From: an uncultured Rubrivirga sp.
Lineage (GTDB): Bacteria; Actinomycetota; Actinomycetes; S36-B12
Length of the DNA stretch: 64,000 bases
Assembly: GCA_964595675.1 (NCBI GenBank)
Contig: CAZQRR010000001.1
Location: 3,724-67,723, forward strand
Direction of reading: 5' to 3'
Made by a program: the position numbers and the translations under genes
Notes under the pieces: generated by a model
The model's input: the letters and a program-made list of their open reading frames with translations, nothing else
Told to the model about the DNA's origin: nothing
The model's database searches: none
Shown here: positions 1 through 64,000 of the stretch, one piece after another
Layout of the letters: the number at the start of each line of letters is the position of its first letter
Position numbering within the stretch: position 1 is the first letter of the stretch

Positions 1-1
1 C

Positions 2-385
2 TGCCATGCGGTTCTTCCCGGGATGCTAGGACGAAACAGCGGGAGCATCGTGAACTTCGCATCGACCGCAGGTGAGTATGGATCGATCCGTCCATCAGCC
101 GCCTACGCAGGCGCGAAAGGTGGGGTTATCGGGTTCACCAAGTCACTCGCGCGCGAGGTATCGCCTGCGGGAGTACGCGTGAATGCAATCAGCCCCGGCC
201 CAATCGATACTCCAGCATTGAAGGCAGCCAGTCCCGAGCAGCGTGCAATCGCAGCGGCGCGAACCCTCGTAGGCCGACTAGGACGCCCTGAAGACATCGC
301 CGCTGGAGTCGCTTACCTCGCGAGCGAGGATTCCGCATTCGTCACGGGCACCGTGCTCCAAGTCAATGGCGGGAGCCTGCTGTAA
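2..385 (+). CDS. Short-chain dehydrogenase/reductase (FabG-like), C-terminal fragment; the 5' end lies outside the window
   Basis: ORF 23..385 stays open in frame to the window edge. It has the SDR catalytic YxxxK (AAYAGAKGG) and the C-terminal ISPGPIDTP ... VNGG motifs. Confidence 0.85.
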   Translation, partial: CHAVLPGMLGRNSGSIVNFASTAGEYGSIRPSAAYAGAKGGVIGFTKSLAREVSPAGVRVNAISPGPIDTPALKAASPEQRAIAAARTLVGRLGRPEDIAAGVAYLASEDSAFVTGTVLQVNGGSLL

Positions 386-1106
386 AACGTCCGGTCAGAA
401 CGTGTTGAGGGAAGAGTCTCTGCGACTGGGCCAAGTGCTCTGCCATGGCATGTGCAGCGCCATCCGCATCTCCCGCCTTCACGCAGTCCAGAATGCGCTC
501 GTGCATGGCGATGCCGCCGTCCACGGCGCCGTCACGACCGTGCGACTCGATCATTCCGGTAACGATGATCTCCACTAGCGGTTCGAGGAGCGTCGGGAGC
601 AAAGGATTTCCGCTTGCACGGGCGAGTTCGACGTGGAATGCCATATCCGCCGAGGAGTACGACGTCGAATTGGCCGCCGACATTCTCATGGAGTGCAGGA
701 GTTGCTCCAGTGCGTCCTGACTCTCCGCAGATGCTCGTGTGGCGGCTAACCGTGCGGCGGTCACCTCGATCGCCGCACGTGCCTCGTAGAGCTGCTCCAC
801 GTGGATCGAACCTTCGTCAGCCAGACGCAGGTGTCGACGCAGGGCATCAGCGATGGTCCCGGCATCTGGGCTCTGGACGTAGGTTCCACTGCCGTTCACC
901 GTCATGACATAACCCCGCTCGCGGAGTTGCCCAAGTGCCTCACGAATGATCGGACGGCTCACCGAGAGGTCTGAAGCCAAAGTCGCCTCTCCCGGCAATT
1001 TATCCCCGAGGGACAGTTCCCCTGAGTCGATTCGCTGAGCGAGAACCTCAACGACCCGGGCAACGGCGGTGGGCCGCTCCCTGCGTCCGGGCTCGGATGC
1101 AGTCAC
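363..1106 (-). CDS. GntR/FadR-family transcriptional regulator
   Basis: Winged-helix GntR signature ([31 protein letters not shown]) plus an FCD-like C-terminal domain. I trimmed the 326-aa ORF to GTG 1104-1106, which overlaps the ilvD stop as GTGA. The Arg-rich N-terminal extension overlaps ilvD and looks non-coding. Confidence 0.8.
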
Positions 1107-2794
1107 TCGTCGCAAACCGCGCCACGGGATGCGGATCCGACGAGCCGTGCGTACTTCGCCAACACTCCACGCTCGTAGCGTGGCGGGAGTGGTTGGAACC
1201 TTGCGCGCCGGCGTTCGAGTTCCGCCGGATCCACGAGGAGATCGAGTGTGCGTGCACCGATGTTTATCCGGATGCGATCCCCTTCCTCGACGAGCGCGAT
1301 GGGGCCTCCATCCACCGCCTCGGGGGTGACGTGTCCGACGCACAGGCCGGTCGTGCCACCAGAGAAACGGCCATCGGTGATCAGCAAAACCTCCTTCCCC
1401 AGACCGGCACCCTTGATCGCGCCGGTAACCATCAGCATCTCGCGCATTCCCGGGCCGCCCTTGGGGCCTTCGTAACGGATGACCACGACGTCTCCCGGCT
1501 GGATGAGGCCGTCTTCGAGCGCAGCCATTGCGGCCTGCTCGCGCTCGAATACCCGGGCGGTTCCCTCGAACAGGTCCACCGGGATACCTGCGTTCTTCAC
1601 CACGGCCCCGTCCGGGCAGAGCGTCCCGCTGAGGATCGTGATGCCACCCGTCGGCGCTATCGCATCGCGGGATGCCTTAAGGATCCGCCCATCAGGGTCC
1701 GGAGGATCGAGGGAGGCAAGGTTCTCCGCCATTGTCTTCCCCGTAACGGTGAGACAGTCGCCATGGAGGAGCCCGGCATCGAGCAGGGCTCGCAAGATGA
1801 CCGGCACGCCACCGACACGGTCGACGTCGCTCATGACGTATTGGCCGAAGGGCTTCACGTCGGCCAGGAGGGGCACCTTCGAGCCGATTCTGTGGAAGTC
1901 CTCGATGTGCAGTTCCACATCCGCCTCGTGGGCTATAGCCAAGAGATGCAGAACGGCGTTCGTGGAACCGCCGAAGGCCATCAGGACCGCGATCGCGTTC
2001 TCGATGGATTGGCGCGTGATGATGTCGCGCGTGGTGATGCCCTGCCGGATGAGTTCGACCACGGCCTCGCCGGAGCGTCGGGCATAACTGTCGCGCCGCC
2101 GATCGACAGCGGGCGGTGCGGAAGATCCAGGAAGAGACATCCCCATCGCCTCGGCGATCGATGCCATGGTGTTGGCGGTGAACATCCCACCGCAGGCGCC
2201 CTCACCTGGGCAGATGGCACGCTCGATCGCATCCACATCCTCACGAGACATGAGTCCACGCGCGCACGCCCCGACAGCCTCGAAAGCGTCGATGATGGTG
2301 ACGTCTTTCTCCGTGCCATCGGAGAGTTTCACATGCCCGGGCAGGATCGAACCGGCGTAGACGAAAACGGCGGCGATGTCGAGGCGGGCGGAAGCCATCA
2401 GCATGCCGGGAAGGGACTTATCACAGCCAGCGAAGGTGACCATTCCGTCCAAACGTTCCGCCTGCATGACCGCCTCGACGGAGTCGGCGATGATCTCGCG
2501 ACTGACGAGAGAGAAATGCATGCCCTCGTGACCCATGGAGATGCCATCGGAGACGGAGATCGTGCCGAATTGCATGGGAAATCCCCCCGCCGCGTGCACT
2601 CCCTCCTTGGCTGCAGTGGCAAGCCGCGCCAGGGACATGTTGCAGGGGGTGATCTCGTTCCAGGAGGATGCGATGCCGATCTGTGGCTTCGGGAAATCCT
2701 CATCACTCATTCCGACCGCCCGGAGCATGCCACGTGCGGCAGCCCTCTCCAGGCCCTCGGTGACGTCTCTACTTCGCGGCTTCATGTCGACCAT
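1103..2794 (-). CDS. ilvD: Dihydroxy-acid dehydratase
   Basis: 563 aa with full-length IlvD/Edd family character ([33 protein letters not shown]). Confidence 0.95.
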
Positions 2795-2831
2795 GGGTTC
2801 ACACTAGCGAGGGCGTCGCTTCGGTCGTGCC

Positions 2832-4352
2832 CTACTCCAGCCCCCCTAGGCGCTCGAAGAGCAGCGCGCGCACCTTGGCCGCGTCGGCCTGACCTTGGGT
2901 CGCCTTCATCACCGCTCCCACGATCGCACCCGCGGCTTGGACTTTGCCTCCACGGATCTTCTCGGCGACGTCGGGTTGCTCGGCGAGCGCGGCTTCGATC
3001 GCGGAGATCAACGTGGAGTCGTCGCTCACCACGACCAAACCGCGATCCGCCACGACGGTGTCGACGTCGCCTTCCCCGGTCACGACGCCTTCGAAAACCT
3101 GACGTGCGAGCTTGTCGGTGAGCGAACCATCGGCGATCAGTGCTTCGACGCGAGCGATGTGAGCGGCAGTGACTCCCAGGTCCGCCAGCGCGATCCCCTG
3201 CTCGTTGGCCATGCGGGTGAACTCCCCGGTCCACCACTTGCGCGCGGCCGCCTGATCCACGCCCGCTGCCACGGTCTCCTCGACGAGGTCGAGGGCCTCG
3301 GCGTTCACCAAAGTGGCCATGTCCAGATCGCTGATTCCCCACTCCTGCTGCAAGCGGGCTCTGCGTACCGAAGGAACCTCGGGCAAAGTGCCGCGGAGTT
3401 GCTCGACCCACTCCGCGCTGGGGGCCACCGGCACGAGGTCGGGCTCGGGGAAATACCGGTAGTCCTCGGCGTGCTCCTTGGATCGACCCGGCGTGGTTTC
3501 ACCGGTGTCCTCGTGGAAGTGCCGGGTCTCCTGGATGACTCGACCACCACTGGAGAGAACGGCAGCCTGGCGCTCGATCTCGAAGCGCACGGCCCGTTCC
3601 ACCGAACGCAGGGAGTTCACGTTCTTGGTCTCCGAGCGCGTTCCCCACGGTTCACCCGCAGGAGCAAGCGAGACGTTCACGTCGCATCGCAAGGAACCCT
3701 GATCCATTCGAACATCGGAAACCCCCAAAGCCCGCATCAAGTCGCGCAGCTCTGTCACGTAGGCACGAGCAACCACCGGGGCGAGGGCACCGGTTCCCAC
3801 GATCGGTTTGGTGACGATCTCGATCAACGGGATACCGGCACGGTTGTAGTCCACAAGCGAGTAGTCGGCGCCATGGATGCGGCCGGTGTCGCCGCCGGCA
3901 TGGGTGAGTTTCCCGGTGTCCTCTTCCATATGGACCCGCTCGATTTCCACGCGAAATTCACGCGGCCCTTCATCGGTGGGAATCGTCACGTCCAGGTATC
4001 CATCCGTGCACAGGGGCTCGTCGTACTGACTGACCTGGTAGTCCTTGGGCATATCGGGGTAGAAATAGTTCTTGCGCGCGAAACGGCACCAGGACGCGAT
4101 GTCGCAATGCAGCGCCAAACCCATCCTGATGGTCGATTCCACTGCAGCGCCATTCACCACGGGCAGCGAACCTGGCAGACCGAGGCAGACCGGACACACC
4201 TGCGTGTTCGGTGCAGCGCCGAATCCCGTAGCGCACGAGCAGAACATCTTGGAAGCAGTTCCGAGTTCCACGTGGGTCTCCAAACCCATGACGGGATCGA
4301 AGGCCGCGAGCGCATCGTCGAAGTTCATTCGCATGTCCGATTGAGCCGTCAT
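2832..4352 (-). CDS. gatB: Asp/Glu-tRNA amidotransferase subunit B
   Basis: [18 protein letters not shown]...[13 protein letters not shown] motifs. The start is trimmed to ATG 4350-4352, forming an ATGA overlap with the gatA stop. Confidence 0.95.
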
Positions 4353-5869
4353 AGTGACGGCACCTCCTCGATCAGGTTGTGACCCCATCTATCGACCAGT
4401 GCCTGCTCCAAGGCACTACCGACTCGATACAGCCGATCATCGCCAAGTGCCGGAGCCATGATCTGCAAGCCGACCGGCAGTCCGTCTTCGGGTGCCAGAC
4501 CGATCGGTACCGACATCGCGCAGTTGCCCGCGAGATTGACCGGGATAGTGGCGATGTCGTTGAGATACATGGCTAGCGGATCATCGATCTTCTCGCCGAT
4601 GGAGAAAGCGGTCGTGGGTGCGGTGGGTGAAATAAGGACATCCACCTGCTCGAACGCGGCCGCGAAATCACGGGCGATGAGTGTGCGCACCTTTTGTGCC
4701 TGCCCGTAATAGGCGTCGTAGTAGCCACTCGACAGTGCGTACGTGCCCAACATGATTCGACGCTTGACTTCGGCACCGAAGCCGGCTTCCCGAGTTTGCG
4801 CCATCACTTCCTCGACGGATGCATCCGCACCATCCCCTACCCGCAGGCCGTATCGCATGCCATCGAAGCGTGCGAGGTTGCTCGATGCTTCCGACGGCAA
4901 GATGAGGTAGTAGGCCCCCAAGGCGTAGTCGAAGTGAGGACACGAGACCTCGATCACCTCGGCCCCGAGATCGGTGAGGATGGTCACCGCTTCATCGAAG
5001 CGTTGACGGACACCGGATTGGTAACCCTCGCCTCCGAGTTCTCGAACCAGACCGATACGCATGCCACGCACATCCGCCGTGCGAGCCGCAGCCACCACGT
5101 CGGGGACCGGCGCATTGATCGAGGTCGAATCCCGCGGGTCGAATCCGGCGATCACCTCGTGCAATAAGGCGGCATCGAGAACCGTCCGCGCGCAAGGACC
5201 CGCTTGGTCCAGCGAGGACGCCAGCGCGACCAATCCGTATCGCGAGACTGCTCCGTAGGTCGGCTTGACGCCCACGGTTCCGGTGACAGCAGCTGGCTGA
5301 CGGATGGAACCACCGGTATCCGTACCGATCGCCAACGGGGCCTCGAAGGCCGCGAGCGCAGCAGCCGAGCCGCCACCGGAGCCACCCGGAATACGTTGCA
5401 GGTCCCACGGATTGCGGGTGGGTCCGTATGCGCTGTGCTCGGTCGAGGAACCCATCGCGAACTCGTCCATATTCGTCTTGCCCAAGACGACCACGCCGGC
5501 GTCGCGGAGCCGCTCGACGATCGTGGAGTCGTAAGGCGGCTTCCACCCTTCGAGGATGCGTGAACCGCACGTGGTCGGAACGCCTTTCATCGTCAAGACG
5601 TCCTTCAAGGCCAGCGGTATGCCGGCAAGGGCACCCAGGGGGGTCCCGCTGGCCCGCTGTTCGTCGGTTTGCCGCGCGGTAGCCAAAGCCGCGTCACGAT
5701 CCACGAACAAGAAGGCGTGCACGCGATCATCGACCGCATCAATTCGATCCAAACACGCTTGGGTTAGTTCGACGGAGGTGATCTCCCCTGCCTGCAATGC
5801 AGCAGACAACGTTGCGGCGTCTTGGCGGATCAGGTCAGCATCGGCGATAGGTCGGTTCAGCGGCGACAT
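4349..5869 (-). CDS. gatA: Asp/Glu-tRNA amidotransferase subunit A
   Basis: Amidase signature ([24 protein letters not shown]). The start is trimmed to ATG 5867-5869, just after the gatC stop. Confidence 0.95.
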
Positions 5870-5870
5870 C

Positions 5871-6167
5871 TCACTCCTCGCCCAAAATCCGCGGGACACG
5901 GAATCGATCGTCTTCCCACGCTGGAGCCGCGGCGGCCACTTCCTCCCGCTCGAGTCCCGGCTTGACGACGTCCTCTCGGAAGACGTTCGTCACCGGAATC
6001 GGATGGGAGGTGGGCGGGATGTCAGCCGCGACTACTTCGGAAACTCGGGCCACCGCGTCCACGATCGCCGACAGTTGCTCGGCGTAGTGACTGGTTTCCT
6101 CCTCGGTCAACTCCAAGCGAGCGAGATGAGCGAGGTGCTGGACTTCCTCGCGGGAGATCTGTGCCAT
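5871..6167 (-). CDS. gatC: Asp/Glu-tRNA amidotransferase subunit C
   Basis: 98-aa product [24 protein letters not shown]..., typical of GatC. It is the internal ATG of the 170-aa ORF in the track. Confidence 0.9.
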
Positions 6168-6171
6168 GACC

Positions 6172-9439
<3,268 letters not shown>

Positions 9440-10552
9440 TCACGCTCGGACGTCGCTGACAAGCGCAGGATCACTCGCCCGCACGGTGCTGCGAATCCGC
9501 CCCGATCCCAGGACCTGACTGTCGCGGTAGATCGCAACGTTTTGACCATGCGCCAAACCGCGCACCGGTTCGACGAGTTGCACGTGCAAACGATCGTCGA
9601 CGAGTCGAGCTCGGGCTGGGACGCCGGGATGATGGGCGCGCACTTGCGCGATGACTTCGACCCACTCCTGGCCCAACGGTGAGGCGCACCAGATCACGTG
9701 ATCTGCATCCATTGCTACGACGTCGAGCAGTTCGGCCGATCCGACGAACACGGTGTCGGAAGTCGGATCCACATCAACCACGTAGCGCGGGCGTCCATCC
9801 TCACCGGGAATTCGCAGATCCAGTCCGCGGCGCTGACCGATCGTGACCGTGAATGTTCCGCTGTGCTGACCCACTTCGTGGCCCGTGGCGAGGTCCACGA
9901 TGGCACCGGGCCGCTCACCGATCGTCCGCGTGAGGAAACCTTGGGTATCGCCATCGGGAATGAAGCAGATGTCGTGACTATCGGGCTTCGATGCGGTTCT
10001 CAGCCCGCGCGCCTCGGCCTCGATGCGGACGTCGGCCTTGATCGAATCACCTAGCGGGAACAGGCAATGCTCGAGCAGATCTCGTTCGATCACCGCCAGG
10101 ACATAGGACTGGTCCTTGTCCGGATCCACGGCGCGGTGCAATTCGGGGCCGCCTGCACCATGCACGATCCGTGCATAGTGACCGGTCGCGACGGCATCGA
10201 AACCAAGAGCTAAGGCGCGATCCAACACAGCACGAAACTTGATGTGCTCATTGCAGCGCAGACAGGGGTTGGGGGTGCGGTTGTCCTCATATTCGGCGAT
10301 GAAATCAGCCATGACCTCTTCGGCGAACTCAGCCGAGAAATCCCACACGTAGAAGGGGATCCCCAGCGCATCCGCTACCCGCCGAGCATCACGCGCATCG
10401 TCGATGGTGCAGCACCCCCGCGAGCTACCGTGGCTTGTCTCGGCCCGAGCCAAAGCAAGGTGGATACCCACGACTTCATGGCCGGCATCGACCATGCGGG
10501 CGGCCGCTACGGATGAATCCACGCCCCCCGAGAGCGCGGCAACCACCCTCAT
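9440..10552 (-). CDS. mnmA: tRNA 2-thiouridine(34) synthase
   Basis: PP-loop ALSGGVDSSVAA, catalytic Cys regions, 370 aa. ATGA overlap with the upstream cysteine desulfurase stop. Confidence 0.93.
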   Translation of the reverse strand: MRVVAALSGGVDSSVAAARMVDAGHEVVGIHLALARAETSHGSSRGCCTIDDARDARRVADALGIPFYVWDFSAEFAEEVMADFIAEYEDNRTPNPCLRCNEHIKFRAVLDRALALGFDAVATGHYARIVHGAGGPELHRAVDPDKDQSYVLAVIERDLLEHCLFPLGDSIKADVRIEAEARGLRTASKPDSHDICFIPDGDTQGFLTRTIGERPGAIVDLATGHEVGQHSGTFTVTIGQRRGLDLRIPGEDGRPRYVVDVDPTSDTVFVGSAELLDVVAMDADHVIWCASPLGQEWVEVIAQVRAHHPGVPARARLVDDRLHVQLVEPVRGLAHGQNVAIYRDSQVLGSGRIRSTVRASDPALVSDVRA

Positions 10553-11826
10553 GCGTCGTCCTCACGCGCAGCACGCGAGCCGGTCGAAGGCTTCGCCGAA
10601 CGCCCGCTGGAAACCGATCCAGCTCGACGAGCACGCTCTACAGCGGCTGGCAGTGCGTCGACCACGGCCTGGACGTCCAGCTTCGTGGACGTCCTGCCCA
10701 GACTGAAGCGAAGCGAAGACCGAGCAGTGCGCTCATCGACACCCATGGCTAGAAGTACATGACTGGGCTCGGGGATGCCGGCCGTGCATGCCGATCCGGT
10801 GGAGCAGTCCACACCCGCGGCATCGAGCAACATGAGCAGTGCGTCGCCCTCGGCCCCCGGGATCGAAACGTGGACGTTGCCAGGTAACCGCGCCGATGCA
10901 TCGCCCACCGCAGGACCGTTGATGATGGCGTCGGGAACTACTGCACGTATACCGTCGGCGAGCAGCACCTGAAGTTCATTGAGATGCAGCGCATGACTTC
11001 GCTGCTCGGCCACGGCGTGCCGCACTGCCACGGCGAATGCCGAAATCGCGGGCGCGTCGAACGTGCCGGATCTCACGTCGCGCTCTTGCCCACCGCCATG
11101 GGAGATGGGCACGATCGACTCATGCGGGTCGATGATCAGGGCACCCACACCGAATGGTCCACCGATCTTGTGCCCGCTCAGGGTCACTGCTGCTCCCGGA
11201 ATCTTCGCTAGATCGATCGGAAGTTGACCGAGTGCTTGTACTGCGTCGGTGTGGAACGGAACTCCCATTACCTTGCACGCTGCCGCGATGTCAGCAACCG
11301 GCTGAACAGTTCCGACCTCGTTGTTGGCCCACATCACGGTGACGAGCGCCGTTCGGTCCGCATTCGCGCGGACGAATTCCCCAATCGCATCGGCATTGAC
11401 CAAGCCACGGTCGTCGACCGGCGCCCAGACAAGCTCAGCACCCTCGTGCTTCCCGAGCCATTCGACCGGATCCAGGACAGCGTGATGCTCGATCGCAGAA
11501 GCGATCACCGCCGGAGCAGACACCCCCAAACGAGCCTTGCGTGCCCAGAACAGGCCCTTGATCGCAAGGTTGTCGGACTCGGTGCCACCGGACGTGAAGA
11601 TGACCGCGGAGGGACGAGTGCCGAGATCATCGGCGATGGACTCGCGCGCTTCCTCGACTAGCCGTCGAGAATGTCGGCCCGCAGCATGCAGGGACGACGG
11701 ATTGCCGATGACCTGGCTGGCTTCCAGCCATGCCTCACGGGCTTTCGGAAGCATCGGAGTGGTGGCCGCGTGATCCACGAAAACGCGAGGCGGGTTCGTC
11801 CGCTCACGCTCATCCGGTGCCTTCAT
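10549..11826 (-). CDS. iscS: Cysteine desulfurase (IscS/NifS-like, class V aminotransferase)
   Basis: VDHAATTP, PLP-lysine region SGHKIGGP and catalytic loop GSACTAG. The 568-aa ORF is trimmed to ATG 11824-11826; the upstream part overlaps etfA out of frame. Confidence 0.9.
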   Translation of the reverse strand: MKAPDERERTNPPRVFVDHAATTPMLPKAREAWLEASQVIGNPSSLHAAGRHSRRLVEEARESIADDLGTRPSAVIFTSGGTESDNLAIKGLFWARKARLGVSAPAVIASAIEHHAVLDPVEWLGKHEGAELVWAPVDDRGLVNADAIGEFVRANADRTALVTVMWANNEVGTVQPVADIAAACKVMGVPFHTDAVQALGQLPIDLAKIPGAAVTLSGHKIGGPFGVGALIIDPHESIVPISHGGGQERDVRSGTFDAPAISAFAVAVRHAVAEQRSHALHLNELQVLLADGIRAVVPDAIINGPAVGDASARLPGNVHVSIPGAEGDALLMLLDAAGVDCSTGSACTAGIPEPSHVLLAMGVDERTARSSLRFSLGRTSTKLDVQAVVDALPAAVERARRAGSVSSGRSAKPSTGSRAAREDDA

Positions 11827-11854
11827 GACCACCCTGAGATGGTAGTCAGCCTTA

Positions 11855-12814
11855 CTATCCGGCGCGCTTCTCGATCTCATCGGTGAGCTGGGGAACCACC
11901 TCGAAGAGGTCGCCCACCACGCCGAAGTCGGCCAGTTCGAAAATGGGTGCCTCGGCGTCCTTGTTGACGACCACCACGACCTTGGATGTTTGCATGCCCG
12001 CCCGATGCTGGATTGCTCCGGAGATCCCGTTGGCGATGTACAGCTGTGGCGAAACGGTCTTGCCCGTCTGGCCCACCTGGTACTGATGCGGATACCAGCC
12101 AGCATCCGTTGCTGCACGTGACGCTCCGACCGCCGCGCCGAGTGAATCGGCCAACTTCTCGATGACTGAGAAACCCTCCGGCCCACCGACACCGCGACCA
12201 CCCGAGACCACCACCGACGCTTCGGTGAGTTCCGGACGTCCACCTTTGCTCGCAACGGTGCGCTCGACGATCCTCGCCTTTTTCGAGGCGTCGCTCAGGA
12301 CCGTGGTCACTGCCTCACTAGAACACGATGCGGGTGCCGGCTCGGGCGCAACGGAGTTCGAGCGGACCGTGTAGATCGGCATACCCACAGTCACCTTCGA
12401 GTGGACCACCGTGCTGCCACCGAAGACGCTTTGCGTGGCGACACCCGATGAGTCGATATCCACCGCATCGGTGATGACACCGCTGTTCACCCGAATTGCG
12501 AGACGTCCGGCAGCTTCCTTGCCGTCGGCCGACGACGGGACGAGCACGGCTGCTGGGGACAAGTCGTTTACCAGACCGGCGAGCACATCCACCATGGGTA
12601 CCACCGGATGGTCGGACATTCCATCACCATCTGCAACGTACAACTTCCCTGCGCCGTACTCGCCGAGAAGTTGGAGAGCTTCGGCGCTGCCGGACCCGAA
12701 CCACACACCAACGGGCTCACCTAGGCGACGCGCCAAGGTGAGGAGTTCTAGTGCGGCCTTCTTCACTGCGCCGTTCGCAGGATCGTGCTCGATCAGGACG
12801 AGAACAGGTGCCAT
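11855..12814 (-). CDS. etfA: Electron transfer flavoprotein alpha subunit
   Basis: 319 aa, ETF alpha/FixB family (C-terminal FAD region [15 protein letters not shown]). Confidence 0.92.
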
Positions 12815-12827
12815 GTTTCTATCCCTC

Positions 12828-13607
12828 CTAGATGAACTTCTGCTCGGTCAGATACGAAGCGATGCGAGCTCCACCGTCGCCCTCATCGGCCACGATCGTG
12901 CCCGCGGGCTTGGGTGGACGTGCGGCGAAATCCTCCACCGCACTCCAGGCCGCCGCCTGACCGACCACGGCTGCATCGAGACCGAGGTCGGCGACACCCA
13001 AAGTCTCCACGGGCTTCTTCTTCGCCGCCATGATGCCCTTGAACGATGGGTAACGAGGTTCGTTGATCTTCTCGACGACGCTGACCACCGCCGGAAGCGA
13101 AGCGGTGATGGTGTCGTATCCGTAGTCGGTGACGCGCTGGATGGTCGCCTCGGCGCCGACCACGCTCACACGCTGGGCGAAAGTCAACTGGGCCATGTCC
13201 AGGCGCTCGGCCACCATGGCTGGAACGACGCTCATGCGGGCATCGGTGGACTCGGATCCGAAGATGATGAGGTCGAATCCCTTGCCCGCAAGCGCCGCAG
13301 CGAGCACCGCTGAGGTCGCGATGGCGTCAGAGCCGTGCAGTGCGTCGTCCTGGATGTGTATTCCGGCATCGGCACCCATCGACAGCGCCTTGCGAACAGT
13401 CTCGGCGGCGCGGGCGGGACCCATCGACACCACGGTCACCTCCGCGCCGTGAGCCTCCGCGATCTGCAGCGCCTCTTCCACCGCGTACTCATCGAGTTCG
13501 TTCAACACGCCGTCGGCCGATTCGCGATCCAGCGTGGAATCCTCCGCCCGAAGCGACTTCTCCGCCCAGGTGTCGGGTACCTGCTTGACGCACACTGCGA
13601 TCTTCAT
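12828..13607 (-). CDS. etfB: Electron transfer flavoprotein beta subunit
   Basis: MKIAVCVKQVPDT... is a typical ETF beta N-terminus. The ORF is trimmed to ATG 13605-13607. Confidence 0.9.
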   Translation of the reverse strand: MKIAVCVKQVPDTWAEKSLRAEDSTLDRESADGVLNELDEYAVEEALQIAEAHGAEVTVVSMGPARAAETVRKALSMGADAGIHIQDDALHGSDAIATSAVLAAALAGKGFDLIIFGSESTDARMSVVPAMVAERLDMAQLTFAQRVSVVGAEATIQRVTDYGYDTITASLPAVVSVVEKINEPRYPSFKGIMAAKKKPVETLGVADLGLDAAVVGQAAAWSAVEDFAARPPKPAGTIVADEGDGGARIASYLTEQKFI

Positions 13608-13699
13608 GGTCCTCCTCACGGTCATACCTATGTTACTCGCCAGTAACTTAACCCGCATCCGTGCCTTCTGCTCGGGCGCGCCAAGGCTAATGTCGGAAG

Positions 13700-14506
13700 G
13701 TGCCACCCGCCCCCGGAGCCTCGTGCCCTCCGTTACCGCCTATTCCGGCACTAACTGGCGAGCGCACCTGGCCGGATATCCCCGTGGAGACCTACTGGTT
13801 CACGCGGCACGTGGCCTGCTACCGATGGGCGGCTTCGATCCTGGCGACCGATCTCGCGGGGCGAGAACCGCCCACAGGCAATCCAGCGCCCGTCCTGGAC
13901 GCCGGTTCCGGGGAGGGGTACGGCGCCAGCGAACTCTCGCGCGCAACGCACCGGCCAGTGGTCGGGGTGGAACTGGATGCATCCACCGCACTGCACGCGA
14001 GCACTAGGTATCCCGAACTGAATCAAACTCGAGCCAACCTGGTTGCCCTGCCGTTTCGCACCTCGGCATTCGCGGCCGCGGTTTCCTTCCAGGTGGTCGA
14101 GCACATCTGGGATCCCCTCACCTATCTGCGCGAACTCACGCGCTGCACCGATGGACCGGTGCTGATCAGCACACCCAACAGGCCAGTGCACTCCCCCGGC
14201 CTTCCACCCGGCGGCCGTCCTGACAACCCGTTCCATGTCCGGGAGTTCGACGCCCAGGAGTTGTCGGCGCTCTTGAACGAGAGCGATCCCGAACGCACAC
14301 CCACACTGTTTGGTCTGCGTCACGGGCCGACCATTACATCGTGGGAGAAGCAAAACGGTTCACTACCCGCAGCGTTGGCGAGTGCCCCTCCGAGCAAAGC
14401 AGCACTCACTTTCGCGGAAAGCGTCACGGCCGACGACTTCATAATCGAGGAAATCGATCCACCGGTACCTGACCTATCCGTACATGATCTGATCGCACTG
14501 TGGTGA
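13700..14506 (+). CDS. Class I SAM-dependent methyltransferase (Rv3030-like position)
   Basis: SAM motif I VLDAGSGEGYGA plus the AAVSFQVVEHI motif. The start is uncertain (GTG 13700 or the internal GTG at VETYW). The stop overlaps the next gene's start by 7 nt. Confidence 0.75.
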   Translation: MPPAPGASCPPLPPIPALTGERTWPDIPVETYWFTRHVACYRWAASILATDLAGREPPTGNPAPVLDAGSGEGYGASELSRATHRPVVGVELDASTALHASTRYPELNQTRANLVALPFRTSAFAAAVSFQVVEHIWDPLTYLRELTRCTDGPVLISTPNRPVHSPGLPPGGRPDNPFHVREFDAQELSALLNESDPERTPTLFGLRHGPTITSWEKQNGSLPAALASAPPSKAALTFAESVTADDFIIEEIDPPVPDLSVHDLIALW

Positions 14507-16020
14507 CCGTCGGTCGTCTGGCGATTGTCCTGCATTCACACTCCCCCTGGCTGCTCGGACACGGAACCTGGCCGGTAGGCGAGGAATGGCTGCGCCAAGC
14601 CTGGGCCCATGCCTACTTACCTTTGGCCGCACTGCTTCGAGAACGAGCAGATCAAGGCCGTACGAACATGCTCACCTTGGGTATCACCCCGGTCCTGGCT
14701 GCTCAATGGGATGAACCTTCCTCGGTGGCTGAGCAATGGCGATGGATCGAGGACTGGCGCTGGAGAGCCGTCGGCAAGGGAATCGAAGCTTGCGCCCACT
14801 GTGATGCCATCGCCGGCGTAGACGCCGCTCGACAATTCGCGCTGGCCGACGCCAGCGCACGCGAATTCACCGCGCATTGGGGCGCCGGCGGCTCTGCGGC
14901 GATTCGACCGTTGGCACAAGCAGGTGCGATCGAGATCCTCGGTGGCCCGATGACGCACACCTTCACACCTCACCTACTCGATCCGATCGCAGATCTCGCA
15001 TTCGGCAGCGGTCTGACCGACACCACCGTTCGACTCGGTAGCCGCCCCGGTGGCGTCTGGACTCCCGAATGTGCCTACCGGCCGGGAGTGGAAGGTCTCC
15101 TGCAGCGCCACGGTGTGACGCACACCGTGGTGGACGGCCCGACACTTCAGGGAGTCGGAGCCTCGCTGCACAGACCGCATGTGGTCGCCGGGAGCGACGT
15201 TGTGGTCTTCGGTCGGGACCTGGACCTCACCTACCGAGTGTGGTCACCGCGCAAGGGGTATCCCGGGTCGCAGTGGTACCAGGATTTCCACACCTTCGAC
15301 CACGACTGGGGGGTGCGGGCCTTTCGGGTGACGCATCGCTCATCTCCTGCAAAGAAGCCCTATGACGCAGACCGTGCTGGCGAACAAGTTGCTCGCGACG
15401 CGATCGATTTCCTCGACCATGCACGACGCATGATGCAGGCAAGCACAGATCCCGATCCGGTGGTGGTCGTGGCATACGACACAGAACTCTTCGGCCACTG
15501 GTGGCACGAAGGTCCTGCATTCCTCGCCGAGATCCTCGATCGGGCATCCGCTGCGGGCATAGAACTGACCACCTTGGGCCGGGAGTACGAACGCGCGCAC
15601 GATTTCCCTGCCATCGAACTGCCAGCGGGAAGTTGGGGAAGCGGCAAGGACTACCGCGTATGGGAGCAGGGAGAAGCCGGCGAGCTCCGAGACATCGGAC
15701 GGGGCGCGCAATACGCGGTCATGGATCGCCTGGGGTCACTTACCCGAGAGCGGAACACCTTCAACGACGCTCTTGTCACCGAACTGCTACTTGGACTTGC
15801 TAGCGACTGGGCGTTCATGATCTCGAAAGACTCTGCGGCGGAGTACGCGCGTGAGCGGGCGCACCAGCACTTCCGTAACGTCGCCGCAATGCTGCACGCA
15901 GACCATCACACCGAGTTGGCACGTCGCGTCCCACCCGATGTACGCCTGCCATTCGTCGATGCGCGTCTTACTCGTGGGCCGAAAAGGATCAATCGCGACT
16001 CGACTGCTCCTCGAGGCTGA
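14500..16020 (+). CDS. Glycoside hydrolase family 57 protein (alpha-glucan branching-enzyme-like, DUF1957 type)
   Basis: N-terminal LAIVLHSHSPW...GEEWL motif typical of GH57, 506 aa. It follows the methyltransferase as in the mycobacterial MGLP locus (Rv3031-like). Confidence 0.8.
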   Translation: MVTVGRLAIVLHSHSPWLLGHGTWPVGEEWLRQAWAHAYLPLAALLRERADQGRTNMLTLGITPVLAAQWDEPSSVAEQWRWIEDWRWRAVGKGIEACAHCDAIAGVDAARQFALADASAREFTAHWGAGGSAAIRPLAQAGAIEILGGPMTHTFTPHLLDPIADLAFGSGLTDTTVRLGSRPGGVWTPECAYRPGVEGLLQRHGVTHTVVDGPTLQGVGASLHRPHVVAGSDVVVFGRDLDLTYRVWSPRKGYPGSQWYQDFHTFDHDWGVRAFRVTHRSSPAKKPYDADRAGEQVARDAIDFLDHARRMMQASTDPDPVVVVAYDTELFGHWWHEGPAFLAEILDRASAAGIELTTLGREYERAHDFPAIELPAGSWGSGKDYRVWEQGEAGELRDIGRGAQYAVMDRLGSLTRERNTFNDALVTELLLGLASDWAFMISKDSAAEYARERAHQHFRNVAAMLHADHHTELARRVPPDVRLPFVDARLTRGPKRINRDSTAPRG

Positions 16021-16723
16021 CATCGGAGATTCTGCGCATCGTCGCCTCGCGGGCTTTACGGGCCATGTCCGCCACATCAAGTCGCACTCTCTCCTGCTCT
16101 GCCTCCCGCGCACGCCGATCGACCAGAACCCTCGCCGGCACTCCCCCGGCGATGCTGAACTCGGGGATGTCCCCCCGAACCACGGCATTGGCAGCAACAA
16201 CGCTGCCCTGGCCTACACGTGATCCGCGCAGGATCGTCGACTTCACCCCCAACCACACATCAGGGCCGATGGTGACCGGACTCTTCACCAATCCCTGCCG
16301 CCTGATGGGAAGTGACGTCAGTTCGGTTCGGTGATCGAAGTCTCCGATGTAGACGAAATCGGCGATGATGCACTCGGCACCGATCTGAACGTCCAGGTGA
16401 CAGTTGACGGTGTTGTTCTGCCCGAACACGCACTTGTCACCGATCCGCAATGTTCCTTCGTGTGCACGTAGCACGGTGCCATCGCCCAAGTGCACCCATC
16501 GACCCAGGACTATCCGACCTAGATGCCGACGCCGCTCGATCTTCACCCGCGCCCCGAGGAACACCGGTCCGGTCACCACCACATCAGGGTGCGTGATGCG
16601 CAGGCGGATGAAGCGCCAATAGCGAATCAGATACCAACGGCTCCACGCTTTGTTCCGGACGATCCACCGAAGGGTGGACCAGTCGAACCATCGCCACGCC
16701 ACATCCTGAGCACTAACGGACAT
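15989..16723 (-). CDS. Hexapeptide-repeat (left-handed beta-helix) acetyltransferase
   Basis: Repeated [LIV]G-x4 hexapeptides (IGAECIIADFVYIGD, IGPDVWLGVKSTIL, VGQGSVVAANAVV). Its 3' end overlaps the convergent GH57 3' end by 32 nt. Confidence 0.8.
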   Translation of the reverse strand: MSVSAQDVAWRWFDWSTLRWIVRNKAWSRWYLIRYWRFIRLRITHPDVVVTGPVFLGARVKIERRRHLGRIVLGRWVHLGDGTVLRAHEGTLRIGDKCVFGQNNTVNCHLDVQIGAECIIADFVYIGDFDHRTELTSLPIRRQGLVKSPVTIGPDVWLGVKSTILRGSRVGQGSVVAANAVVRGDIPEFSIAGGVPARVLVDRRAREAEQERVRLDVADMARKAREATMRRISDVSLEEQSSRD

Positions 16724-17966
16724 CGAAGAGAAGATTTCCCTCGAGCTTCATCTGCTCATCGTGCAGGTCGGGTTCTCGCGAGTGCCCCGCTTCACACTGG
16801 TACTGGCGCACAGTTCGTTCGGCGATCGCCGCCCAACCGTGATGCGTTCGAACATGTGCCCGTGCCGCATGCGCCCGTTCCCGCGCCAGGTCCGGATGGT
16901 CGATGCATTCGAGCAACGCGTTGGCCAAGCCTGCGGCGCTACCGGCCTCGAATCCCCAGCCGTGCGCGTCATCGGACAAGAATTCCGTCAGTCCTCCCGA
17001 CCGCGCCGCCACCACCGGCGTCCCAACGCTCGCAGCTTCGAGGGCCACGATGCCGAAAGGCTCGTAGATCGATGGGACGATCGCCACATCGGCTGCGGCC
17101 ACCAGCGCGCGCAGGTTCGACTCCGGTAACCACCCTTGCAGATGCACACGCCCGGCTACACGTTTGCGCTTGGCAAGCTCGGTCAGCGACGCGCTCTGAG
17201 ATCCGCGGCCAGCCATCACGCACTGAACATCGGGGAGACGACGCTTGATTCTCGGGAGTGCCTCGATGATCGTGTGCGCACCCTTCTCCCACTCGAGCCG
17301 ACCCGTGTGGACGAGGAGGACACCCGGGTACTGCGCCCTGATCTCGTCACGCAAGCGCGCATCGACCAAGGTGGCCGAGATATCGACTCCGTTGGGGATC
17401 ACCACGGCATCAGGCATACCGAACAGGCGATCGACCTCCCACTTCATGTGCTGACTGCAGACAAGTACGCGGTCAGCGCCGTGCACCGACCATCGTTCGA
17501 TGCTGTGAATGGCACGCGACAGCGCACCGGGAAGCCACCCTTGATGCCTACCGGCTTCAGTTGCATGCACGGTATGCACCCAAGGAACGTGCAGAGCCTC
17601 ACTGACCAACGAACATGCGTGAGCGGTCAGCCAGTCGTGGCCGTGGACGACGTCGGGCGTCCAGGAGCGACCGAGATCGAGCCCGGATCGAGTCATGGCC
17701 GACGCCAATCCACTCACCCAACCGAGCAAGGTGTCCGGCTCGAACGGCACGAAGGGAGCGTCGCGCACGACGCGGATCACCCGGACCCCGTCTACCGTCT
17801 CATCCGTGGGTGGCGTGGTTCCGTCGTCGGCGTCTATCCCCACGTGTGAGATGACAACCACTTCGTGACCAGCTCGCACCTGCTCGCGAGCAATGGCGTA
17901 CACATGCCTACCCAATCCGCCGTAGACGACCGGCGGGTACTCCCACGACAGGTGACAGATGCGCAC
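16713..17966 (-). CDS. GT4-family glycosyltransferase (alpha-1,4-glucosyltransferase / Rv3032-like)
   Basis: ICHLSWEYPPVVYGGLGRHV N-terminus and the E-x7-E region (PSIYEPFGIVALEAASVGTPVV). The 546-aa ORF is trimmed to GTG 17964-17966, which overlaps the upstream TAG by 1 nt. Confidence 0.85.
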   Translation of the reverse strand: MRICHLSWEYPPVVYGGLGRHVYAIAREQVRAGHEVVVISHVGIDADDGTTPPTDETVDGVRVIRVVRDAPFVPFEPDTLLGWVSGLASAMTRSGLDLGRSWTPDVVHGHDWLTAHACSLVSEALHVPWVHTVHATEAGRHQGWLPGALSRAIHSIERWSVHGADRVLVCSQHMKWEVDRLFGMPDAVVIPNGVDISATLVDARLRDEIRAQYPGVLLVHTGRLEWEKGAHTIIEALPRIKRRLPDVQCVMAGRGSQSASLTELAKRKRVAGRVHLQGWLPESNLRALVAAADVAIVPSIYEPFGIVALEAASVGTPVVAARSGGLTEFLSDDAHGWGFEAGSAAGLANALLECIDHPDLARERAHAARAHVRTHHGWAAIAERTVRQYQCEAGHSREPDLHDEQMKLEGNLLFDVR

Positions 17967-18901
17967 TAGGGCTTCACCCCCGAGACGCACACGTTGTAGA
18001 AGAAGGCACCCGGGACCACCCGCGCCAGCACGTTTCGATCCACGGCGTTGAGACGCTGCCAAGTTCGGTACGCGAAATTCGCCCATCCCCAACCCAGTAC
18101 CCCTGGGCGAACAGCGGCCTCGAAGGTGCGCACCGGCCAGCCGAACCAGGCGGCCGTCAGTTCCTGAGTTGACGTTCGAACATCCACCGCCCCCGCGCGC
18201 ATGCAGGCTGCAGCCAAGCGGTTCGGGTCGAACGTGTGAAGGTCGACGATCGCTTCGAGAGCAGCCTCGCGCGAGGACATCACGAGTTCTTCTTCGCTGC
18301 GCACCCAGGAGGACGGCAATCCCGGAATGCTCGCAGCACGCCTGGTAGACCACCAGGTGGCGCGCGACAGGCGACGAGCGATGAAATCGCCCTTGGCCGT
18401 CGGCTCACCGCAAATCACGAACCTGCCACCGGGCTTCAAAACGCGCAGCATCTCCCGCAAAGCTGTGTCGACATCGGGAATGTGGTGCAAGAAGGCGTGT
18501 CCGACCACGAGGTCGAACGTCCCATCACCGAACGGAAGGGCCTCGGCATCGGCAACCTCACCGGAAACATCGAGACCCAAGGACGTTCCATTCGCGACCG
18601 CCCGATCGACCATGCCTGCGGAGATATCGGTGATGGTGCCCCGACGGGCGATGCCCGACTGCATCAAGTTGAGCAGGAAGAAGCCCGTTCCCCCGCCTAC
18701 TTCCAAGGCCGAGTCCACGGGCTTGAAGGACGATTGGCCGACTGCCTGATCGAACAGGTCGCGGGCATAATCGATGCACCGCTGGTCGTAGGAGATGCTC
18801 CACTTATCGTCGTATGTCGATGCTTCCCAGTCGTGATAGACGACATTCGCCAGCTTCGGGTCGTCCCAGGCAGCATCGATGCGATCGAAGGACATTCCCA
18901 C
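17966..18901 (-). CDS. Class I SAM-dependent methyltransferase (Rv3037c-like)
   Basis: SAM motif ALEVGGGTGFFLLNL and the FDLVVGHAFLHHIPD motif; 311 aa. Confidence 0.8.
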   Translation of the reverse strand: MGMSFDRIDAAWDDPKLANVVYHDWEASTYDDKWSISYDQRCIDYARDLFDQAVGQSSFKPVDSALEVGGGTGFFLLNLMQSGIARRGTITDISAGMVDRAVANGTSLGLDVSGEVADAEALPFGDGTFDLVVGHAFLHHIPDVDTALREMLRVLKPGGRFVICGEPTAKGDFIARRLSRATWWSTRRAASIPGLPSSWVRSEEELVMSSREAALEAIVDLHTFDPNRLAAACMRAGAVDVRTSTQELTAAWFGWPVRTFEAAVRPGVLGWGWANFAYRTWQRLNAVDRNVLARVVPGAFFYNVCVSGVKP

Positions 18902-18907
18902 GAAACC

Positions 18908-19687
18908 TCAGCGTCCGGTGAATTCGGCTTGACCTGGACCCTTGTCCAGGAAGGTCTCCATGCCGATACGTTGATCCTCGGTCGCGAAGAGCGCACTGAA
19001 GTGTGCCCGCTCGATCTCCAATCCTGTTTCCAGATCAACTTCCAGCCCCGTATCGATCGCGGCCTTCGCAGCCTGCAAGGCGATACGCGGCCCCCGAGCC
19101 AAGGCCGCAGCCCACTGCACCGCCTGGTCGTAGACATCGTCGGGCGAACAAACCCGATCGACGAGTCCGATCGCGAGGGCCTCCTCTGCGTTGACGAAGC
19201 GGCCGCTGAAGACCAAATCCTTAGCTCGCGCCGGACCCACCAAGCGCGGGAGGCGCTGCGTGCCACCGGCCCCGGGGATGATTCCGAGCGCGATCTCCGG
19301 TTGACCGATTTTCGCGTTATCGCCCATCACCCGGAAGTCACAGCACATCGCAAGTTCCAAACCTCCACCTAGCGCATAACCGGTTATGGCGGCGATAGTC
19401 GGTTGCGGAATGCGCGCTACGGAGGTGAAGGCGGACCGAAGTGCCCGAGACGCCGATGCCATTTCCGCATAAGTCATCGAGGACATTTCGGCGATGTCTG
19501 CTCCCGCAGCGAAGACCTTCGGGCCACCGAAGAGCACGACCGCACCGACCCCAGCGTCTTCCGACACAGCTTCTGCCGCCTGACCGATCTCCTTTTGCAC
19601 CTGGGCGTTCAAGGCATTCATGGGCGGACGCTTGAGCAAGATGGTCGCAACGCCCGACTCGGTGCTCACGTCCACGAATTCCGCCAT
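18908..19687 (-). CDS. Enoyl-CoA hydratase/isomerase (crotonase family)
   Basis: 259 aa. Crotonase oxyanion-hole motifs (FAAGADI, GYALGGGLELAMCCD). Confidence 0.9.
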   Translation of the reverse strand: MAEFVDVSTESGVATILLKRPPMNALNAQVQKEIGQAAEAVSEDAGVGAVVLFGGPKVFAAGADIAEMSSMTYAEMASASRALRSAFTSVARIPQPTIAAITGYALGGGLELAMCCDFRVMGDNAKIGQPEIALGIIPGAGGTQRLPRLVGPARAKDLVFSGRFVNAEEALAIGLVDRVCSPDDVYDQAVQWAAALARGPRIALQAAKAAIDTGLEVDLETGLEIERAHFSALFATEDQRIGMETFLDKGPGQAEFTGR

Positions 19688-19783
19688 GCCGACTCTCCCT
19701 ACCTGTGCGTACCGTCAAGCTCGACTCGCCCGATCTCGACGTGCGCTCGAGCGTAGCCCTCTGCGCGGGCCGGCACGCGGACA

Positions 19784-21895
19784 GTGATGGGTTCGGCTAT
19801 CCCGCGATACCGTCCTGCAGTGACAAGGGACGGCGCCCCGATGCTCGACTCCCCGTCGTGGCATCCGTGGGGTTGGGATCCCCTCGGTGTTCGGATGGAC
19901 TCCACCGGCGTCTTATCCGTTGCCCTGTGGGCACAGGGCGCCGAGCGCGTCGAGTTCTGCGTGTTGGACCAGACCGGTGAGTACCGCATCGAACTACCGG
20001 ATCGCATCCACCATGTCTTCCACGGCCGGGTCAGCGGCGTGGCTCCGGGCACGCGGTACGGCTTCCGGGTCCATGGCCCGTGGGATCCCGCTTCCGGTAT
20101 GCGATGGAACCCCGCCAAGTTGCTCATCGATCCCTATGCGCGGGCCATCGATGGAAGCTTCGTCCTCGACCCGGCCGTCTTCGACTACATCGAAGGTGAC
20201 CTCGATCGGCGAAGTGACCTGGACAGCGCCGCCTTCGTACCGAAGTCGATTGTGATCGACACCGCCTTCGATTGGGGCCTGGACGCACTTCCGCAAATCC
20301 CCTGGCACGACACCGTCATCTACGAAACACACGTGCGCGGATTGACAATGCAGCACCCGCTCGTCCCCGCGGAGCAGCGCGGAACATTCGCAGGAGCTGC
20401 GCACCCGGCGGTGATCGATCACCTCGTGAGACTCGGGGTCACGACAGTCGAACTCCTGCCCGTCCACCACTTCGTCTCCGAAGTGCACCTGCTGCGGAAC
20501 GGACTGAGCAACTACTGGGGCTACAACACGATCGGGTTTTTTGCTCCGCATGCGCAATATGCAGCGGCGGATCATCCAGGCGGTCAGGTTCGCGAGTTCC
20601 AGCAGATGATCAAGGCGTACCACGCGGCTGGGCTGGAAGTGATCATTGATGTGGTCTACAACCATACGGCGGAAGGTGGTGTCGATGGCCCCACGCTGTC
20701 CTTCCGAGGAATCGGCAACGACCACTACTACCTGACACACGATGGTGGCCGTTACGTCGACTACACCGGCTGCGGCAACACATTGGACGCTTCCCATCCT
20801 CATGTATTGCAGATGATCTTGGATTCACTTCGCTACTGGGCCACCGAGATGCACGTCGATGGTTTCCGCTTCGACCTCACGTCCACCCTCGCTCGCTCAC
20901 TGCACGACGTGAACATGCTGGGCAACTTCATGTCCGCGATCCAGCAGGATCCGGTGTTACGCCGTCTGAAACTGATCGCCGAGCCATGGGATGTAGGTCC
21001 GGGTGGTTACCAGGTGGGTGAATTCCCGGTTCTGTGGGCCGAATGGAACGACCGATTCCGGGACACCACCCGCTCTTTCTGGCGCGGTTCGACCGATCTG
21101 GCCGATCTCGGATGGCGCTTGAGTGGCTCGGCCGATCTCTACGCCCCGGAGGGCCGTAGACCGTTCTCCAGCATCAATTTCGTCACCGCGCACGATGGCT
21201 TCACCTTGCGGGATCTCGTGACATACGAGCACAAGCACAACGAAGCCAATCTCGAGGACAACCGCGACGGCAACGACAACAACCTTTCCGCCAATTACGG
21301 AGTCGAAGGCGAAACAGACGACCCTGCCATCAACGCCGTCCGACATCGACAGATGCGCAATCTCTTGACCACCTGCGTGCTGTCCTCGGGTGTGCCGATG
21401 ATCTCCGGCGGCGACGAATTCGGGCGCACGCAGCGCGGCAACAACAACGCCTACTGTCAAGACAACGAGGTCAGTTGGTACGACTGGAACTGGCAGCCGT
21501 GGCAGAGGGAATTCCTGGATTTCACTCGGCACTTGATCCATCTACGTAAGACCAACCCCGCGTTTCGTCGACAGCACTTCTTCGCAGACGATCCAGGAGA
21601 GGGCGGCAAGGATGTGCTGTGGTGGCATCCCGAAGGACGGGAACTGATTCACGAGGACTGGACTGATGCGCAGCAGCGCTGTCTGGGCATGATCGTGTCG
21701 AATGGGTCGCGCGTTGACGACGCCGGTTCGTTCCTGGTCGCGATGAACGCTGCCGGCCAAGCCATCGACTTCACACTGCCCGAGTCCTTCGCCCGATCCT
21801 CCATCGAGATCCACACTTGCAGCGAACCGCCGGTCATGCTGCACGGTGTCCTGCACCTGCCCGCCCGAAGCACGGTCATCCTTTCCGCTTCTTGA
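19784..21895 (+). CDS. glgX: Glycogen debranching enzyme (isoamylase type)
   Basis: GH13 motifs (DVVYNHT, GFRFDL, EPWD, FVTAHDGF). The true start may be the internal ATG at 19841 (MLDSPSW). Confidence 0.9.
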   Translation: MMGSAIPRYRPAVTRDGAPMLDSPSWHPWGWDPLGVRMDSTGVLSVALWAQGAERVEFCVLDQTGEYRIELPDRIHHVFHGRVSGVAPGTRYGFRVHGPWDPASGMRWNPAKLLIDPYARAIDGSFVLDPAVFDYIEGDLDRRSDLDSAAFVPKSIVIDTAFDWGLDALPQIPWHDTVIYETHVRGLTMQHPLVPAEQRGTFAGAAHPAVIDHLVRLGVTTVELLPVHHFVSEVHLLRNGLSNYWGYNTIGFFAPHAQYAAADHPGGQVREFQQMIKAYHAAGLEVIIDVVYNHTAEGGVDGPTLSFRGIGNDHYYLTHDGGRYVDYTGCGNTLDASHPHVLQMILDSLRYWATEMHVDGFRFDLTSTLARSLHDVNMLGNFMSAIQQDPVLRRLKLIAEPWDVGPGGYQVGEFPVLWAEWNDRFRDTTRSFWRGSTDLADLGWRLSGSADLYAPEGRRPFSSINFVTAHDGFTLRDLVTYEHKHNEANLEDNRDGNDNNLSANYGVEGETDDPAINAVRHRQMRNLLTTCVLSSGVPMISGGDEFGRTQRGNNNAYCQDNEVSWYDWNWQPWQREFLDFTRHLIHLRKTNPAFRRQHFFADDPGEGGKDVLWWHPEGRELIHEDWTDAQQRCLGMIVSNGSRVDDAGSFLVAMNAAGQAIDFTLPESFARSSIEIHTCSEPPVMLHGVLHLPARSTVILSAS

Positions 21896-21950
21896 GAAGG
21901 GCAGTCACAACAAGCACCAAGACGAGGGCACGGGCAATACAGTCGGACAC

Positions 21951-22949
21951 ATGGAGTTCCGCCACCTCGGCCGCAGCGGCTTGAAGATCAGTGCCATCAC
22001 CTACGGCAATTGGATAACGCACGGCTCACAGGTCGACGACGCAACGGCCCATGCCACGATCCACGCAGCTTTGAATGCGGGTATCACCACCTTCGACACC
22101 GCCGATGTCTATGCCGGAACCCGAGCAGAAGAGGTCATGGGAGCCGCGCTTCGAGGCCAACGCCGAGAAGGACTGGAGATATTCACCAAGGTCTACTGGC
22201 CCACAGGCCCGGGCGTGAACGACCGCGGTCTCTCGCGCAAGCACATCATGGAATCGTGCGAGAACTCACTTCGCCGCCTCCAGACCGACTATGTGGATCT
22301 CTACCAAGCGCACCGTTTCGACTATGGAACCCCGCTCGAGGAAACCTTGCGGGCATTCGATGATCTGGTCCGCCAAGGAAAAGTGCTGTACGTGGGTGTA
22401 TCGGAGTGGAAGGCCGAGCAGATTCGGGAGGCCCACCGCATTGCCGCGGACATGGGTTTCGATCCCATCATCAGCAACCAGCCCCAGTACTCGATGCTCT
22501 ACCGGGTGATCGAGGCCGACGTCGTGCCGACCTGTGAGGAACTCGGCGTGAGCCAAATCGTGTGGTCACCGATGGCGCAGGGGGTGTTGACCGGCAAGTA
22601 CCTCCCCGGGGAGCAGCCACCCAGCGGATCGCGGGCATCCGGGGGCGAGGGTGCGCAGATGATCGAACGATGGATGCGCGACGACGTCCTCCACGCCGTT
22701 CAACGTCTGGTTCCTATCGCCGCGGACATGAACCTCACGCTGTCGCAGTTGGCGATCGCCTGGGTGCTCAAGAATCCGAATGTGGCGGCAGCCATCATCG
22801 GAGCGTCCCAGCCCGAGCAGATCGACGAGAACGTCAAGGCAGCGGGAGTGTCGTTGCCGGATGACGTCATGAGCGCGATCGACTACGCCCTCGGCGACCT
22901 AGTGGTCACCGACCCTGCCCTTACCGAGTCACCCAACCCGCGACCGTAA
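21951..22949 (+). CDS. Aldo/keto reductase (Kv-beta / YghZ-like)
   Basis: MEFRHLGRSGLKISAITYGNW..., FDTADVYA, SRKHI motifs. The ORF is trimmed to ATG 21951. Confidence 0.9.
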   Translation: MEFRHLGRSGLKISAITYGNWITHGSQVDDATAHATIHAALNAGITTFDTADVYAGTRAEEVMGAALRGQRREGLEIFTKVYWPTGPGVNDRGLSRKHIMESCENSLRRLQTDYVDLYQAHRFDYGTPLEETLRAFDDLVRQGKVLYVGVSEWKAEQIREAHRIAADMGFDPIISNQPQYSMLYRVIEADVVPTCEELGVSQIVWSPMAQGVLTGKYLPGEQPPSGSRASGGEGAQMIERWMRDDVLHAVQRLVPIAADMNLTLSQLAIAWVLKNPNVAAAIIGASQPEQIDENVKAAGVSLPDDVMSAIDYALGDLVVTDPALTESPNPRP

Positions 22950-22976
22950 AGCGAATCCACGAGAAGGGAACCCGCC

Positions 22977-23183
22977 ATGGGATGGACTTGGAGGTACGAA
23001 AGTGCCGACGGCACGCAACTGCAGCCAAGAAGTGGGACGTTCGAACAATTCAGCAACCAGGCAGAAGCCGAGTCCTGGTTAGGCGAGGCATTCCGCGCCC
23101 TCCTCGACGAGGGAGTCGACCAGGTGTCCTTGCTGAACGACGGGAACGACGTCTATTCGATGGGCCTGCATCCGGCGGACTAG
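22977..23183 (+). CDS. Small conserved hypothetical protein (68 aa)
   Basis: ATG preceded by GAGAAGGGAA, coding-like composition, acidic soluble protein. No recognisable family. Confidence 0.5.
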   Translation: MGWTWRYESADGTQLQPRSGTFEQFSNQAEAESWLGEAFRALLDEGVDQVSLLNDGNDVYSMGLHPAD

Positions 23184-23244
23184 GCCCGGTGTCGGATAGT
23201 CCCGATTTCAATCAGCATCCGCTACGCGCGGGGCTTTGACACCG

Positions 23245-23400
23245 ATACCCGATCCATGGTCGGATTCGCACCACAACTGAATGCACGCGCTCGACGTCCA
23301 GGGGAAGCCGGTGCAAATCCGGCGCTGTCCCGCAACCGTGAGTTCTCCGAGGTTCACACCTCGATCTGAATAAGTCGGAGCACCTGGCGAGCGCGAGCGG
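23245..23400 (+). promoter_or_regulatory. Cobalamin (AdoCbl) riboswitch aptamer
   Basis: AGGGGAAGCCGGTGCAAATCCGGCGCTGTCCCGCAACCGTGA (23300-23341) matches the conserved core. AGTCGGAGCACCTGG (23373-23387) matches the B12 box. It lies in the 351-nt leader of the 23535 operon. Outer boundaries are approximate. Confidence 0.85.
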
Positions 23401-23450
23401 CTCCATCCGTCGAGGTAACGGGACGAGTCCACGGGTCATTCCCTGACGCG

Positions 23451-23484
23451 TCCCTCATGCCACCTGCATGAGGGATTTTCGTTT
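23451..23484 (+). terminator. Intrinsic terminator/attenuator (riboswitch expression platform)
   Basis: Stem TCCCTCATG (23451-23459) / CATGAGGGA (23467-23475), 7-nt loop, then TTTTCGTTT. It sits 50 nt upstream of the first start codon. Confidence 0.75.
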
Positions 23485-23534
23485 GGCGGCTCAAGGACAA
23501 CGCTCCGGACCGCTCACTAGAAGGGGATCGACCT

Positions 23535-24578
23535 ATGGTCACCCGTAAGTTCACGTCCACGCTGGCGACTATCGCAGCTGCAGCACTCGGGGCTACGCTC
23601 CTAGCAGCACCTGCCCACGCCGCCGACACCGGTCTTTACGGCCAAACCGCACCCGCGTCGGACGCCGTTTACCGACAGTCCCTCGCTATCTTGGGACTGA
23701 CGGCAGTAGGCGTAAAGCCCGCACCAAGCGCCGTGCAGTGGCTGATCGATCAGCAGTGTGCGGACGGCAGTTTCCAGTCCTACCGAGAAGACGTATCCGT
23801 GCCGTGCGCACCCAGTGATCCGCAGGCCTTCAGCGGCCCGGATACGAACTCCACCGCACTTGCAGCAATGGCCCTCGAGGCCGTGGACGATGACCGTGCC
23901 GCCTCCCGTGCCGCCTCCCGTGCGGCCAACGCGCTGATCCGCGGCGCGCAGCGAAGCGGCAACCAAGCCTCCTGGCCGTACAACTTCGGAGGCACGCCCG
24001 ATGCGAGTAGCACCGGGCTCGTCGTGAATGCACTCGATGCAGTAGGGAGCAACTCAGCAACGATCACGGCAGGCCAACGCTGGCTCAGCGCCCGCATCAT
24101 CCCTTGCGGTCGCAAGTACGGAGGCGCTATGCGCAACGATGTCGCCTCCGCAGCTGCCAACAATTTCGGCACAGCACAAGGTCTCCTGGGATTGACCGAG
24201 GCGCTCCCCGTGGAAAGTACGTCAAATCCCGAGGCCAATCCGGCGTGCGCCGGATCCGCGGAGAAGCGGGTAGCGAGCTACCTTGCCCGCACCTTGACCC
24301 GCGATGGGATCCTCACCTACTCCGGTTTCGGCGGCAACGACTACGGCTCGACTTCTGCCGCCGTCGTAGGGCTCGGCGAAGCCCAGCTCGGGCGCCAGGG
24401 AATCAATTCGGCCGTTGCCGCCCTCAAGCGCGACGCCCGAGACTGGATCTCCACCGATGCTGGGGACAGCGTGGGTGCCGCCGGATGGTTGTTGATGGTT
24501 GCCGAGGCTTCGGGCGAGAACCCACGCTCCTTCGGTGGCGTCAACCTCATTCAGACCATCACCGGCAGCATCCGTTGA
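23535..24578 (+). CDS. Secreted prenyltransferase/squalene-oxidase-repeat (alpha/alpha toroid) protein
   Basis: Sec signal peptide (ATLLAAPAHA-AD). Terpene-cyclase-like repeat signatures (QQCADGSFQS, ASWPYNFGG). RBS GAAGGGGA upstream. Confidence 0.75.
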   Translation: MVTRKFTSTLATIAAAALGATLLAAPAHAADTGLYGQTAPASDAVYRQSLAILGLTAVGVKPAPSAVQWLIDQQCADGSFQSYREDVSVPCAPSDPQAFSGPDTNSTALAAMALEAVDDDRAASRAASRAANALIRGAQRSGNQASWPYNFGGTPDASSTGLVVNALDAVGSNSATITAGQRWLSARIIPCGRKYGGAMRNDVASAAANNFGTAQGLLGLTEALPVESTSNPEANPACAGSAEKRVASYLARTLTRDGILTYSGFGGNDYGSTSAAVVGLGEAQLGRQGINSAVAALKRDARDWISTDAGDSVGAAGWLLMVAEASGENPRSFGGVNLIQTITGSIR

Positions 24579-25267
24579 TCCTTCGGGTGGCGGCGTTCAG
24601 TGCACTCACTTTCGTGGGTGCGCTGGGCGCCGCTGCCCCATCCGCTGAGGCCAGCACTGCATACCGATATTGGTCGTACTGGATCGCCGGAGTTGATTCC
24701 TCACAGTGGCGCTATGCCACAGAGGGAAGCGGCACGCACGTTCCGGTCGACGGACAGGTCGAAGGTTGGCGTTTCGGCATCGCGGGTGATTCCTCTCTGA
24801 TCCAACCGACGCGATCGCCGGACTTCGGGTCGATCTGCGCGGGCGTCGAGCTGCCCGAGGGCGGGAAGCGGATTGCAGTGGTGATCGAACCCGGAGCCGT
24901 ACAGGAAGCACCCCCCGGTGAGACGCCGGGCGCGCCGCTGACCGAATGCGTCACGACCGACGCCATGAGCACCGGGCTTCAGGTACTCCAATCACTCGCG
25001 GACGTCAGGATGGAATCGGGCTTCGTTTGCGGCATCGATGGCTATCCAGCCAATGAGTGTGCACCGCTGGTGGAACTCCCCACTACGCCACCGTCGCAGA
25101 TCGACACGGTTGATGGCGCACAAAGCAGCGCCTTGGCCGCCAATGAGACGACGACTGAAACGAATGAAGGCTCCGCAGGCACCCCCCTGGTCACTGCCGC
25201 AACCGTGTCTGCTCTCGCGCTCGTTGGATTCGGCGTGTGGCGATACCGACGGCGACAGCAGGTCTGA
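24575..25267 (+). CDS. Secreted, C-terminally membrane-anchored protein (SCO2322-like family as I recall it)
   Basis: Only the last ~230 codons of ORF 24104..25267 look coding. A TTG at 24575 overlaps the upstream TGA (TTGA); GTG 24587 is an alternative. Signal peptide ...APSAEA-ST, aromatic-rich segment YRYWSYWIAG...WRFGI, Thr/Pro linker, TM helix and RYRRRQQV tail. Confidence 0.65.
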   Translation: MILRVAAFSALTFVGALGAAAPSAEASTAYRYWSYWIAGVDSSQWRYATEGSGTHVPVDGQVEGWRFGIAGDSSLIQPTRSPDFGSICAGVELPEGGKRIAVVIEPGAVQEAPPGETPGAPLTECVTTDAMSTGLQVLQSLADVRMESGFVCGIDGYPANECAPLVELPTTPPSQIDTVDGAQSSALAANETTTETNEGSAGTPLVTAATVSALALVGFGVWRYRRRQQV

Positions 25268-26388
25268 TGGCCATCACCGCAACCCGACCGCCGCTCGCCC
25301 GTGTTCACGCGGGTGACGAATACCGGCTGCTGCACCCCGTCGCCTGGTGGGTATGGGCCCTCGGGCTCGCAGCCGCAGCCAGCACCACCACCAATCCCCT
25401 ACTCCTCATCGGGGTGATGTCCGCTGCAGCCGTGGTGGTCGAATTGCGTAAACCCACCGCACCCTGGGCTCGCTCCTTCGGCTTCTTCGTCAAACTCGCC
25501 GCAATCGTCGTGATCATCCGCGTGTTGGCGCAGATGTTGATCGGCGCCCCCGGAGGTACCGTCAGGCTGCTACCTATGCCCGGTCTTGCATTGCCCGAAT
25601 GGATGGCCGGCGTTCGTCTCGGTGGCGATGTCATGCTCGAGCCACTTCTCGCAGCGTTCTACGACGGACTTCGTCTCGCCGCGATCTTGATCGCTATCGG
25701 AGCCGCAAGTTCTCTGGCATCACCCACCCGGCTACTGAAGTCCGTGCCCGCGGCCGTCTACGAGATTGGTGTGAGCATCGTGGTGGCCACTACGTTCCTA
25801 CCGCAGTTGGTGAGCGATCTCGCACGCATTCGGGCCAACCGACGCTTACGGGGTCGCCGGGAAAACGGTCTTGCGGGTGTTGGTGCCGCTGCCATGCCCG
25901 TACTGCACGGGGCGATGGATCGATCGATCACACTCGCGGCTGCGATGGATTCACGTGGCTACGGGCGCACCGGCCATCGCACAGTCGCCGAACGGCGGTT
26001 GTCGGCTGCCGCACTTTTGGCAGGCCTGCTCTTCGCCACCGTCGGTGCCTATGGATTGCTCGGTACCGGTGCGGCCTCATGGTGGGGCCCGATGCTGATC
26101 GTGATCGGCCTAGCGAGCGCGGGCGCGAGCTTGTTCCTTGCTGGTCGCCGTAGCGTGCGCACTCGGTACCGACCCAACGTCTGGTTCGCCAGCGATCTTG
26201 CGACTGCTGCGATCGGGACAACGGTTGCGGCGCTCTTCTTCATCGCCGCCGCGCTGTGGCCATCGGCCATGGCCACGGCCACGTCTCCTCCAGCCTGGCC
26301 ATCGCTTCCGCTTCTCGCAGTGTTCGGCATCGTCATCGGGGCACTTCCAGCCTTCATAACTCCTCGACCACCCAGGGAAGGCTCATGA
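25267..26388 (+). CDS. ECF transporter transmembrane (T) component, CbiQ/EcfT family
   Basis: The ATG overlaps the upstream TGA (TGATG). Multi-TM protein with two coupling-helix xRG motifs (ANRRLRG, MDSRGY). Extra C-terminal TM helices. Confidence 0.8.
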   Translation: MAITATRPPLARVHAGDEYRLLHPVAWWVWALGLAAAASTTTNPLLLIGVMSAAAVVVELRKPTAPWARSFGFFVKLAAIVVIIRVLAQMLIGAPGGTVRLLPMPGLALPEWMAGVRLGGDVMLEPLLAAFYDGLRLAAILIAIGAASSLASPTRLLKSVPAAVYEIGVSIVVATTFLPQLVSDLARIRANRRLRGRRENGLAGVGAAAMPVLHGAMDRSITLAAAMDSRGYGRTGHRTVAERRLSAAALLAGLLFATVGAYGLLGTGAASWWGPMLIVIGLASAGASLFLAGRRSVRTRYRPNVWFASDLATAAIGTTVAALFFIAAALWPSAMATATSPPAWPSLPLLAVFGIVIGALPAFITPRPPREGS

Positions 26389-28010
26389 TCGAGTTCGACC
26401 ACGTTTCTATTCGCTACAGCCCCGACGGGCGCGAAATCCTGCGCGACGTCGATTTCACGATCCTCGAAGGTGAGTTCGTTCTGGTCGTCGGAGGCACCGG
26501 ATCCGGCAAGAGCACACTGCTCGGATGCATCAACGGCCTCGTTCCCCACTTCACCGGTGGCGTGCTCAGCGGCGAGGTTCGTATCGACGGACGACCGACC
26601 TCCGATCACCGGCCTCGTGATCTTGCAGACATCGTCGGCGTAGTTCCGCAAGATCCCCTTGCCAGTTTCGTCACGGATACGGTCGAAGAAGAATTGGCAT
26701 ACACGATGGAGTGTCTGGGTATCAGTCCCGATGTGATGCGCCGTCGCGTTGAGGAGACTTTGGATCTCCTCGGCCTCGAGGAATTGCGGAATCGGCCCTT
26801 ACGGACATTGAGTGGCGGGCAGCGCCAACGCGTGGCCATCGGTGCGGTGCTCACCGCGCATCCACGGATCCTCGTCCTGGATGAACCGACATCGGCATTG
26901 GACCCGGGCGCCGCTGAAGAGGTACTCGCTGCTTTGCATCGCCTCGTGCACGACCTCGGCGTGACCGTCGTGCTGGCCGAACACCGACTCGAACGAGTGG
27001 TCCAATACGCCGATCGCGTGATCGCCCTATCCGAATCGGGCACGAGTGTGACGATCGGCGAACCGTCGGCCATCCTGGCTGCCACCACCATCGCACCCCC
27101 GGTGGTGCACTTGGCGAAAGTCGTTGGTTGGAACCCGACGCCCATCACCATCCGCGATGCGCGCCGCCAGGCTGCCCCGCTGCGCCAACTACTCGCTGGT
27201 TTGGCACCCGTGATGCGTGCCGTGCCGGACAGCGCAACCATCGTGTCAGCTCACGACGTCACTATCCGTTACCCGCAGGCTGTAGCTCTCAAGCACGTGG
27301 ACGTCTCGATTCGCCGTGGCGAGATAGTCGCCTTGATGGGCCGCAATGGTGCGGGCAAATCGTCATTCCTCAATTCGCTCGTCGGCACCGTCCGCCCTGC
27401 AGGGGGAACGGTCGTGGTCGATGGACACGCTCCGCACGAGTTGTCCGGGCCCGACCTCGTGCGTCACGTCGGACTGGTTCCGCAAGATCCCGGCGACCTT
27501 CTGGAGGCAAGCACAGTTTTCGACGAATGCGTCGCATCGGACCGCGATGCCGGATGTGCGCCTGGCACAACGCGCGCGATCCTCGCCCTTTTGGCGCCGG
27601 AAGTTCTCGACGGCACGCATCCTCGGGATCTGAGCGAAGGTCAGCGTCTGCTGTTGGCCCTGGCCATCATCCTCGCCGCCCAGCCCGCACTCATCTGCCT
27701 GGATGAGCCCACTCGTGGGTTGGACTATCACACGAAACAACGACTGACCACGATCATCACCGATCTTGCAGAAGCCGGGCACGCGATCGTTTTGGCAACC
27801 CACGACGTCGAGTTGACAGCTGAACTGGCCACCCGAGTAGTCATCCTCGCCGATGGTGAGGTGGTGGCGGATGGACCCACCGCCGAGGTCACCACTTCTT
27901 CACCCATGTTCGCTCCACAAGTTGCGAAGGTCCTGGCACCGGAGCGTTGGCTCACCGTGGGGCAGGTCCGCGTCGCCCTGGAGCAGCAAGCCCGTGAGGA
28001 TTCCGCATGA
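26385..28010 (+). CDS. Fused double ABC ATPase (EcfA-EcfA' type)
   Basis: Two Walker A motifs (GGTGSGKST, GRNGAGKSS), two signature motifs (LSGGQRQRV, LSEGQRLLL) and two Walker B motifs (LVLDEPT, ICLDEPT). ATGA overlap upstream. Confidence 0.9.
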   Translation: MIEFDHVSIRYSPDGREILRDVDFTILEGEFVLVVGGTGSGKSTLLGCINGLVPHFTGGVLSGEVRIDGRPTSDHRPRDLADIVGVVPQDPLASFVTDTVEEELAYTMECLGISPDVMRRRVEETLDLLGLEELRNRPLRTLSGGQRQRVAIGAVLTAHPRILVLDEPTSALDPGAAEEVLAALHRLVHDLGVTVVLAEHRLERVVQYADRVIALSESGTSVTIGEPSAILAATTIAPPVVHLAKVVGWNPTPITIRDARRQAAPLRQLLAGLAPVMRAVPDSATIVSAHDVTIRYPQAVALKHVDVSIRRGEIVALMGRNGAGKSSFLNSLVGTVRPAGGTVVVDGHAPHELSGPDLVRHVGLVPQDPGDLLEASTVFDECVASDRDAGCAPGTTRAILALLAPEVLDGTHPRDLSEGQRLLLALAIILAAQPALICLDEPTRGLDYHTKQRLTTIITDLAEAGHAIVLATHDVELTAELATRVVILADGEVVADGPTAEVTTSSPMFAPQVAKVLAPERWLTVGQVRVALEQQAREDSA

Positions 28011-28909
28011 AGACGACGCAGCCGTTGCAGATTCCCTCGCAGAAATCCTCGCGCCTGTCCTCTCGCACCGCCCGGGCGGTACCCATCGGCGGACGTTCGC
28101 TGCTTGCCATTGTGTTTGCCAGTGCTCTGGGAGTAGTCGCATTCGGTTGGCCATTTCTCGCAGCACCCGAATCCACTCTCGTCGCTCACGCCGACGACGC
28201 ACCCCTTATCTTCGCGATATTCCTGCCCGTGATCTTGCTCGTGGTTCTTGCGCAATTCGCCGATGGTGCCATGGATGCGAAGTCCATCGCCCTTCTCGGC
28301 GTTCTCGCCGCAGTGATAGCCGCGCTGCGTCCGTTGGGTGCTGGTGTGGCAGGAATCGAACCCATCTGGGCGGTACTCATCCTCGGTGGTTTCGCACTCG
28401 GGCCAGGTTTCGGCTTCGTACTTGGTGCGATCTCTTTGCTGGCATCGGCCTTGATCACCGGCGGAGTCGGACCTTGGTTGCCGTTCCAGATGTTCGCCGC
28501 CGCGTGGATCGGGCTTGGCGCCGGGCTACTCGGCCAGTTGCCTGCCGTCAAGCGCCTCACGCCAACGCATCCCTGGCGCGAGGTTGCCGTTGTTGCCGGG
28601 TACGCAGCCGTCGCAGCGGTCGCCTACGGATTCGCCTTGAACCTCTGGTTCTGGCCCTTCACCATCGACCTTGCACCGCAGATCGCCTTCACTCCCGGAG
28701 CACCCATCTCCGAGAACCTGATTGCCTGGCTGCGGTTCAATGTGATCACCTCCCTTGGCTTCGATATCCCACGCGCGCTCCTGGCGGCCGGGCTGATCAT
28801 CGTTGCGGGGCGAGGAATCCTGACTGCTCTGCGCCGGGCAAGCCGACGAGCCGCTTTCGATGCACCCATTGCATTCGAGCGATCCGATGGCGGAACCATT
28901 CGCACTTAG
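28007..28909 (+). CDS. ECF-type substrate-capture (S) component-like integral membrane protein
   Basis: ATGA overlap with the ATPase stop. About six TM helices after a basic N-terminal tail. It lacks the CbiM-type MHI N-terminus. Confidence 0.65.
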   Translation: MKTTQPLQIPSQKSSRLSSRTARAVPIGGRSLLAIVFASALGVVAFGWPFLAAPESTLVAHADDAPLIFAIFLPVILLVVLAQFADGAMDAKSIALLGVLAAVIAALRPLGAGVAGIEPIWAVLILGGFALGPGFGFVLGAISLLASALITGGVGPWLPFQMFAAAWIGLGAGLLGQLPAVKRLTPTHPWREVAVVAGYAAVAAVAYGFALNLWFWPFTIDLAPQIAFTPGAPISENLIAWLRFNVITSLGFDIPRALLAAGLIIVAGRGILTALRRASRRAAFDAPIAFERSDGGTIRT

Positions 28910-28932
28910 CACCGCGTACGCGGTTGGCACTG

Positions 28933-29346
28933 CTAGCCGTCTGATTCGACCAACGCTCGGGTGATGGGCGGCAAGAGCGAGACCACAAGACCCACCACTG
29001 CCGTGGCGATGAGGACGACCCCCACCTGCTGGGTTCCTGTGTCGGGTGCACCCACGAGAGGCACGCCCACCACAAGGGCCAAGAGTTGGGCCACGATGAA
29101 CGGGGCGCGTGCAGCGTATTTCACCCGCCACCAACCGACGGCGATCAGGAACATGGCGATGCCGAGGACCGCGAAAATCACGATCTGAAGAATCAGCCCG
29201 GGCAGGTTCGAGACTTCCTGGGGTCCGGTGATACCCACTCGGATCCCCTGGACGACGTCGAATATCGCGTAACCGATCAGCCCGATGCCCTGCACCACGG
29301 CTACACCCGCGGGAACCAGCACGAGACGCTGCGAGGGGACGCTCAC
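28933..29346 (-). CDS. Small integral membrane protein (4 TM), unknown function
   Basis: 137 aa with four clear hydrophobic helices. Confidence 0.6.
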   Translation of the reverse strand: MSVPSQRLVLVPAGVAVVQGIGLIGYAIFDVVQGIRVGITGPQEVSNLPGLILQIVIFAVLGIAMFLIAVGWWRVKYAARAPFIVAQLLALVVGVPLVGAPDTGTQQVGVVLIATAVVGLVVSLLPPITRALVESDG

Positions 29347-29375
29347 AACGGGGAGCCTAGATCTAGGCTCGGAAC

Positions 29376-30371
29376 ATGCGGGCTCTCCTGGTGGTCAATC
29401 CGCGCGCGACCACCACGTCCACCGCCACCGCAGATGTCATCGTGCAGGCTCTATCGCACGAACTCGACCTAGAAGTGACCTTCACTACGCACCGCGGACA
29501 CGGTGTGGACCTCGGCAACTGGGCACTGGATAACCGACTCGACGCCGTCATCGCACTCGGTGGCGATGGTGTTGTCAACGAGGTTCTCAATGGCATTCTT
29601 CGAGACGGTCCCGGTCCCAACGTCCCAGCACTCGGAGTCATTCCCGGTGGCAGCGCCAACGTCTTCTCTCGTACCTTGAATATCCCGAACGATCCCGTTG
29701 AGGCGACCGGGGCCGTCCTGCGATCAGCACGAGCCGGCAGATTCCGCCGAATCGGCGTGGGGCATGTGAGGTTCGAGCAGGAAGCTCGCGAAGAGGGCTC
29801 TCGATGGTTCGTCGTGAACGCCGGATTGGGGATCGACGCTCAGATCATCGCGGCCATGGAACAGCAGCGTCACCGTGGGAAGAGGGCCACCCCGGGTAGG
29901 TACCTGATCACCACGATCCAGCAGTACGTGCGCGAGCGCGCGGGCACACCCATGACCTTGTCGCGACCGGGAGCCCGCCCGGTCGAGCATGTGCTGGTGA
30001 CGATCGTCCAGAACACCTCTCCGTGGACCTACTTCGGGGCCATTCCCATCGACCCATGCCCGCATGCCTCCTTCGAGACCGGCCTCGACGTCTTCGCTTT
30101 GCGGAGTTTGGATCCCCTGACCACCGTGCAGGCAGCCACCCGCATGCTCGGGCGGCTGAGCCGAGGCAGTAGCGGGCGGGGCTGGAAGGCCGGCGGCCCA
30201 GGTCGCATCGTGGTCTGGCACGACCAATCACGGTTCAGCGTCGAGGCCGAGGGCCGCGAAGGTTCGCTGCCCCTTCAGATCGACGGCGAGGGTCTGGGAA
30301 CGACCCGAAAGGCGACATTCGAATCCCACGCCCAGGCGCTTCTGGTGATGAGTAGCAGTTCCTCGGGCTGA
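29376..30371 (+). CDS. Diacylglycerol/lipid kinase family protein
   Basis: DAGK catalytic motif (VIALGGDGVVNEVLNG). 331 aa. Located next to whiB1, as I recall for Rv3218. Confidence 0.85.
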   Translation: MRALLVVNPRATTTSTATADVIVQALSHELDLEVTFTTHRGHGVDLGNWALDNRLDAVIALGGDGVVNEVLNGILRDGPGPNVPALGVIPGGSANVFSRTLNIPNDPVEATGAVLRSARAGRFRRIGVGHVRFEQEAREEGSRWFVVNAGLGIDAQIIAAMEQQRHRGKRATPGRYLITTIQQYVRERAGTPMTLSRPGARPVEHVLVTIVQNTSPWTYFGAIPIDPCPHASFETGLDVFALRSLDPLTTVQAATRMLGRLSRGSSGRGWKAGGPGRIVVWHDQSRFSVEAEGREGSLPLQIDGEGLGTTRKATFESHAQALLVMSSSSSG

Positions 30372-30408
30372 GTCAAAGCGATGGCGCGAAAGGGACATTT
30401 GTTGCACT

Positions 30409-30424
30409 TGTGACCAAAATGACA
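30409..30424. promoter_or_regulatory. Candidate CRP/FNR-family site (distal)
   Basis: TGTGA-CCAAAA-TGACA: one mismatch to TGTGA-N6-TCACA. About 207 nt upstream of the whiB start. Confidence 0.35.
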
Positions 30425-30570
30425 GCAGCCTGGCGCGAAACCTGGTCATTTAGGGTTGTGCCGACGCCGAGCCTCTGCGACCCTAGTGGAGCCCTAAGTC
30501 GGACTGATTGGGTCGCCTTCCTCCGAGGGTTCAGGGGAGATCCCCCTTCCCCCTCCTTGACGGGCCTAAT

Positions 30571-30586
30571 CGTGAAGGCTTTCACG
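30571..30586. promoter_or_regulatory. Candidate CRP/FNR-family site (proximal)
   Basis: CGTGA-AGGCTT-TCACG is a perfect inverted repeat with GTGA-N6-TCAC geometry. It ends 45 nt upstream of the whiB ATG. Confidence 0.45.
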
Positions 30587-30630
30587 AGTGCCGGCGACCC
30601 CGGTGCCCACCACCCTTGGAGGGATCACGC

Positions 30631-30885
30631 ATGGACTGGCGCCACGAGGCAGCCTGCCGTGACGAAGACCCGGAGTTGTTCTTCCCGATCGGCAATACCG
30701 GACCTGCCCTCATTCAAATCGAAGAGGCCAAGGCCGTCTGCCGACGCTGCCCGGTGGTCGACGAGTGCCTGCGGTGGGCTCTGGAGACGGGCCAGGACGC
30801 GGGCGTCTGGGGTGGCTTGAGCGAGGACGAGCGTCGAGCCTTGAAGCGCCGCAACGCTCGTCTGCGCGCTCGCACGAACGCCTGA
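30631..30885 (+). CDS. whiB1: WhiB-family [4Fe-4S] transcription factor (WhiB1-like)
   Basis: 84 aa. Four Cys (CRDEDPELFF...CRRCPVVDEC), GVWGG turn and a basic tail. RBS GGAGGG 8 nt upstream. The 125-aa ORF is trimmed to ATG 30631. Confidence 0.92.
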   Translation: MDWRHEAACRDEDPELFFPIGNTGPALIQIEEAKAVCRRCPVVDECLRWALETGQDAGVWGGLSEDERRALKRRNARLRARTNA

Positions 30886-30941
30886 CCCGCCGCCTGATCA
30901 GCCACCTCATCAGTACCCGTCAGTAGGGGTCTGCCCGATGA

Positions 30942-32435
30942 TTAGTCGGGAATCTGCACATCCACGATGGCCCGAGTTCCGTAGGGATCCTCGGCGAACT
31001 CGAAGCTGCCGCCCAATTCGGTCTCGGCCAGGGACGTGACGATCTGCAAACCCAGTCCGGGCTCGGCGATGGTGGCGTGGTCGACTCCACGGCCATCATC
31101 TCGAATTTCGATGCGCAGGGATCCCGGTTCGCGAACAGCACGAACTTCGACGAATGTGCCGCCGGAATGATGGACGGCGTTGTGGATGAGTTCGGAGACA
31201 CACATGGCCAACGGAGTGGCAACTTCCGCCGGTAGCTGGCCCGCGTCGCCCTGCCTTTCAAGCCGGAATCCGCTGCGTGGATCCTCCACCGCGACGGCGA
31301 ATAGGGCCCGAACGATCTGATCGAAGTCCACGGATTCACCTAAATCCGCATTCTCCCCCGCCGAGAGGGCCTCATGCACAACCGCGATCGCCGCGACGCG
31401 CATCTGCGCATCCGCCAACGCTGCGCGGACGGCATCATCTTGCGATCGTCTCGATTGAAGTCGCAACAACGACGCCACCGTCTGGAGGTTGTTCTTCACC
31501 CGATGGTGGATCTCGCGGATCGTCGCATCTTTGGACAAGAGCGCCCGCTCACGACGCCGGATATCCGTGGTGTCACGCAGCAGGAGGAGCGCGCCGTCGC
31601 TTGTTCCCATCCGAGTGAGCAACGGCAGCGACCGCAGTAGCACGGTCGACCCCGGAGCCTCGATATCCGAACGACCCGCTACCTTCCCGCGAGCCAGATC
31701 CACCACGGCCGCGTCCGACGCCCCCCTGCGCTGCAACAAGCGGATGACCAAACTCGCGAGATCGACTCCGACCACGTCGGTTGCAAGGCCTAGTCGCCGT
31801 AGTGCACTGACCGCGTTCGGACTGGCATAGACCACTTCACCTTGTCGATCCAACCGGATGACCCCATCCCCCACGCGCGGGCGGCCACTTGCTCCCGTGA
31901 CCGTCTCCACGACCGGGAATGTGCCTGCAGCGAGCATCGCGAAGAGGATGTCCGCAGTCGACAGATAGAACTCCTCCAACTGCCCGGCCACCCGCGGGGC
32001 CGACGAGGTGTGGCGCACCACGACCCCGATCACGTCCCGATCCCTGCCGGCCTGACCTTCGTCGTCTGCTGACGATCCCTGCCGCTGGGGTCGATGGATC
32101 GGGTAGGCCTCGAGGCCGGTGGGAACCAACGGGCGCGAATCATCACGTGCATGGATGGTGCGGCCGAAGGTCAGGGCCTGGTCCACCGCGGAAATCCGTC
32201 CTCGCGGTGTGAACTTGCCGATGACGTCCTCGGGAACGCTTGTGGGCGCGGTGGTAGGTCGAACGTGTGCCACCGCAACGGCGCCCGCATCGTTCCATGT
32301 GGGCACCCACAGGACCAGGTCCGAAAGCGACAGGTCCGCAATGAGAGACCAGTCCTCGACGACCGATGTCAGGTAATCCAGATCCCCTGGCGACAGATCG
32401 GTACGTTCCTTCACCAAACGTGCAGGTATCGGCAC
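30942..32435 (-). CDS. pdtaS: PdtaS-like sensor histidine kinase (GAF/PAS N-terminus, HisKA_2 + HATPase_c)
   Basis: H-box EIHHRVKNNLQTVASLLRLQ; ATPase motifs ELIHNAVHH, DDGRG, GLGLQIV. Adjacent to whiB1 as in mycobacteria. The start is trimmed to GTG 32433-32435 (alternatives TTG 32417, GTG 32414). Confidence 0.8.
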   Translation of the reverse strand: MPIPARLVKERTDLSPGDLDYLTSVVEDWSLIADLSLSDLVLWVPTWNDAGAVAVAHVRPTTAPTSVPEDVIGKFTPRGRISAVDQALTFGRTIHARDDSRPLVPTGLEAYPIHRPQRQGSSADDEGQAGRDRDVIGVVVRHTSSAPRVAGQLEEFYLSTADILFAMLAAGTFPVVETVTGASGRPRVGDGVIRLDRQGEVVYASPNAVSALRRLGLATDVVGVDLASLVIRLLQRRGASDAAVVDLARGKVAGRSDIEAPGSTVLLRSLPLLTRMGTSDGALLLLRDTTDIRRRERALLSKDATIREIHHRVKNNLQTVASLLRLQSRRSQDDAVRAALADAQMRVAAIAVVHEALSAGENADLGESVDFDQIVRALFAVAVEDPRSGFRLERQGDAGQLPAEVATPLAMCVSELIHNAVHHSGGTFVEVRAVREPGSLRIEIRDDGRGVDHATIAEPGLGLQIVTSLAETELGGSFEFAEDPYGTRAIVDVQIPD

Positions 32436-32458
32436 GGAACACAAAGTAGCGTGACCGC

Positions 32459-34225
32459 GTGACCGATCCCGACCCGCGCGCCGGCGAGGAGCCGCGCCAT
32501 GGTGGCCATCATTCGATCGATGCGGCCGTTGCGCACGGAGCCCAGGCACTGTTCACCCTGTCGGGAGCGCACATCTTCCCGCTCTTCGACGCAGCGGTCG
32601 GGGGCGCCGAAGCGGTGAAGGCAGCCTCCGATCCCCGCACGGCCGAGCGCTCGGGACCCTTGCGGCTCATCGATGTGCGCCACGAGCAGACGGCCGTATT
32701 CGCCGCCGAGGCAGTCGGCAAACTCAGCCGCACACCCGGATTCGCTGCAGTTACGGCTGGTCCGGGGGTCACCAACGCCATGAGCGCGGTAACCGGCGCC
32801 TGGATGAACGGAAGTCCACTCGTGCTCATCGGGGGCCGGGCACCCGACTATCGCTGGGGTTCAGGCGCACTGCAGGAACTCGACCACGTTCCTTTGCTCG
32901 AACCGGTTACCAAGAAGGCGTGGACTATCCACGATCCAGCCCGCATCGGACCTGACGTCGCACGCGCGTTCGACCTGGCCGCCACCGCCCACCGAGGTCC
33001 GGTGTTCATCGACGTACCCATGGACGCTCTGTTCACTCCCACTATGTCGGACCCGGATGCCAACTACACCGGGGGCGATGCCGGGGGCCACATCGGTACC
33101 GCGGTGAACGGCGCCGTGACAAACGGGATCGTGACTAACGGGATCGTGACGGGACCCATCGACCAGGTCGCTTCCATCCTGGTGCGCGCGCAGCGCCCCG
33201 TGGTTGTGGTCGGATCCGACGTGTGGGCCGGGAATGCGATCGATTTCGCCCGTGCGTTCATTGCCGAACTGGGGATGCCGACGATCTCGAATGGCATGGG
33301 CCGGGGCACACTCAAGCCCACGGACCCACTCCTGGTCACGCGAGCCCGCTCACGCGCATTCGCCGAGGCCGACGTGGTAGTGGTCATCGGTGCGCCTTTG
33401 GACTTCCGACTCGGCTACGGGAAGTTCGGCGCGCAGACCCCCGCAACCGTGATCCATTTCGTCGATGCCCCATCACAAGTGGCCGAGCATGCAACCGAGG
33501 CAGTCTCCATCGTCGGTGAATTCAACGAATCGCTGCCCCAGGTACTCGAAGCATGCCTTTCAGGTTCACTTGACCCACGTCGGTGGCGTGAGTGGGCGAG
33601 CACTCTGCGCGAAGTCTCTGAGCAGGCCTGGGCGAAGGACGTCGAGATCCTGGAGAGCAATGCAACACCCATCCACCCTGCGCGGATCTATGGAGAGTTG
33701 CGATCGCGAATCGCTGACGACGACATCGTCATCGGCGACGGCGGGGACTTCGTATCCTTCGCCGGACGATTCATCGAGCCTGCGCAGGCGGGCTGCTGGC
33801 TGGATCCCGGGCCTTTCGGTTGTCTGGGCACAGGACCCGGCTACGCACTCGGTGCTCACGTTGCCCGGCCCGATGCCCACCCGTGGCTCCTGCTGGGCGA
33901 TGGCGCGGCGGGATTCTCCCTGATGGATGTGGAGTCCTTGGTCCGACACCAGGTGCCCGTGACGATGGTGATCGGAAACAACGCCGGTTGGGGACTCGAG
34001 CGCCATCCGATGCGATTCCTATACGGCTATGACGTCATCGCCGATCTCCCACCGATCTCCTACGACGACGTCGTGAAAAGTCTCGGTGGAGCCGGCGAAA
34101 CCGTGACTGATCCGGCAAAGATCGGAGCGGCGCTAGACCGAGCTCGTGCCTACCGTGGGCCCTACTTGGTCAATGTCCTCACCGATCCGGAAATCGCCTA
34201 CCCGCGATCCACCACCGGGGTCTAA
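32459..34225 (+). CDS. Thiamine-pyrophosphate-dependent enzyme (acetolactate synthase large-subunit family)
   Basis: 588 aa. TPP-binding motif GDGAAGFSLMDVESLVRHQVPVTMVIGNN and an N-terminal Pyr domain. GTG start. Confidence 0.85.
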   Translation: MTDPDPRAGEEPRHGGHHSIDAAVAHGAQALFTLSGAHIFPLFDAAVGGAEAVKAASDPRTAERSGPLRLIDVRHEQTAVFAAEAVGKLSRTPGFAAVTAGPGVTNAMSAVTGAWMNGSPLVLIGGRAPDYRWGSGALQELDHVPLLEPVTKKAWTIHDPARIGPDVARAFDLAATAHRGPVFIDVPMDALFTPTMSDPDANYTGGDAGGHIGTAVNGAVTNGIVTNGIVTGPIDQVASILVRAQRPVVVVGSDVWAGNAIDFARAFIAELGMPTISNGMGRGTLKPTDPLLVTRARSRAFAEADVVVVIGAPLDFRLGYGKFGAQTPATVIHFVDAPSQVAEHATEAVSIVGEFNESLPQVLEACLSGSLDPRRWREWASTLREVSEQAWAKDVEILESNATPIHPARIYGELRSRIADDDIVIGDGGDFVSFAGRFIEPAQAGCWLDPGPFGCLGTGPGYALGAHVARPDAHPWLLLGDGAAGFSLMDVESLVRHQVPVTMVIGNNAGWGLERHPMRFLYGYDVIADLPPISYDDVVKSLGGAGETVTDPAKIGAALDRARAYRGPYLVNVLTDPEIAYPRSTTGV

Positions 34226-34626
34226 CCGGCGAAGGACGCCCGCTCGACGATCGCTCGGGTGATGCGCCCTTGGGCGATCAACCGAACGACTTCCCCGCTG
34301 GTCGCCTCGTGATCGGCCTCCACCTCGAAGACCAGTCGCTTCCCTTCCCGCGCCACCACTCTGGCTCGAGCATGAACCTTGGCTCCTACGGGAGTGGGTC
34401 GTCGATGAGTGATGTCGATGATCGTTCCAACGGTCGTGAATTCACTTGGCAGCCTGCCCACCAAGGCTGCGCAAGTCGCCTCTTCCAACACGGCCAGGAG
34501 TGCGGGTGTCCCGAGTACGGAGACGTCCCCACTTCCCAAGAGGGCAGCCGTGTCCTCGCGCGTCACGACACGTTCAGCCCGTCCTTCGGCGCCGATTATT
34601 TGGTCGGACGGAACGTCTTCTGACAC
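34222..34626 (-). CDS. Hotdog-fold thioesterase family protein
   Basis: 134 aa. The pattern VTREDTA...GSGDVSVLGTPALLA..E.A...TTVG..IDITHRRPTP.G is typical of FlK-like hotdog thioesterases. The stop overlaps the convergent TPP gene stop by 4 nt. Confidence 0.65.
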   Translation of the reverse strand: MSEDVPSDQIIGAEGRAERVVTREDTAALLGSGDVSVLGTPALLAVLEEATCAALVGRLPSEFTTVGTIIDITHRRPTPVGAKVHARARVVAREGKRLVFEVEADHEATSGEVVRLIAQGRITRAIVERASFAG

Positions 34627-34656
34627 GGAGGCCTCGTGGGGCAGATCTACGCAGGT

Positions 34657-34878
34657 CTACAGGGGGTCGAGAGCGATGAGGGCGTCGCCTTCTTGAACTA
34701 CGTCGCCCACGCGTACGAAAACCTCTGTAACGGTGCCAGCACGTTCGGCGAGGACCGGGATCTCCATCTTCATCGACTCCAGAATTACCAAGGTGACCCC
34801 TGCCTCGACGGACGCCCCCTCCTGAACCGCAACGCTATGTACGGACGCGACCATTTCCGCGCTGATCGTCTGTGCCAT
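34657..34878 (-). CDS. Stand-alone biotinyl/lipoyl-domain protein (TB7.3-like)
   Basis: 73 aa with biotinylation motif ILESMKMEIPV. Located downstream of rshA-sigH, as I recall for Rv3221c. Confidence 0.85.
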   Translation of the reverse strand: MAQTISAEMVASVHSVAVQEGASVEAGVTLVILESMKMEIPVLAERAGTVTEVFVRVGDVVQEGDALIALDPL

Positions 34879-34982
34879 GAGCGTGCTGCTCTCCTCGTGG
34901 TTGCTTGGACGCTCGATCCGATCTTCCGATCTGATCGTCAGGTCCGTTCGTCGGGTCCGCTTATCCGAGACGACTCGCGAGC

Positions 34983-35252
34983 CTACTGCCCGTCGGGCCC
35001 ACCAGAGGGAATCTGAGACTGGGATCGGATCCGCGCGTGGAGGGCAGCCGAAGCCTGGCCCACCGTGCTCGCGCGCAGCACTAATGCCTTGACAGTGCGC
35101 TGGGCCCGCTCCTCGTCACCGCATGGGGGGCACTCGGTTATGTGGACGGCGATGAGGCGGTACTCCTGCGCTCCGACTTCCCCGTCGATGTACGCGCTGA
35201 GCGCAGCGACCACCTCGGTGCAGGGAGTTTCATGAGGGTGACCGCAACTCAT
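34983..35252 (-). CDS. rshA: Zinc-associated anti-sigma factor (RshA/RsrA type)
   Basis: HxxxCxxC motif ([11 protein letters not shown]) plus N-terminal Cys. ATGA overlap with the sigH stop. Confidence 0.88.
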
Positions 35253-35917
35253 CGTTTCTCCCCTTCCTGCTGTCCGGATGCCATCGGCTGGGATTGTCGA
35301 CCGCCGAATCCATGATCCCTTGCATAATCTGCCAACAAAGTTCGCAGGCTTTTTCTTCCCCGATGGACGCGCGACATAACCGTTCCAACCGGGGTGTCCA
35401 TGATGTCCGCGATCTCCTTGTAGCTGAACCCCTCGACATCAGCGAGGATCACAGCCGTCCGAAACTCCTCCGGCAGGGCGGCAAGGGCCTGCGAAACCTC
35501 CTCGTCTCCCATCTTCTCGAGGACTTCGAATTCCGCCGATCGAATACCCCCGGCCTTGCGCTGCTCGATGTCGAGCAGTTGGTCGTCGGACAGATCCTCG
35601 GCCGACTCGGAGTTCGGCTGACGCTGCGCCTTGCGATAGGAGTTGATAAAGGTGTTGCGCAGAATACGGAACAGCCAGGCACGCAGGTTCGTGCCCTGCC
35701 GATACGAGCGGAAGCCGGAAAAGGCCTTCGCGAACGTTTCCTGCACGAGGTCTTCGGCATCGGCGACATTCCGTGTCATCCGAAGCGCCATCCCGTAGAG
35801 CTGATCGATGAATGGCAGCGCGTCAGTCTCGAACAACAGTGCTAGTTCGGCATCGCTCAATTCATCGTCGTCCGACGGCGTTCCCGGGATCACATCGCGC
35901 ACAAGACCAGACATCAC
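35249..35917 (-). CDS. sigH: ECF sigma factor SigH/SigR
   Basis: Region 2 ([14 protein letters not shown]) and region 4 ([25 protein letters not shown]). Followed by its anti-sigma gene. Confidence 0.9.
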
Positions 35918-35920
35918 TAC

Positions 35921-36685
35921 TCACCCTACGGGCAGCAGCGGACCGATGGGTTCACGCATCCGTGGGCCCTCGTTGCTGGACTTGTTGACTGCCGTGGAAA
36001 CCGGATACGCCTGAAGGTGGGTATCCCCTTGTGCCACGAGTTCGGTCAGCAGCAGCGATACGTCAGCAATAGGTACTTGCGGATCGAGCCAAACTCCCCA
36101 GTGTTCGGGGTCGACCACCACCGGCATGCGATCGTGAATACGGTCTAGCGGGGAACGGGAATCCTGCGTGAGGATCGTGAAGGTGCGGATCGGGCCCTGC
36201 GGTCCGGTCCAGTCTTCGAACAAGCCCGCCAAAGCAAGGGGTTCACCGTTCGCAACGTGAATGTAGAAGGGCTGCTTGCGGGAACTGGACTTCGAATTCG
36301 GAGAGTTCGAATCTCGAGAGTTCGAATCTCTAGAGTTCGAATTCCCAGACTCCGAAGCCGCCGCCTGCCACTCGTAGTAGCCATCGACCGGCACCAGGCA
36401 CCTGCGCCTGCGGAAGGCAGCACGGTAGGAGGGCTTGTCTGCGACCGTCTCGGACCTGGCATTGATCATGCGCGCAGCACGACTGGCATCTGTGGACCAC
36501 GAGGGAATCAACCCCCACCGAGCAATCTCGACGGCCCGTACACCTGCTTCGTCGACGACGATGTACGACTCCTGCGTGGGGGCGATGTTGTATCGGGCAG
36601 GCAGTTCGACTTCCGGAAGCTGTTGCGCGTGGAACCACTCGGCGATCTCCACGGCATCTTTGGCTGCGGCGTAACGTCCACACAC
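35921..36685 (-). CDS. SOS-response-associated peptidase (SRAP/YedK, abasic-site crosslinking protein)
   Basis: Trimmed to GTG 36683-36685 so the product begins (M)CGRY with catalytic Cys2. NIAPTQ and HDRMPVV motifs. Contains a low-complexity insert encoded by a 15-bp tandem repeat. Confidence 0.85.
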   Translation of the reverse strand: MCGRYAAAKDAVEIAEWFHAQQLPEVELPARYNIAPTQESYIVVDEAGVRAVEIARWGLIPSWSTDASRAARMINARSETVADKPSYRAAFRRRRCLVPVDGYYEWQAAASESGNSNSRDSNSRDSNSPNSKSSSRKQPFYIHVANGEPLALAGLFEDWTGPQGPIRTFTILTQDSRSPLDRIHDRMPVVVDPEHWGVWLDPQVPIADVSLLLTELVAQGDTHLQAYPVSTAVNKSSNEGPRMREPIGPLLPVG

Positions 36686-36750
36686 GCCTCTATTGTGGGC
36701 CCGACCGGTGGCCCGTCCCGAAGTGAGCCTGCCCGGACTACCCTGACGAG

Positions 36751-38073
36751 GTGTCGTCGGAATCGTGGTGGTCAGCGCCTTACTGCGGGAAACCAGTGGA
36801 TGCGCGGGTACGAGTCCCCGGCTCGAAATCGTTGACCAACCGTGCGCTAATCCTGGCTGCACTGAGCGAGCGTCCCAGCCAAGTAACCCATGCGCTTGCT
36901 TCGCGCGACACCGAACTCATGATCGAAGCACTAGCCAAACTCGGCGTGGGCTTTCGCACGCTGTCCGAATCCGACGCCAGCATCGACCTCGAGATCACAC
37001 CGCACTATCTGAAGACCGCCCCGGACACCACAATCGACGTCGGACTCGCCGGCACTGTCATGAGATTCATTCCTCCACTTGCAGGGCTGAACCACGGCGA
37101 AGTGATGTTCGATGGTGATTCGGCGGCACGCCGCAGGCCCATGGCCACCTTGATCGAAGCCATGCGAGATGTGGGCATCGACGTCGATGATGCTGGGACC
37201 GGCAAGTTGCCCATGCTCGTCCGTGGCCGCGGACACGTGCCCGGGGGTGAGGTGGTACTCGATGCTTCGAGGTCAAGTCAATTCGTCAGCGCCTTGTTGC
37301 TATCGGCAGCGCGGTTCGAGGCTGGGGCCACGATCCATCACGTAGGCCAGCGACTACCGAGTGCGCCGCATATCGAGATGACCATTCGCATGCTGGCGGC
37401 GCACGGGGTGCAGGTACGCGTCGTGGAAGATCCCCCGATCGAAGGATTCGAGCGCTTCACCTGGCACATCGATTCCCAAGAGGTGCGGTCCCATGACTGG
37501 AGCATCGAACCCGACATCTCGAACGCCCTGCCCTTCATCGCAGCCGCCCTGGTCACGGGTGGGCGCGTCACTATCGAGGGGTGGCCGACAGACTCTCTGC
37601 AACCCACTGAGACGGTTCTGGGCATTCTCCGCAGGTTCGGTGCGGAAATCCGTGTCCATGAGGACGCCCTCGAGGTGGAAGGTCCAGATCGAATCGATCC
37701 GGTGGACATCGATCTGTCCGATGTCGGCGAGACGGCACCCACGATTGCGGCGATCAGCTTGTTCGCAGAAGGCACCAGCACGCTCCGCGGGATCGCGCAC
37801 CTACGCGGTCATGAGACCGATCGACTCGCGGCACTGGAAAAGGAGATTTCCAACTTGGGCGGGAAGATCGAGCAAACCGACGATGGCGTGATCATCAATC
37901 CTTCGTCCATGCACGGTGGGCCTTTCCACACGTACCACGACCATCGCATGGCAACTACCGGAGCGATCATCGGACTTCGTGTCCCTGAGGTGTTGGTCGA
38001 GAACGTAGGCACCACCGCCAAGACCCTTCCGAATTTCCCCTTGCTGTGGGCAAGCACCACCCAGGGAAGCTGA
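36751..38073 (+). CDS. aroA: 3-phosphoshikimate 1-carboxyvinyltransferase (EPSP synthase)
   Basis: VPGSKSLTNRALILAAL, full-length 440 aa, GTG start. Confidence 0.93.
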   Translation: MSSESWWSAPYCGKPVDARVRVPGSKSLTNRALILAALSERPSQVTHALASRDTELMIEALAKLGVGFRTLSESDASIDLEITPHYLKTAPDTTIDVGLAGTVMRFIPPLAGLNHGEVMFDGDSAARRRPMATLIEAMRDVGIDVDDAGTGKLPMLVRGRGHVPGGEVVLDASRSSQFVSALLLSAARFEAGATIHHVGQRLPSAPHIEMTIRMLAAHGVQVRVVEDPPIEGFERFTWHIDSQEVRSHDWSIEPDISNALPFIAAALVTGGRVTIEGWPTDSLQPTETVLGILRRFGAEIRVHEDALEVEGPDRIDPVDIDLSDVGETAPTIAAISLFAEGTSTLRGIAHLRGHETDRLAALEKEISNLGGKIEQTDDGVIINPSSMHGGPFHTYHDHRMATTGAIIGLRVPEVLVENVGTTAKTLPNFPLLWASTTQGS

Positions 38074-38090
38074 ATCAACGCGGTGGCGAC

Positions 38091-39086
38091 GTGACCAAGC
38101 ACTCGAAGCTGGATGAGGACGACGTTCGCGTCCGACCCGGACGCAGCAAGAGTCGCCGCCGAACCAAGGACAGACCCGAGTTCGAGGGTGCCAGGCCGGC
38201 AACCGTCGCAACCGTGGACCGCGGACGCTTCACCATCGTGGCCGCGGATGGCAGCGAGCACTTCGCGGTCAAGGCTCGAGAACTCGGGCGCAAGGGCATC
38301 GTGGTTGGTGATCGCGTCGAGGTGATCGGATTATCCGAGGAAACCGGAACCGATCGACTATCCCGCGAGGACTTCGCTCGAATCATCCGCCGGCTCCCGA
38401 GGGAAACCACGTTGCGTCGCTCCGCGGACGACGTGGATCCCATCGAGCGGGTGATCGTGGCGAACGCCGATCAGTTGGCCATCGTCGTGGCAGCAGCAGA
38501 CCCCGATCCTCGCCCAGGCCTCATCGATCGCACCCTCGTGGCAGCCTTCGACGCAGGTATCTCACCAATGCTCCTCATCACCAAGACCGACATAGCCTCT
38601 GCTGCACCCCTCATCGAGTTGTACGGACCGCTGGACGTACCCATTCACGAGATTCACAGCAAACGGGTATCTCCAGGTATCGAGGATGCATTCGCCGATC
38701 ACGTCACGGTGTTGATCGGACATTCCGGCGTGGGCAAGTCAACGCTCGTCAACTCCCTGGTCCCCTCTGCGCAACGATCCACCGGTGGGGTAAACCTCGT
38801 CACCGGAAAAGGCCGCCACACCTCGACCAATGTGATCGCATTGCCGCTCCCGGGAGGCGGCATCATCATCGACACACCAGGGATTCGTTCTTTCGGTCTG
38901 GCCCATATCGAGCCCGATCGAGTCATCCACGCCTTCGCCGACATCGAAGACGCTGCCCAGACATGCCCACGGGGATGCACGCACGACGATCGGTATTGCG
39001 CTTTGGATACCGATCCTTCGATGAACCCGGGACGCCTGGCATCCCTGCGGCGGTTGCTGCGAAGCCGCACTCAAGCCGACGGCTAA
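38091..39086 (+). CDS. rsgA: Ribosome small-subunit-dependent GTPase A
   Basis: Circularly permuted GTPase motifs (ITKTD, GHSGVGKSTLVNSL, GRHTST) and a C-terminal zinc cluster (CPRGCTHDDRYC). Trimmed to GTG 38091 to avoid overlap with aroA. Confidence 0.88.
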   Translation: MTKHSKLDEDDVRVRPGRSKSRRRTKDRPEFEGARPATVATVDRGRFTIVAADGSEHFAVKARELGRKGIVVGDRVEVIGLSEETGTDRLSREDFARIIRRLPRETTLRRSADDVDPIERVIVANADQLAIVVAAADPDPRPGLIDRTLVAAFDAGISPMLLITKTDIASAAPLIELYGPLDVPIHEIHSKRVSPGIEDAFADHVTVLIGHSGVGKSTLVNSLVPSAQRSTGGVNLVTGKGRHTSTNVIALPLPGGGIIIDTPGIRSFGLAHIEPDRVIHAFADIEDAAQTCPRGCTHDDRYCALDTDPSMNPGRLASLRRLLRSRTQADG

Positions 39087-39131
39087 CGCGAATCGACGGC
39101 TGACGCGAGTCGATGGCTGACGCGAATCGAC
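39081..39131. repeat. 17-bp tandem repeat x3 in a convergent intergenic gap
   Basis: GGCTAACGCGAATCGAC / GGCTGACGCGAGTCGAT / GGCTGACGCGAATCGAC. It spans from the rsgA stop codon to the stop codon of the convergent membrane gene. Confidence 0.9.
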
Positions 39132-39622
39132 TACGAAGCGGGAACCTGCCCGGGCCGGGTGTTCTCGATGATGGCGCCCCAGGTTGCCTCCGAACCCGAA
39201 TGTCCCGTGATGATCGTCGACCACAGCAAGCCGAGTGAGGCCACGATGACCACCACCCCCAGGCCGATCACCCACCAGGGACGAGAGCGATTCCCCGGGA
39301 TGCCGCGCGCGACGAGCCAGTAGCCGAGAACAAGGACGAAGAATCCCGTTGCGTAGATCGGCAGAGCCTCGCCGTAGTCGACGTGCGGTTGAGGATTACC
39401 CACCCGAGAGGCCAACTGCTCACCCGAACCCCTACTCAACCACGCGGCACCCATACCCAGTCCAGCTGCCGCCACCGTGATCCAGCCGAGTCGGTGGATC
39501 CAACTGCGCCGAAGGACGATGAGAATCGCTCCCACAACCGCGGCTGGTAAGAGCACCACAGCGGCATGCACGATCAGAACGTGCGTGGGGAGGCCGAAGA
39601 CGGTGTCGAGCGGTGAACCCAC
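39131..39622 (-). CDS. Integral membrane protein (DUF2231-like), unknown function
   Basis: 163 aa, four TM helices. The N-terminus GLPTHVLIVHAAVVLLP resembles DUF2231 proteins. Confidence 0.6.
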   Translation of the reverse strand: MGSPLDTVFGLPTHVLIVHAAVVLLPAAVVGAILIVLRRSWIHRLGWITVAAAGLGMGAAWLSRGSGEQLASRVGNPQPHVDYGEALPIYATGFFVLVLGYWLVARGIPGNRSRPWWVIGLGVVVIVASLGLLWSTIITGHSGSEATWGAIIENTRPGQVPAS

Positions 39623-39690
39623 GTCGCGAAGCCTAGGCGAATGATCCCGTCACTGCAGTCATCGTCAACGCGTGCCCTAGATTCACTGCT

Positions 39691-40467
39691 GTGGACGACC
39701 TCTCGCTCGCCCGACTTATGGCTGATGCCGCCGACGCGATCTCGCTGGATCGTTTCCAGGCGCATGACCTCGTGGTGGAGACGAAGCCGGACATGACTCC
39801 GGTGAGCGATGCAGATCGTGCGGTGGAGAACGCCATCCGAGCACTCCTGGCCCAGCACCGGCCAGATGATGCGATCCATGGCGAGGAGTACGGGAGCCAA
39901 GACGGACACCGCCAGTGGATCATCGACCCGATCGATGGCACCAAGAGTTTCGTTCGAGGGGTTCCGATCTGGGCGACTCTGATCGCCCTTCGCGAAGGCG
40001 ACACGATCACCACCGGAGTGGTCTCGGCACCCGCGCTGGGACGTCGGTGGTGGGCAGCGCGAAACACCGAAGCGACCTGCACCGCCCCAGGGGACCTCGA
40101 TCCTCGGCCGCCGCTTCGCGTCAGCAAGGTGTCGAGCATCGCCGATGCCTCATTCGGGTTCTCCGATGCAATCGGGTGGTCGACGAAAGGCTTGGATCGT
40201 CTCCTCGAACAGACCTGGCGCCAGCGTGGATACGGTGATTTCTGGTCACACCTAATGGTGGCCGAAGGCGCGGTGGACATCGCAGCCGAGCCAGCGCTGA
40301 AGATCCATGATGTGGCAGCGCTCGTTCCCATCATCGAAGCCGCTGGAGGTCAGATCACGACCTTCACCGGCGACCCGATTCCGTGGAACCATCCAACGGC
40401 CGAGTTCTCGGCACTGAGCACGAACGGACTTCTTCACAATTCGGTCGTAGATCTCCTTCGCCTCTAG
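39691..40467 (+). CDS. hisN: Inositol-monophosphatase-family histidinol-phosphatase
   Basis: IMPase motifs (ETKPDMTPVSDADRAVE, WIIDPIDGTKSF). The N-terminus resembles actinobacterial HisN. GTG start. Confidence 0.7.
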   Translation: MDDLSLARLMADAADAISLDRFQAHDLVVETKPDMTPVSDADRAVENAIRALLAQHRPDDAIHGEEYGSQDGHRQWIIDPIDGTKSFVRGVPIWATLIALREGDTITTGVVSAPALGRRWWAARNTEATCTAPGDLDPRPPLRVSKVSSIADASFGFSDAIGWSTKGLDRLLEQTWRQRGYGDFWSHLMVAEGAVDIAAEPALKIHDVAALVPIIEAAGGQITTFTGDPIPWNHPTAEFSALSTNGLLHNSVVDLLRL

Positions 40468-40547
40468 CCTGCGGCTCTCCTCGGCCCCACGATGGGAATA
40501 CCGAACCACCGATTCGAGACCCATGGGGCACACGCGGGAGGTCGATC

Positions 40548-40982
40548 ATGCAGGTTGCGCAGGTCATATCCGGAAAGGGCGCCGAGGTCTTCTCGATCAG
40601 TCCCGAGGCGACCGTGGGTGAACTCGTCCAAGCATTGAATGAATATCGTGTGGGAGCACTGCTCGTTATCGACAAGGCCAGCATTCTCGCCGGGATCGTC
40701 TCCGAGCGTGATGTGGTGCGTGCGCTAGCGAAAGATTCCGGGGCAGTCGATCATCACGTTCGCACGATCATGACCGCCGATGTGGTGAGCGTGCCACCCA
40801 CGTTCGAGGTGGCTGATCTCATGGGCTTGATGACCGAACGTCGCATCCGGCACGTGCCGGTTATCGATGACCAAGGCGCGCTCGTAGGCCTAGTGTCCAT
40901 CGGTGATGTCGTGAAGGTCCGCATGGATGAACTCGAGACCGAACGAGCAGCACTCGTGGACTACATAACGCACGGGGGTTAG
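40548..40982 (+). CDS. CBS-domain pair protein
   Basis: 144 aa with two CBS repeats (VGALLVID...GIVSERDVV; IRHVPVIDD...GLVSIGDVV). RBS GGGAGG upstream. The ORF is trimmed to ATG 40548. Confidence 0.85.
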   Translation: MQVAQVISGKGAEVFSISPEATVGELVQALNEYRVGALLVIDKASILAGIVSERDVVRALAKDSGAVDHHVRTIMTADVVSVPPTFEVADLMGLMTERRIRHVPVIDDQGALVGLVSIGDVVKVRMDELETERAALVDYITHGG

Positions 40983-41002
40983 TTCCGGTACGTGCACAGT
41001 GG

Positions 41003-42370
41003 CTAGCGCGGCTCCACGATCACCGGCATTCCGCCGTGCGGCCGAATGGTCACCAACGGCTCCCCGACTGGCAGTGACACACCTGGGGGAAACGAGACAC
41101 GGAACCGCCGAGCCAACTCGGCCACGATCATGACCGATTCGACGTAGGAGAAGTCACGACCGATGCACAACCGAGGCCCGGCACCGAAGGGAATGTGCGA
41201 AAAGCGGTCGACGTCCGACAAGAATCGCTCCGGATCGAACTCCTCCGGTCGATCCCACAACCTCGGATGACGGTGCAGCAGCCACGGGCTCATGATGATG
41301 AGGGCTCCAGCGGGAACGTGCACACCGTCGATCTCATCGGGACCCAGGGCAGAACGAGTTACCAGCCAGGCAGGTGGGTACAGACGCAACGTCTCATCGA
41401 TCACTGCCCGGGTGTAGGTCAGCTCTGCATAATCGACGAACTCAATGGGGCGACTCGGGGCGACTGTGTCGGCCTCCGCCGCGATCCGATCCCCCACGTG
41501 CGGATGGTCCGCGATCAGGCCCCACGCCCAGCCCAGGGCACTGGCCACGGTTTCATGACCCGCCACGATGAAGGTGACCAGTTGATCTCTGATCTGGGTA
41601 ATCGACAGTGCGGCACCCGTTTCGTCGCGGACCGACAGCAGCATGCCGAGCAGGTCTTCGGTAGGACTCCCACCTGCATCCTCCCTACGCGCAGCCACCA
41701 TGTCGGCTACTGCTTCGTCCAACCGAGCAACGGACTTCGTCAACACACGATTGCCGGGTGTGGGGATCCAAGCAGGTGGCGTGATCGGCACGCGTGCGCG
41801 TGCCACCACCACGTCCAGCGCATCCAAGGTCGCCGCGGCGATAGCACTCGATCTACCGGTGAGGTCAGTGCTCATCAAGGATGCCGCGACGACTTCCAAG
41901 GCGGCTCCCATCATGAAGGAATCAATGTCGATCACGGTGCCTGGAGACAGGTCGGCCCATTGGCTGGCTACACGCGCACTCGCCTGGCGCACGTGGGAAC
42001 CGATGTTCTCCAGCGCGGTGTGGTGGAACGCAGGTTGGAGGACTCTGCGTTGCTTTTTCCAGGTGTCGCCATCGGAAGTGAGCAGCCCCTCTCCAGTCAC
42101 TAGGGACAGTGCTCGGTATTGGATCGTCGACTTGCCGTAGTTCCGGGCATTGTCGACCAGCACGTGCCTGGTGCCTTCCGGACTGTTCACCAGGTAGCTA
42201 GGAGGCCTGGGAACCGGGAACTGAACCACGTCTCCGTGTGCAAGCCATGCCTGATGGAGGTATTCCAGCGGGTTACGGCGAATAGTCCCGAAGGCCTTCA
42301 ACATGTCCGGGCCCAGAGGGCCAGGAGCGGTCGCCGGAGTACCGAGGAAGCTGGTGGGGCGTTTGCTCAC
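41003..42370 (-). CDS. Cytochrome P450 (AGHET-type I-helix, CYP4/CYP132-like)
   Basis: Heme loop FGAGPRLCIGRDF, EXXR (ETLRLYPP), I-helix VAGHETVA. Trimmed to GTG 42368-42370, which overlaps the upstream TAG by 1 nt. Confidence 0.9.
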   Translation of the reverse strand: MSKRPTSFLGTPATAPGPLGPDMLKAFGTIRRNPLEYLHQAWLAHGDVVQFPVPRPPSYLVNSPEGTRHVLVDNARNYGKSTIQYRALSLVTGEGLLTSDGDTWKKQRRVLQPAFHHTALENIGSHVRQASARVASQWADLSPGTVIDIDSFMMGAALEVVAASLMSTDLTGRSSAIAAATLDALDVVVARARVPITPPAWIPTPGNRVLTKSVARLDEAVADMVAARREDAGGSPTEDLLGMLLSVRDETGAALSITQIRDQLVTFIVAGHETVASALGWAWGLIADHPHVGDRIAAEADTVAPSRPIEFVDYAELTYTRAVIDETLRLYPPAWLVTRSALGPDEIDGVHVPAGALIIMSPWLLHRHPRLWDRPEEFDPERFLSDVDRFSHIPFGAGPRLCIGRDFSYVESVMIVAELARRFRVSFPPGVSLPVGEPLVTIRPHGGMPVIVEPR

Positions 42371-42672
42371 TAACTCATGATCCGTGACTCGTTGACGAAT
42401 AGTCGCACCCGTGACGTCACGTGATCGAGGGAGTCTTGTGCCACGCTCTTGCCAATCTCCGATGCGTAAGCCGCTTCGAAGGCGTCGCGATCGTCGAACC
42501 ACAGCTCGGTGATGCCGTCGATCCCATCTCCTTCGACTACTTCATTGAAGCGAATCTCTCGAACACCGGGAAGCAGTCGGGCCATGGGAGCGTGCTCTTC
42601 CAGCCACCACTGCGCGAACTCCCCGTGACTCATGTCGGATCGACGCGTCAACAAGATCATCGCCTTGAACAT
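42370..42672 (-). CDS. EthD-domain protein
   Basis: 100 aa. MFKAMILLTRRSDMSHGEFAQWWLEEHAP... is typical of the EthD family. RBS AAAGGAAA upstream. Confidence 0.7.
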   Translation of the reverse strand: MFKAMILLTRRSDMSHGEFAQWWLEEHAPMARLLPGVREIRFNEVVEGDGIDGITELWFDDRDAFEAAYASEIGKSVAQDSLDHVTSRVRLFVNESRIMS

Positions 42673-42689
42673 ATGTTTCCTTTCGCAAT

Positions 42690-43247
42690 CTACGAGGGCT
42701 TACGGACGCGTGCCCCGGGTCGCCCCCCACACGACAGCGCAAGGGCGATGACGATTTCATCGGCATGCGGAGCATCGGGGACACTGACGTCCACCGAATC
42801 CATGTCGTCGAAGACCCACCTGTCGTCCTTATTGCCTATCGGCATGGTGATCTGAGCGCCCGGCCCGGCGACCTTCTTGGTTCCAGGGATGATGTCGGCC
42901 CCACCACCGATGGCATATCGAACCGGCGCCCCGAAACGGGGATGCAGGATCGCTGCGGTGTGTTCTCGGTCCCCGGCGACCCCCACGATCGCACCCTTGC
43001 CGTAACCGCGCACCGAATCGGCACCCAGTCCCACGGCTGCGAGCACTTGAAGGCAACGTTCCACCAGGAATGCCGCTGCATGCGAGCCCAGTTCCTCGAG
43101 TTCACTCAATTCCTCAACACGCCCTCGACCCGCGAGCGGGTTGTGGACCACCACGGCGCACGTGGCGACGATGGTCGGTGGGGTGATCTCCGCTCCGGCC
43201 TCCCGCAGGGTTTCGTGGAGACTTGAATGGACAGCCCTGACCTTCAC
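42690..43247 (-). CDS. Amino-acid-synthesis (AA_synth, PF06684-like) family protein
   Basis: GKGAIVGVAGDREHTAAILHPRFGAPVR...IPGTKKVAGPG...DAPHADEIVIALA matches my memory of this family. Trimmed to GTG 43245-43247, giving a GTGA overlap with the fbiC stop. Confidence 0.75.
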   Translation of the reverse strand: MKVRAVHSSLHETLREAGAEITPPTIVATCAVVVHNPLAGRGRVEELSELEELGSHAAAFLVERCLQVLAAVGLGADSVRGYGKGAIVGVAGDREHTAAILHPRFGAPVRYAIGGGADIIPGTKKVAGPGAQITMPIGNKDDRWVFDDMDSVDVSVPDAPHADEIVIALALSCGGRPGARVRKPS

Positions 43248-45619
43248 CCTGCTACTCCATTCATGTCGATGAGTGGTTGATACACCGTGGTCCGCTGCTC
43301 GAGAATGCGACCGATGGGCTCCAGCTCGCGGGCGAGCTCCGCGGGATCCATGCCCTGACCATGGGTGGCTCCAGCGGCGCGGGAGATGTTCTCGTCCATG
43401 AGCGTCCCACCGACGTCGTTGACTCCGCCCTGCAAGAGTTGCTTCACTCCAGGAATACCGAGCTTCACCCATGAGGCCTGAACGTTGTCGATGAGCCCTC
43501 GATAAGCGATGCGGCCGATCGCATGCATCAAGACGACCTCCCGCCAAGTGGGGCCACGGCGGGCTTTGCGCTTCAAATAGACCGGGGAAGCCATGTGTAC
43601 GAACGGCAGAGGTATGAACTCGGTGAACCCACCGGTACGTCGTTGCAGGTCGCGCGTGGCGAGGATGTGGGCAATCCAGTGTTCGGGTTGCTCGACACTC
43701 CCGAACATGATCGTGACGTTCGATCGCAGTCCCAAGCGGTGCGCCGTTTCGTGCACCATCAACCACTCGTCAGTGGTCACCTTGTCCGGACACAAGATGG
43801 CGCGAATATCGTCGTGCAGGATCTCAGCGGCAGTCCCAGGCAGCGACGCTAATCCTGCGTCCTTCATCCGCTGCAGGTAGGAGTCCAACGGCTCACCCAG
43901 TCGCCGCGAACCTTCGAGAATCTCGAGTGCGGTGAAGCCATGCACATGCATCGCGGGAACGGCCTTTTTGACCACCTCGGTCACGCGGACGTAGTAGTCG
44001 CCGTCGAAGTCCGGATGTATCCCGCCCTGCAAGCACACTTCGGTGGCTCCGTGGGATGCGGCTTCCACGACCCGTGCGGCGATCTCCTCGTCGTCCAGGA
44101 GATAGGGCTTCCCTCGGAGGTTCAAGGACAACGGGCCCTTCGAGAAGCCACAGAAGGTGCATTTGTATGTACAGACGTTGGTGTAGTTGATATTCCGGTT
44201 CCGCACATATGTCACCGCAGAGCCGTTGACCTGCGCGCGTATCTCGTCCGCCACTGCGGCGATGGCTGCTACTTCCCGTCCGCGCGCCGCGAACAAGGTG
44301 GCGAGTTCGGGAGCGTCGACCCGTTGACCCGCACGAACACCGGCGAGCACCTCGCCAACGGCACCGGAGATGTCACTCGAACGCGGAATGAGGGCAACAG
44401 GCAACCGTTCGGCACCCGCGTACCAAGCCGTGGAGCGCCGTCCGATCTGGATTACCTCGGCACCAGTACCGACATTCGCAGCGTCCTGGTACTTCTCAGG
44501 GAAAACGGCACCCGGATCATCTCGCGCCAGACCTTCGGCATCGCTTCGGTCCAGGACCGCGAAGTGCAAGCCTTCATCGATCCAGTCATGAGCGCTGAGC
44601 ACGAATTCCGGGTAGACCGTCAGACGCGGAGCCAGTTCCCTGCCGCTGGCCTCAGCGGCGAACCGGAGCGCCTCCAAGGACGGCCACGGCTTCTCGGGAT
44701 TGACGTGGTCGATGGTGACCGGCGAGACGCCACCGAAGTCATCGATACCGGCCTCGATGATCGCCGTGATGTCGTCGACCAGATTGGGAGGTGCCTGCAC
44801 GTGGACGCTCGAGGGCAAGACCGCGCGCGCAAGCGCGATGGCATCGACGAGGTCATCAATCGAGCACGCGGGCTCATCCCGCATGCCGGTGCCCGCCTTG
44901 GGCACGAAGTTCTGGACGATCACCTCCTGGATATGCCCGTACTTCGCGTGGCTGGCAGCTATCGCTTCCAACGCGACCACGCGGTCGGATCTTGACTCCC
45001 CGAAGCCGACCAGGATGCCTGTGGTGAACGGGATGGCCAACTCGCCCGCAAAGTCGAGTGTGGCCAGACGACGAGCCGGATCCTTGTCCGGGGCACCGCG
45101 GTGCGCCGGAAGGTCGGGATTCAATGACTCGATCATCATTCCCTGACTCGGGGCAACGGTCCGCAGACGGGCTAGGTCGTCTCGCCCGAGAGCGCCGGCG
45201 TTGGCGTGTGGCAGCAATCCCGAGGTCTCGAGAACCCGCCTGCATGCAGCGACCAGGTAGTCGATCGTGGACTCGTAGCCGTTCGCATCGAGCCAATCGC
45301 GTGCCTGCGGATACCGATCCTCGGGGTACTCCCCCAGCGTGAAGAGCGCTTCATGGCAGCCGGCTTGCGCACCCTGGCTTGCGATTCGCTCCACGTCATC
45401 CAAGGACAGGTAGGGCGACGGTAGGTGGTGCGGGGCTTGGGCGAAGGTGCAGTAACCGCAGCGATCCCGGCACAACTGCGTGAGAGGGATGAAGACTTTC
45501 GGCGAGTAGGTGATTCGACTCGTGATCTCGCTGGACGGCTTCGTTGAACCAGGATCGATCGACCCAGGACCGATGGACAACGCTGCCTCCGTCTCGCAAC
45601 TCGACCCGATAACCGACAA
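43244..45619 (-). CDS. fbiC: FO synthase (7,8-didemethyl-8-hydroxy-5-deazariboflavin synthase), fused CofG/CofH
   Basis: Two radical-SAM clusters (CRDRCGYC in the N-terminal half, CTYKCTFC in the C-terminal half), 791 aa. The TTG start at 45617-45619 is uncertain. Confidence 0.92.
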   Translation of the reverse strand: MSVIGSSCETEAALSIGPGSIDPGSTKPSSEITSRITYSPKVFIPLTQLCRDRCGYCTFAQAPHHLPSPYLSLDDVERIASQGAQAGCHEALFTLGEYPEDRYPQARDWLDANGYESTIDYLVAACRRVLETSGLLPHANAGALGRDDLARLRTVAPSQGMMIESLNPDLPAHRGAPDKDPARRLATLDFAGELAIPFTTGILVGFGESRSDRVVALEAIAASHAKYGHIQEVIVQNFVPKAGTGMRDEPACSIDDLVDAIALARAVLPSSVHVQAPPNLVDDITAIIEAGIDDFGGVSPVTIDHVNPEKPWPSLEALRFAAEASGRELAPRLTVYPEFVLSAHDWIDEGLHFAVLDRSDAEGLARDDPGAVFPEKYQDAANVGTGAEVIQIGRRSTAWYAGAERLPVALIPRSSDISGAVGEVLAGVRAGQRVDAPELATLFAARGREVAAIAAVADEIRAQVNGSAVTYVRNRNINYTNVCTYKCTFCGFSKGPLSLNLRGKPYLLDDEEIAARVVEAASHGATEVCLQGGIHPDFDGDYYVRVTEVVKKAVPAMHVHGFTALEILEGSRRLGEPLDSYLQRMKDAGLASLPGTAAEILHDDIRAILCPDKVTTDEWLMVHETAHRLGLRSNVTIMFGSVEQPEHWIAHILATRDLQRRTGGFTEFIPLPFVHMASPVYLKRKARRGPTWREVVLMHAIGRIAYRGLIDNVQASWVKLGIPGVKQLLQGGVNDVGGTLMDENISRAAGATHGQGMDPAELARELEPIGRILEQRTTVYQPLIDMNGVAG

Positions 45620-45665
45620 CCCCCGCCTCGTATCGTGGCATAGCCACCAAAGCGGGGGTTGTCGG
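45613..45665. promoter_or_regulatory. 14-bp perfect inverted repeat (hairpin) at the fbiC 5' end
   Basis: CCGACAACCCCCGC (45613-45626) pairs with GCGGGGGTTGTCGG (45652-45665); the loop is 25 nt. The 3' arm on the minus-strand mRNA contains the putative TTG start. Confidence 0.6.
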
Positions 45666-45710
45666 TTGTGAATTCAGTTATGTGATGAACGCAATGCCGA
45701 AAGAGGGCCC

Positions 45711-47204
45711 CTAGCGGGTGGACACGCCCTTCTTGACTCCACCCGACTGGTACTCGCGGACCGCGGCCCGCGAAGCCAGCCAGGTCCAACCCGGCTCGCG
45801 CGCAGGTGCTTCCTCGGAGACGATCTCGAGTCCGGAGTGAGCGGCGTTCGGGAAGTCGTCGTCGACGTGGACGATGTTGTCGAATCCCGCGTTCTGCAGC
45901 ACCGAGGCAACGGCTGCCGCCCGGTATCCCGATCCGCAGTAGACGAAGATGTCCTCGTCGCGGGGCAACTCGCCCATACGATCGAGCACCTCATAGAAGG
46001 GCATGAAGGTCGCACCTTTCACGTGCCCCGATTCCCATTCCAGGATCTGGCGGGTGTCGATGACCACCGACCTAGGGTTCGCCTTCCACTCCTTGGCCAT
46101 CTCCTCGAAGTCCACTCGACGCATGAACGCAGGCGTCTCACCCTCGGACATCCACGAGTCCGGACCTCCGACGGCCTGACCGGCCGGTCGATCGATGCCG
46201 ATCCGGACCAACTCACGCTGAGCCGCTTCCACCTGCTCGGTGGTCGCCCCAACCAGCGTGATCGGCGTGCCCCACGGCACCATCCAGCCGAGGTAGTTGA
46301 TGAAGGCCCCATTGAGGTCGAAATTGACCGCGCCGGGCACGTGACCTGAGGCGAAGACCTCGCGGGAGCGCAGGTCCACGACCCACTCGCCCGCTTCGAC
46401 GCGGCGTCGCAGTTCGGCAGGGTCGACCGGTGCGGGCAGCGACAGGTCGATCTGTGCCGGTCCGGCAGCGTTGGCCGGACCCATGTGGGCGTAGTACGCG
46501 GGAAAGACGTCGAGCCCGGCGATCAGCATTTCGACGAAGTCCTCCTCCGCCTGGGTGAGGGCGGGGTTGATCGCCTTCTCCTGACCCAAAGACGTCTGGA
46601 CGCCTGCAGTCTGGATCGACGAGCAGAACGATCCGAAACCATGCGTGGGGTAAATCTGCGTGTCAGCCGGCAGTACATCGACGAGGTGATGGGCGGAATG
46701 CCACTGATCGTGGGCTTGCTTGACCGTCAAGTCGGGTGCGACGAGATCGGGCCGACCCACGGTTCCGTACAGGAGTGAACCACCGGTGAATACCGCGCCC
46801 GGATGGTTGTCACGGCTGACCGCGAAGGAGATGTGGTGCGGCGTGTGGCCAGGGGTGTGCACGATGCGCACATCGAGGTCACCCACTCGGAAGCTGTCAC
46901 CCTCGCTCATTGCCACGACGTTCGCCTCGCCCAGGTACGACAGTTCCACGTCAGCAGGAACCACGTAGGTAGCGCCATGCTTCTTCGCGAACTGATAGCC
47001 ACCATTGACGTAGTCGTTGTGGATGTGGGTCTCACCTACGTGAGTCACGGTGAGGCCGTGCTCGGCGATGAGCTTCTCGACGCGGTCGGTATCGCGCTGG
47101 GGGTCGATGACGATGGCGTTTACACCATCGTGGGCGATGTAGCCCCGGTCGCCGAGACCCGGGGTGTCGATGACGATGACGTGGGGGGCGCTTGTTGCGG
47201 TCAT
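45711..47204 (-). CDS. MBL-fold persulfide-dioxygenase-like domain fused to two rhodanese domains (CstB-like)
   Basis: Metal motifs THIHNDYV and HTPGHTPHH. C-terminal rhodanese active-site loop YCGSGYRAA. 497 aa. RBS AGGAGTAGGAG. Confidence 0.85.
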   Translation of the reverse strand: MTATSAPHVIVIDTPGLGDRGYIAHDGVNAIVIDPQRDTDRVEKLIAEHGLTVTHVGETHIHNDYVNGGYQFAKKHGATYVVPADVELSYLGEANVVAMSEGDSFRVGDLDVRIVHTPGHTPHHISFAVSRDNHPGAVFTGGSLLYGTVGRPDLVAPDLTVKQAHDQWHSAHHLVDVLPADTQIYPTHGFGSFCSSIQTAGVQTSLGQEKAINPALTQAEEDFVEMLIAGLDVFPAYYAHMGPANAAGPAQIDLSLPAPVDPAELRRRVEAGEWVVDLRSREVFASGHVPGAVNFDLNGAFINYLGWMVPWGTPITLVGATTEQVEAAQRELVRIGIDRPAGQAVGGPDSWMSEGETPAFMRRVDFEEMAKEWKANPRSVVIDTRQILEWESGHVKGATFMPFYEVLDRMGELPRDEDIFVYCGSGYRAAAVASVLQNAGFDNIVHVDDDFPNAAHSGLEIVSEEAPAREPGWTWLASRAAVREYQSGGVKKGVSTR

Positions 47205-47392
47205 GACTTTGCTCCTACTCCTGATTCGCGGACTCTTGATTGCTGCGGCATGCCCGCTGCGCGCCAGGCTGCCAGGCCTCTACCGAAAGCGTGCTGACCA
47301 TCGTGGGCTCTGCTCCCTATCGCGGTGTGGTCGTGTCGATTTGTCACTACGTCGATGCACGGGCCCTCGTCGGGCCGCACCCGCTAAGGCTA

Positions 47393-47408
47393 ATACCCCC
47401 CGGGGTAT
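47393..47408. promoter_or_regulatory. CsoR/CstR-type GC-core palindrome (candidate operator)
   Basis: ATACCCC-CC-GGGGTAT: perfect 7-bp arms with AT-rich flanks (TAATACCCCCCGGGGTATAT). Confidence 0.45.
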
Positions 47409-47502
47409 ATGTCCAGTCCTACATGGAGTTTGACCGGACATCCGTCCGGCGGGCGGCGAGGAGCTCAAGTATGTGAATTCACGCACAATCACCCCTTTTT
47501 GT

Positions 47503-47531
47503 TTGGTAAACCAACAAATATGCGACATAAT
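47503..47531 (+). promoter_or_regulatory. Candidate sigma-70-type promoter
   Basis: TTGGTA, a 17-nt spacer, then CATAAT. It lies in a strikingly AT-rich patch about 57 nt upstream of the 47588 ATG. Confidence 0.4.
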
Positions 47532-47587
47532 CGTTATGTGCACGGGAGACCCCCGAGCCACCAACACAGAAAAGGGAGTGACCCTCC

Positions 47588-47749
47588 ATGAAGCAACTCG
47601 GAAGCATCTTCGGCTCCGTATTTGGACGCATCGATTCCGAGACCGCCGCGCGTAAGGAGATCTACCGCGAGTGGGATCGCCAGCGTCGTAATGCCATGAG
47701 CCCGACGGACCTGGCGGAGATCGACGCGATCTTCTCCCGCGCTCTCTAG
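47588..47749 (+). CDS. Unlisted small ORF (53 aa), hypothetical
   Basis: My own translation: MKQLGSIFGSVFGRIDSETAARKEIYREWDRQRRNAMSPTDLAEIDAIFSRAL. RBS GGGAG 9 nt upstream; third-position GC is high, as in neighbouring genes. It falls below the track's length cutoff. Confidence 0.5.
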   Translation: MKQLGSIFGSVFGRIDSETAARKEIYREWDRQRRNAMSPTDLAEIDAIFSRAL

Positions 47750-47874
47750 GCGAATTCGCCTAGTCAGCACCTTCCATACTCCCGTTGCGGCGGCGGTTGT
47801 GGCCACGGAATCCACGAGGTTCCGACCACGACTGACGCCGCAAGGGGAGTTTCGTCTTTCTGGGTGAAATCGAC

Positions 47875-48699
47875 CTACTTGAAGTCGACCGTAACGGGAG
47901 CGTGGTCGCTCCACCGCTCCGCGTAGCTCGGCGCCCGACCGATCACAAGATTGTTCGCTCGATCCGCCAGCCCGTGGGTAGCCGCGTGATAGTCGATCCG
48001 CCAACCGGCGTCGTTGTCGAACGCCTGTCCTCGCCATGACCACCATGTGTACGGGCCGGGACCCGGCCCGCCGAACTCACGCCCCAGATCACGCCACGAC
48101 TTGGCGAACCACCGATCGAGGTAGACGCGTTCTTCGGGCAGGAAACCCGCACTCGTCAGGTTCCCCTTCCAGTTCTTGATATCAACCTCGCGATGCGCGA
48201 TGTTCCAGTCCCCGCACACCAACGCCTGAACTCCGTCCGTGTCGGCCCGACGAAGCAGGGCCCGCAGTCGCAGATCCATTCCCTCCAAGAACGCGTACTT
48301 CGCATCCTGCTTGGGCGTACCCGCCTCGCCGGAGTGCACGTACACGCTCGCGACGGTGACCGGCCCCACGCTGGTGTCCAGATCCACTTCGATCCACCGA
48401 CCTTGGTCGTTGATGGCGGACTGGCGGAAACGATCGCGGACCTCCACGGGCTGCTTCTTGGTCAAGACCGCAACACCCGCTCGACCCTTCTCCGGAGCCT
48501 CGACGTGAGCCACGTGCCAAGACGAGAACGGTGAACTCTCTAGTGCCTCATCCAGTTGGGCCCGCGTGGCCCGAACCTCCTGAAGGCAGATCGCATCAGC
48601 CTTCGTTGCAGCGAGCCAATCCAAACCGCCCCTGCGCTGCGCTGCTCGGATGCCGTTGACGTTGGCCGTGATCACCCGAAATCCCCGTGAGCGACCCAT
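47875..48699 (-). CDS. xthA: Exodeoxyribonuclease III (EEP family AP endonuclease)
   Basis: VITANVNGIRAA, ICLQEVR, WSDHAPV motifs. Trimmed to ATG 48697-48699. Confidence 0.9.
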   Translation of the reverse strand: MGRSRGFRVITANVNGIRAAQRRGGLDWLAATKADAICLQEVRATRAQLDEALESSPFSSWHVAHVEAPEKGRAGVAVLTKKQPVEVRDRFRQSAINDQGRWIEVDLDTSVGPVTVASVYVHSGEAGTPKQDAKYAFLEGMDLRLRALLRRADTDGVQALVCGDWNIAHREVDIKNWKGNLTSAGFLPEERVYLDRWFAKSWRDLGREFGGPGPGPYTWWSWRGQAFDNDAGWRIDYHAATHGLADRANNLVIGRAPSYAERWSDHAPVTVDFK

Positions 48700-48709
48700 A
48701 GCCGAGACC

Positions 48710-49564
48710 TTAGGTGGTGGTGATCTGGAACTCGATTCCCACCCATTCGAATTGTTGAGCGGCACCGAGTCCGTAGCCGAAGGTTCCGGGCACGTTCAAC
48801 TCGAACGTCAATTCGAAGGTTCCATCGGACTTGACCTTCGTGGTGATGGGCAGGTCCTCGAAGTGCCCCGATCCCTTCTTGTCACTGGCGACGAACCGCG
48901 ACAACTGAAGCGTGGTTCCAGGCTTCACGAATTCCGGAGCCGTCCCGGAGATCGTGATCGGAGCACCAGCGGGTGCAGTGGTTCGACTGATGGTGGCGGT
49001 TCCTCCCCACCCGACCACGTTGGGAGTGGTGGTGAAGCCGCTCTTGGCCAGTTGACGGCTGGTGAGTTGCACCGCATTGGCCGAACCACCCGAGGCTGCT
49101 TTCCCGTCGCCCGTGGTGGTGAGCTGGAACTGGAAGCCGACGAACTCTGGGGAGAAACTGTCCGTCTCGTATCCAACGCGATACCCGTAGGTGCCCACGT
49201 AGCCCAGTTGCATCCGCATCACGAAAGTGCCATTGGGGTTCACCGTGGTAGTGATGTTCAGGTCCTTGAACTCACCTGAACCTTGAGTGTCCGAGGGAAC
49301 GAAGCGCTGCAGCGTGAGCAACTGTCCGGCCGGTGCGTAGTTGGGGGCCTTGCCACGCACGATCACGTCCTGCCATTGAGCAGCCGAATTGGTCGAAATC
49401 TGCGCCGTACCCGGCTCCCAGCCGACGACGTTCGGCTTCTTGGTGAAGCCGCCCGCTGTGAGCTGCTGTGACGTGAGGGTCACGCCGGAGTCGGCCTGTA
49501 CGGGCGCAGCGACGAGCGCCGTTCCCAAGGATGCTGCTGCGATGGCGATGAAGAAGCGCTTCAT
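48710..49564 (-). CDS. Secreted protein with two tandem ~120-aa homologous domains, unknown function
   Basis: Signal peptide MKRFFIAIAAASLGTALVAAPVQA-DS. Two repeats each run from V(T/Q)LTS(Q/R)QL to FQ(L/I)TTT. Confidence 0.7.
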   Translation of the reverse strand: MKRFFIAIAAASLGTALVAAPVQADSGVTLTSQQLTAGGFTKKPNVVGWEPGTAQISTNSAAQWQDVIVRGKAPNYAPAGQLLTLQRFVPSDTQGSGEFKDLNITTTVNPNGTFVMRMQLGYVGTYGYRVGYETDSFSPEFVGFQFQLTTTGDGKAASGGSANAVQLTSRQLAKSGFTTTPNVVGWGGTATISRTTAPAGAPITISGTAPEFVKPGTTLQLSRFVASDKKGSGHFEDLPITTKVKSDGTFELTFELNVPGTFGYGLGAAQQFEWVGIEFQITTT

Positions 49565-49616
49565 GGGACTCCCTAGATCGGCTGCCTGGTCACGCTAGGG
49601 CTGGGGGCCTTGCGAG

Positions 49617-51122
49617 TCAAGCAACCCCGGCCCAATCGGTTTCCGCGGCGACCCGTAGCGCCTGGGCACCGATGGTCAACGCCGGATTTTGCGCTCCGCT
49701 GGAGGGGAAGAACGACGAATCCACCACGAACAGGTTCGCAACATCATGGCTTCGACACCATGGATCCAACACGCTCACCTGCGGATCGACTCCCGCCACG
49801 ACCGTCCCGCACATGTGCGAATTGAGCGCTATGTCGAAACGTTGCTCGGCGATACCGATGTAGCCCGCCTGACGCAGCAGTTTCTTGGCACGCGAGAGCA
49901 GCATCTCGTGACGGTCGTAGTTGGTGCGACGCCAGGAAATCTGGATGCGGCCATCGCGACCCACGCTCACCCGGTTATGCGGACTCGGTAGGTCTTCACT
50001 CATTACCAACCACTCCATACTGCGGTCGGCGATGCGATTCAAGACATGGAGCGGGACTCCAGTGGCATGGGTCTTCATCATCGAGCCTTGGACTTTGCCG
50101 ATCAGTTGGATAGTCCCTCCGGGAAAGCCATCCCCCATGTCCCGGTAGAAGTCGTTGATCGCCACTGTCTTTTGGAAGACCACATCGTTTTTCCGGCGTG
50201 GATCGATGGCAGCGATGTGCGTGTTGTTGTGCACCATGTAGTTGCGGCCGACCAGTCCCGTTCGATTGGCCAGACCCGCAGGATGGTCATCGCTTGCAGA
50301 CCGCAGAAGTAGCGCGGCGCTGTTGGCAGCTCCTGCGGAGATGACGAAAGCCCCACCGGTCACTCGGAATGGCTCCCCCTGCCGATCCCCCTCGACGGCA
50401 ACCACGCGATCACGGTCGGCGACCACCTTGGTCACCTTCATATGCGTAAGCACGCGCACATACCCGGTCGCCACGGCCGGGTCGATGCCGCAGGTCTGTG
50501 CATCCGACTTCGCACCCAGCCGGCAGGGGAAGCCGTCGCATGTGCCGCAGCGGATGCACGCTCCACCGGGCCGGAGATCCACTCCCATCGCGGTGCTCGA
50601 CGGGTGAACTCCTTGCGCTTCGAGCCTGCGGACTGTTTCGGCGACATACGGCTCGTGCTGTAGCGCAGGGAACGGGAAGGGAGCGCTGCGCCACGGCTCG
50701 GACGGATCCTCACCCGTTGTGCCGTGGACCTTGAACAATTTTTCGATCTGTCCGTAGTACGGCTCGAGGTCGGCATACCTGAACGGCCACGCCGGACTCA
50801 CTCCCGACGGATACTCGGTGCGCTCGAAATCGTCCTCACGCAGCCTGGGCAAACTCGAGCCGTAGACCTTGGTGTTGCCACCCACCACGTAGTGCACGCC
50901 GGGAGCGAACTCACGGCCGTCGTCATCGACCCACATCTCATCGGGCTTGTAGCGGCGTTGAACGAATACGGCTTCCGGTGACCAGTTCTGCCGTTCCCGC
51001 GGCAAGTAATCACCGCGCTCGAGGACGAGTACATCGACGCCCCGCTGGGCGAGGCCCCAAGCAAGCGTGCCACCGCCCATGCCGGAACCGACGATCACAA
51101 CCGTGGCGGAATCATCGATCAT
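49617..51122 (-). CDS. GMC-family FAD-dependent oxidoreductase
   Basis: GxGxxG (VVIVGSGMGGGTLA) and a C-terminal GMC region. The 610-aa ORF is trimmed to ATG 51120-51122. Confidence 0.85.
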   Translation of the reverse strand: MIDDSATVVIVGSGMGGGTLAWGLAQRGVDVLVLERGDYLPRERQNWSPEAVFVQRRYKPDEMWVDDDGREFAPGVHYVVGGNTKVYGSSLPRLREDDFERTEYPSGVSPAWPFRYADLEPYYGQIEKLFKVHGTTGEDPSEPWRSAPFPFPALQHEPYVAETVRRLEAQGVHPSSTAMGVDLRPGGACIRCGTCDGFPCRLGAKSDAQTCGIDPAVATGYVRVLTHMKVTKVVADRDRVVAVEGDRQGEPFRVTGGAFVISAGAANSAALLLRSASDDHPAGLANRTGLVGRNYMVHNNTHIAAIDPRRKNDVVFQKTVAINDFYRDMGDGFPGGTIQLIGKVQGSMMKTHATGVPLHVLNRIADRSMEWLVMSEDLPSPHNRVSVGRDGRIQISWRRTNYDRHEMLLSRAKKLLRQAGYIGIAEQRFDIALNSHMCGTVVAGVDPQVSVLDPWCRSHDVANLFVVDSSFFPSSGAQNPALTIGAQALRVAAETDWAGVA

Positions 51123-51135
51123 GGCAAGAGCCGAT

Positions 51136-51792
51136 TCATGACAACAGCCGTTCCACGACCGCCACGAGATCAGCACCGATGACGTCCGGCTCGCCGAAAT
51201 TCGCGTCGAAGATTCCTTCGAGCCGTGATACCCACGCGGTCTGCAATCCCGCCGCGGCAGCTCCACCGATATCCCACGAATGCACGGCAACCATGCAGAC
51301 CTCGCTCGCGTCGAATCCCAGCACGCGGCATGCATGCAGGTACGGCTCAGGTGCGGGCTTCCAGCGTCGCACCTCCTCGCACGACAGGTGGGTGTCCACG
51401 AGTTCCGCCAGCCCCGAGCGCTCGAACAACCGCGCGACGTACGCCGCATTGCCCACGCTCAACGTGACCATCGGGATCCCATTGTCCTGCAATCGTCGTA
51501 AGGCTGGCTCAACCTCCGGATACGGCTCCAAGGCGGCGAATGCCTCGATCAGTGCATCCGTCTCCTCCGCACCCATCCGTTCAGGATCCATGCCCCGAAG
51601 AGCTCCACGGGCCACCTCCGGGAAGCCTCGGTATTCCCCCGCGCACGTCAGCGCGAACCCGGTGCGCAGAACCCGCGCGAACCACAGGTCCCGCCGCCCA
51701 GGTAAACCCCACCGATCGAATAGCGGGTCAAGCACCCGCAGGGAGAAGAGCGTCTCGTTGACGTCCAGAACGATCGCCCGCGGCCTACCCAC
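51136..51792 (-). CDS. HAD-superfamily hydrolase (type II haloacid dehalogenase-like)
   Basis: Motif I LDVNETLF. 218 aa from GTG 51790-51792; the ORF's ATG at 51831 is an alternative start. Confidence 0.75.
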   Translation of the reverse strand: MGRPRAIVLDVNETLFSLRVLDPLFDRWGLPGRRDLWFARVLRTGFALTCAGEYRGFPEVARGALRGMDPERMGAEETDALIEAFAALEPYPEVEPALRRLQDNGIPMVTLSVGNAAYVARLFERSGLAELVDTHLSCEEVRRWKPAPEPYLHACRVLGFDASEVCMVAVHSWDIGGAAAAGLQTAWVSRLEGIFDANFGEPDVIGADLVAVVERLLS

Positions 51793-51833
51793 GGGAACGA
51801 GCGTAGGAGTTCCAACTAGCGCACAATGCACCT

Positions 51834-52325
51834 ATGGCCGATTCCGCATCTTCGATCTACGACCTCTCTTTCACCTCGAACACCGGTGAGGAGGTACCCC
51901 TCAAGCAGTTCGAGGGCAAGCCCCTGCTCATTGTCAACACCGCCAGCAAGTGCGGCTTCACCCCGCAGTACAAAGGTCTGCAGGAGATCTACGACCAACT
52001 CGGGCCCGACGTCGTGGTCATCGGCTTCCCGTGCGATCAGTTCGCCCATCAAGAACCAGGCGACGACGAACAAATCAAGGAATTCTGCGAGATCAATTAC
52101 GGCGTGACGTTCCCGCTCTCGACGAAGGTCGACGTCAACGGCTCCAAGACCCATCCCGTCTTCGCTTTCTTGAAAGACCGCGCGGGCGGGCTACTTGGTT
52201 CGACCATCAAGTGGAACTTCACCAAATTCCTGGTCGGCCCCGACGGCACCACAGTCAAGCGCTACGCACCCAAAACCGATCCTCAGATGGTGCGGATGGA
52301 CGCGGAGGAAATGCTCGGACGTTGA
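51834..52325 (+). CDS. Glutathione peroxidase family protein
   Basis: NTASKCGFT, FPCDQF, WNFTKFLV motifs; 163 aa. Confidence 0.92.
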   Translation: MADSASSIYDLSFTSNTGEEVPLKQFEGKPLLIVNTASKCGFTPQYKGLQEIYDQLGPDVVVIGFPCDQFAHQEPGDDEQIKEFCEINYGVTFPLSTKVDVNGSKTHPVFAFLKDRAGGLLGSTIKWNFTKFLVGPDGTTVKRYAPKTDPQMVRMDAEEMLGR

Positions 52326-52334
52326 AGTGGAAAG

Positions 52335-52372
52335 CAGAAGGGCCCCAGGGGAAGCTCCCTGAGGCCCTTCTG
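52335..52372 (+). terminator. Strong hairpin downstream of the peroxidase gene
   Basis: CAGAAGGGCC (52335-52344) pairs with GGCCCTTCTG (52363-52372), with an inner CAGGG/CCCTG stem. The U tract is weak. Confidence 0.55.
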
Positions 52373-52497
52373 TTGGTAGCGGGGCGAAACAGGCAGGGCG
52401 CGACCATCGAGTTCCGTGCCCACCGAGATCCCCTCACGAACCCGCACGCCTGCACCCCCTCCTGCACTCCCCAGAGGCGCAGAACCTGCACCCCCCT
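52373..52497. repeat. Dispersed repeat copy A (tRNA-fMet 3'-end-like core plus ~110-nt arm)
   Basis: TTGGTAGCGGGG matches the tRNA-fMet 3' end. The following ~110 nt are about 85% identical by eye to 54322-54433. Three TGCAC(C/T)CC motifs at 52451, 52463 and 52487. Confidence 0.8.
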
Positions 52498-52519
52498 CGT
52501 CATCAATTGAGGCGGCCGG

Positions 52520-53359
52520 CTATTTCACGATCCTCGCTACCGCGCGATCGTAGAGACCATCTCCCCCGAAGCGGCGCAGCCTCCACATGGGCTTGGCGAG
52601 GTAGCCGGCCATGTAGCGGGACTTTGGCTTGCTGCTGGATATCGCCGTGAGGATGGTGTCCGCGATGAGGGATGGTGGTGAGGCCCGTCGGACGAAGTCG
52701 GGGTCGGAGAGCGTGCGCGTCACCTTGTCGGTCAGGTCCTGGTAGGGACTGTTCGCAGCGCTGGACGGCAGGTGGCTGGTGTGCTGGGCAAGGACGTCGC
52801 TGAACTCCGTCGCGATGCCGCCCGGCTCGATAATGACGACGTCGATACCGAGGGGCTTGAGCTCGACGCGCAGACAGTCAGACCAGCCCTCGAGTGCATG
52901 CTTTGTTGCGTGGTACCAAGCACCCAGCGGGGTGTAAATGCGTCCACCCATCGAGGAAATGTTCACGATCGTGCCCGCCTTCTGAGCACGCATGTGCGGG
53001 ATGACGAGTTGGGTGAGTCGAGCGAGGCCGAAGATGTTGACCTCGAACTGGTAGCGGGCGGCGTCGATGGACACCTCCTCCACCGGGCCGTATTGCGCAA
53101 AGCCGGCGTTGTTCACCAGGACATCAAGGCGTCCCTGTTCACCGATGATGCGCGTGACCGCAGCGGACACCTGACCCTCGTCGGTGATGTCCATCTCCAC
53201 GGGGATCACCCCGGGCAACTCGGTGATGCGATCGACACGCCGGGCCGCCCCGTACACGACGTATCCGGCTGACACGAGCCTGCTGGCCGTCGCGGCTCCG
53301 ATGCCGCTTGACGCACCCGTCACAAGCACAACCTGAGAAGCCATGGCTTTTCCCCTCAT
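52520..53359 (-). CDS. Short-chain dehydrogenase/reductase
   Basis: VLVTGASSGIGAATA, NNAG and YHATKHA motifs. The start may be ATG 53347. Confidence 0.9.
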   Translation of the reverse strand: MRGKAMASQVVLVTGASSGIGAATASRLVSAGYVVYGAARRVDRITELPGVIPVEMDITDEGQVSAAVTRIIGEQGRLDVLVNNAGFAQYGPVEEVSIDAARYQFEVNIFGLARLTQLVIPHMRAQKAGTIVNISSMGGRIYTPLGAWYHATKHALEGWSDCLRVELKPLGIDVVIIEPGGIATEFSDVLAQHTSHLPSSAANSPYQDLTDKVTRTLSDPDFVRRASPPSLIADTILTAISSSKPKSRYMAGYLAKPMWRLRRFGGDGLYDRAVARIVK

Positions 53360-53388
53360 GAATGAACACTACGATACCGTAGCGTATC

Positions 53389-54024
53389 ATGCAGACTGTG
53401 GCAGGGGACTCAACGCACGGTCGCGATACTGGGGCCGTGCCCGAACTCGGCGCGGACCCTGACCCGCGCGTCCTGCGATCGATCGACGCCGTCCAGGCGG
53501 CCGCGCTCAAGCTCTTCGTCGACGGAGGGCCCCGCGCGGTCACCGTGGATGCGGTGAGCGACACCTCCGGCGTGGCCAAGACGACGATCTACCGGCACTG
53601 GACCGACCGAGCGCACCTGCTGGCTGATACCTACCGCGCCTGTCTGCCGATCGTCGCCGAGCCACCCGTATCACTCGACCCCGAGCAGGCATTGCGTTTC
53701 GTCGTTCGCGAGCTCGTCACCGGCCTCGGAACTCCGCCCGCTCGACCCGCGCTCCCCCACCTCATCGCCACTCCGCTTGATGCAGTGGAATCCCTAGCTC
53801 TCCCCGAAGGCATCCTCGACCAGACCTTCGCTCCCGTCGTCGCCGCGATCACGTCTTGCGCTCAAGCCGGCCTCATTCCCGTTGATGCAGACATCCTCGA
53901 GGCCAAGCATGAGATCGTCGGCTTCGTCATCATGTCCGCCCTCGACCCGGACTGCCCGATGAGCAACGCTCTCGCCGACCGCATTGTCAACCTCTTCATC
54001 GCCGGCCGACGTAGCGCGTCCTAG
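53389..54024 (+). CDS. TetR-family transcriptional regulator
   Basis: HTH region TVDAVSDTSGVAKTTIYRHWTDR. Divergent from the SDR gene across about 30 nt that contain overlapping palindromes (CTACGATACCGTAGCGTATC). Confidence 0.85.
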   Translation: MQTVAGDSTHGRDTGAVPELGADPDPRVLRSIDAVQAAALKLFVDGGPRAVTVDAVSDTSGVAKTTIYRHWTDRAHLLADTYRACLPIVAEPPVSLDPEQALRFVVRELVTGLGTPPARPALPHLIATPLDAVESLALPEGILDQTFAPVVAAITSCAQAGLIPVDADILEAKHEIVGFVIMSALDPDCPMSNALADRIVNLFIAGRRSAS

Positions 54025-54252
54025 CTCCGCAGGCGAGTTGCACTTCGCACTTTCGGCTTTCACTCGGTTTGTTCACACATCGGCGCCTGAACCGTATGCC
54101 TCGATGCCTGGGTTTAGCTGACATGAGATTTCGTGCCCAAGCAGGCATCGCCACGAGAATGCGAGGCACCGGTCCAGTGCCCCCGTTGACAGGGCGTGAC
54201 CCGAGTCAGCGCTTCAGGTCTCCGCGGCAGAGGACCTCCGCCTACGACCAAG

Positions 54253-54433
54253 AGTCCCTGATTTCTCAGGGGCCTTCAGCCGTGACATTCAAATAGTTGC
54301 ACCTTCACATTGATAGCGGGGCGAAACTGACAGGGCGCGACCACCGGGTTGCGTGCACACCGAGATCCCCTCAGGAACCCGCACTCGTGCACCCCTTCTG
54401 CACCCCCCGGGGGAGCACAGCTTGCACCCACCC
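54253..54433. repeat. Dispersed repeat copy B (left arm like the tRNA-fMet trailer, core, right arm like copy A)
   Basis: 54253-54303 is about 75-80% identical by eye to 56066-56117. The core TTCACATTGATAGCGGGG (54304-54321) matches 56118-56135 at 17 of 18 positions. 54322-54433 matches copy A. Confidence 0.8.
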
Positions 54434-54503
54434 TGTCAACATTCGCCACGATCACGCGCCGATGACGGCAGGCAGTCAGACGGTGCCTCTCGTCGGCGTT
54501 ACC

Positions 54504-55238
54504 TCAGCCGATAATCCAGGCTGACTGCGCAGAGTTGTAACTAAGTGTGCGCGAGCAGACGGCACCACCGGTCCCGCCGTTCGGCCATTGCGCCCACGAC
54601 TCACCCCAGCCTCCGCTGCCAACACCAGCCCAGTTGAGCACTGCAGGAGCTGCGGCAGCGCAGGTGCCAGATACTGGCTTCCCAAACTGCTGATGGATCG
54701 GCTGAGGGCCGGAGGACGGGGAATCAGAGGACGATCCACCACCACCACCAGAGGATGGCGAAGACGCTGTCAACGTCGTGAGTAAGGCTCCCCTGGAGAC
54801 GCCGACGTATTCGTAGATTCGAATCGCCGTCACATCACTGCCCAGTGCGCTCGTGGTAGTGCCACTTCCAACCGCGGCGAATCCGACGTTGACTTCGACG
54901 GAGTTTCGCACGACGACAACCTGAATGCCCATGGGGGATGGGCAGCTATTGGTCACAGACAGGGTGTCGGACGACGAGGTCCACGTAACTGGTGAGGCAG
55001 AAGTCCACGAGCCACTGGTTGCGGTGACGCTTGCAGTTGGGGTTGAGGAATTGCAGGCGGAGACGTCGATGCCCGTGGGTGTGGTCGCCGCAACTACTGG
55101 ACTCGCTCCGAGAACAGCCAACGATCCCAACGCTGCGCTCGCGCAAACGCCCACGACGATCCGTTGCACGTTCCTGCGAATCGCTGGCTGATGAGAAGTC
55201 GTAGCCTTGATCGTCCACAGTGCATTCATGCGGTTCAC
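54504..55238 (-). CDS. Secreted protein, unknown function (Ser/Thr-rich, Gly/Ser linker, Cys/Trp-rich C-terminal module)
   Basis: N-terminal basic region and hydrophobic helix ending ASPVVA-AT. Linker SSGGGGGSSSDSPSS. C-terminal module GTC...LNWAGVGSGGWGESWAQWPNGGTGGAVCSRTL. Confidence 0.6.
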   Translation of the reverse strand: MNRMNALWTIKATTSHQPAIRRNVQRIVVGVCASAALGSLAVLGASPVVAATTPTGIDVSACNSSTPTASVTATSGSWTSASPVTWTSSSDTLSVTNSCPSPMGIQVVVVRNSVEVNVGFAAVGSGTTTSALGSDVTAIRIYEYVGVSRGALLTTLTASSPSSGGGGGSSSDSPSSGPQPIHQQFGKPVSGTCAAAAPAVLNWAGVGSGGWGESWAQWPNGGTGGAVCSRTLSYNSAQSAWIIG

Positions 55239-55356
55239 TCCCTCGTCATCTGCAACCCGTCACTGAAACCTAGGCACCTACCTCCTATTTGTCAACGACG
55301 ATAACTATTTCGCTACTGGGCCGGGCTCCAGGCGCACCGGCGGATATCGTCAATCC

Positions 55357-55980
55357 ATGCCCGCCGGTCGTCCGCCCGCCCATTCCCGTGCGGAATTCGT
55401 GCAGGCCGCAATCCGCATAGCCGATGAACAGGGCCTCGATGCTCTCTCGATGCGGAAGCTCGCTGACGATCGCGGGGTTACGAGCGCAGCGATCTACCGC
55501 TACTTCGAGAGCAAGGCCGATCTTGTCGCTGCTGTTCGAGAGTCCCTGATGATCGAGCTGCTCCAGAACCTTCCGGCCGACGGTCCGCGTGAGCGCCTGT
55601 TCGCGCTTGGCCAGGCCTTTCGGGCCCAGACACGAGCACACCCTTGCCTCGCCGAGTTCAGCACGCTTCCTGCGACAGAGGGAGAGATGAGTGGCGCGAT
55701 TCCCGCGTTCATCCTGCAGCAGTTGCGTCTCATCGGACTCGAGGGTGCAACGCTGATCCGAGGCTTCCGCCAACTCGAGAGCTTTGTCGTGGGCTCGAGC
55801 ATGTTCGACTTCGCTGATGCGCCTCGCCACCTCAGCGATCGACTCGCTCGCGTAAGACGGTCAGACGATCCCACTGTCAATGCCTTGCTGACGTCCGAGT
55901 CTGACATCGACGCCGACAACGAGGCCGCCTTCATCACATCCTTCAACTGGATCCTCGACCGCCTCATCGCGGAGGCATGA
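55357..55980 (+). CDS. TetR-family transcriptional regulator
   Basis: HTH region SMRKLADDRGVTSAAIYRYFESK; 207 aa. Confidence 0.85.
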   Translation: MPAGRPPAHSRAEFVQAAIRIADEQGLDALSMRKLADDRGVTSAAIYRYFESKADLVAAVRESLMIELLQNLPADGPRERLFALGQAFRAQTRAHPCLAEFSTLPATEGEMSGAIPAFILQQLRLIGLEGATLIRGFRQLESFVVGSSMFDFADAPRHLSDRLARVRRSDDPTVNALLTSESDIDADNEAAFITSFNWILDRLIAEA

Positions 55981-56065
55981 GAGCCGCCGAGTAGATCTGC
56001 GCCCAGCGGGAAGTGCGAGGCCGTGACGTTCAGCGGCCACGCGTCGTGGCACCCGAAAAGGCGAT

Positions 56066-56091
56066 GAGGCCCCTGATCTGTCAGGGGCCTC
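56066..56091. terminator. 11-bp-stem hairpin between the TetR gene and tRNA-fMet
   Basis: GAGGCCCCTGA-TCTG-TCAGGGGCCTC. It could terminate either converging transcript. Confidence 0.6.
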
Positions 56092-56124
56092 ATCGTGACG
56101 TCCACGCTAGTTGAACGTTCACAT

Positions 56125-56201
56125 TGGTAGCGGGGGCAGGATTTGAACCTGCGACCTCTGGGTTATGAGCCCAGCGAGCTACCGAGCTGCTCCACCCCGC
56201 G
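56125..56201 (-). tRNA. Initiator tRNA-Met (CAT)
   Basis: Reverse complement: CGCGGGGTGGAGCAGCTCGGTAGCTCGCTGGGCTCATAACCCAGAGGTCGCAGGTTCAAATCCTGCCCCCGCTACCA. Full cloverleaf, C1:U72 mismatch, three G:C pairs closing the anticodon stem, encoded CCA. Confidence 0.95.
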
Positions 56202-56239
56202 CCGCTTCTTGCGAAGTTTGCCCAGGATACGCCACCGGG

Positions 56240-59224
56240 TCAGGTGACCTGTTCGTCGGGTACGGCTTCCTCGACGCCCTCGTCGACCGGTGGCGGCAGT
56301 CCACCGCCAACGAGCTGCGCCTCGGCCGCCGCTGCTCGTTGCAGCGCCTCCTCCAAACGGTCCTGGGCCTGGCCGTAGGCCCCGAAGTCGCCTTCAGCCA
56401 ACGCTGCCTGACCATCGGCATAGGCCTGCTGTGCGTCCTGGATAGCGATCGTTAGGTCGGTGAGGGGGTCGCCCGTAGAGGGGATCGGTTCCGGCGGCAC
56501 ATCCTCGGGGATCGGTTGAGGCTCGAGGCCTCCCTCAGACTCGAATTCCGGGTCGACGGTCGGAGCTGGCGAAGAGCCGAACACCTGATCCAAGGCTCCG
56601 GCGAGGGTGTCGTCGAGCGCCACATTGGCGCCATAGCCCACCAGCACCTTTCGAAGCAGCGGATAGCCCTCGGACGCCGCGCGCAGATAGACAGGTTCCA
56701 CATATAGCAAGCCGTCGTTGAATGGAAGCGACAAGAGGTTGCCGAACTCGATCTCCGAACCTCCTCGGCGCAGCAACGAGAGCTGAGAGGAGACGACCGG
56801 ATCGGATTCGAAGTTGTTCTGCACCTGTTGCGGGCCGGGGGTGGTCGTGTTGGACGGCAGCTGCAGCACGCGGATCTTGCCGTAGTCCTCCCCTGGGGCC
56901 GAGTTCACCTGCATGAACGCGGCCAGAGTCTGCCGCCGCTGCGGGGCGAATGTGGTGGTGAGCGAGAAAGCCGGCTCGATCTCACCGGGCATCTGCAAGG
57001 TGAGGTAGTACGGCGGTTGGAATACCTGCGCGGGAGTGACGGTTGGATCGAAGGGAACGATCCACACAGCGGTGCCGTTATAGAAGGTGTCGGCGTCCGT
57101 CACGTGGTAGCGCGACATCATGAAGCGCTGGACCTTGAACAGATCCTGCGGGTAGCGCACGTGTTGTTCCACGGCTTCCGGCATAGCAGATCGCGGCTCG
57201 ACCACATCGGGGAAGGCCTTCTGCCACGTCTGCAGGACCGGATCGGCTTCATCCCAGGCGTACAAAGTGACCGAACCTTCATAGGCGTCCACGACTGCCT
57301 TCACCGAATTGCGCGCGTAGTTGACCTGGTCGCGCGCGATCAAGCCTGCAGCGAAGTTCGCACCGCTGATGGAGTCGGCGGTAGCTTCGGAAAGGGACAC
57401 CCGGCTGGAGTACGGGAAGTCGTTGCTCAACGTGTAGCCATCGACGATCCACTTGATCCGACCGTCGATAACTACGGGGTAGGGATCTTGATCCAACGTG
57501 AGCCAGGGAGCGACCTTGCCAACACGCGTGAGCGGATCGCGATCCCACATGATCTGAGAATCGGCGTTGACCAAATCCGACAGCAGGATGTTGGAGTCTT
57601 GGAACTTCGTGGCGAACAGTAGGCGACCGAAGAGCGATCCCATCGGTACGCCGCCGTCACCCTCGTAGGTGCTGTTGCGCTGCCCCGACGGACTTTGGTC
57701 GTCTGGATAGTCGAGTTCGATCGGCGGACTCCCCTCGGGTGCACCGACGATCGAGTAGGGCGGAGAGAACTCACCGAAGTAGATTCGTGGCTGCTCGAGA
57801 TCCAATGCGCCCGTCGTAGGAATGTCGCTGACGAAGAAGTCGGGGGTGCCATTGGACAGGGCCGTGTTGTCGTACGCGGCAACCACGCCATAGCCGTGAG
57901 TGAAGACGGCCACCTCGTTGGTCCAATTGCGCTGACCGTCAGGTATACCCGCAAGGTTGATTTCGCGCGCTGCGATGACCGCACCCCGCTGTTGATCATC
58001 GAGTGTGTAGCGATCGATGTCCAACCGCGCATTGAAGGAGTAGTAACCACGGATCTGCTGCAACTGGTTGTAGGTGGGTGAGACGACCGCCGGATCCAGG
58101 AGACGAATGTTGTCCAGGGTTCCCGCGCTGGCTTGGAGAACCTCCTCCGACGGCGGAGAGACCGAACCGGCGTACTCCTCGACCTCGGCATCGGCGATGT
58201 TGTAGGCATCGCGTGTCGCTTCGATGTTGCGTTCGATGTACGGACGCTCGCGCACCAACTCGCTCGGTCGAACTTGGAACTGCTGGACGATCAAGGGGTA
58301 CACGCCACCGACGATCACCGAGGTCAGGACCATCAGTCCCAGGCCGATCAGCGGAATGATCCATTGACGAATGAATATGTTGACTAGGAAAAGGAGACCG
58401 ACCAACAAAGCCACGAACGTCAAGATGTTCAGGGCGGGGAGCACAGCGTTGGCGTCCGTGTACTGCAGGCCGGTGAAGCCGCCTGCCAGATCGCTGCTGC
58501 GCAAGACGAGGTCGTACCGATCCAGCCAGTAAGCCGCAGCCTTGAGGACAAGGAAAACCGCGAGCAGGGCGGACACCTGAACCTGAGCCGCCCTGGTGGC
58601 GCGATCCCCCTTGGGTTGCAGACGAAGGCCCCCGTAGAGGTATTGCACGACCACCACGAGGCCCAAGGCGATGAAGACGGTGACGAATGCGTAGCCGAGC
58701 AAGAATCGAAGGAATGGAAGTTCGAAGGTGTAGAAGGAGACGTCCAGCCCGAACTGCGGGTCGGTCATGCCGAAGGGCGTGGAGTTGCGCCACTGAAGGT
58801 AACGGCCCCACTCGCCAGCGGCGGCCAAGCCGCCGAACAGGCCGAAGATCGCCGTGAGCGCCAAGACGATGCGACCCCGGTAAGGCTCGACCGCCTCGCG
58901 ATAGCGCTCGAGAGAGGCCTGCTCGGGGGTCGTGCCCGCGAATGCAGGTCGTGTCCGATACGAAATTAGGAGCGCTGCCAACACGACCAACGCGAGCGCA
59001 AGTCCGAACCCAGCGAACATCACGCCTCTGGTGACGATCGCAATTGTGTAGACCTGCGGCTTGTCGACGGAGGTGAACCACAGCCAGTCGGTGTAGAAGC
59101 CGGTGAACAGCACGAAGCTCACGACCAGTGCGGCTAGAACGCCGATGGTGGGGAGGAGGACTCCCCCGCGCCGACGATCAGCCGTTTCCGAACCAACACC
59201 CCCGCCGGGGAAATTAAACGTCAC
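56240..59224 (-). CDS. UPF0182-family large membrane protein (Rv3193c-like)
   Basis: 994 aa. About seven N-terminal TM helices, then a large extracytoplasmic region and an acidic C-terminus. GTG start. Confidence 0.85.
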   Translation of the reverse strand: MTFNFPGGGVGSETADRRRGGVLLPTIGVLAALVVSFVLFTGFYTDWLWFTSVDKPQVYTIAIVTRGVMFAGFGLALALVVLAALLISYRTRPAFAGTTPEQASLERYREAVEPYRGRIVLALTAIFGLFGGLAAAGEWGRYLQWRNSTPFGMTDPQFGLDVSFYTFELPFLRFLLGYAFVTVFIALGLVVVVQYLYGGLRLQPKGDRATRAAQVQVSALLAVFLVLKAAAYWLDRYDLVLRSSDLAGGFTGLQYTDANAVLPALNILTFVALLVGLLFLVNIFIRQWIIPLIGLGLMVLTSVIVGGVYPLIVQQFQVRPSELVRERPYIERNIEATRDAYNIADAEVEEYAGSVSPPSEEVLQASAGTLDNIRLLDPAVVSPTYNQLQQIRGYYSFNARLDIDRYTLDDQQRGAVIAAREINLAGIPDGQRNWTNEVAVFTHGYGVVAAYDNTALSNGTPDFFVSDIPTTGALDLEQPRIYFGEFSPPYSIVGAPEGSPPIELDYPDDQSPSGQRNSTYEGDGGVPMGSLFGRLLFATKFQDSNILLSDLVNADSQIMWDRDPLTRVGKVAPWLTLDQDPYPVVIDGRIKWIVDGYTLSNDFPYSSRVSLSEATADSISGANFAAGLIARDQVNYARNSVKAVVDAYEGSVTLYAWDEADPVLQTWQKAFPDVVEPRSAMPEAVEQHVRYPQDLFKVQRFMMSRYHVTDADTFYNGTAVWIVPFDPTVTPAQVFQPPYYLTLQMPGEIEPAFSLTTTFAPQRRQTLAAFMQVNSAPGEDYGKIRVLQLPSNTTTPGPQQVQNNFESDPVVSSQLSLLRRGGSEIEFGNLLSLPFNDGLLYVEPVYLRAASEGYPLLRKVLVGYGANVALDDTLAGALDQVFGSSPAPTVDPEFESEGGLEPQPIPEDVPPEPIPSTGDPLTDLTIAIQDAQQAYADGQAALAEGDFGAYGQAQDRLEEALQRAAAAEAQLVGGGLPPPVDEGVEEAVPDEQVT

Positions 59225-59251
59225 CTTGCCAACTTACGACACACCCCGCGA

Positions 59252-60355
59252 TCAGGCCTGCGCAGGGCAACCCTCGAGCGAATCGCCCGCCGTCCAGGCG
59301 CGGATGGCGTCGATGGCCTGGGTCAAAGTCGAGACCGGAACCACCTGTAGCCCGTCGGGTACGTGCCCCTCCGCTTCGGCGCAGTGGCGCTCTGGCATCA
59401 AGAACAATTCGGCTCCGGCGTCGCGCGCGCCCGCCAACTTCTGCCGGATGCCGCCGACCGGGCCGACCTTCCCCTCGGGATCGATCGTCCCCGTTCCGGC
59501 CACGTAGCCACCCGCTGTCAGGTCTTCGGGGGTCAACTTGTCGACGATGCCCGTTGCGAACATCAGGCCAGCGCTGGGACCACCGACATCTTGCAGCGTG
59601 AAGTCGATCTCGAAGTCGGGAGTGAAGAACAGTCCGACCGTCACACCCAGATACGGAGTATCCGGATCAGCCGGATTCGGGGCAGACTCGATGGTGAAGG
59701 TGACGGGCTCACCGGAGCGTTCGATTTCGAAGTCGAATGAACTGCCGATGGGTTTCGCTCGCACCGTGTCCACCACTTGCCCTGTCTCGGTGATGGCGAC
59801 CCCATCGATGGAGACGATCGCGTCTCGTGGTTCAAAGAACTCACCGGCTGGCGCATCCGCGAGAACGGCGGTGGCAACGACCTCGGTTGCCACCGGGATA
59901 TTCAGGTAAGTCAGTGCGGCACCTACTGCATCCGACTCAGAGGTACTGAAGAGCGCCGCTTGGCGTTGCCGAACCTGCTCTCCGGTCACGTCGTCGGGGT
60001 AGATCAGTTCACGGGGGACGACCGCATCCGCCGTGCTGAACCATGCACCTATGGCCTCGACGAAGGTCAGACCCCCTCGGGGGCCACCGGACTCCCGAAC
60101 GGTCGTCATGTCCAGGTTCCCGGTGACGGGATATGTGGTGGTCCCTTCGATCCGGAGGAAGGGTTCTCCGTCGTTTTCGCCGATCACGTTGAAGGTGGGA
60201 CCCGGAGCCAACTTGACGTACGGAACCGGCAGAACGAGAGCGACAGTCACCAGGACCGCGAGGGCTATGCCACTCACCAACGCGGCCTTGGCCCGATCAC
60301 CGAGGCCTCGGATTCGCCGCCGCAACGATCCCAGGGCCTGCTTCAGACGCGTCAC
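59252..60355 (-). CDS. PDZ-domain Lon-like serine protease (YlbL/SepM/Rv3194c-like)
   Basis: N-terminal TM helix, PDZ region, Lon-type catalytic motif GPSAGLMFATG. The GTG start overlaps the upstream stop as GTGA. Confidence 0.85.
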   Translation of the reverse strand: MTRLKQALGSLRRRIRGLGDRAKAALVSGIALAVLVTVALVLPVPYVKLAPGPTFNVIGENDGEPFLRIEGTTTYPVTGNLDMTTVRESGGPRGGLTFVEAIGAWFSTADAVVPRELIYPDDVTGEQVRQRQAALFSTSESDAVGAALTYLNIPVATEVVATAVLADAPAGEFFEPRDAIVSIDGVAITETGQVVDTVRAKPIGSSFDFEIERSGEPVTFTIESAPNPADPDTPYLGVTVGLFFTPDFEIDFTLQDVGGPSAGLMFATGIVDKLTPEDLTAGGYVAGTGTIDPEGKVGPVGGIRQKLAGARDAGAELFLMPERHCAEAEGHVPDGLQVVPVSTLTQAIDAIRAWTAGDSLEGCPAQA

Positions 60356-60576
60356 CGAGCCGCTGGATCGCGAGGGGCTGGATCGCGAGGAGCATCATCA
60401 CGAGGGGCTGGATCGCGAGGATTGCGGGGTATCGGCCGCTCCATCGCCTCGCGTAGCCGCGCACGATCGGCCATGGGATCTGTACGGGGATCGCTCAAGC
60501 GCGTGCGCAGACTCACGATCGCCACGGCCAGAGCGGTGATCGCGATCGGAATGGCCCACCAGACGAGTGCGGACAT
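60352..60576 (-). CDS. Small single-pass membrane protein with Pro/Arg/Asp pentapeptide-repeat tail
   Basis: Strong RBS GAAGGAGG 6 nt upstream of the ATG. TM helix WWAIPIAITALAVAIVSL. Translationally coupled (GTGA) to the PDZ protease gene. Confidence 0.7.
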   Translation of the reverse strand: MSALVWWAIPIAITALAVAIVSLRTRLSDPRTDPMADRARLREAMERPIPRNPRDPAPRDDAPRDPAPRDPAAR

Positions 60577-60697
60577 GGTGGACCTCCTTCATTTGAGTCA
60601 CCGGCGGTCGAGCCTCGACCAGACTCACGAGGGTACGACAGCCCGATGAGGCCTGCCACGGCTGGGATAGGGACCCCCTTGGCGCTAGCCGAAACGT

Positions 60698-60768
60698 GAA
60701 GCCCCCGGGTCGCGTAGTGGATGCTCGCCTTCCCCTTGCGCACATCCACTCGTTATCCCGGGGGCTTC
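60698..60768. other. Nested inverted repeat (71-nt hairpin) in a 430-bp intergenic region
   Basis: Outer arms GAAGCCCCCGGG (60698-60709) / CCCGGGGGCTTC (60757-60768). Inner arms AGTGGATG (60716-60723) / CATCCACT (60743-60750). The 19-nt loop is CTCGCCTTCCCCTTGCGCA. Confidence 0.7.
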
Positions 60769-60928
60769 GACCCGCAGAAGGTAGGGAGGCCGAGTGCCCC
60801 CAGTCAAACCAAATGAACGAATTCACCGCGGAGCCTGTGGACGAGGATGAGGACAGGCTGGGTACAAGCCGGGGACGAGGTGTGGACGACCGGTGAATGG
60901 GACTGTGTACAACGTGAGGACGACGGGT

Positions 60929-60967
60929 AAAAAAGTCGGCTTGACCTGGGGTTTTTGAACCCCCAGG
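60929..60967 (-). terminator. Possible terminator of the NUDIX gene
   Basis: Stem CCTGGGG/CCCCAGG (60945-60951 / 60961-60967). On the minus strand a T6 run follows about 10 nt later, so the spacing is not canonical. Confidence 0.35.
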
Positions 60968-61005
60968 CTGTGGATGAATATTGGTGAACTCCCGGTGAAG
61001 AGTGT

Positions 61006-61617
61006 TTACCCGAAGGACACCCACGCTGCTGTCTCGCTGATCCCTGCATGGGTAGTCGCGGGGCCGTCCATCGCCCGTCGAGCATCGCGGATGAGTGCGC
61101 GCACCGAATCATCGATGTCCGGCAGATCACCGGGAGGGAACCAGCGGAGGTCATCGCTTTCGTCGCTGATCTGGGGTCGCGGAGTGCCCTCCACCTGCAC
61201 CGCGTACTGAACGTCCCAATGCACGCTTCGGCGAACCGAGCCGTCATCTTCACGACCGCACGGCACCGGGTGTCTGTCCAACCGCACAGGGAGGCTGGAT
61301 ATCAGGCCCCGGACGACGCCGCTTTCCTCTGCCACCTCTCGGAGAGAACCGGAACGAAGATCGGCATCTTCGTTTTCAAGATGGCCGCCCAACTGCAACC
61401 ACCGCCCGACCTTGGGGTGCAAGGTCAACAGCACGGATCCGGAAATGGCATCGATCACGATCGCGCTCGCGGTTATGTGACCGACCGCGCACGATCGCCA
61501 CAGCGCATCGTCGTGTGCGGACAGGAAGGTCAGATACTCGGCGGCCAGATCCACCTGCTCACGGTCATGATGGTCGAATGCAGACAGGGAGGAATGGACG
61601 CTGCTGCGCGAGATCAT
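61006..61617 (-). CDS. NUDIX hydrolase
   Basis: Nudix box GGHLENEDADLRSGSLREVAEESGV; 203 aa. Confidence 0.88.
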   Translation of the reverse strand: MISRSSVHSSLSAFDHHDREQVDLAAEYLTFLSAHDDALWRSCAVGHITASAIVIDAISGSVLLTLHPKVGRWLQLGGHLENEDADLRSGSLREVAEESGVVRGLISSLPVRLDRHPVPCGREDDGSVRRSVHWDVQYAVQVEGTPRPQISDESDDLRWFPPGDLPDIDDSVRALIRDARRAMDGPATTHAGISETAAWVSFG

Positions 61618-61638
61618 GATGGGGAGACGTTCGATGTG

Positions 61639-62991
61639 TCACGCATCAGATTCGGGCGCATCAGATTCGGGCGCATCAGATTCGGGCGCATCAGGCTGAT
61701 CGAAGCCGTCCCATGCGTCCGGCGAAACGCCACTGGCTTCGACGAAGCCGAGCGGATCATCGAGGTCCTCCGGACTGGGCAGCAGATCCGGGTGCGACCA
61801 CAGCGCATCGCGTGCGTCGGACCCGCGTTGGGCGCGGATGGCAGCGAAGACGGTGTTCGCATCGCGAAGTCGACGGGGACGCAATTCCATACCTACCAGC
61901 GAGGCGAAGGTGCGCTCCGCGGGTCCGCCTGCAGCCCGACGGCGACGCATAGCCTCGACCAATCCCGGCAGCGACGGCAAGCGATCGGCCGCAGCGTTCT
62001 GGACGACGTCGTCGACCCATCCTTCGATGCAAGCAAGTAGCGTCTCGAGCCTCGCGACTGCAGCCTTCTGCTCGGGTGTGTCCTCTGGCGTTAGGACGCC
62101 GCCGGACAAAACCTGTTGGAGTGCCGCCGGATCGCTGAGGTCTACTCCGCCCATGGCTTCGTTCAGTTGGTCGACGTCGACCCGCATGTACCGCGCGTAC
62201 TGCTCGACTGCCCCGATCACCCGCGCAGCCAGCCAGGGAACGTGAACGAAAAGGCGCTGATGTGCCGCTTCGCGAAGCGCGACGAACATCATCGCGTCGG
62301 AGACCGGGATCTGGAGTCCATTCGCGAATTCGGTGACGTTGGTTGGCAGCAAAGCGGTGCGCGGTGATTCGGTGAGCGGAATCCCGACGTCGGATGCGGA
62401 TAGCACCTGACTTGCGAGTGCCGATAATGCCTGACCGACCTGCATGGAGAAAGCGGCCGCACCCAACTGTTGGACCATTCCCAGCATGGGTTGCAGCATC
62501 TGCATGAATTCCGGAGGAACACCTTCCGGAAGCATCGCCCGCAGCTGTTCGGGCAGGGCGTCAGTGGACAACTGCTCAACGTCCGTCGAAGCCATTCCCG
62601 CAACGGCACCGGTCACGTGCTCGGCTATCGGGGTGACGATGCGCTTCCATGCTGGGCCGGTGTGCACCAACCATTCCGACCGAGACCATGCCTCGATGGC
62701 ACCGCCAGCGGCCGGGAATGTGGTGGCCACGTCGAGCCACAAGTTCGCGAGCTCGATGGCGGATTTGGTCGCCTCGCGCTGAGAGTCGGAGACCGAGGGG
62801 TCTCCTGCAGCAACGACGGCCTTGCGAGCGACGTCCTCGACGACAGCCCAGTTCACCGGCCCCGAATCGGCCCCACTGCCTCCCGACTGCATCATCGCGC
62901 CGAGTTGCTGGAGTGCTTGACCCAGTGCCTTCATGTCGAACGGACCCTCGGGGGGATCGCTCGGTGCACCGAAGCCGAATGGAAGGGACAT
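61639..62991 (-). CDS. DUF2342/zincin-like (F420-biosynthesis-associated type) protein, Rv3195-like
   Basis: 450 aa. Family recognised from overall pattern and from its position next to the UPF0182 / PDZ protease neighbourhood. The C-terminus carries DAPES repeats. Confidence 0.6.
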   Translation of the reverse strand: MSLPFGFGAPSDPPEGPFDMKALGQALQQLGAMMQSGGSGADSGPVNWAVVEDVARKAVVAAGDPSVSDSQREATKSAIELANLWLDVATTFPAAGGAIEAWSRSEWLVHTGPAWKRIVTPIAEHVTGAVAGMASTDVEQLSTDALPEQLRAMLPEGVPPEFMQMLQPMLGMVQQLGAAAFSMQVGQALSALASQVLSASDVGIPLTESPRTALLPTNVTEFANGLQIPVSDAMMFVALREAAHQRLFVHVPWLAARVIGAVEQYARYMRVDVDQLNEAMGGVDLSDPAALQQVLSGGVLTPEDTPEQKAAVARLETLLACIEGWVDDVVQNAAADRLPSLPGLVEAMRRRRAAGGPAERTFASLVGMELRPRRLRDANTVFAAIRAQRGSDARDALWSHPDLLPSPEDLDDPLGFVEASGVSPDAWDGFDQPDAPESDAPESDAPESDA

Positions 62992-63160
62992 GTGTCCACG
63001 GTAATGCCATATGAAAGACCCGGAAAGCCACGGCGCTCAGGCCGGACTTTCCGGGTCCTCGATCACGTTCTCAAGATTCGAACTCGACTCCCGAGGGGGT
63101 CACCCCACTGAAGTGTGTCGAATCTTCGGTGGAACTAAGTCGAACGTAGGCTCAGGCGTT

Positions 63161-63319
63161 CTATGCCTTGCCCAGGATGCGGGTGACCTTGGTGCCGCAC
63201 ACCGGGCAGATGCCCTTGGCGAAGCGACGACCGTTCTCACTGGTCTCGACGTGTCCGGTGAACTCCCGCTTCTCCTTGCACTTCACGCAGTACGCCTCAC
63301 CGGTGTATTCCTCGGCCAT
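63161..63319 (-). CDS. Small zinc-ribbon protein (DUF5679-like)
   Basis: 52 aa: MAEEYTGEAYCVKCKEKREF...GICPVCGTKVTRILGKA, with two CxxC pairs. RBS GAGGAGGG. Only the last 52 codons of the 123-aa ORF are used. Confidence 0.75.
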   Translation of the reverse strand: MAEEYTGEAYCVKCKEKREFTGHVETSENGRRFAKGICPVCGTKVTRILGKA

Positions 63320-63541
63320 GGGGCCCTCCTCTTGCCGTTCTACCGCGGTCGCGGTCGGTGGCAGGCACCACCTGATGCCCCGTGGGCACCGCCTCACCCT
63401 AGGGCAGGAGCGGTACCTCCCCGGTGTGCCGCAAGGTCGTGCCGCACGAAATAATTCGACATATAGTGCAAAACAGACACACTCGCCCCTGCTGTGGGCA
63501 CCGACCGGTCCCTCCAGGCGCGGACCCGCCACAATCAGGCG

Positions 63542-64000
63542 GTGACGCAGCAGCCCCCGAAGCAGCAGCAGAACTCCTTCCGCGAGCGCGCCGATCGGGA
63601 ACAGATCGCCACGGATCTCGAATCCCTCCTTTCGATTCCCTCCATGGGTGGGACTCCCGCCGAGGTCGATGCGCAGTCCTTCCTCGCCGAGCGGTGGAGA
63701 CAGGACGGTTGGCAGGTGCAGGAATGGGAGATCGACCTGTCCTCCATCACCGCGCGGTCGGACTTCCCCGGCATGGAGGTCGAGCGCACCCGCGCGCTAG
63801 GAGTTCTGGCCCGCCGACCAGGAACCGGCGGCGGGCGCACCCTCATGCTCAACGGTCACACCGATGTTGTGCCGCCCGGCGATCTAGCTGCCTGGAGCAC
63901 CGACCCTTTCGTTCCCCGCCGCGACTGGATCGATGGACGCGAGACCATCGTGGGCCGCGGTGCGTGTGACATGAAGGGTGGACTGGTCGCGGCGTGGGAA
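63542..64000 (+). CDS. M20-family metallopeptidase (ArgE/DapE/ACY1-like), N-terminal fragment running off the window
   Basis: My own translation from GTG 63542: ...[23 protein letters not shown]...[16 protein letters not shown]. Open to the window end, hence absent from the ORF track. Confidence 0.8.

What the first reader, a model, noticed from the sequence alone, without database searches (positions are those of the whole stretch)
23245..28909. B12-riboswitch-controlled ECF transporter operon led by a secreted alpha/alpha-toroid protein and an anchored partner: possible split transcobalamin-like corrinoid capture system
Seen in the sequence: (i) A cobalamin riboswitch core (23300-23341) and B12 box (23373-23387) are followed by a hairpin plus U tract (23451-23484), 50 nt before the first start codon. 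(ii) Five plus-strand genes are linked by stop/start overlaps: TTGA at 24575, TGATG at 25265, ATGA at 26385 and ATGA at 28007. They therefore form one translationally coupled unit. (iii) Gene 1 has a Sec signal peptide and prenyltransferase/terpene-cyclase-type repeats. (iv) Gene 2 has a signal peptide, an aromatic-rich beta-like segment (YRYWSYWIAG...VEGWRFGI; GFVCGIDGYP), a Thr/Pro linker and a C-terminal TM anchor. (v) Genes 3-5 are an EcfT, a fused double ATPase and an S-component-like membrane protein that lacks the CbiM-type N-terminus. Established knowledge: B12 riboswitches typically repress corrinoid or cobalt uptake genes. Transcobalamin and intrinsic factor bind B12 between an alpha6/alpha6 barrel (same six-hairpin superfamily as prenyltransferases) and a small beta domain, and beta-domain-like DUF4430 proteins accompany some ECF loci. 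Inference: genes 1 and 2 could be the two halves of an extracellular corrinoid-binding device that feeds a dedicated ECF importer. I am not aware of experimental work on this gene set.
Basis: partly seen in the sequence, partly recalled or inferred. Interest (0 to 1): 0.85.

Follow-up and report, generated by a model that had tools for sequence, protein, structure and literature searches.

The report
Riboswitch-controlled B12 importer with surface helpers
This is a vitamin-B12-sensing RNA switch in front of a five-gene operon: a known type of B12 importer (ECF-CbrT type) plus two uncharacterised cell-surface proteins that always travel with it in actinobacteria and probably help catch B12-like molecules, although they are not detectably related to the animal B12 carrier transcobalamin.

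Summary
A cobalamin-clan riboswitch (23288-23393) and a terminator-like hairpin precede five plus-strand genes joined by overlapping stop and start codons.

Genes 3-5 are a dedicated ECF transporter. The S component (gene 5) links by transitive homology to CbrT, the experimentally proven B12/cobinamide S component of Lactobacillus delbrueckii. The core is therefore the already predicted CbrVUT-type corrinoid importer.

All 62 related loci that retain upstream DNA carry the riboswitch. In 35 of 48 loci, cobU/cobT/cobS follow gene 5 directly.

Gene 1 is a confidently modelled secreted alpha/alpha toroid. It is nearest to class II terpene cyclases and complement TED domains, and it lacks the DxDD catalytic motif.

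Gene 2 is the SCO2322 family (Pfam PF28005): a beta-rich ectodomain on a linker with a TM anchor. It has no PDB fold match and no DUF4430 or transcobalamin similarity in four independent tests. The strict "split transcobalamin" reading is not supported.

Lactobacillaceae CbrVUT operons do carry a toroid-like protein plus a true DUF4430 protein, so a functional analogy is plausible.

Verdict: a new variant of a known kind. The transporter is known; the widespread accessory pair is uncharacterised. Corrinoid capture by that pair is inferred, not shown.

The parts
23288..23393 (+). Cobalamin (AdoCbl-II class) riboswitch aptamer, with the B12 box at about 23372-23388
   Evidence: The Rfam RF01689 match scores 44.6 bits, above the gathering score of 36.5. 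The custom covariance model scores 109 bits here and finds one hit per locus in 62 related loci. Covariation is counted.
23394..23534 (+). Expression platform: a conserved linker, a terminator-like hairpin at 23450-23476 with a U-rich tail to about 23486, and the Shine-Dalgarno sequence GAAGGGGA at 23520-23527
   Evidence: The terminator scan is. The MFE fold has a z-score of -2.57. Across 7 relatives the stem is invariant and the loop varies. That it acts by attenuation is inferred.
23535..24578 (+). Gene 1: a secreted, unanchored alpha/alpha-toroid protein of 347 aa (SCO2321-like), non-catalytic by its motifs
   Evidence: - AF2 pLDDT is 91.7.
- Foldseek's best hits are drimenyl-diphosphate synthase and SHC, at E about 5e-6 and TM about 0.5.
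- The PDB profile search hits SHC at 3.8e-21.
- NCBIfam SCO2321_fam scores 174 bits, below the cut-off of 300.
- DxDD is present in only 2 of 56 homologues.
- There is no C-terminal anchor in any of the 62 loci.
24575..25267 (+). Gene 2: an SCO2322-family protein of 230 aa with a TTG start, comprising a signal peptide, a beta-rich ectodomain with an invariant YRYWSYW motif, a Thr/Pro-rich linker and a C-terminal TM anchor
   Evidence: - NCBIfam SCO2322_fam scores 139 bits, above the cut-off of 85.
- Homologues carry PF28005:SCO2322.
- The AF2 core has pLDDT >90.
- It has no PDB fold match.
- The family has 2341 representatives at 50% identity.
25267..26388 (+). Gene 3: the ECF T component (CbrV-like), 373 aa
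   Evidence: - PDB EcfT chains 4hzu_T and 4huq_T are hit at E 8e-5.
- Homologues carry Pfam CbiQ.
- BLASTP to the L. plantarum CbrV gives E 2e-5.
26385..28010 (+). Gene 4: a fused double ECF ATPase (CbrU-like), 541 aa
   Evidence: - It has two ABC_tran domains.
- TIGR01166 cbiO scores 256.6, above 211.8; ECF_ATPase_1 and ECF_ATPase_2 score about 303 bits.
- It is 32% identical over its full length to the L. plantarum CbrU, E 3e-78.
28007..28909 (+). Gene 5: an ECF S component of the CbrT family, 300 aa, with an N-terminal extension carrying extra TM segments
   Evidence: - PF12822 scores 30.4 bits, just under the 30.7 cut-off.
- BLASTP gives E 4e-14 and hhalign 97.8% to the S component of the L. 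plantarum pMF1298-5 CbrVUT operon.
- That protein hits 6FNP_A CbrT at 1.8e-9.
- A direct search of PDB with gene 5 or with its family profile does not reach 6FNP.

Best explanation
The locus is a B12-repressed corrinoid-uptake operon.

Regulation. When intracellular adenosylcobalamin is high, it binds the 5' leader aptamer (23288-23393) and the downstream hairpin with its U tract terminates transcription. This step is inferred from the anatomy. When B12 is low, the five translationally coupled genes are made.

Transport. Genes 3-5 form a dedicated (group I) ECF transporter of the CbrV/CbrU/CbrT type. The membrane S component (gene 5) binds cobalamin or cobinamide and topples against the T component (gene 3). 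The fused double ATPase (gene 4) drives the cycle. This is inferred from homology to the characterised L. delbrueckii ECF-CbrT.

Accessory pair. Genes 1 and 2 are an extracytoplasmic pair.
- Gene 2 is a beta-rich domain of a fold not matched in the PDB. It is tethered to the membrane by a long flexible linker and a C-terminal helix.
- Gene 1 is a soluble, non-catalytic alpha/alpha toroid with no anchor of its own. It is probably retained at the surface by binding gene 2.
- Most likely the pair captures scarce corrinoids in or beyond the cell wall and hands them to the S component. That would be functionally analogous to transcobalamin or to the Bacteroides BtuG/BtuH surface binders, without being homologous to them.

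What is shown: the riboswitch, the gene set, the folds, the conservation and the genomic linkage to cobU/T/S.
What is inferred: the substrate, attenuation, gene 1-gene 2 association and corrinoid binding by the pair.
For: - Riboswitch. It is present in 62 of 62 loci with upstream DNA, always immediately before the first gene.
- Terminator.
- CbrT link. ECF-CbrT transports cobalamin and cobinamide (PMC5997447).
- CbrU and CbrV homology.
- Salvage genes cobU/cobT/cobS lie directly downstream on the same strand in 35 of 48 loci.
- The gene order g1-g2-g3-g4-g5 is conserved.
- Gene 2 accompanies the riboswitch in every locus.
- One locus (L079) has riboswitch+g1+g2 without ECF genes, which shows that the pair is itself B12-regulated.
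- Gene 1 lacks DxDD and has no anchor in close relatives. A distant homologue carries an LPXTG signal, so the protein works at the surface.
- Conserved residues of gene 2 are aromatic and Cys, with no conserved His. This fits a large organic ligand better than a metal ion.
- Parallel architecture in Lactobacillaceae: CbrVUT plus a toroid-like protein plus a DUF4430 protein, next to pdu, cobS or nrdJ.
Against: - There is no direct evidence that gene 1 or gene 2 binds a corrinoid, or that they bind each other.
- Gene 2 shows no similarity to any known B12-binding fold.
- Gene 1 is dispensable in the Kribbella, Marmoricola and Nocardioidaceae loci.
- Gene 5 reaches CbrT only transitively.
- ECF transporters classically need no extracytoplasmic binding protein.
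- The window itself lacks cobU/T/S and any recognisable B12-dependent enzyme gene.
- The Lactobacillaceae operons show no B12 riboswitch.
Confidence: 0.6

Rival explanations
1. The transporter imports corrinoids as above, but genes 1 and 2 do not bind substrate. They act instead as envelope or assembly factors. For example, they could stabilise or position the ECF complex, keep a passage open through the thick actinobacterial wall, or bind a wall polymer. They would simply be co-regulated with the transporter.
For: - ECF S components bind substrate on their own with high affinity (PMC5997447).
- Gene 2 has no known ligand-binding fold.
- Lower Foldseek hits for gene 1 include GH8, GH76 and GH15 glycosidase toroids.
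- Gene 1 is missing in some lineages.
- Small accessory proteins such as CbiN exist in other ECF systems (PMC2667541).
Against: - The sequence affinity of gene 1 is to terpene cyclase, prenyltransferase and TED toroids, not to glycosidases.
- The pair occurs under its own B12 riboswitch without ECF genes in L079.
- In Lactobacillaceae the equivalent position is held by DUF4430, the domain that forms the C-terminal half of the vertebrate B12 carriers (PMC4350170).
Confidence: 0.2
2. Genes 1 and 2 are true, highly diverged homologues of the alpha and beta domains of transcobalamin/intrinsic factor, that is, a split transcobalamin that clamps B12 between them.
For: - Gene 1 has the same fold class, an alpha6/alpha6 toroid.
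- The Lactobacillaceae counterpart family gives one weak Cobalamin_bind hit (E 0.0028, 1 of 24 members) and is distantly related to gene 1 (hhalign 89%, E 2e-6).
- Gene 2 shares an 8-residue GW(R/M)(F/Y)x(I/V)xG motif with DUF4430, which is not significant.
Against: - Transcobalamin is not among the 50 best structural matches of gene 1.
- None of 56 gene 1 homologues hits Cobalamin_bind.
- Gene 2 has no PDB match at all, although transcobalamin, intrinsic factor and haptocorrin have solved structures (my recollection; entry codes not checked here).
- None of 43 gene 2 homologues hits DUF4430.
- Profile-profile probability is 0.4-0.5%.
Confidence: 0.1
3. The operon imports cobalt (or another metal) for B12 synthesis, like the B12-riboswitch-controlled CbiMNQO systems, and genes 1 and 2 are metal-capture proteins.
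For: B12 riboswitches also control cobalt transporters (PMC2667541). The ATPase passes the 'cbiO' subfamily model, and homologues of the T component hit CbiQ.
Against: - The S component is CbrT-like, not CbiM-like, and has no CbiM N-terminal motif.
- There is no CbiN.
- The neighbouring genes are the late salvage genes cobU/T/S, not corrin-ring synthesis or chelatase genes.
- Gene 2 has no conserved His; its conserved Cys are likely disulfides in a secreted protein.
Confidence: 0.05
4. Gene 1 is an active extracellular terpene-cyclase- or prenyltransferase-like enzyme, and the operon concerns an isoprenoid rather than B12.
For: The best sequence and structure matches are class II terpene cyclases.
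Against: - The catalytic DxDD motif is absent: it occurs in 2 of 56 homologues, at a non-conserved site.
- The protein is a single 320-aa toroid that is secreted.
- B12 riboswitch control is universal.
Confidence: 0.03

Closest known systems
ECF-CbrT / CbrUVT vitamin B12 ECF transporter. It was predicted by Rodionov et al. 2009, as cited in PMC5997447, PMC8123684 and PMC6722938. L. delbrueckii ECF-CbrT has been characterised and solved (PDB 6FNP).
   Same: - Same module set: a T component, ATPases and a CbrT-family S component.
- The double ATPase is 32% identical over its full length to the L. plantarum CbrU.
- The S component is homologous to the L. plantarum CbrT-like protein, which matches 6FNP_A.
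- The genomic context is B12-linked.
   Different: - It is a dedicated (group I) operon with a fused double ATPase, whereas the L. delbrueckii system shares its ECF module (group II).
- The S component is 300 aa with an N-terminal extension, and it is too diverged to hit 6FNP directly.
- It is preceded by a B12 riboswitch and by two extracytoplasmic proteins.
Lactobacillaceae CbrVUT operons that carry a 350-aa toroid-like protein (annotated 'fucose-binding lectin II') and a DUF4430 protein (pMF1298-5, L088; chromosomal L089, L090)
   Same: - Both have five genes: T, double ATPase, S, a roughly 350-aa secreted toroid-like protein and a roughly 235-aa signal-peptide protein with a long low-complexity linker and a small beta domain.
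- The toroid families are distantly related (hhalign 89%, E 2e-6).
- Both sit in B12 contexts (nrdJ, cobS, pdu).
   Different: - Gene order differs: the accessory genes are last there and first here.
- The small partner there is a true DUF4430 protein; here it is SCO2322, with no detectable relationship.
- The domain there is C-terminal to the linker; here it is N-terminal, with the TM anchor at the C-terminus.
- No B12 riboswitch was found there.
Transcobalamin / intrinsic factor / haptocorrin (Pfam Cobalamin_bind + DUF4430)
   Same: A two-part architecture of an alpha/alpha toroid plus a small beta domain, extracellular, in a B12 uptake pathway. From my own knowledge, B12 is bound between the two domains.
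   Different: - Here the two parts are separate polypeptides.
- Gene 1 is closer to terpene cyclases and TED domains.
- Gene 2 is not DUF4430.
- No binding data exist.
Bacteroides surface B12 binders BtuG/BtuH (from my own knowledge; not tested here) and the Isd/Lha surface-receptor-to-ECF heme relay (PMC7299338, title and abstract seen)
   Same: The concept is the same: cell-surface proteins capture a scarce cofactor and pass it to a membrane transporter.
   Different: The folds are unrelated (beta-propeller, NEAT and others), the envelope type differs, and the downstream transporter differs (TonB-dependent BtuB there).
Streptomyces coelicolor SCO2321-SCO2322 families (NCBIfam NF053823, NF040672; Pfam PF28005)
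   Same: Gene 2 passes the SCO2322 family cut-off, and gene 1's best NCBIfam match is SCO2321.
   Different: - Gene 1 scores below the SCO2321 equivalog cut-off (174 against 300 bits) and lacks the C-terminal anchor region of the 405-position model.
- The families carry no functional annotation.
- I found no paper on them.

Membership tests
Cobalamin riboswitch (Rfam clan CL00101) | The match to a clan covariance model reaches the gathering score. | tested here: met
   RF01689 scores 44.6 bits against a gathering score of 36.5 at 23288-23393. Relatives hit RF01482, RF01689 or RF00174 at the same position.
Cobalamin riboswitch (Rfam clan CL00101) | The conserved B12 box and helices are supported by covariation. 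| tested here: met
   The B12 box is invariant across relatives. Cells are 97.3% paired, 18 of 27 pairs show compensatory change, and slid controls drop to 29-47% paired.
Cobalamin riboswitch (Rfam clan CL00101) | Ligand-dependent control of downstream expression. | not testable with these tools
   Only a conserved terminator-like hairpin is seen. A reporter assay is needed.
ECF transporter, dedicated (group I) | T component of the EcfT/CbiQ family encoded in the operon. | tested here: met
   PDB EcfT chains are hit at E 8e-5, homologues carry Pfam CbiQ, and the protein matches the L. plantarum CbrV. The window protein itself gives no Pfam hit, so this rests on weak but consistent evidence.
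ECF transporter, dedicated (group I) | ECF-type ABC ATPases (A and A'). | tested here: met
   Two ABC_tran domains lie in one polypeptide. TIGR01166 cbiO scores 256.6, above 211.8. TIGR04520 and TIGR04521 score about 303 bits, just under their equivalog cut-offs.
ECF transporter, dedicated (group I) | An integral-membrane S component and no classical solute-binding lipoprotein. | tested here: met
   PF12822 scores 30.4 against 30.7, marginally below, for the window protein. The L085 homologue is recorded with PF12822. No SBP-family gene is in the operon.
CbrT family (B12 S component) | Sequence homology to the characterised L. delbrueckii CbrT (PDB 6FNP). | tested here: inconclusive
   The direct searches give no hit at E<=10, with the single sequence or with the family profile. 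The transitive route works: window gene 5 to the L. plantarum CbrVUT S component (E 4e-14; hhalign 97.8%), and that protein to 6FNP_A (1.8e-9).
CbrT family (B12 S component) | B12-linked genomic context. | tested here: met
   The riboswitch is present in 62 of 62 loci, and cobU/T/S lie downstream in 35 of 48 loci.
CbrT family (B12 S component) | Transport of cobalamin or cobinamide. | not testable with these tools
   Uptake assays are needed.
Transcobalamin / intrinsic factor family | An N-terminal alpha6/alpha6 domain that belongs to Pfam Cobalamin_bind. | tested here: not met
   The fold class is the same, but none of 56 homologues hits PF01122 at E<=10. The top 50 Foldseek matches are terpene cyclases, TED domains and glycosidases.
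Transcobalamin / intrinsic factor family | A beta domain of the DUF4430 family (PF14478). | tested here: not met
   None of 43 homologues hits it. Foldseek gives no PDB hit (best E 0.65). hhalign gives 0.4% and 0.5%.
Transcobalamin / intrinsic factor family | B12 bound at the interface of the two domains. | not testable with these tools
Class II terpene cyclase / squalene-hopene cyclase | The catalytic DxDD(TA) acid motif. | tested here: not met
   DxDD occurs in only 2 of 56 homologues, at a non-conserved column. The conserved segment reads GPDTNSTA.
Class II terpene cyclase / squalene-hopene cyclase | Toroid fold with QW-type repeats. | tested here: met
   SHC is hit at 3.8e-21. SQHop_cyclase_C, SQHop_cyclase_N and Prenyltrans are hit by 42-49 of 56 members. 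Foldseek TM is about 0.5.
SCO2322 family (NCBIfam NF040672 / Pfam PF28005) | The score exceeds the curated cut-off. | tested here: met
   The score is 139 bits against a cut-off of 85. PF28005 is recorded on all 75 homologues and on the identical protein in L081 and L082.
SCO2321 family (NCBIfam NF053823, equivalog) | The score exceeds the curated cut-off of 300 bits, and the C-terminal membrane or wall anchor is present. | tested here: not met
   The score is 174 bits, covering model positions 11-351 of 405. There is no C-terminal anchor. It is the best-matching family, so gene 1 is a related, anchor-less subfamily.

The most novel reading that the evidence does not exclude
The SCO2321-like toroid and the SCO2322 beta protein together form a previously uncharacterised, actinobacteria-wide extracellular corrinoid-capture device. 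It would be a non-homologous functional counterpart of transcobalamin built with a new beta fold, and it would feed an ECF transporter. This would overturn the rule that ECF transporters work without extracytoplasmic binding proteins. It would also identify the main B12-scavenging route of many B12-dependent actinobacteria, including abundant freshwater Nanopelagicales-type lineages.
Probability: 0.4. Interest if true: 0.7.

Novelty: new variant of a known kind. Interest (0 to 1): 0.55.

Why it matters
Most bacteria need B12 but cannot make it, so how they scavenge corrinoids shapes microbial communities. B12 uptake in actinobacteria other than mycobacteria (which use BacA) is poorly defined.

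This operon type is widespread. The gene 2 family has 2341 clusters at 50% identity, and at least 497 species-level genomes carry it. It is invariably B12-riboswitch-controlled and is usually fused to the cobinamide-salvage genes. It is therefore the obvious candidate for the principal corrinoid importer of these organisms.

Its two extracytoplasmic proteins have no assigned function. If they bind corrinoids, they would be:
- the first surface capture module described for an ECF transporter of a vitamin;
- a new B12-binding fold;
- together with the Lactobacillaceae toroid+DUF4430 pairs, a clue to the bacterial ancestry or convergent origin of the animal B12 carriers.

If they do not bind corrinoids, the locus is simply a well-conserved member of the predicted CbrVUT class.

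Tried and rejected
1. Direct PDB sequence search with gene 5, and with its 15-sequence profile, to reach CbrT. There was no hit. This was solved through an intermediate sequence from L. plantarum pMF1298-5.
2. Foldseek of the gene 2 model against the PDB. Nothing scored below E 0.65, so no fold assignment was possible.
3. DUF4430 membership of gene 2, tested four ways. All were negative. A tiny GW..V.G motif resemblance was judged insignificant.
4. Cobalamin_bind membership of gene 1. Negative.
5. Literature searches. SCO2321-2325, cbrTUV, DUF4430+cobalamin, B12 riboswitch+prenyltransferase+ECF, and Nanopelagic+cobalamin+ECF returned nothing on the accessory proteins. Rodionov 2009 (PMC2612444) is not held, so what it says about CbrTUV is taken second-hand from PMC5997447, PMC8123684 and PMC6722938.
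6. Search for cobU/T/S or other B12 genes in the window. None were found.
7. B12 riboswitches in the Lactobacillaceae counterpart loci. None were found.
8. Terpene-cyclase enzymatic reading of gene 1. Rejected because DxDD is absent.
9. Cobalt-transporter reading. Rejected on the S-component type and the salvage-gene context.

Full report
**1. Observation**

- Rfam places a cobalamin-clan riboswitch at 23288-23393 on the + strand. It is RF01689 AdoCbl-II, at 44.6 bits against a gathering score of 36.5.
- The B12 box lies at about 23372-23388.
- A terminator-like hairpin at 23450-23476 is followed by TTTCGTTTGG. It lies about 50 nt before the ATG at 23535, which is preceded by GAAGGGGA.
- The five plus-strand ORFs are joined by TTGA (24575), TGATG (25265), ATGA (26385) and ATGA (28007).

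**2. The riboswitch is real and constant**

- I scanned one genome per species for relatives of gene 2. This found at least 497 relatives, and 80 loci were fetched.
- Rfam found a cobalamin-clan riboswitch in 8 of 9 loci tested.
- A covariance model built from these found exactly one hit per locus. Each was on the coding strand, immediately upstream of the first operon gene, in 62 loci and the window.
- The 18 loci without a hit are all cut by a contig end inside gene 1 or gene 2. The rate is therefore 62 of 62.
- Pair counts show 97.3% pairing and compensatory changes in 18 of 27 pairs. No shuffle or slid control comes near these values.
- The expression platform, including the terminator stem, is nearly invariant in close relatives, while its loop varies.
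- Regulation by attenuation is inferred, not shown.

**3. The transporter**

- Gene 4 is a fused double ABC ATPase of ECF type.
- Gene 3 is a divergent EcfT. Its homologues carry Pfam CbiQ.
- Gene 5 is an S component, at 30.4 bits on PF12822 against a cut-off of 30.7. It lacks the CbiM N-terminus.
- Gene 5 did not reach any solved structure directly.
- The L. plantarum plasmid pMF1298-5 carries an operon that its authors call CbrV-CbrU-CbrT (PMC6722938). The record shows EcfT, a double ATPase, an S component, a 350-aa protein and a DUF4430 protein.
- Gene 5 matches that S component (32% identity, E 4e-14; hhalign 97.8%). That S component matches PDB 6FNP_A at 1.8e-9. 6FNP is the L. delbrueckii CbrT that transports cobalamin and cobinamide (PMC5997447).
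- Gene 4 is 32% identical over its full length to the plasmid's CbrU, and gene 3 matches CbrV weakly.

The core is therefore the dedicated CbrVUT-type corrinoid ECF importer. It has been predicted by comparative genomics for years (PMC8123684, citing Rodionov et al.). This part is not new.

**4. Context**

- The window is ordinary actinobacterial core chromosome with 63% G+C. Around the operon it carries ilvD, gatAB, ligA, glycogen genes, an aldo-keto reductase, a DAGK-like gene, whiB, pdtaS and aroA. No B12 genes were recognised.
- The position after the aldo-keto reductase is syntenic across relatives.
- In 35 of 48 loci with enough downstream DNA, cobU (fused to a metallo-beta-lactamase-fold domain), cobT and cobS follow gene 5 on the same strand. 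In L087 the first of them overlaps the gene 5 stop codon.
- This ties the operon to salvage of incomplete corrinoids.
- The window and its nearest relatives lack that extension.

**5. Gene 1**

- The AF2 model has pLDDT 91.7 and is an alpha/alpha toroid behind a signal peptide.
- The best structural matches are class II terpene cyclases (drimenyl-diphosphate synthase, SHC, MstE), then complement and TEP thioester domains, then glycosidase toroids. TM is about 0.5.
- Transcobalamin is not among the 50 matches shown.
- The family profile hits SHC at 3.8e-21.
- Members hit TED_complement, SQHop_cyclase_C, SQHop_cyclase_N and Prenyltrans, but never Cobalamin_bind.
- The DxDD catalytic motif is absent.
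- Four Cys are invariant, as expected for disulfides in a secreted protein.
- The protein has no anchor in any of the 62 close loci. A distant homologue ends in an LPATGG sortase signal, and NCBI's SCO2321 model is longer. It is therefore a surface protein that, in this clade, must be retained by something else.

**6. Gene 2**

- It is a member of the SCO2322 family: 139 bits against a cut-off of 85, and PF28005.
- The AF2 model gives a confident beta-rich core at residues 27-170, a disordered Thr/Pro-rich linker and a C-terminal TM helix with an Arg-rich tail.
- Invariant residues are YRYWSYW, W45, GW at 64-65, R145 and four Cys. There is no conserved His.
- Foldseek finds nothing in the PDB (best E 0.65).
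- No family member hits DUF4430.
- hhalign against one DUF4430 protein, and against a five-sequence DUF4430 profile, gives 0.4-0.5%.
- The family is large: 2341 representatives at 50% identity.
- Gene 2 is present in every locus. Gene 1 is missing in the Kribbella, Marmoricola and Nocardioidaceae loci, where the riboswitch directly precedes gene 2.
- In L079 the riboswitch controls only gene 1 and gene 2 homologues, with no ECF genes nearby.

**7. The Lactobacillaceae parallel**

- The 350-aa protein after CbrT in L088, L089 and L090 is annotated 'fucose-binding lectin II'. It is distantly related to gene 1 (hhalign 89%, E 2e-6 over 113 columns).
- Its best, weak PDB hits are the same SQHop_cyclase_C proteins. 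One of 24 members weakly hits Cobalamin_bind.
- It is followed by a genuine DUF4430 protein. DUF4430 is the domain that forms the C-terminus of vertebrate transcobalamins (PMC4350170).
- These loci sit next to nrdJ, cobS or the pdu operon.
- CbrT-type transporters in two phyla are therefore each accompanied by a toroid plus a small secreted beta protein, but the small partner differs.

**8. Interpretation**

- Best explanation (confidence 0.6 overall): a B12-repressed CbrVUT-type corrinoid importer whose two extracytoplasmic partners act as a tethered capture and hand-off module. I put the transporter and regulation part at about 0.85 and the capture role of genes 1-2 at about 0.45-0.5.
- The strict 'split transcobalamin' homology claim fails its membership tests. 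The analogy survives.
- Rivals:
  - an accessory pair with a non-binding envelope or assembly role (0.2);
  - true but undetectably diverged transcobalamin homology (0.1);
  - cobalt uptake (0.05);
  - an enzymatic terpene-cyclase role (0.03).

**9. Novelty and score**

- The riboswitch and the ECF core are known kinds.
- The accessory pair consists of curated but function-less families, and I found no paper on it.
- I rate the locus a new variant of a known kind, with interest 0.55.
  - the transporter is already predicted and its S-component family characterised;
  - the headline transcobalamin link is not supported.
- It is still notable because a very widespread, strictly B12-regulated pair of surface proteins remains unexplained and is directly testable.

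Noticed in passing
L079:6449-9047: A B12 riboswitch is followed only by a gene 1 homologue (398 aa) and a long gene 2 homologue (400 aa). No ECF genes are nearby; prs and glmU-like genes follow on the other strand. The accessory pair can therefore stand alone under B12 control.
   Followed up: partly
L087:8748-10004: A distant gene 1 homologue (418 aa) ends in a Pro/Thr linker, then LPATGG, a hydrophobic stretch and RRP, which is a sortase cell-wall sorting signal. All 62 close homologues have no anchor at all.
   Followed up: partly
L087:14406-17564 and 34 other loci: cobU, cobT and cobS follow the S-component gene directly in 35 of 48 loci. CobU there is fused to an N-terminal metallo-beta-lactamase-fold domain (Lactamase_B_2 + CobU), an unusual fusion of unknown role.
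   Followed up: partly
L022, L045, L060, L061, L068, L073, L075, L076, L080 (Kribbella, Marmoricola, Nocardioidaceae); also L037, L058, L062, L077: These loci lack the toroid gene: the riboswitch sits directly before the SCO2322-family gene. Gene 1 is therefore dispensable in some lineages.
   Followed up: partly
L088:26169-31276; L089:3739-8760; L090:2188-7277: The Lactobacillaceae CbrVUT operons end with a 350-aa protein annotated 'fucose-binding lectin II'. It looks like a distant toroid relative of gene 1, so the name is probably wrong. A DUF4430 protein follows it. No B12 riboswitch was found in these loci.
   Followed up: partly
L090:8410-9570 (- strand): An AraC-type regulator carrying a DUF4430 domain lies between the CbrVUT/DUF4430 cluster and the pdu (B12-dependent diol dehydratase, BMC shell) operon. 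It may be a B12-sensing regulator.
   Followed up: no
L091:7001-15050: A toroid-like gene is accompanied by two DUF4430 genes, a histidine phosphatase (CobC-like) and cobS, without adjacent ECF genes. A T-box leader lies at 3648-3882 on the - strand.
   Followed up: no
window 23395-23404 and 23500-23515: GAGCGGCTCC and GCTCCGGACCGCTC are invariant in seven relatives and pair in the MFE fold, enclosing the terminator hairpin. This may be an alternative or long-range helix of the expression platform.
   Followed up: partly
window 28933-29346 (- strand): A 137-aa hydrophobic ORF with good coding statistics converges on the end of the operon. It has no Pfam match.
   Followed up: no
window 30508-30885 (+) and 30942-32549 (-): A WhiB-type ORF (recognised only by reading its Cys motifs in the translation; not scanned) lies next to a PdtaS-type histidine kinase (GAF_PdtaS, HisKA_2), just downstream of a DAGK-like gene at 29376-30371.
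   Followed up: no
window 43244-45619 (- strand): A 791-aa protein with a radical SAM domain matched in two stretches plus a CofH_C region. It looks like a fused FO synthase (CofG/CofH) for F420 biosynthesis.
   Followed up: no
window 56128-56201 (- strand): A tRNA gene with anticodon CAU (Met-type), at 63.6 bits, lies next to a 994-aa UPF0182 membrane protein gene at 56240-59224.
   Followed up: no
L001, L007, L012, L015, L025, L030, L036, L039: The record titles of several MAG contigs name implausible organisms for this high-GC actinobacterial operon ('uncultured Rubrivirga sp.', 'Bifidobacterium breve' from lake samples). These are probably database taxonomy errors.
   Followed up: no

What the first reader, a model, noticed from the sequence alone, without database searches (positions are those of the whole stretch)
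41003..45619. FO synthase (fbiC) translationally coupled to an AA_synth-family protein, an EthD protein and a CYP4-like P450
Seen: four minus-strand genes have essentially no intergenic space. The fbiC stop and the AA_synth start overlap as GTGA (43244-43247). A 17-nt gap with an RBS precedes EthD. The EthD stop and P450 start overlap as TAGTG at 42370. The unit is closed by a convergent CBS gene. No ferredoxin or ferredoxin-reductase gene is adjacent. Established knowledge: FbiC makes the deazaflavin FO from tyrosine and a riboflavin precursor and is usually a stand-alone gene. EthD is required for activity of the P450 EthB in Rhodococcus by an unknown mechanism. The AA_synth (PF06684) family has no defined function. 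Inference: there are two options. The three downstream genes may tailor a tyrosine- or FO-derived metabolite. Alternatively, this P450 may draw electrons from a deazaflavin-dependent route, with EthD and AA_synth as accessory factors. Either would be new biology.
Basis: partly seen in the sequence, partly recalled or inferred. Interest (0 to 1): 0.7.

Follow-up and report, generated by a model that had tools for sequence, protein, structure and literature searches.

The report
Conserved fbiC–PF06684–EthD–P450 operon, modular
Four tightly packed genes (a deazaflavin FO synthase, two small proteins of unknown function and a cytochrome P450) form a compact operon conserved across many uncultured planktonic Actinobacteria, but comparison of about 170 related loci shows it is built from three independently occurring pieces, so a shared pathway or a deazaflavin-powered P450 is possible but not supported.

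Summary
On the minus strand fbiC, a PF06684 gene, an EthD gene and a P450 follow each other with a GTGA overlap, a 17-nt gap and a TAGTG overlap, closed by a convergent CBS gene. No ferredoxin or reductase was found in the 64-kb window. The linkage is not unique. Anchoring on PF06684, 38 of 80 species-level genomes carry fbiC–PF06684–EthD–P450. Eleven of them have a SulP transporter gene between EthD and the P450. But the unit is modular. PF06684–EthD is a free-standing pair in about 30 genomes (Actinobacteria and Chloroflexota). Anchoring on the P450, 19 loci have fbiC directly followed by the P450 with no PF06684/EthD, and 14 (13 in that scan plus L094) have the P450 alone at the same syntenic site. 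So PF06684–EthD looks like an insert into an older fbiC–P450 junction, and EthD's constant partner is PF06684, not the P450. Tight spacing is common in this genome (13 of 30 other same-strand junctions are 20 nt or less). Best reading: a co-transcribed operon of separable modules in a strongly syntenic region. The only link that stays plausible is fbiC–P450. An F420-driven P450 with EthD/PF06684 as accessories is not supported. A conserved hairpin leader upstream of fbiC was found in passing.

The parts
45610..45668 (-). Conserved stem-loop in the 130-nt spacer between the MBL-rhodanese gene and fbiC. It is a perfect 16-bp outer stem within a longer predicted hairpin, and the loop carries TATGCCACGATACGAG. 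It is a candidate 5' leader or terminator marking the upstream boundary of the unit.
   Evidence: Sequence read. RNA fold energy is -65.2 kcal/mol, z = -5.4. The same hairpin with compensatory stem changes occurs upstream of fbiC in relatives. On alignment A2, 93% of cells are paired and 4 of 12 pairs change on both sides. Covariance model R1 hits only this position, on the sense strand, at 44-75 bits in 13 sequences (the window and 12 loci; one more, L023, scores 26.6 bits) within 1.35 Mb. Rfam gives no family match.
43244..45580 (-). fbiC: fused CofG+CofH radical-SAM FO (7,8-didemethyl-8-hydroxy-5-deazariboflavin) synthase. The probable start is TTG at 45580; the mechanical ORF starts at 45619.
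   Evidence: NCBIfam and Pfam hits. Both CxxxCxxC motifs (CRDRCGYC and CTYKCTFC) are visible in the translation. Relatives are called at 765-779 aa.
42690..43247 (-). PF06684 (AA_synth/DUF1185) protein, 185 aa. Its GTG start overlaps the fbiC stop (GTGA).
   Evidence: Pfam 177 bits. PDB 2qtp at E = 5e-48 and 3byq at 1e-21, both deposited as uncharacterised. Seventy-five invariant columns among 21 homologues that include copies from loci without fbiC, P450 or EthD.
42370..42672 (-). EthD-family protein, 100 aa, with no cysteine. It lies 17 nt after the PF06684 stop and has its own ribosome-binding site.
   Evidence: PF07110 and TIGR02118 hits. Translation. PDB 2ftr at E = 1.6e-5. It directly follows PF06684 in 75 of 80 genomes.
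41003..42370 (-). Cytochrome P450, 455 aa. Its GTG start overlaps the EthD stop (TAGTG). It has the canonical heme-Cys loop FGAGPRLCIG, the ExxR motif (ETLR) and the I-helix motif AGHET.
   Evidence: Pfam 251 bits. Motifs are visible in the translation and are invariant in alignment A4. Best solved relatives are 7wzl, CYP170A1 and CYP97A3. A 100% identical protein, P0121, exists in the public collection.
40548..40982 (+). Convergent CBS-pair gene that closes the unit. Its stop lies 20 nt from the P450 stop. It is context and not part of the operon.
   Evidence: Pfam CBS hit. Relatives are called at 143-154 aa. It is conserved downstream of the P450 in most related loci.
45711..47204 (-). Upstream same-strand MBL-fold + rhodanese gene, separated from fbiC by the hairpin spacer. 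It is present only in a subset of related loci. It is a neighbour and probably a separate unit.
   Evidence: Pfam and NCBIfam hits. Presence and absence across loci.

Best explanation
The four genes form a compact, very probably co-transcribed operon at a strongly syntenic chromosomal site of uncultured planktonic Actinobacteria (MAGs mostly labelled Nanopelagicales). The site reads ExoIII ... [MBL-rhodanese] - fbiC - [PF06684-EthD] - [SulP] - P450 - CBS(-) - InosP(-) - DUF2231 - rsgA - aroA.

The operon is a mosaic of three separable modules.
(1) FbiC makes FO from tyrosine and the riboflavin precursor. This is shown by family membership. The end use is inferred to be most likely a photolyase antenna, because this order is reported not to make F420.
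(2) PF06684 and EthD form an autonomous, very highly conserved two-protein unit. It was inserted into an older fbiC-P450 junction in the sub-lineage that includes this window. Its substrate is unknown. By analogy with TgnF and HcdD, I infer that it assists an oxidoreductive step on a small metabolite.
(3) The P450 is an ordinary O2-activating monooxygenase of the CYP170/CYP97-like group. It is anchored to the downstream synteny and is presumably served by unlinked redox partners.

The overlapping stops and starts reflect the general gene packing of these genomes and shared expression. They do not reflect an obligatory four-enzyme pathway.
For: Junctions and gene families.

PF06684-anchored survey of 80 species-representative genomes:
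- 38 loci have fbiC + PF06684 + EthD + P450, and 11 of these carry a SulP insert.
- 22 loci (plus 8 cut by contig ends) have PF06684-EthD only.
- 5 loci have PF06684 alone.
- PF06684-EthD-only loci have heterogeneous neighbours: BBE oxidase, PIN, thiolase, FMO, TauE, MFS, a dimethylglycine-dehydrogenase-like gene, a histidine kinase.

P450-anchored survey of 80 metagenome contigs at 51-76% identity:
- 21 loci are fbiC-PF06684-EthD-(SulP)-P450.
- 19 loci have fbiC directly followed by the P450 (under 130 nt between alignments, so no room for an undetected gene).
- 13 loci have the P450 with at least 2.7 kb upstream and no fbiC, PF06684 or EthD. L094 adds one more.
- All types keep CBS/InosP/DUF2231/RsgA/EPSPS downstream.
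- The upstream genes in the P450-alone loci differ: GDSL lipase, a trehalase fusion, AAA-GNAT, malic enzyme.

Other points:
- PF06684 copies from every context share 75 invariant columns.
- Tight spacing is common in the window, 13 of 30 junctions, including the functionally unrelated aroA/rsgA pair.
- No internal promoter-like or terminator-like sites exceed shuffle expectation.
Against: - Among PF06684-anchored loci that are not cut, fbiC and the P450 are always both present or both absent (38 versus 0).
- 40 of 53 informative P450-anchored loci have fbiC upstream.
- The arrangement persists across GC 0.54-0.72 and down to 52% P450 identity. The EthD-stop/P450-start overlap is kept in distant relatives. 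Such persistence could reflect selection for a shared function.
- Most of these loci descend from one ancestral arrangement, so the counts are not independent events and cannot separate selection from inheritance.
- Co-transcription was not measured.
- The photolyase use of FO and the absence of F420 in this particular organism were not tested here. They rest on PMC7771536 and PMC8498797.
Confidence: 0.5

Rival explanations
1. fbiC and the P450 are functionally linked, with PF06684-EthD as a later and optional addition. Either the P450 acts on FO, an FO-pathway intermediate or a tyrosine-derived by-product, or it depends on FO in some way.
For: - fbiC lies upstream of the orthologous P450 on the same strand in 40 of 53 informative loci. 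In 19 of these it is directly adjacent, with under 130 nt between alignments.
- The pairing is kept across GC 0.54-0.72 and down to 52% P450 identity.
- Inserts (PF06684-EthD, SulP) preserve tight spacing and orientation, as if read-through from fbiC into the P450 has to be kept.
- No dedicated redox partner lies nearby.
Against: - 13 loci plus L094 keep the P450 at the same syntenic site without fbiC.
- The non-co-transcribed neighbours CBS and InosP are conserved even more strongly, so synteny alone can explain the adjacency.
- The P450's nearest characterised relatives oxidise terpenoids or carotenoids, not flavin-like compounds.
- No P450-modified deazaflavin is known to me.
Confidence: 0.2
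2. EthD, with PF06684, is an effector or electron-transfer accessory of this P450, possibly fed by a deazaflavin (F420/FO) route instead of a ferredoxin.
For: - In the Rhodococcus eth system, EthD is essential for the P450 EthB. EthA+EthB+EthD was active in vitro without the ferredoxin EthC, which the authors read as EthD acting as a ferredoxin (PMC7934444).
- Here the EthD stop overlaps the P450 start, and this is kept in relatives without the SulP insert.
- No ferredoxin was found in the window.
Against: - EthD's constant neighbour is PF06684 (75 of 80), and about 30 of those loci have no P450 nearby.
- 39 of 70 determinable P450-orthologue loci have no EthD upstream.
- SulP separates EthD from the P450 in 11 of the 38 complete PF06684-anchored loci, and in others.
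- This EthD has no cysteine, so it cannot carry an Fe-S cluster.
- It matches the EthD model only moderately (43.8 bits).
- No ethA/ethC/ethR-type genes are present.
- Reduced deazaflavins are obligate hydride (two-electron) carriers in the dark (established knowledge). They are ill suited to the two single-electron steps of a P450.
- The order is reported not to make F420 (PMC7771536).
Confidence: 0.07
3. PF06684-EthD serves FbiC rather than the P450. For example, a protein with the chorismate-mutase/RidA-like fold could dispose of reactive by-products of the CofH/CofG reactions (2-iminoacetate, imine intermediates), or could stabilise or deliver FO.
For: - The PF06684 start overlaps the fbiC stop (GTGA) in the window and its closer relatives.
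- Family members TgnF and HcdD are described as accessory proteins that stimulate an adjacent oxidoreductase step (PMC7913881).
- No untruncated locus has PF06684-EthD-P450 without fbiC.
Against: - About 30 genomes carry PF06684-EthD, and 5 carry PF06684 alone, far from any fbiC (at least 10 kb) in varied contexts.
- 19 loci have fbiC-P450 with no PF06684-EthD.
- The RidA-like activity is my speculation from fold class only.
Confidence: 0.08

Closest known systems
ethRABCD cluster of Rhodococcus/Mycobacterium (P450 EthB with EthD)
   Same: An EthD-family protein of about 100 aa is encoded next to a P450 in one transcription direction. In that system EthD is required for P450 activity (PMC7934444).
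   Different: - No ferredoxin reductase (EthA), ferredoxin (EthC) or AraC regulator (EthR) is present here.
- Here EthD precedes the P450, and its constant partner is PF06684.
- The P450 is CYP170/CYP97-like, not an EthB orthologue. This was not compared directly.
- Many orthologous P450s have no EthD, and many EthD copies have no P450.
FbiC of mycobacteria, and CofG + CofH of archaea and cyanobacteria (FO synthase)
   Same: It is a fused CofG-CofH protein. Both equivalog-domain models score above their cut-offs, and both radical-SAM cysteine motifs are present.
   Different: - It is shorter at the N-terminus (model positions 69-837 of 849) and falls just below the full-length cut-off.
- It is embedded in a multigene operon with a structured leader.
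- No cofC/cofD/cofE was seen within the Pfam-annotated flanks.
PF06684/DUF1185 proteins BB2672 (3byq), SPO0826 (2qtp), TgnF and HcdD
   Same: Clear family membership: 2qtp at E = 5e-48. Single-domain protein of about 185 aa. The family has a chorismate-mutase-like fold and forms hexamers (PMC2954203). TgnF and HcdD lie in operons with oxidoreductases (PMC7913881).
   Different: - This is a distinct, extremely conserved subfamily: 64-95% identity across Actinobacteria and Chloroflexota, with motifs REH[TS]AA[VI]LH and FDDMD.
- It is almost always followed by an EthD gene.
- It is not next to branched-chain amino-acid transporters.
CYP170A1 (albaflavenone monooxygenase), PtlI, CYP97A3/LUT5 and CYP175A1
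   Same: These are the best-scoring characterised relatives. All canonical P450 motifs are present.
   Different: Scores lie far below the equivalog cut-offs (259 versus 700, and 239 versus 800). No terpene synthase or carotenoid gene is nearby in the window. The substrate is unknown.
In vitro light-driven P450 catalysis mediated by deazaflavins
   Same: A deazaflavin and a P450 without a dedicated reductase appear together. Photoreduced deazaflavins can deliver electrons to P450s in vitro (Zilly et al. 2009, listed as reference 16 in PMC7311442).
   Different: That is an artificial system with sacrificial donors. No natural example is known to me, and nothing here tests it.

Membership tests
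FO synthase FbiC (CofG+CofH fusion) | The CofG and CofH domain models each score above their curated cut-off | tested here: met
   TIGR03550 scores 458.9 (cut-off 213.35). TIGR03551 scores 486.5 (cut-off 374.1). Full-length NF006687 scores 987.3, below its 1018 cut-off, matching model positions 69-837 of 849.
FO synthase FbiC (CofG+CofH fusion) | Two radical-SAM CxxxCxxC cluster motifs | tested here: met
   CRDRCGYC in the N-terminal half and CTYKCTFC in the C-terminal half (translation). Two Radical_SAM stretches were found.
FO synthase FbiC (CofG+CofH fusion) | Produces FO in vivo, and that FO is used for F420 or for a photolyase | not testable with these tools
   No whole-genome access to look for cofC/D/E or for a deazaflavin photolyase. 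PMC7771536 says Nanopelagicales do not make F420.
PF06684 (AA_synth / DUF1185) | Pfam model above gathering score, and homology to solved family members | tested here: met
   177.4 bits against a cut-off of 27. 2qtp at E = 5.3e-48 and 3byq at 1.3e-21.
PF06684 (AA_synth / DUF1185) | Role in amino-acid synthesis, as the family name suggests | tested here: not met
   No amino-acid biosynthesis or branched-chain transporter genes are consistently adjacent. Neighbours are fbiC, EthD, the P450 or unrelated genes. The name rests on genome context elsewhere (PMC2954203).
EthD family (PF07110 / TIGR02118) | Family models above their cut-offs | tested here: met
   PF07110 scores 43.8 (cut-off 22). TIGR02118 scores 48.4 (cut-off 30.5).
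Eth-type P450 system (EthA reductase, EthB P450, EthC ferredoxin, EthD, EthR) | EthD encoded together with a ferredoxin reductase, a ferredoxin and an AraC regulator around the P450 | tested here: not met
   None of these genes is in the window or in the Pfam-annotated flanks of relatives.
Eth-type P450 system | EthD and the P450 co-occur consistently | tested here: not met
   EthD occurs without a P450 in about 30 of 80 PF06684-anchored loci. The P450 occurs without an upstream EthD in 39 of 70 determinable P450-anchored loci.
Cytochrome P450 (PF00067) | Heme-thiolate loop FxxGxRxCxG, ExxR motif and I-helix acid-alcohol pair | tested here: met
   FGAGPRLCIG, ETLR and AGHET are in the translation. 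All are invariant in 18 orthologues. Pfam scores 251 bits.
   CYP4B1 matches at E = 1.7e-38, ranking behind 7wzl (5e-70), CYP170A1 (3.5e-60), CYP97A3 (5.6e-52), CYP175A1, CYP46A1 and CYP102-type proteins. Identity to CYP4 was not computed.
Single co-transcribed operon | Same strand, short or overlapping junctions, no internal terminator, and a transcript spanning all genes | tested here: inconclusive
   The junctions are -4, 17 and -1 nt. No internal promoter-like or terminator-like sites exceed shuffle expectation. No transcript data are available.

The most novel reading that the evidence does not exclude
In sunlit bacterioplankton that make FO but (reportedly) not F420, the conserved fbiC-P450 pairing could mean that FO itself serves this partner-less P450. 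FO could act as a photoreductant, a natural counterpart of the in vitro deazaflavin-mediated light-driven P450 reaction, or as its substrate or effector. PF06684-EthD would be an add-on that handles a reactive intermediate. Separately, the conserved hairpin leader upstream of fbiC could be a new cis-regulatory RNA that senses a product of this operon.
Probability: 0.07. Interest if true: 0.85.

Novelty: new member of a known kind. Interest (0 to 1): 0.4.

Why it matters
These MAG lineages are mostly labelled Nanopelagicales, described as the most abundant bacterioplankton order in freshwater lakes (PMC12817590). What FO, a P450 and the PF06684-EthD pair do in them is unknown. The survey gives three usable results.

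(1) PF06684-EthD is a discrete and extremely conserved two-gene module shared between Actinobacteria and Chloroflexota. This is a clean target for finding the function of two families that have none.

(2) The link worth testing is fbiC-P450, not EthD-P450.

(3) fbiC in this lineage carries a conserved structured leader.

If FO turned out to feed or be modified by a P450, that would be new deazaflavin biology. If not, the locus is a useful warning that overlapping stop and start codons in compact genomes do not imply a shared pathway.

Tried and rejected
- Rfam, whole window at gathering thresholds. It found only a tRNA and an AdoCbl-II riboswitch elsewhere. Permissive Rfam on the fbiC leader gave only sub-threshold hairpin look-alikes (ohsC at 39.6 bits against a cut-off of 50, and miRNA models). 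I rejected these.
- Promoter and terminator consensus scan of 40300-47600. Counts were at or below shuffle expectation, so the scan is uninformative.
- RNAalifold on the whole fbiC upstream spacer. Only the main hairpin is supported. A second upstream block (GCGTTCAACAC) is conserved in sequence but gave no consensus structure. I could not fit it to a sigma-70 or ECF promoter by eye.
- Literature searches. No paper links fbiC with EthD, PF06684 or a P450, and no paper mentions PDB entry 7wzl. The trigonelline (TgnF) paper could not be retrieved.
- The idea that the small conserved ORF near fbiC is a ferredoxin. I rejected it because the protein has no cysteine.
- The idea that the P450 is a carotenoid hydroxylase for a rhodopsin antenna. 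It rests only on similarity to CYP97A3 and CYP175A1. No carotenoid or rhodopsin genes are in the window, and the literature search gave nothing. I kept it as a remote possibility only.
- A recurring sulfur-anion theme (MBL-rhodanese upstream, a SulP insert, TauE next to PF06684-EthD in Chloroflexota). I noted it, but these are broad families in different lineages, so I did not pursue it.
- My crude ORF clustering of loci mis-called genes in low-GC loci and displaced PF06684 by an antisense ORF. Counts therefore rest on tblastn.
- I could not test whether genomes with PF06684-EthD only, or with the P450 only, carry fbiC or cofC/D/E elsewhere.

Full report
**What is in the sequence**

Four minus-strand ORFs fill 41003-45619. 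HMM searches identify them as follows.
- A fused CofG+CofH FO synthase. TIGR03550 scores 458.9 bits and TIGR03551 scores 486.5 bits, both above their cut-offs. The full-length model NF006687 scores 987 bits, just under 1018, because the N-terminus is shorter.
- A PF06684 (AA_synth/DUF1185) protein, 177 bits.
- An EthD-family protein: PF07110 at 43.8 bits and TIGR02118 at 48.4 bits.
- A cytochrome P450, 251 bits.

Both radical-SAM CxxxCxxC motifs of FbiC are visible in the translation. So are the heme-thiolate loop, the ExxR motif and the AGHET I-helix motif of the P450.

- GTGA overlap between fbiC and PF06684.
- A 17-nt gap with GAAAGGAAA before the EthD ATG.
- TAGTG overlap between EthD and the P450.
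- A convergent CBS gene ending 20 nt from the P450 stop.

Pfam scans of about 50 window ORFs and a cysteine-motif scan found no ferredoxin, no ferredoxin reductase, no F420-dependent enzyme and no photolyase. The window is ordinary core actinobacterial chromosome (WhiB, gatAB, ligA, ilvD, aroA, rsgA, an ECF sigma factor, UPF0182), with about 62% GC.

I make two corrections.
- The real fbiC start is most likely TTG at 45580, behind a GGAGG site. This matches the 778-aa call in the closest relative.
- The P450's best solved relatives are 7wzl, CYP170A1 and CYP97A3. CYP4B1 ranks only eleventh.

**Is the packing unusual?**

It is not very unusual. With the same mechanical gene list, 13 of the other 30 same-strand junctions in the window are 20 nt or less, and 9 overlap. 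These include functionally unrelated neighbours such as aroA and rsgA (starts are longest-ORF estimates, so overlaps may be somewhat overstated). Three tight junctions in a row are therefore weak evidence of a shared function. A consensus scan found no internal promoter-like or terminator-like sites above shuffle expectation. Co-transcription is likely but unproven.

**Is the linkage conserved? PF06684 as anchor**

A homologue search returned hundreds of PF06684 proteins at 72-95% identity, nearly all from metagenomes. A scan of one genome per species with their alignment returned 80 loci. I scored these by tblastn with the window's proteins.
- 38 loci carry fbiC-PF06684-EthD-P450 on one strand. 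Seven more are the same arrangement cut by a contig end.
- In 11 of the 38, a 1.7-kb gene sits between EthD and the P450. It encodes a SulP-family transporter (Sulfate_transp + STAS).
- 22 loci (plus 8 partly cut) have only PF06684-EthD.
- 5 loci (Chloroflexota) have PF06684 alone.
- The fbiC-linked loci span GC 0.56-0.71, with FbiC identity 69-93% and P450 identity 56-93%.

All fbiC-linked loci also share the non-co-transcribed neighbours InosP, DUF2231, rsgA and aroA downstream, and often ExoIII and GMC oxidoreductase upstream. They are therefore orthologous copies of one ancestral arrangement, not independent events.

EthD directly follows PF06684 in 75 of 80 loci. Where the pair stands alone, it is a bicistron flanked by divergent or convergent genes of many kinds: BBE-type FAD oxidase, PIN, thiolase, FMO, TauE, MFS, a dimethylglycine-dehydrogenase-like gene and a histidine kinase. 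PF06684 copies from every context, including those with no EthD, fbiC or P450 nearby, share 75 invariant columns out of 185. This argues for one function independent of the neighbours.

**Is the linkage conserved? The P450 as anchor**

Homologues of the P450 at 58-100% identity are again environmental. One look-up, L094, showed the orthologous P450 in front of CBS-InosP-DUF2231-RsgA-EPSPS with a malic-enzyme gene upstream and no fbiC, PF06684 or EthD.

A metagenome scan with an alignment of 18 orthologues gave 80 contigs at 51-76% identity. Scoring them gave three classes.
- 21 loci with fbiC-PF06684-EthD-(SulP)-P450.
- 19 loci in which fbiC is followed directly by the P450. Fewer than 130 nt separate the two alignments, so an undetected gene cannot fit.
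- 13 loci with at least 2.7 kb of upstream sequence and none of the three genes. The P450 there is preceded by a GDSL lipase, a trehalase fusion or an AAA-GNAT protein.

All classes keep the same downstream synteny. Overall, EthD lies upstream of the P450 in 31 of 70 determinable loci, and fbiC lies upstream in 40 of 53.

**What this means**

The locus is modular. The P450 is anchored to the downstream block. fbiC is usually, but not always, in front of it. PF06684-EthD, and in another sub-lineage SulP as well, sit between them as inserts that preserve orientation and tight spacing.

No untruncated locus shows PF06684-EthD-P450 without fbiC. This fits insertion into a pre-existing fbiC-P450 junction.

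A neighbour-joining tree of PF06684 (low resolution for 185 residues) shows two things.
- It interleaves fbiC-linked copies with stand-alone ones.
- It nests the Chloroflexota copies among high-GC actinobacterial ones.

This fits repeated relocation and probably inter-phylum transfer of the pair.

EthD's partner is PF06684. The only association that stays reasonably general is fbiC-P450.

**How it most likely works**

Shown:
- FbiC has everything expected of an FO synthase.
- The P450 has the canonical O2-activating machinery.
- This EthD has no cysteine.

From the literature:
- Two PF06684 members, TgnF and HcdD, lie in catabolic operons. TgnF is reported to stimulate an adjacent dehydrogenase step (PMC7913881).
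- EthD of Rhodococcus is essential for the P450 EthB, and was reported to replace the ferredoxin in vitro (PMC7934444).
- FO on its own serves as the antenna of deazaflavin photolyases (PMC8498797).
- Nanopelagicales are stated not to synthesise F420 (PMC7771536).

Inferred. My best reading (confidence about 0.5) is a co-transcribed operon of three functionally separable modules.
- FO synthesis, probably for photolyase.
- An autonomous PF06684-EthD pair that assists some small-molecule redox or isomerisation step.
- A conventional P450 served by unlinked redox partners.

Rivals:
- A genuine fbiC-P450 functional link (about 0.2).
- PF06684-EthD serving FbiC, for example by removing reactive imine by-products (about 0.08; my speculation from fold class).

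The last rival is weakened by the co-occurrence data. It is also weakened by the absence of any Fe-S ligand in EthD, and by the hydride-only dark chemistry of deazaflavins (established knowledge). The reported lack of F420 in the order points the same way.

A remote but interesting variant is that FO acts photochemically on the P450. Deazaflavins do mediate light-driven P450 hydroxylation in vitro (Zilly et al. 2009, listed as reference 16 in PMC7311442).

**Found in passing: a structured leader**

The 130-nt spacer between the upstream MBL-rhodanese gene and fbiC contains a hairpin whose outer stem is a perfect 16-bp inverted repeat (45610-45668, minus strand). Its loop carries TATGCCACGATACGAG.
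- The fold energy is -65 kcal/mol, z = -5.4.
- The same hairpin, with different stem sequences but the same loop motif, precedes fbiC in the closer relatives.
- On a 10-sequence alignment, 93% of cells pair, 4 of 12 pairs show changes on both sides, and slid controls drop to 34-58%.
- A covariance model finds it only there, at 44-75 bits on the sense strand against about 20-36 bits antisense, in 13 sequences (the window and 12 loci) out of 1.35 Mb searched.
- Rfam has no match.

It may be a U-tract-less terminator of the upstream gene or a regulatory leader of the fbiC operon. It occurs only in the sub-clade that has the MBL-rhodanese gene upstream, so the two cannot be separated here.

**Limits**

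- Most counted loci descend from a single ancestral arrangement, so the frequencies describe retention and are not independent evidence of selection.
- MAG organism labels are unreliable. The closest relative is labelled Rubrivirga and others Bifidobacterium breve, yet the closest relative's locus (L008) matches this actinobacterial window gene for gene at 90-96% identity (the window encodes WhiB).
- I could not inspect whole genomes. Whether stand-alone PF06684-EthD or P450 genomes have fbiC elsewhere, and whether this organism has cofC/D/E or a deazaflavin photolyase, is untested.
- No expression data were available.

**Verdict**

The locus is a new member of known kinds of genes in a lineage-specific, modular operon. 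It is of moderate interest (0.4), chiefly for the fbiC-P450 pairing, for the unexplained and highly conserved PF06684-EthD module, and for the fbiC leader.

Noticed in passing
window 45610-45668 (-), with an upstream conserved block around 45675-45695: A conserved stem-loop with loop motif TATGCCACGATACGAG lies immediately upstream of fbiC. The stem shows compensatory changes in relatives. It is found only at this position in 1.35 Mb of related sequence, and Rfam has no match. A second conserved sequence block (GCGTTCA[ACT]CAC) lies about 35 nt further upstream. It is a candidate regulatory leader, or a terminator of the upstream gene.
   Followed up: partly
window 47588-47749 (+): A conserved 53-aa ORF (MKQLGSIFGS...EIYREWDRQRR...LAEIDAIFSRAL) with no Pfam hit and no cysteine. 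It recurs on the opposite strand just upstream of fbiC or MBL-rhodanese in many related loci, and also in loci that have lost fbiC (L146, L147, L152).
   Followed up: partly
window 23288-23393 (+): An AdoCbl-II (cobalamin) riboswitch at 44.6 bits (gathering score 36.5). It lies upstream of ORF 23535-24578, a 347-aa protein with no Pfam match.
   Followed up: no
L018-L061 (Chloroflexota/Limnocylindria MAGs) compared with window 42690-43247: PF06684 is 73-77% identical between Actinobacteria and Chloroflexota. That is as high as, or higher than, between actinobacterial sub-lineages. The Chloroflexota copies nest among high-GC actinobacterial ones in a neighbour-joining tree. This suggests inter-phylum transfer of the PF06684-EthD pair, or extreme constraint.
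   Followed up: partly
window 45711-47204 (-); L088 10906-12576; L047 9108-9869: Three different sulfur-anion-related genes sit next to the PF06684-EthD pair in different lineages. An MBL-fold/rhodanese fusion lies upstream of fbiC. A SulP/STAS transporter lies between EthD and the P450. A TauE/SafE exporter lies just upstream of PF06684 in several Chloroflexota. MBL-rhodanese and SulP were never seen together in one locus. This may be coincidence.
   Followed up: no
L035 6703-9183 and L056 2266-4088: A dimethylglycine/sarcosine-dehydrogenase-like gene (DAO + GCV_T) lies downstream of PF06684-EthD on the same strand, in one Chloroflexota locus and one low-GC actinobacterial locus.
   Followed up: no
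L008 and other loci: NCBI organism labels of several MAGs look wrong (for example 'uncultured Rubrivirga sp.' and 'Bifidobacterium breve'). The Rubrivirga-labelled closest relative (L008) shares all seven tested genes with this window at 90-96% identity, and the window itself is actinobacterial (WhiB at 30508-30885, core gene order).
   Followed up: no
window 36751-39086 (+): aroA (EPSP synthase) and rsgA overlap by about 28 nt in the mechanical ORF calls, and they also overlap in relatives' gene calls. This is an example of tight packing of functionally unrelated genes in this genome.
   Followed up: yes
L067 and L086: Two separate contigs of one MAG (Loclat_bin-02354) each carry a PF06684-EthD pair with the same neighbours. 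This is either a duplication or strain heterogeneity in the bin.
   Followed up: no

What the first reader, a model, noticed from the sequence alone, without database searches (positions are those of the whole stretch)
52335..56201. Repeat architecture at tRNA-fMet fits two tandem integrase-less 1.9-kb cassettes, each with a TetR regulator and one cargo gene
Seen: the 18-nt core TTCACATTG(G/A)TAGCGGGG occurs at the tRNA-fMet 3' end plus trailer (56118-56135) and at 54304-54321. A 12-nt version, TTGGTAGCGGGG, occurs at 52373-52384. To the right of the core, 52385-52497 and 54322-54433 are about 85% identical to each other. Each carries three spaced TGCAC(C/T)CC motifs (spacings about 12 and 24 nt), and neither matches the tRNA body. 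To the left of the core, 54253-54303 is about 75-80% identical to 56066-56117, including a hairpin, whereas the left flank of copy A is the peroxidase terminator. This layout, L0-core-P' ... P-core-P' ... P-core-tRNA, is what two successive site-specific integrations of related elements at a tRNA 3' end would produce. The two intervals carry SDR + TetR (52385-54303) and secreted protein + TetR (54322-56117). Neither contains a recombinase. The TGCACCCC triplets could be arm-type recombinase binding sites. All identities are judged by eye.
Basis: partly seen in the sequence, partly recalled or inferred. Interest (0 to 1): 0.65.

Follow-up and report, generated by a model that had tools for sequence, protein, structure and literature searches.

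The report
Integrase-less gene cassettes at tRNA-fMet
Two small horizontally acquired gene cassettes sit in tandem at the 3' end of the initiator tRNA gene; each ends in the same 130-nt site built around a decayed tRNA copy, and neither carries its own recombinase, which makes this a freshwater-actinobacterial example of a known kind of tRNA-linked "additive" gene island.

Summary
tRNA-fMet lies at 56125-56201 on the minus strand. Two units follow it, 54311-56124 and 52374-54310. Each runs: conserved left end plus terminator hairpin, TetR gene, one cargo gene, 132-nt arm, 11-nt tRNA 3' end CCCCGCTACCA.

Comparative data settle the origin:
- The closest relatives have an empty site: tRNA, hairpin, glutathione peroxidase.
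- The SDR+TetR unit is 99% identical in protein in a genome whose flanking core protein is only 70% identical. There it sits directly beside the tRNA, and DNA identity stops exactly at the core.
- Two 99.5%-identical contigs differ by exactly this one unit.

A profile of the arm finds 27 copies (20 distinct) in 19 other loci. Wherever the tRNA is in view, the arm is downstream of tRNA-fMet and co-oriented with it. Arrays reach at least four units. Cargo is mostly toxin-antitoxin pairs, and one 202-nt unit has no cargo. No arm-bounded unit encodes a recombinase.

One correction: the arm does match the tRNA body, as a decayed in-register copy. It also has a fourth, inverted GGGGTGCA motif. It shows no conserved RNA structure.

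The recombinase was not found, so the mechanism is inferred. The closest known kinds are additive genomic islands and CIME-like non-autonomous elements.

The parts
56125..56201 (-). Intact initiator tRNA-Met(CAT) gene. Its last 11 nt (56125-56135, CCCCGCTACCA on the minus strand) are the shared core, acting as the attB-side junction.
   Evidence: ARAGORN and Rfam tRNA at 63.6 bits. The C1xU72 mismatch and three G:C pairs in the anticodon stem are read from the sequence.
56062..56124 (-). Left end of cassette B. It consists of ATGTGAACGTTCAACTA, which contains the palindrome TGAACGTTCA, followed by a 15-bp perfect hairpin (56062-56095). The hairpin now serves as terminator for the tRNA and for the convergent TetR gene.
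   Evidence: Inverted repeat I9. The same type of left end follows the tRNA or an arm in L018 (twice), L084, L089 and L043. It is absent from the empty sites.
55357..55980 (+). TetR-family regulator of cassette B.
   Evidence: Pfam TetR_N, E = 3.6e-13. It is only 23% identical to the TetR of cassette A.
54504..55238 (-). Cargo gene of cassette B. It encodes a predicted secreted protein of unknown function, with a signal-peptide-like N-terminus, a Gly/Ser linker and a C-terminal SWAQWPNG..GG.VC motif.
   Evidence: No Pfam hit. Homologues come only from freshwater metagenomes. Translation.
54311..54442 (-). Arm B. On the minus strand it reads: TTGACA box, four GGGGTGCA-type motifs (54388-54442), a 77-nt decayed tRNA-fMet copy (54311-54387), ending in the core CCCCGCTATCA (54311-54321).
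   Evidence: nhmmer score 125, alignments, similarity to the tRNA.
54250..54310 (-). Left end of cassette A: ATGTGAAGGTGCAACTA plus a hairpin around 54256-54283.
   Evidence: Repeat families D3 and D10. 72% identical to the cassette B left end.
53389..54024 (+). TetR-family regulator of cassette A. It is transcribed divergently from the SDR gene across a 29-nt spacer.
   Evidence: Pfam TetR_N and TetR_C_11. 99% identical to the L018 copy. A promoter-like site at 53363-53390 abuts the ATG.
52520..53359 (-). Cargo gene of cassette A: a short-chain dehydrogenase/reductase.
   Evidence: Pfam adh_short, E = 2.5e-49. 98.9% identical to the L018 copy.
52374..52505 (-). Arm A: motif region 52451-52505, decayed tRNA copy 52374-52450, core 52374-52384. 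It marks the distal boundary of the array.
   Evidence: nhmmer score 128. Identity with L018 stops immediately after the core.
52335..52372 (.). Original terminator hairpin shared by the tRNA and the glutathione peroxidase gene. The two insertions have displaced it about 3.75 kb from the tRNA.
   Evidence: Inverted repeat I8. The homologous hairpin directly follows the tRNA in the empty sites of L001, L007 and L012.
51834..52325 (+). Glutathione peroxidase, the conserved chromosomal flank.
   Evidence: Pfam GSHPx. It is adjacent to the tRNA in L001, L007 and L012.

Best explanation
The interval holds two non-autonomous integrative gene cassettes, of 1,814 and 1,937 nt. They were inserted one after the other into the 3' end of the initiator tRNA gene.

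Structure of a cassette. In its presumed circular form, each cassette has a composite attachment site made of three parts:
- a 120-nt arm, consisting of a TTGACA box, four GGGGTGCA-type repeats and a decayed copy of the tRNA-fMet body;
- the 11-nt core CCCCGCTACCA, identical to the tRNA 3' end;
- a left end with a strong hairpin.

How insertion works. Recombination within the core places the cassette's hairpin end next to the tRNA. That keeps the tRNA intact and gives it a new terminator. The arm plus core ends up at the far side, next to whatever lay there before. A new arrival therefore sits nearest the tRNA and pushes older cassettes outward. On this reading the secreted-protein/TetR cassette arrived after the SDR/TetR cassette.

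What is shown and what is inferred. These points are shown: the units are discrete, horizontally moved and bounded at the core. These points are inferred: a site-specific (most likely tyrosine) recombinase encoded elsewhere does the cutting and joining, and the repeated motifs are its binding sites or those of an accessory protein. Homologous exchange between arms probably shuffles the arrays as well.
For: 1. Empty sites. In L001, L007 and L012 (UPF0182 83-92% identical to the window's) the tRNA is followed directly by the hairpin and the glutathione peroxidase gene. In the window the homologous hairpin follows arm A, with the junction exact to the base after CCA.
2. Transfer between distant genomes. 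SDR and TetR are 98.9% and 99% identical in L018, whose UPF0182 is only 70% identical. The unit there is tRNA-proximal rather than distal. DNA identity of 97-100% ends at the core on both sides.
3. One-unit polymorphism. L089 and L018 are 99.56% identical over 4,590 nt and differ by exactly this one unit at the tRNA-proximal position.
4. Distribution of the arm. 27 arms (20 distinct) occur in 19 loci plus the window. In all 14 sources where the tRNA is in view (13 of those loci plus the window), the arm is downstream of tRNA-Met(CAT) and co-oriented with it. Arrays hold 1 to at least 4 units, and unit lengths range from 202 nt to 5.5 kb.
5. Conserved arm, unrelated cargo. Arms are 82-92% alike while the cargo differs: the two TetRs in the window are 23% identical. 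Cargo elsewhere includes HigBA, MNT/HepT, AbiE, YoeB-like toxins, a glycosyltransferase, a methyltransferase and surface proteins.
6. No recombinase domain was found in any of about 12 distinct arm-bounded units.
7. The arm carries an in-register decayed tRNA copy: 28-34 of 66 positions against a null of 17.7 +/- 3.6. The motif is enriched: 13 copies against 5.5 expected.
Against: - No cognate recombinase was found. There is none in the window by motif scan or by jackhmmer with a local integrase. No arm was found in viral contigs, phage records or plasmid records. The only integrase seen at this tRNA (L058/L106) belongs to an arsenic-resistance island that has no arm.
- No excised circle or junction read was seen. 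Short contigs simply break inside arms.
- The L018/L089 difference could equally be a deletion by homologous recombination between the 82-nt direct repeats.
- Arms are mosaics. L018 arm 1 matches window arm A in its 5' part and window arm B in its 3' part. So homologous exchange certainly also acts here.
- That the GGGGTGCA repeats bind protein is conjecture.
Confidence: 0.72

Rival explanations
1. No dedicated recombinase is involved. Cassettes spread by homologous recombination of incoming DNA, using the nearly invariant tRNA gene and the 130-nt arm as portable homology on either side. The arm persists because it hitchhikes.
For: - The tRNA is 97-100% identical across the loci, and arms are 82-92% alike, so both could serve as recombination substrates.
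- Arms are mosaic, with an apparent breakpoint in mid-arm.
- The single-unit difference between L018 and L089 is bounded by 82-nt direct repeats.
- No integrase was found.
Against: - An arm-free empty site offers homology on one side only. Yet the distal junction in the window is exact to the base after an 11-nt core. That is the signature of site-specific recombination, not homologous recombination.
- A cargo-less 202-nt unit (L017, L081, L091) is hard to explain by homologous recombination.
- The arm has strongly conserved blocks and phased repeats that go beyond what simple hitchhiking needs.
Confidence: 0.17
2. The arms are genes for a tRNA-like small RNA or another structured RNA with its own function. 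The arrangement is an ancestral chromosomal feature rather than a set of insertions.
For: - The arm contains a tRNA-derived segment ending in CCA.
- Many copies have a TTGACA box upstream.
- A hairpin follows each arm.
Against: - The closest relatives lack the arm altogether.
- RNAalifold gives -15.2 kcal/mol with a covariation term of only -0.27.
- When the tRNA cloverleaf is imposed, only 44% of cells pair, no better than shuffled or slid controls.
- Folding z-scores are -0.03 to -0.9.
- There is no Rfam hit and no promoter consensus.
- The hairpins that follow the arms differ from one another. They belong to the next cassette or to the native flank.
Confidence: 0.04
3. A local tandem duplication of an ancestral block (tRNA, TetR, neighbouring gene) occurred, and the extra tRNA copies then decayed.
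For: - Both units have the same gene order and similar length.
- The arm is tRNA-derived.
Against: - The two TetRs are only 23% identical and the cargo genes are unrelated, yet the arms are 82% identical.
- All arms share the same pattern of decay, so they descend from one arm rather than from repeated decay of the tRNA.
- The SDR/TetR unit occurs at 99% identity in a distant genome.
Confidence: 0.02

Closest known systems
Additive flexible genomic islands at tRNA/tmRNA genes, described in Alteromonas (PMC4898812), Ca. Actinomarinales (PMC7771536) and Methylophilaceae (PMC10872708)
   Same: - A tRNA gene acts as an insertion hotspot.
- The number and kind of small cassettes vary between close relatives.
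[quoted passage not shown]
- Identical cassettes occur in divergent genomes.
- tRNA-Met and tmRNA are among the sites used.
   Different: - The published descriptions rest on a tRNA fragment of about 20 nt. Here every cassette also carries a conserved segment of about 120 nt, with a decayed full-length tRNA copy and four phased motifs.
- That segment defines a single element family across unrelated cargo.
- The family includes a cargo-less 202-nt unit.
CIMEs (cis-mobilizable elements), as defined in ICEberg 2.0 (PMC6323972)
   Same: - They have no integration or transfer genes but keep att sites at both ends.
- They occur in tandem accretion at the integration site.
   Different: - CIMEs are understood as deletion derivatives of a known ICE or IME, and are moved together with an ICE that shares their att site. 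No such parent or helper was found here.
- The units here are much smaller (0.2-5.5 kb) and uniform in design.
Integron gene cassettes
   Same: - Arrays of small units that lack a recombinase.
- Each unit ends in a conserved recombination site.
- The newest unit sits nearest the insertion point.
- Cargo is rich in toxin-antitoxin pairs.
   Different: - There is no intI gene or attI platform next to the array.
- The site is tRNA-derived rather than an attC palindrome, and shows no unusual folding.
- The cassettes carry their own regulators and promoters.
Tycheposons of Prochlorococcus (bioRxiv 10.1101/2020.12.28.424599)
   Same: - Elements integrate at a few tRNA genes, tRNA-Met among them.
- Tandem elements are separated by partial tRNA copies.
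- They build islands in free-living aquatic bacteria.
   Different: - Tycheposons are defined by their own tyrosine recombinase and replication module. The units here have neither.

Membership tests
Site-specific integrative element at a tRNA 3' end | Direct repeats of the tRNA 3' end at both junctions, with the tRNA left intact | tested here: met
   The core CCCCGCTACCA is present at 56125-56135 and 52374-52384, and as CCCCGCTATCA at 54311-54321. The tRNA scores 63.6 bits.
Site-specific integrative element at a tRNA 3' end | An unoccupied site in related genomes, with junctions at the repeat | tested here: met
   Empty sites in L001, L007 and L012. A one-unit difference between L018 and L089.
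Site-specific integrative element at a tRNA 3' end | The element encodes its own integrase (as in an autonomous ICE, IME or prophage) | tested here: not met
   No recombinase domain in the window's four genes or in about 12 other arm-bounded units.
CIME (cis-mobilizable element) | Lacks integration and transfer genes but retains attL and attR | tested here: met
   The att sites are identified by sequence only; their function was not tested.
CIME (cis-mobilizable element) | Shares att sites with an autonomous element that mobilises it | tested here: inconclusive
   No arm-bearing element with an integrase was found in 106 loci, viral contigs, phage records or plasmid records. Whole genomes could not be searched.
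Additive flexible genomic island | A tRNA-linked hotspot whose cassette content varies among relatives, marked by partial-tRNA direct repeats | tested here: met
   Among the loci, the space between the tRNA and the peroxidase gene is empty, or holds 1.1 kb, or holds 7-9 kb, or holds arm-bounded arrays.
Integron | An intI integrase gene with attI and a promoter at the head of the array | tested here: not met
   The gene upstream of the tRNA is UPF0182. No tyrosine-recombinase motif or homologue was found in the window.
Integron | attC sites that fold as imperfect hairpins | tested here: not met
   Arms fold no better than shuffled sequence on either strand, with z-scores from -0.03 to -0.9. Only RNA energy parameters were used.
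Tycheposon | Own tyrosine recombinase plus a replication module | tested here: not met
tRNA gene or structured RNA | A cloverleaf or other structure maintained by compensatory changes | tested here: not met
   44% of cells pair, equal to the controls. Covariation term -0.27. ARAGORN and Rfam detect only the real tRNA.

The most novel reading that the evidence does not exclude
The arms define a dedicated cassette system in freshwater Actinobacteria that resembles an integron. In this reading, a recombinase encoded elsewhere in the chromosome recognises a site of about 130 nt, made of a tRNA mimic plus four GGGGTGCA repeats, and inserts or excises any DNA attached to that site at the initiator tRNA gene. 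The 202-nt cargo-less unit would be the bare recombination site. The system would be a main route by which these bacteria exchange toxin-antitoxin and small accessory modules. The same logic may operate at the tmRNA gene, and through a second, shorter arm family seen at the same tRNA.
Probability: 0.25. Interest if true: 0.75.

Novelty: new variant of a known kind. Interest (0 to 1): 0.5.

Why it matters
Free-living aquatic bacteria exchange small gene cassettes at tRNA genes at a high rate. Yet the cassettes usually carry no recombinase, and how they move is poorly understood.

This locus offers an unusually clean case. A single family of units is recognisable by a long conserved end. It comes with empty sites, a single-unit polymorphism between near-identical genomes, the same unit in distant genomes, and a cargo-less minimal unit.

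The conserved arm and its phased repeats give a concrete handle. They can serve as a search pattern and as a binding substrate for finding the enzyme responsible. They can also be used to count cassette turnover in metagenomes.

For annotation, the arm explains why assemblies of these genomes break into contigs of about 1.9 kb at this locus.

Tried and rejected
- Rfam scan of 50000-58000 at E <= 1 found only the tRNA and a chance miRNA hit on the terminator.
- Structured-RNA reading of the arm was rejected on RNAalifold, the imposed cloverleaf, and single-sequence folds on both strands.
- Promoter scan found no consensus promoter in the arms.
- Search for a helper recombinase led nowhere:
  - A regex for the HxLRH box and for the serine-recombinase motif over all loci gave one real integrase, in L058.
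  - jackhmmer with that integrase found no homologue in the window or in any other locus.
  - Its 10-kb downstream context is an arsenic-resistance island with no arm and no partial tRNA repeat. Its family is very widespread, so it is not a convincing helper.
- Arm patterns in viral contigs gave nothing. A motif-pair pattern hit only a coding 12-nt tandem repeat.
- blastn of the arm against phage and plasmid records gave no match.
- Exact-protein look-ups for the window's peroxidase and UPF0182 found nothing on record. TetR A and the secreted protein occur only on one 3.7-kb Logan contig with the same arrangement, so no within-population variant of the window's own array was found.
- GC content does not separate the cassettes (0.62 and 0.64) from the window (0.63). 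Composition is therefore uninformative.
- I did not run Pfam on all 64 window ORFs. The statement that the window has no recombinase rests on the motif scan, the jackhmmer search and reading the translations by eye.

Full report
**What is in the window**

tRNA-Met(CAT) lies on the minus strand at 56125-56201. Its C1xU72 mismatch and the GGG:CCC run in the anticodon stem mark it as the initiator tRNA. That reading comes from the sequence plus established knowledge of initiator tRNAs. The gene upstream is UPF0182 (56240-59224, minus strand).

Reading downstream along the minus strand, the order is:
- a TetR gene (55357-55980, plus strand);
- a gene for a secreted protein with no Pfam hit (54504-55238, minus strand);
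- a second TetR gene (53389-54024, plus strand);
- an SDR gene (52520-53359, minus strand);
- a hairpin, then glutathione peroxidase (51834-52325, plus strand).

**Checking the observation**

- The 18-nt core copies match at 17 of 18 positions, and the 12-nt copy is exact.
- The arms are 82.3% identical with gaps (93/113), and 88% identical without gaps over 89 nt.
- The left flanks are 72% identical, against 48 +/- 3.4% for random window segments.
- TGCACYCC occurs 13 times in the window against 5.5 +/- 2.6 expected. Five of those copies are in the arms.

A profile built from related copies shows that each arm is 132 nt long: 52374-52505 and 54311-54442. There are no other copies in the 64 kb.

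**Anatomy of the arm**

In the orientation of the tRNA, the arm reads as follows:
- a TTGACA-like box;
- GGGGGTGCA, then an inverted TGCACCCCC, then two more GGGGGTGCA at roughly 12-nt phasing;
- a 77-nt stretch that ends in CCCCGCTACCA.

In exact register with the shared 3' end, arms match the tRNA body at 28-34 of 66 positions, against a null of 17.7 +/- 3.6. The match is concentrated in positions 24-50 (anticodon arm and variable loop) at 17-22 of 27. The T arm has been replaced.

The copy is not a working tRNA or a structured RNA:
- With the cloverleaf imposed on 17 distinct arms, only 44% of cells pair, the same as shuffled and slid controls.
- RNAalifold finds a weak structure with a covariation term of -0.27.
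- Single arms fold no better than shuffles on either strand.
- Rfam and ARAGORN see nothing there.
- There is no promoter consensus.

**Related genomes**

UPF0182 retrieved 80 species-level loci, mostly Ca. Nanopelagicales-like and other actinobacterial MAGs from fresh and brackish water.

In the closest relatives with an uninterrupted site (L001, L007 and L012), the tRNA is followed directly by a terminator hairpin and the peroxidase gene. The window has the homologous hairpin immediately after arm A, and the junction is exact to the base after CCA. Other close relatives carry 1.1 kb or 7-9 kb of arm-free DNA at the same place. The site is therefore a general hotspot.

Arms are absent from the twelve closest loci. 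They are present in more distant ones: L014, L017, L018, L032, L043 and L062. They are also present in 13 of the 15 metagenome contigs recovered with an arm pattern. In total there are 27 arms, 20 of them distinct. In all 14 sources where a tRNA is in view (13 loci plus the window), the arm is downstream of tRNA-Met(CAT) and co-oriented with it. Arrays hold up to four units.

**Evidence that the units move**

1. The SDR+TetR unit of the window recurs in L018 at 98.9% and 99% protein identity, although UPF0182 is only 70% identical there. In L018 the unit sits directly beside the tRNA, not in second position. The DNA alignment is 97-100% identical from the hairpin to the arm and collapses immediately outside the core on both sides.
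2. L089 and L018 are 99.56% identical over 4,590 nt up to and just past the tRNA, and 99.0% identical again from L018 position 6449. L018 simply has one extra unit, the SDR+TetR cassette, in the tRNA-proximal slot. The HigBA unit that is second in L018 is first in L084 and L089.
3. The arms are 82-92% alike while the cargo is unrelated. The two TetRs in the window are 23% identical.
4. L017, L081 and L091 carry a 202-nt unit made only of a hairpin and an arm.

Cargo elsewhere includes:
- HigB/HigA;
- a sortase-like protein with MNT/HepT;
- AbiEi/AbiEii;
- Gp49/HigB-like and YoeB-like toxins with XRE partners;
- Phd;
- a glycosyltransferase, a methyltransferase and DUF2332;
- surface proteins.

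**Left ends**

Several cassettes, both window units among them, begin with AATGTGAA(C/G)GTTCAACTA, often followed by a second GAACGTTC. A long hairpin comes next. The hairpin takes over as terminator of the tRNA. The empty sites lack this sequence. Other cassettes begin with other hairpin types. Some of those resemble the native tRNA trailers of other genomes, which suggests that flanks get carried along or recombined.

**Mechanism**

The following points are shown:
- The units are discrete.
- The junctions are precise, within an 11-nt identity with the tRNA 3' end.
- The tRNA is preserved.
- The newest unit is nearest the tRNA.
- Units transfer horizontally.

The following points are inferred:
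- A site-specific recombinase acts on the arm-core-left end of a circular intermediate and on the tRNA 3' end.
- The phased GGGGTGCA repeats, and the conserved blocks TTCGTGAGGGGATCTCG and GGTCGCGCCC, are protein-binding sites.

The crossover must lie within CCCCGCTACCA. Anything further 5' would replace the tRNA's T arm with the scrambled arm sequence.

No arm-bounded unit encodes a recombinase. The one integrase found at this tRNA (L058, Pfam Phage_integrase, E = 5e-23) heads an arsenic-resistance island that has no arm and no tRNA repeat within 10 kb. It has no homologue in the window or in the other loci. Viral, phage and plasmid collections hold no arm.

The enzyme is therefore unknown and must act in trans.

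Homologous recombination also acts. L018 arm 1 is a mosaic of the window's arm A (5' part) and arm B (3' part). The L018/L089 difference is flanked by 82-nt repeats. Homologous recombination alone, however, does not explain precise insertion into an arm-free site, and it does not explain the cargo-less unit.

**Comparison with what is known**

Additive flexible genomic islands are tRNA/tmRNA hotspots where small cassettes accumulate. [quoted passage not shown] They have been described in Alteromonas (PMC4898812), Ca. Actinomarinales (PMC7771536) and Methylophilaceae (PMC10872708). Tandem elements separated by partial tRNAs are described for tycheposons (bioRxiv 10.1101/2020.12.28.424599). Elements that have lost their integration genes but keep their att sites are called CIMEs (PMC6323972).

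The locus fits the additive-island and CIME descriptions. It fails the defining tests for an autonomous integrative element, an integron and a tycheposon.

What I did not find described is a single family of small recombinase-less cassettes that share a long arm made of a tRNA mimic plus repeats, together with a bare-site member. I therefore rate it a new variant of a known kind, of moderate interest. Its value lies mainly in making the mobility mechanism of such islands testable.

**Limits**

- Only +/-10 kb around each locus could be read, so whole-genome recombinase content is unknown.
- The metagenome scan needed an exact 19-base pattern and will have missed diverged arms.
- Gene calls in the loci came from a GC3-guided ORF picker, not a trained gene finder.
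- No expression or excision data exist.

Noticed in passing
L098 8579-10800; L099; L100 1-1913: A related SDR+TetR pair (TetR 77% identical to the window's) sits directly after the tmRNA gene in another lineage. It is flanked by a direct repeat of the tmRNA 3' end (CCCGGCACCTCCACCA) and has no integrase. The same cargo therefore occurs as a small island at a different RNA-gene site.
   Followed up: partly
L032 about 16650-16740 (also L087); L045 about 6650-6745; L088 (also L092); a variant in L043 after 22432: A second, shorter arm family lies at the same tRNA. It reads GGATTTGGG.GGAG, then a hairpin, then GACGG(T/C)TCCTG(G/A)CCC(C)GCTAC. It carries a 14-17-nt tRNA 3' repeat and is followed by a copy of a cassette left end. 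This suggests another element type that uses the same site.
   Followed up: partly
L017 13292-13493; L081 6867-7069; L091 3310-3511: A cargo-less unit of 202-203 nt: tRNA, a hairpin with a spacer (about 70 nt together), then a full arm and core, then the native flank. It is effectively a bare attachment site inserted at the tRNA.
   Followed up: partly
L058 19655-20698; L106 10001-20906: A tyrosine integrase lies directly after tRNA-fMet and heads an arsenic-resistance island (ArsA, ArsD-methyltransferase, ArsR, ArsC-like phosphatases, an aquaporin) that ends near an IS3-family transposase. The integrase family is 70-88% identical across many Actinobacteria and beyond.
   Followed up: partly
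L003, L005, L006, L009, L011 (between the tRNA at about 13.1 kb and the peroxidase gene at about 20-22 kb): The closest relatives carry 7-9 kb of arm-free DNA between tRNA-fMet and the glutathione peroxidase gene. Its content was not examined.
   Followed up: no
window 54504-54700 (C-terminus of the secreted protein); L082 cassette ORF; tblastn hits in L014 10877-11062 and L059 14156-14311: A conserved C-terminal motif of about 60 aa (SWAQWPNG..GG.VC) is shared by otherwise different secreted or surface proteins of these freshwater Actinobacteria. A few homologues carry PF19408.
   Followed up: no
window 53360-53388: The SDR and TetR A start codons are only 29 nt apart. The spacer holds the palindrome CTACG-ATAC-CGTAG and a promoter-like site that abuts the TetR ATG. 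This suggests a leaderless, self-regulated divergent pair.
   Followed up: no
L097 (1,850 nt), L100, and the contig lengths listed: Metagenome contigs that carry close relatives of the SDR/TetR unit cluster at about 1.8-2.05 kb and break inside arms at both ends. The arm evidently fragments short-read assemblies at this locus.
   Followed up: partly
L018 6329-6460 compared with window 52374-52505 and 54311-54442: Arms are mosaics. L018 arm 1 is identical to window arm A in its 5' two-thirds but follows window arm B in the pseudo-anticodon region. This indicates exchange between arms.
   Followed up: partly
L103 3013-3032; L104 1270-1289 (viral contigs): The GGGGTGCAGGAGGGGGTGCA pattern also occurs as a coding 12-nt tandem repeat in two IMG/VR contigs. 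It is unrelated to the arm.
   Followed up: yes
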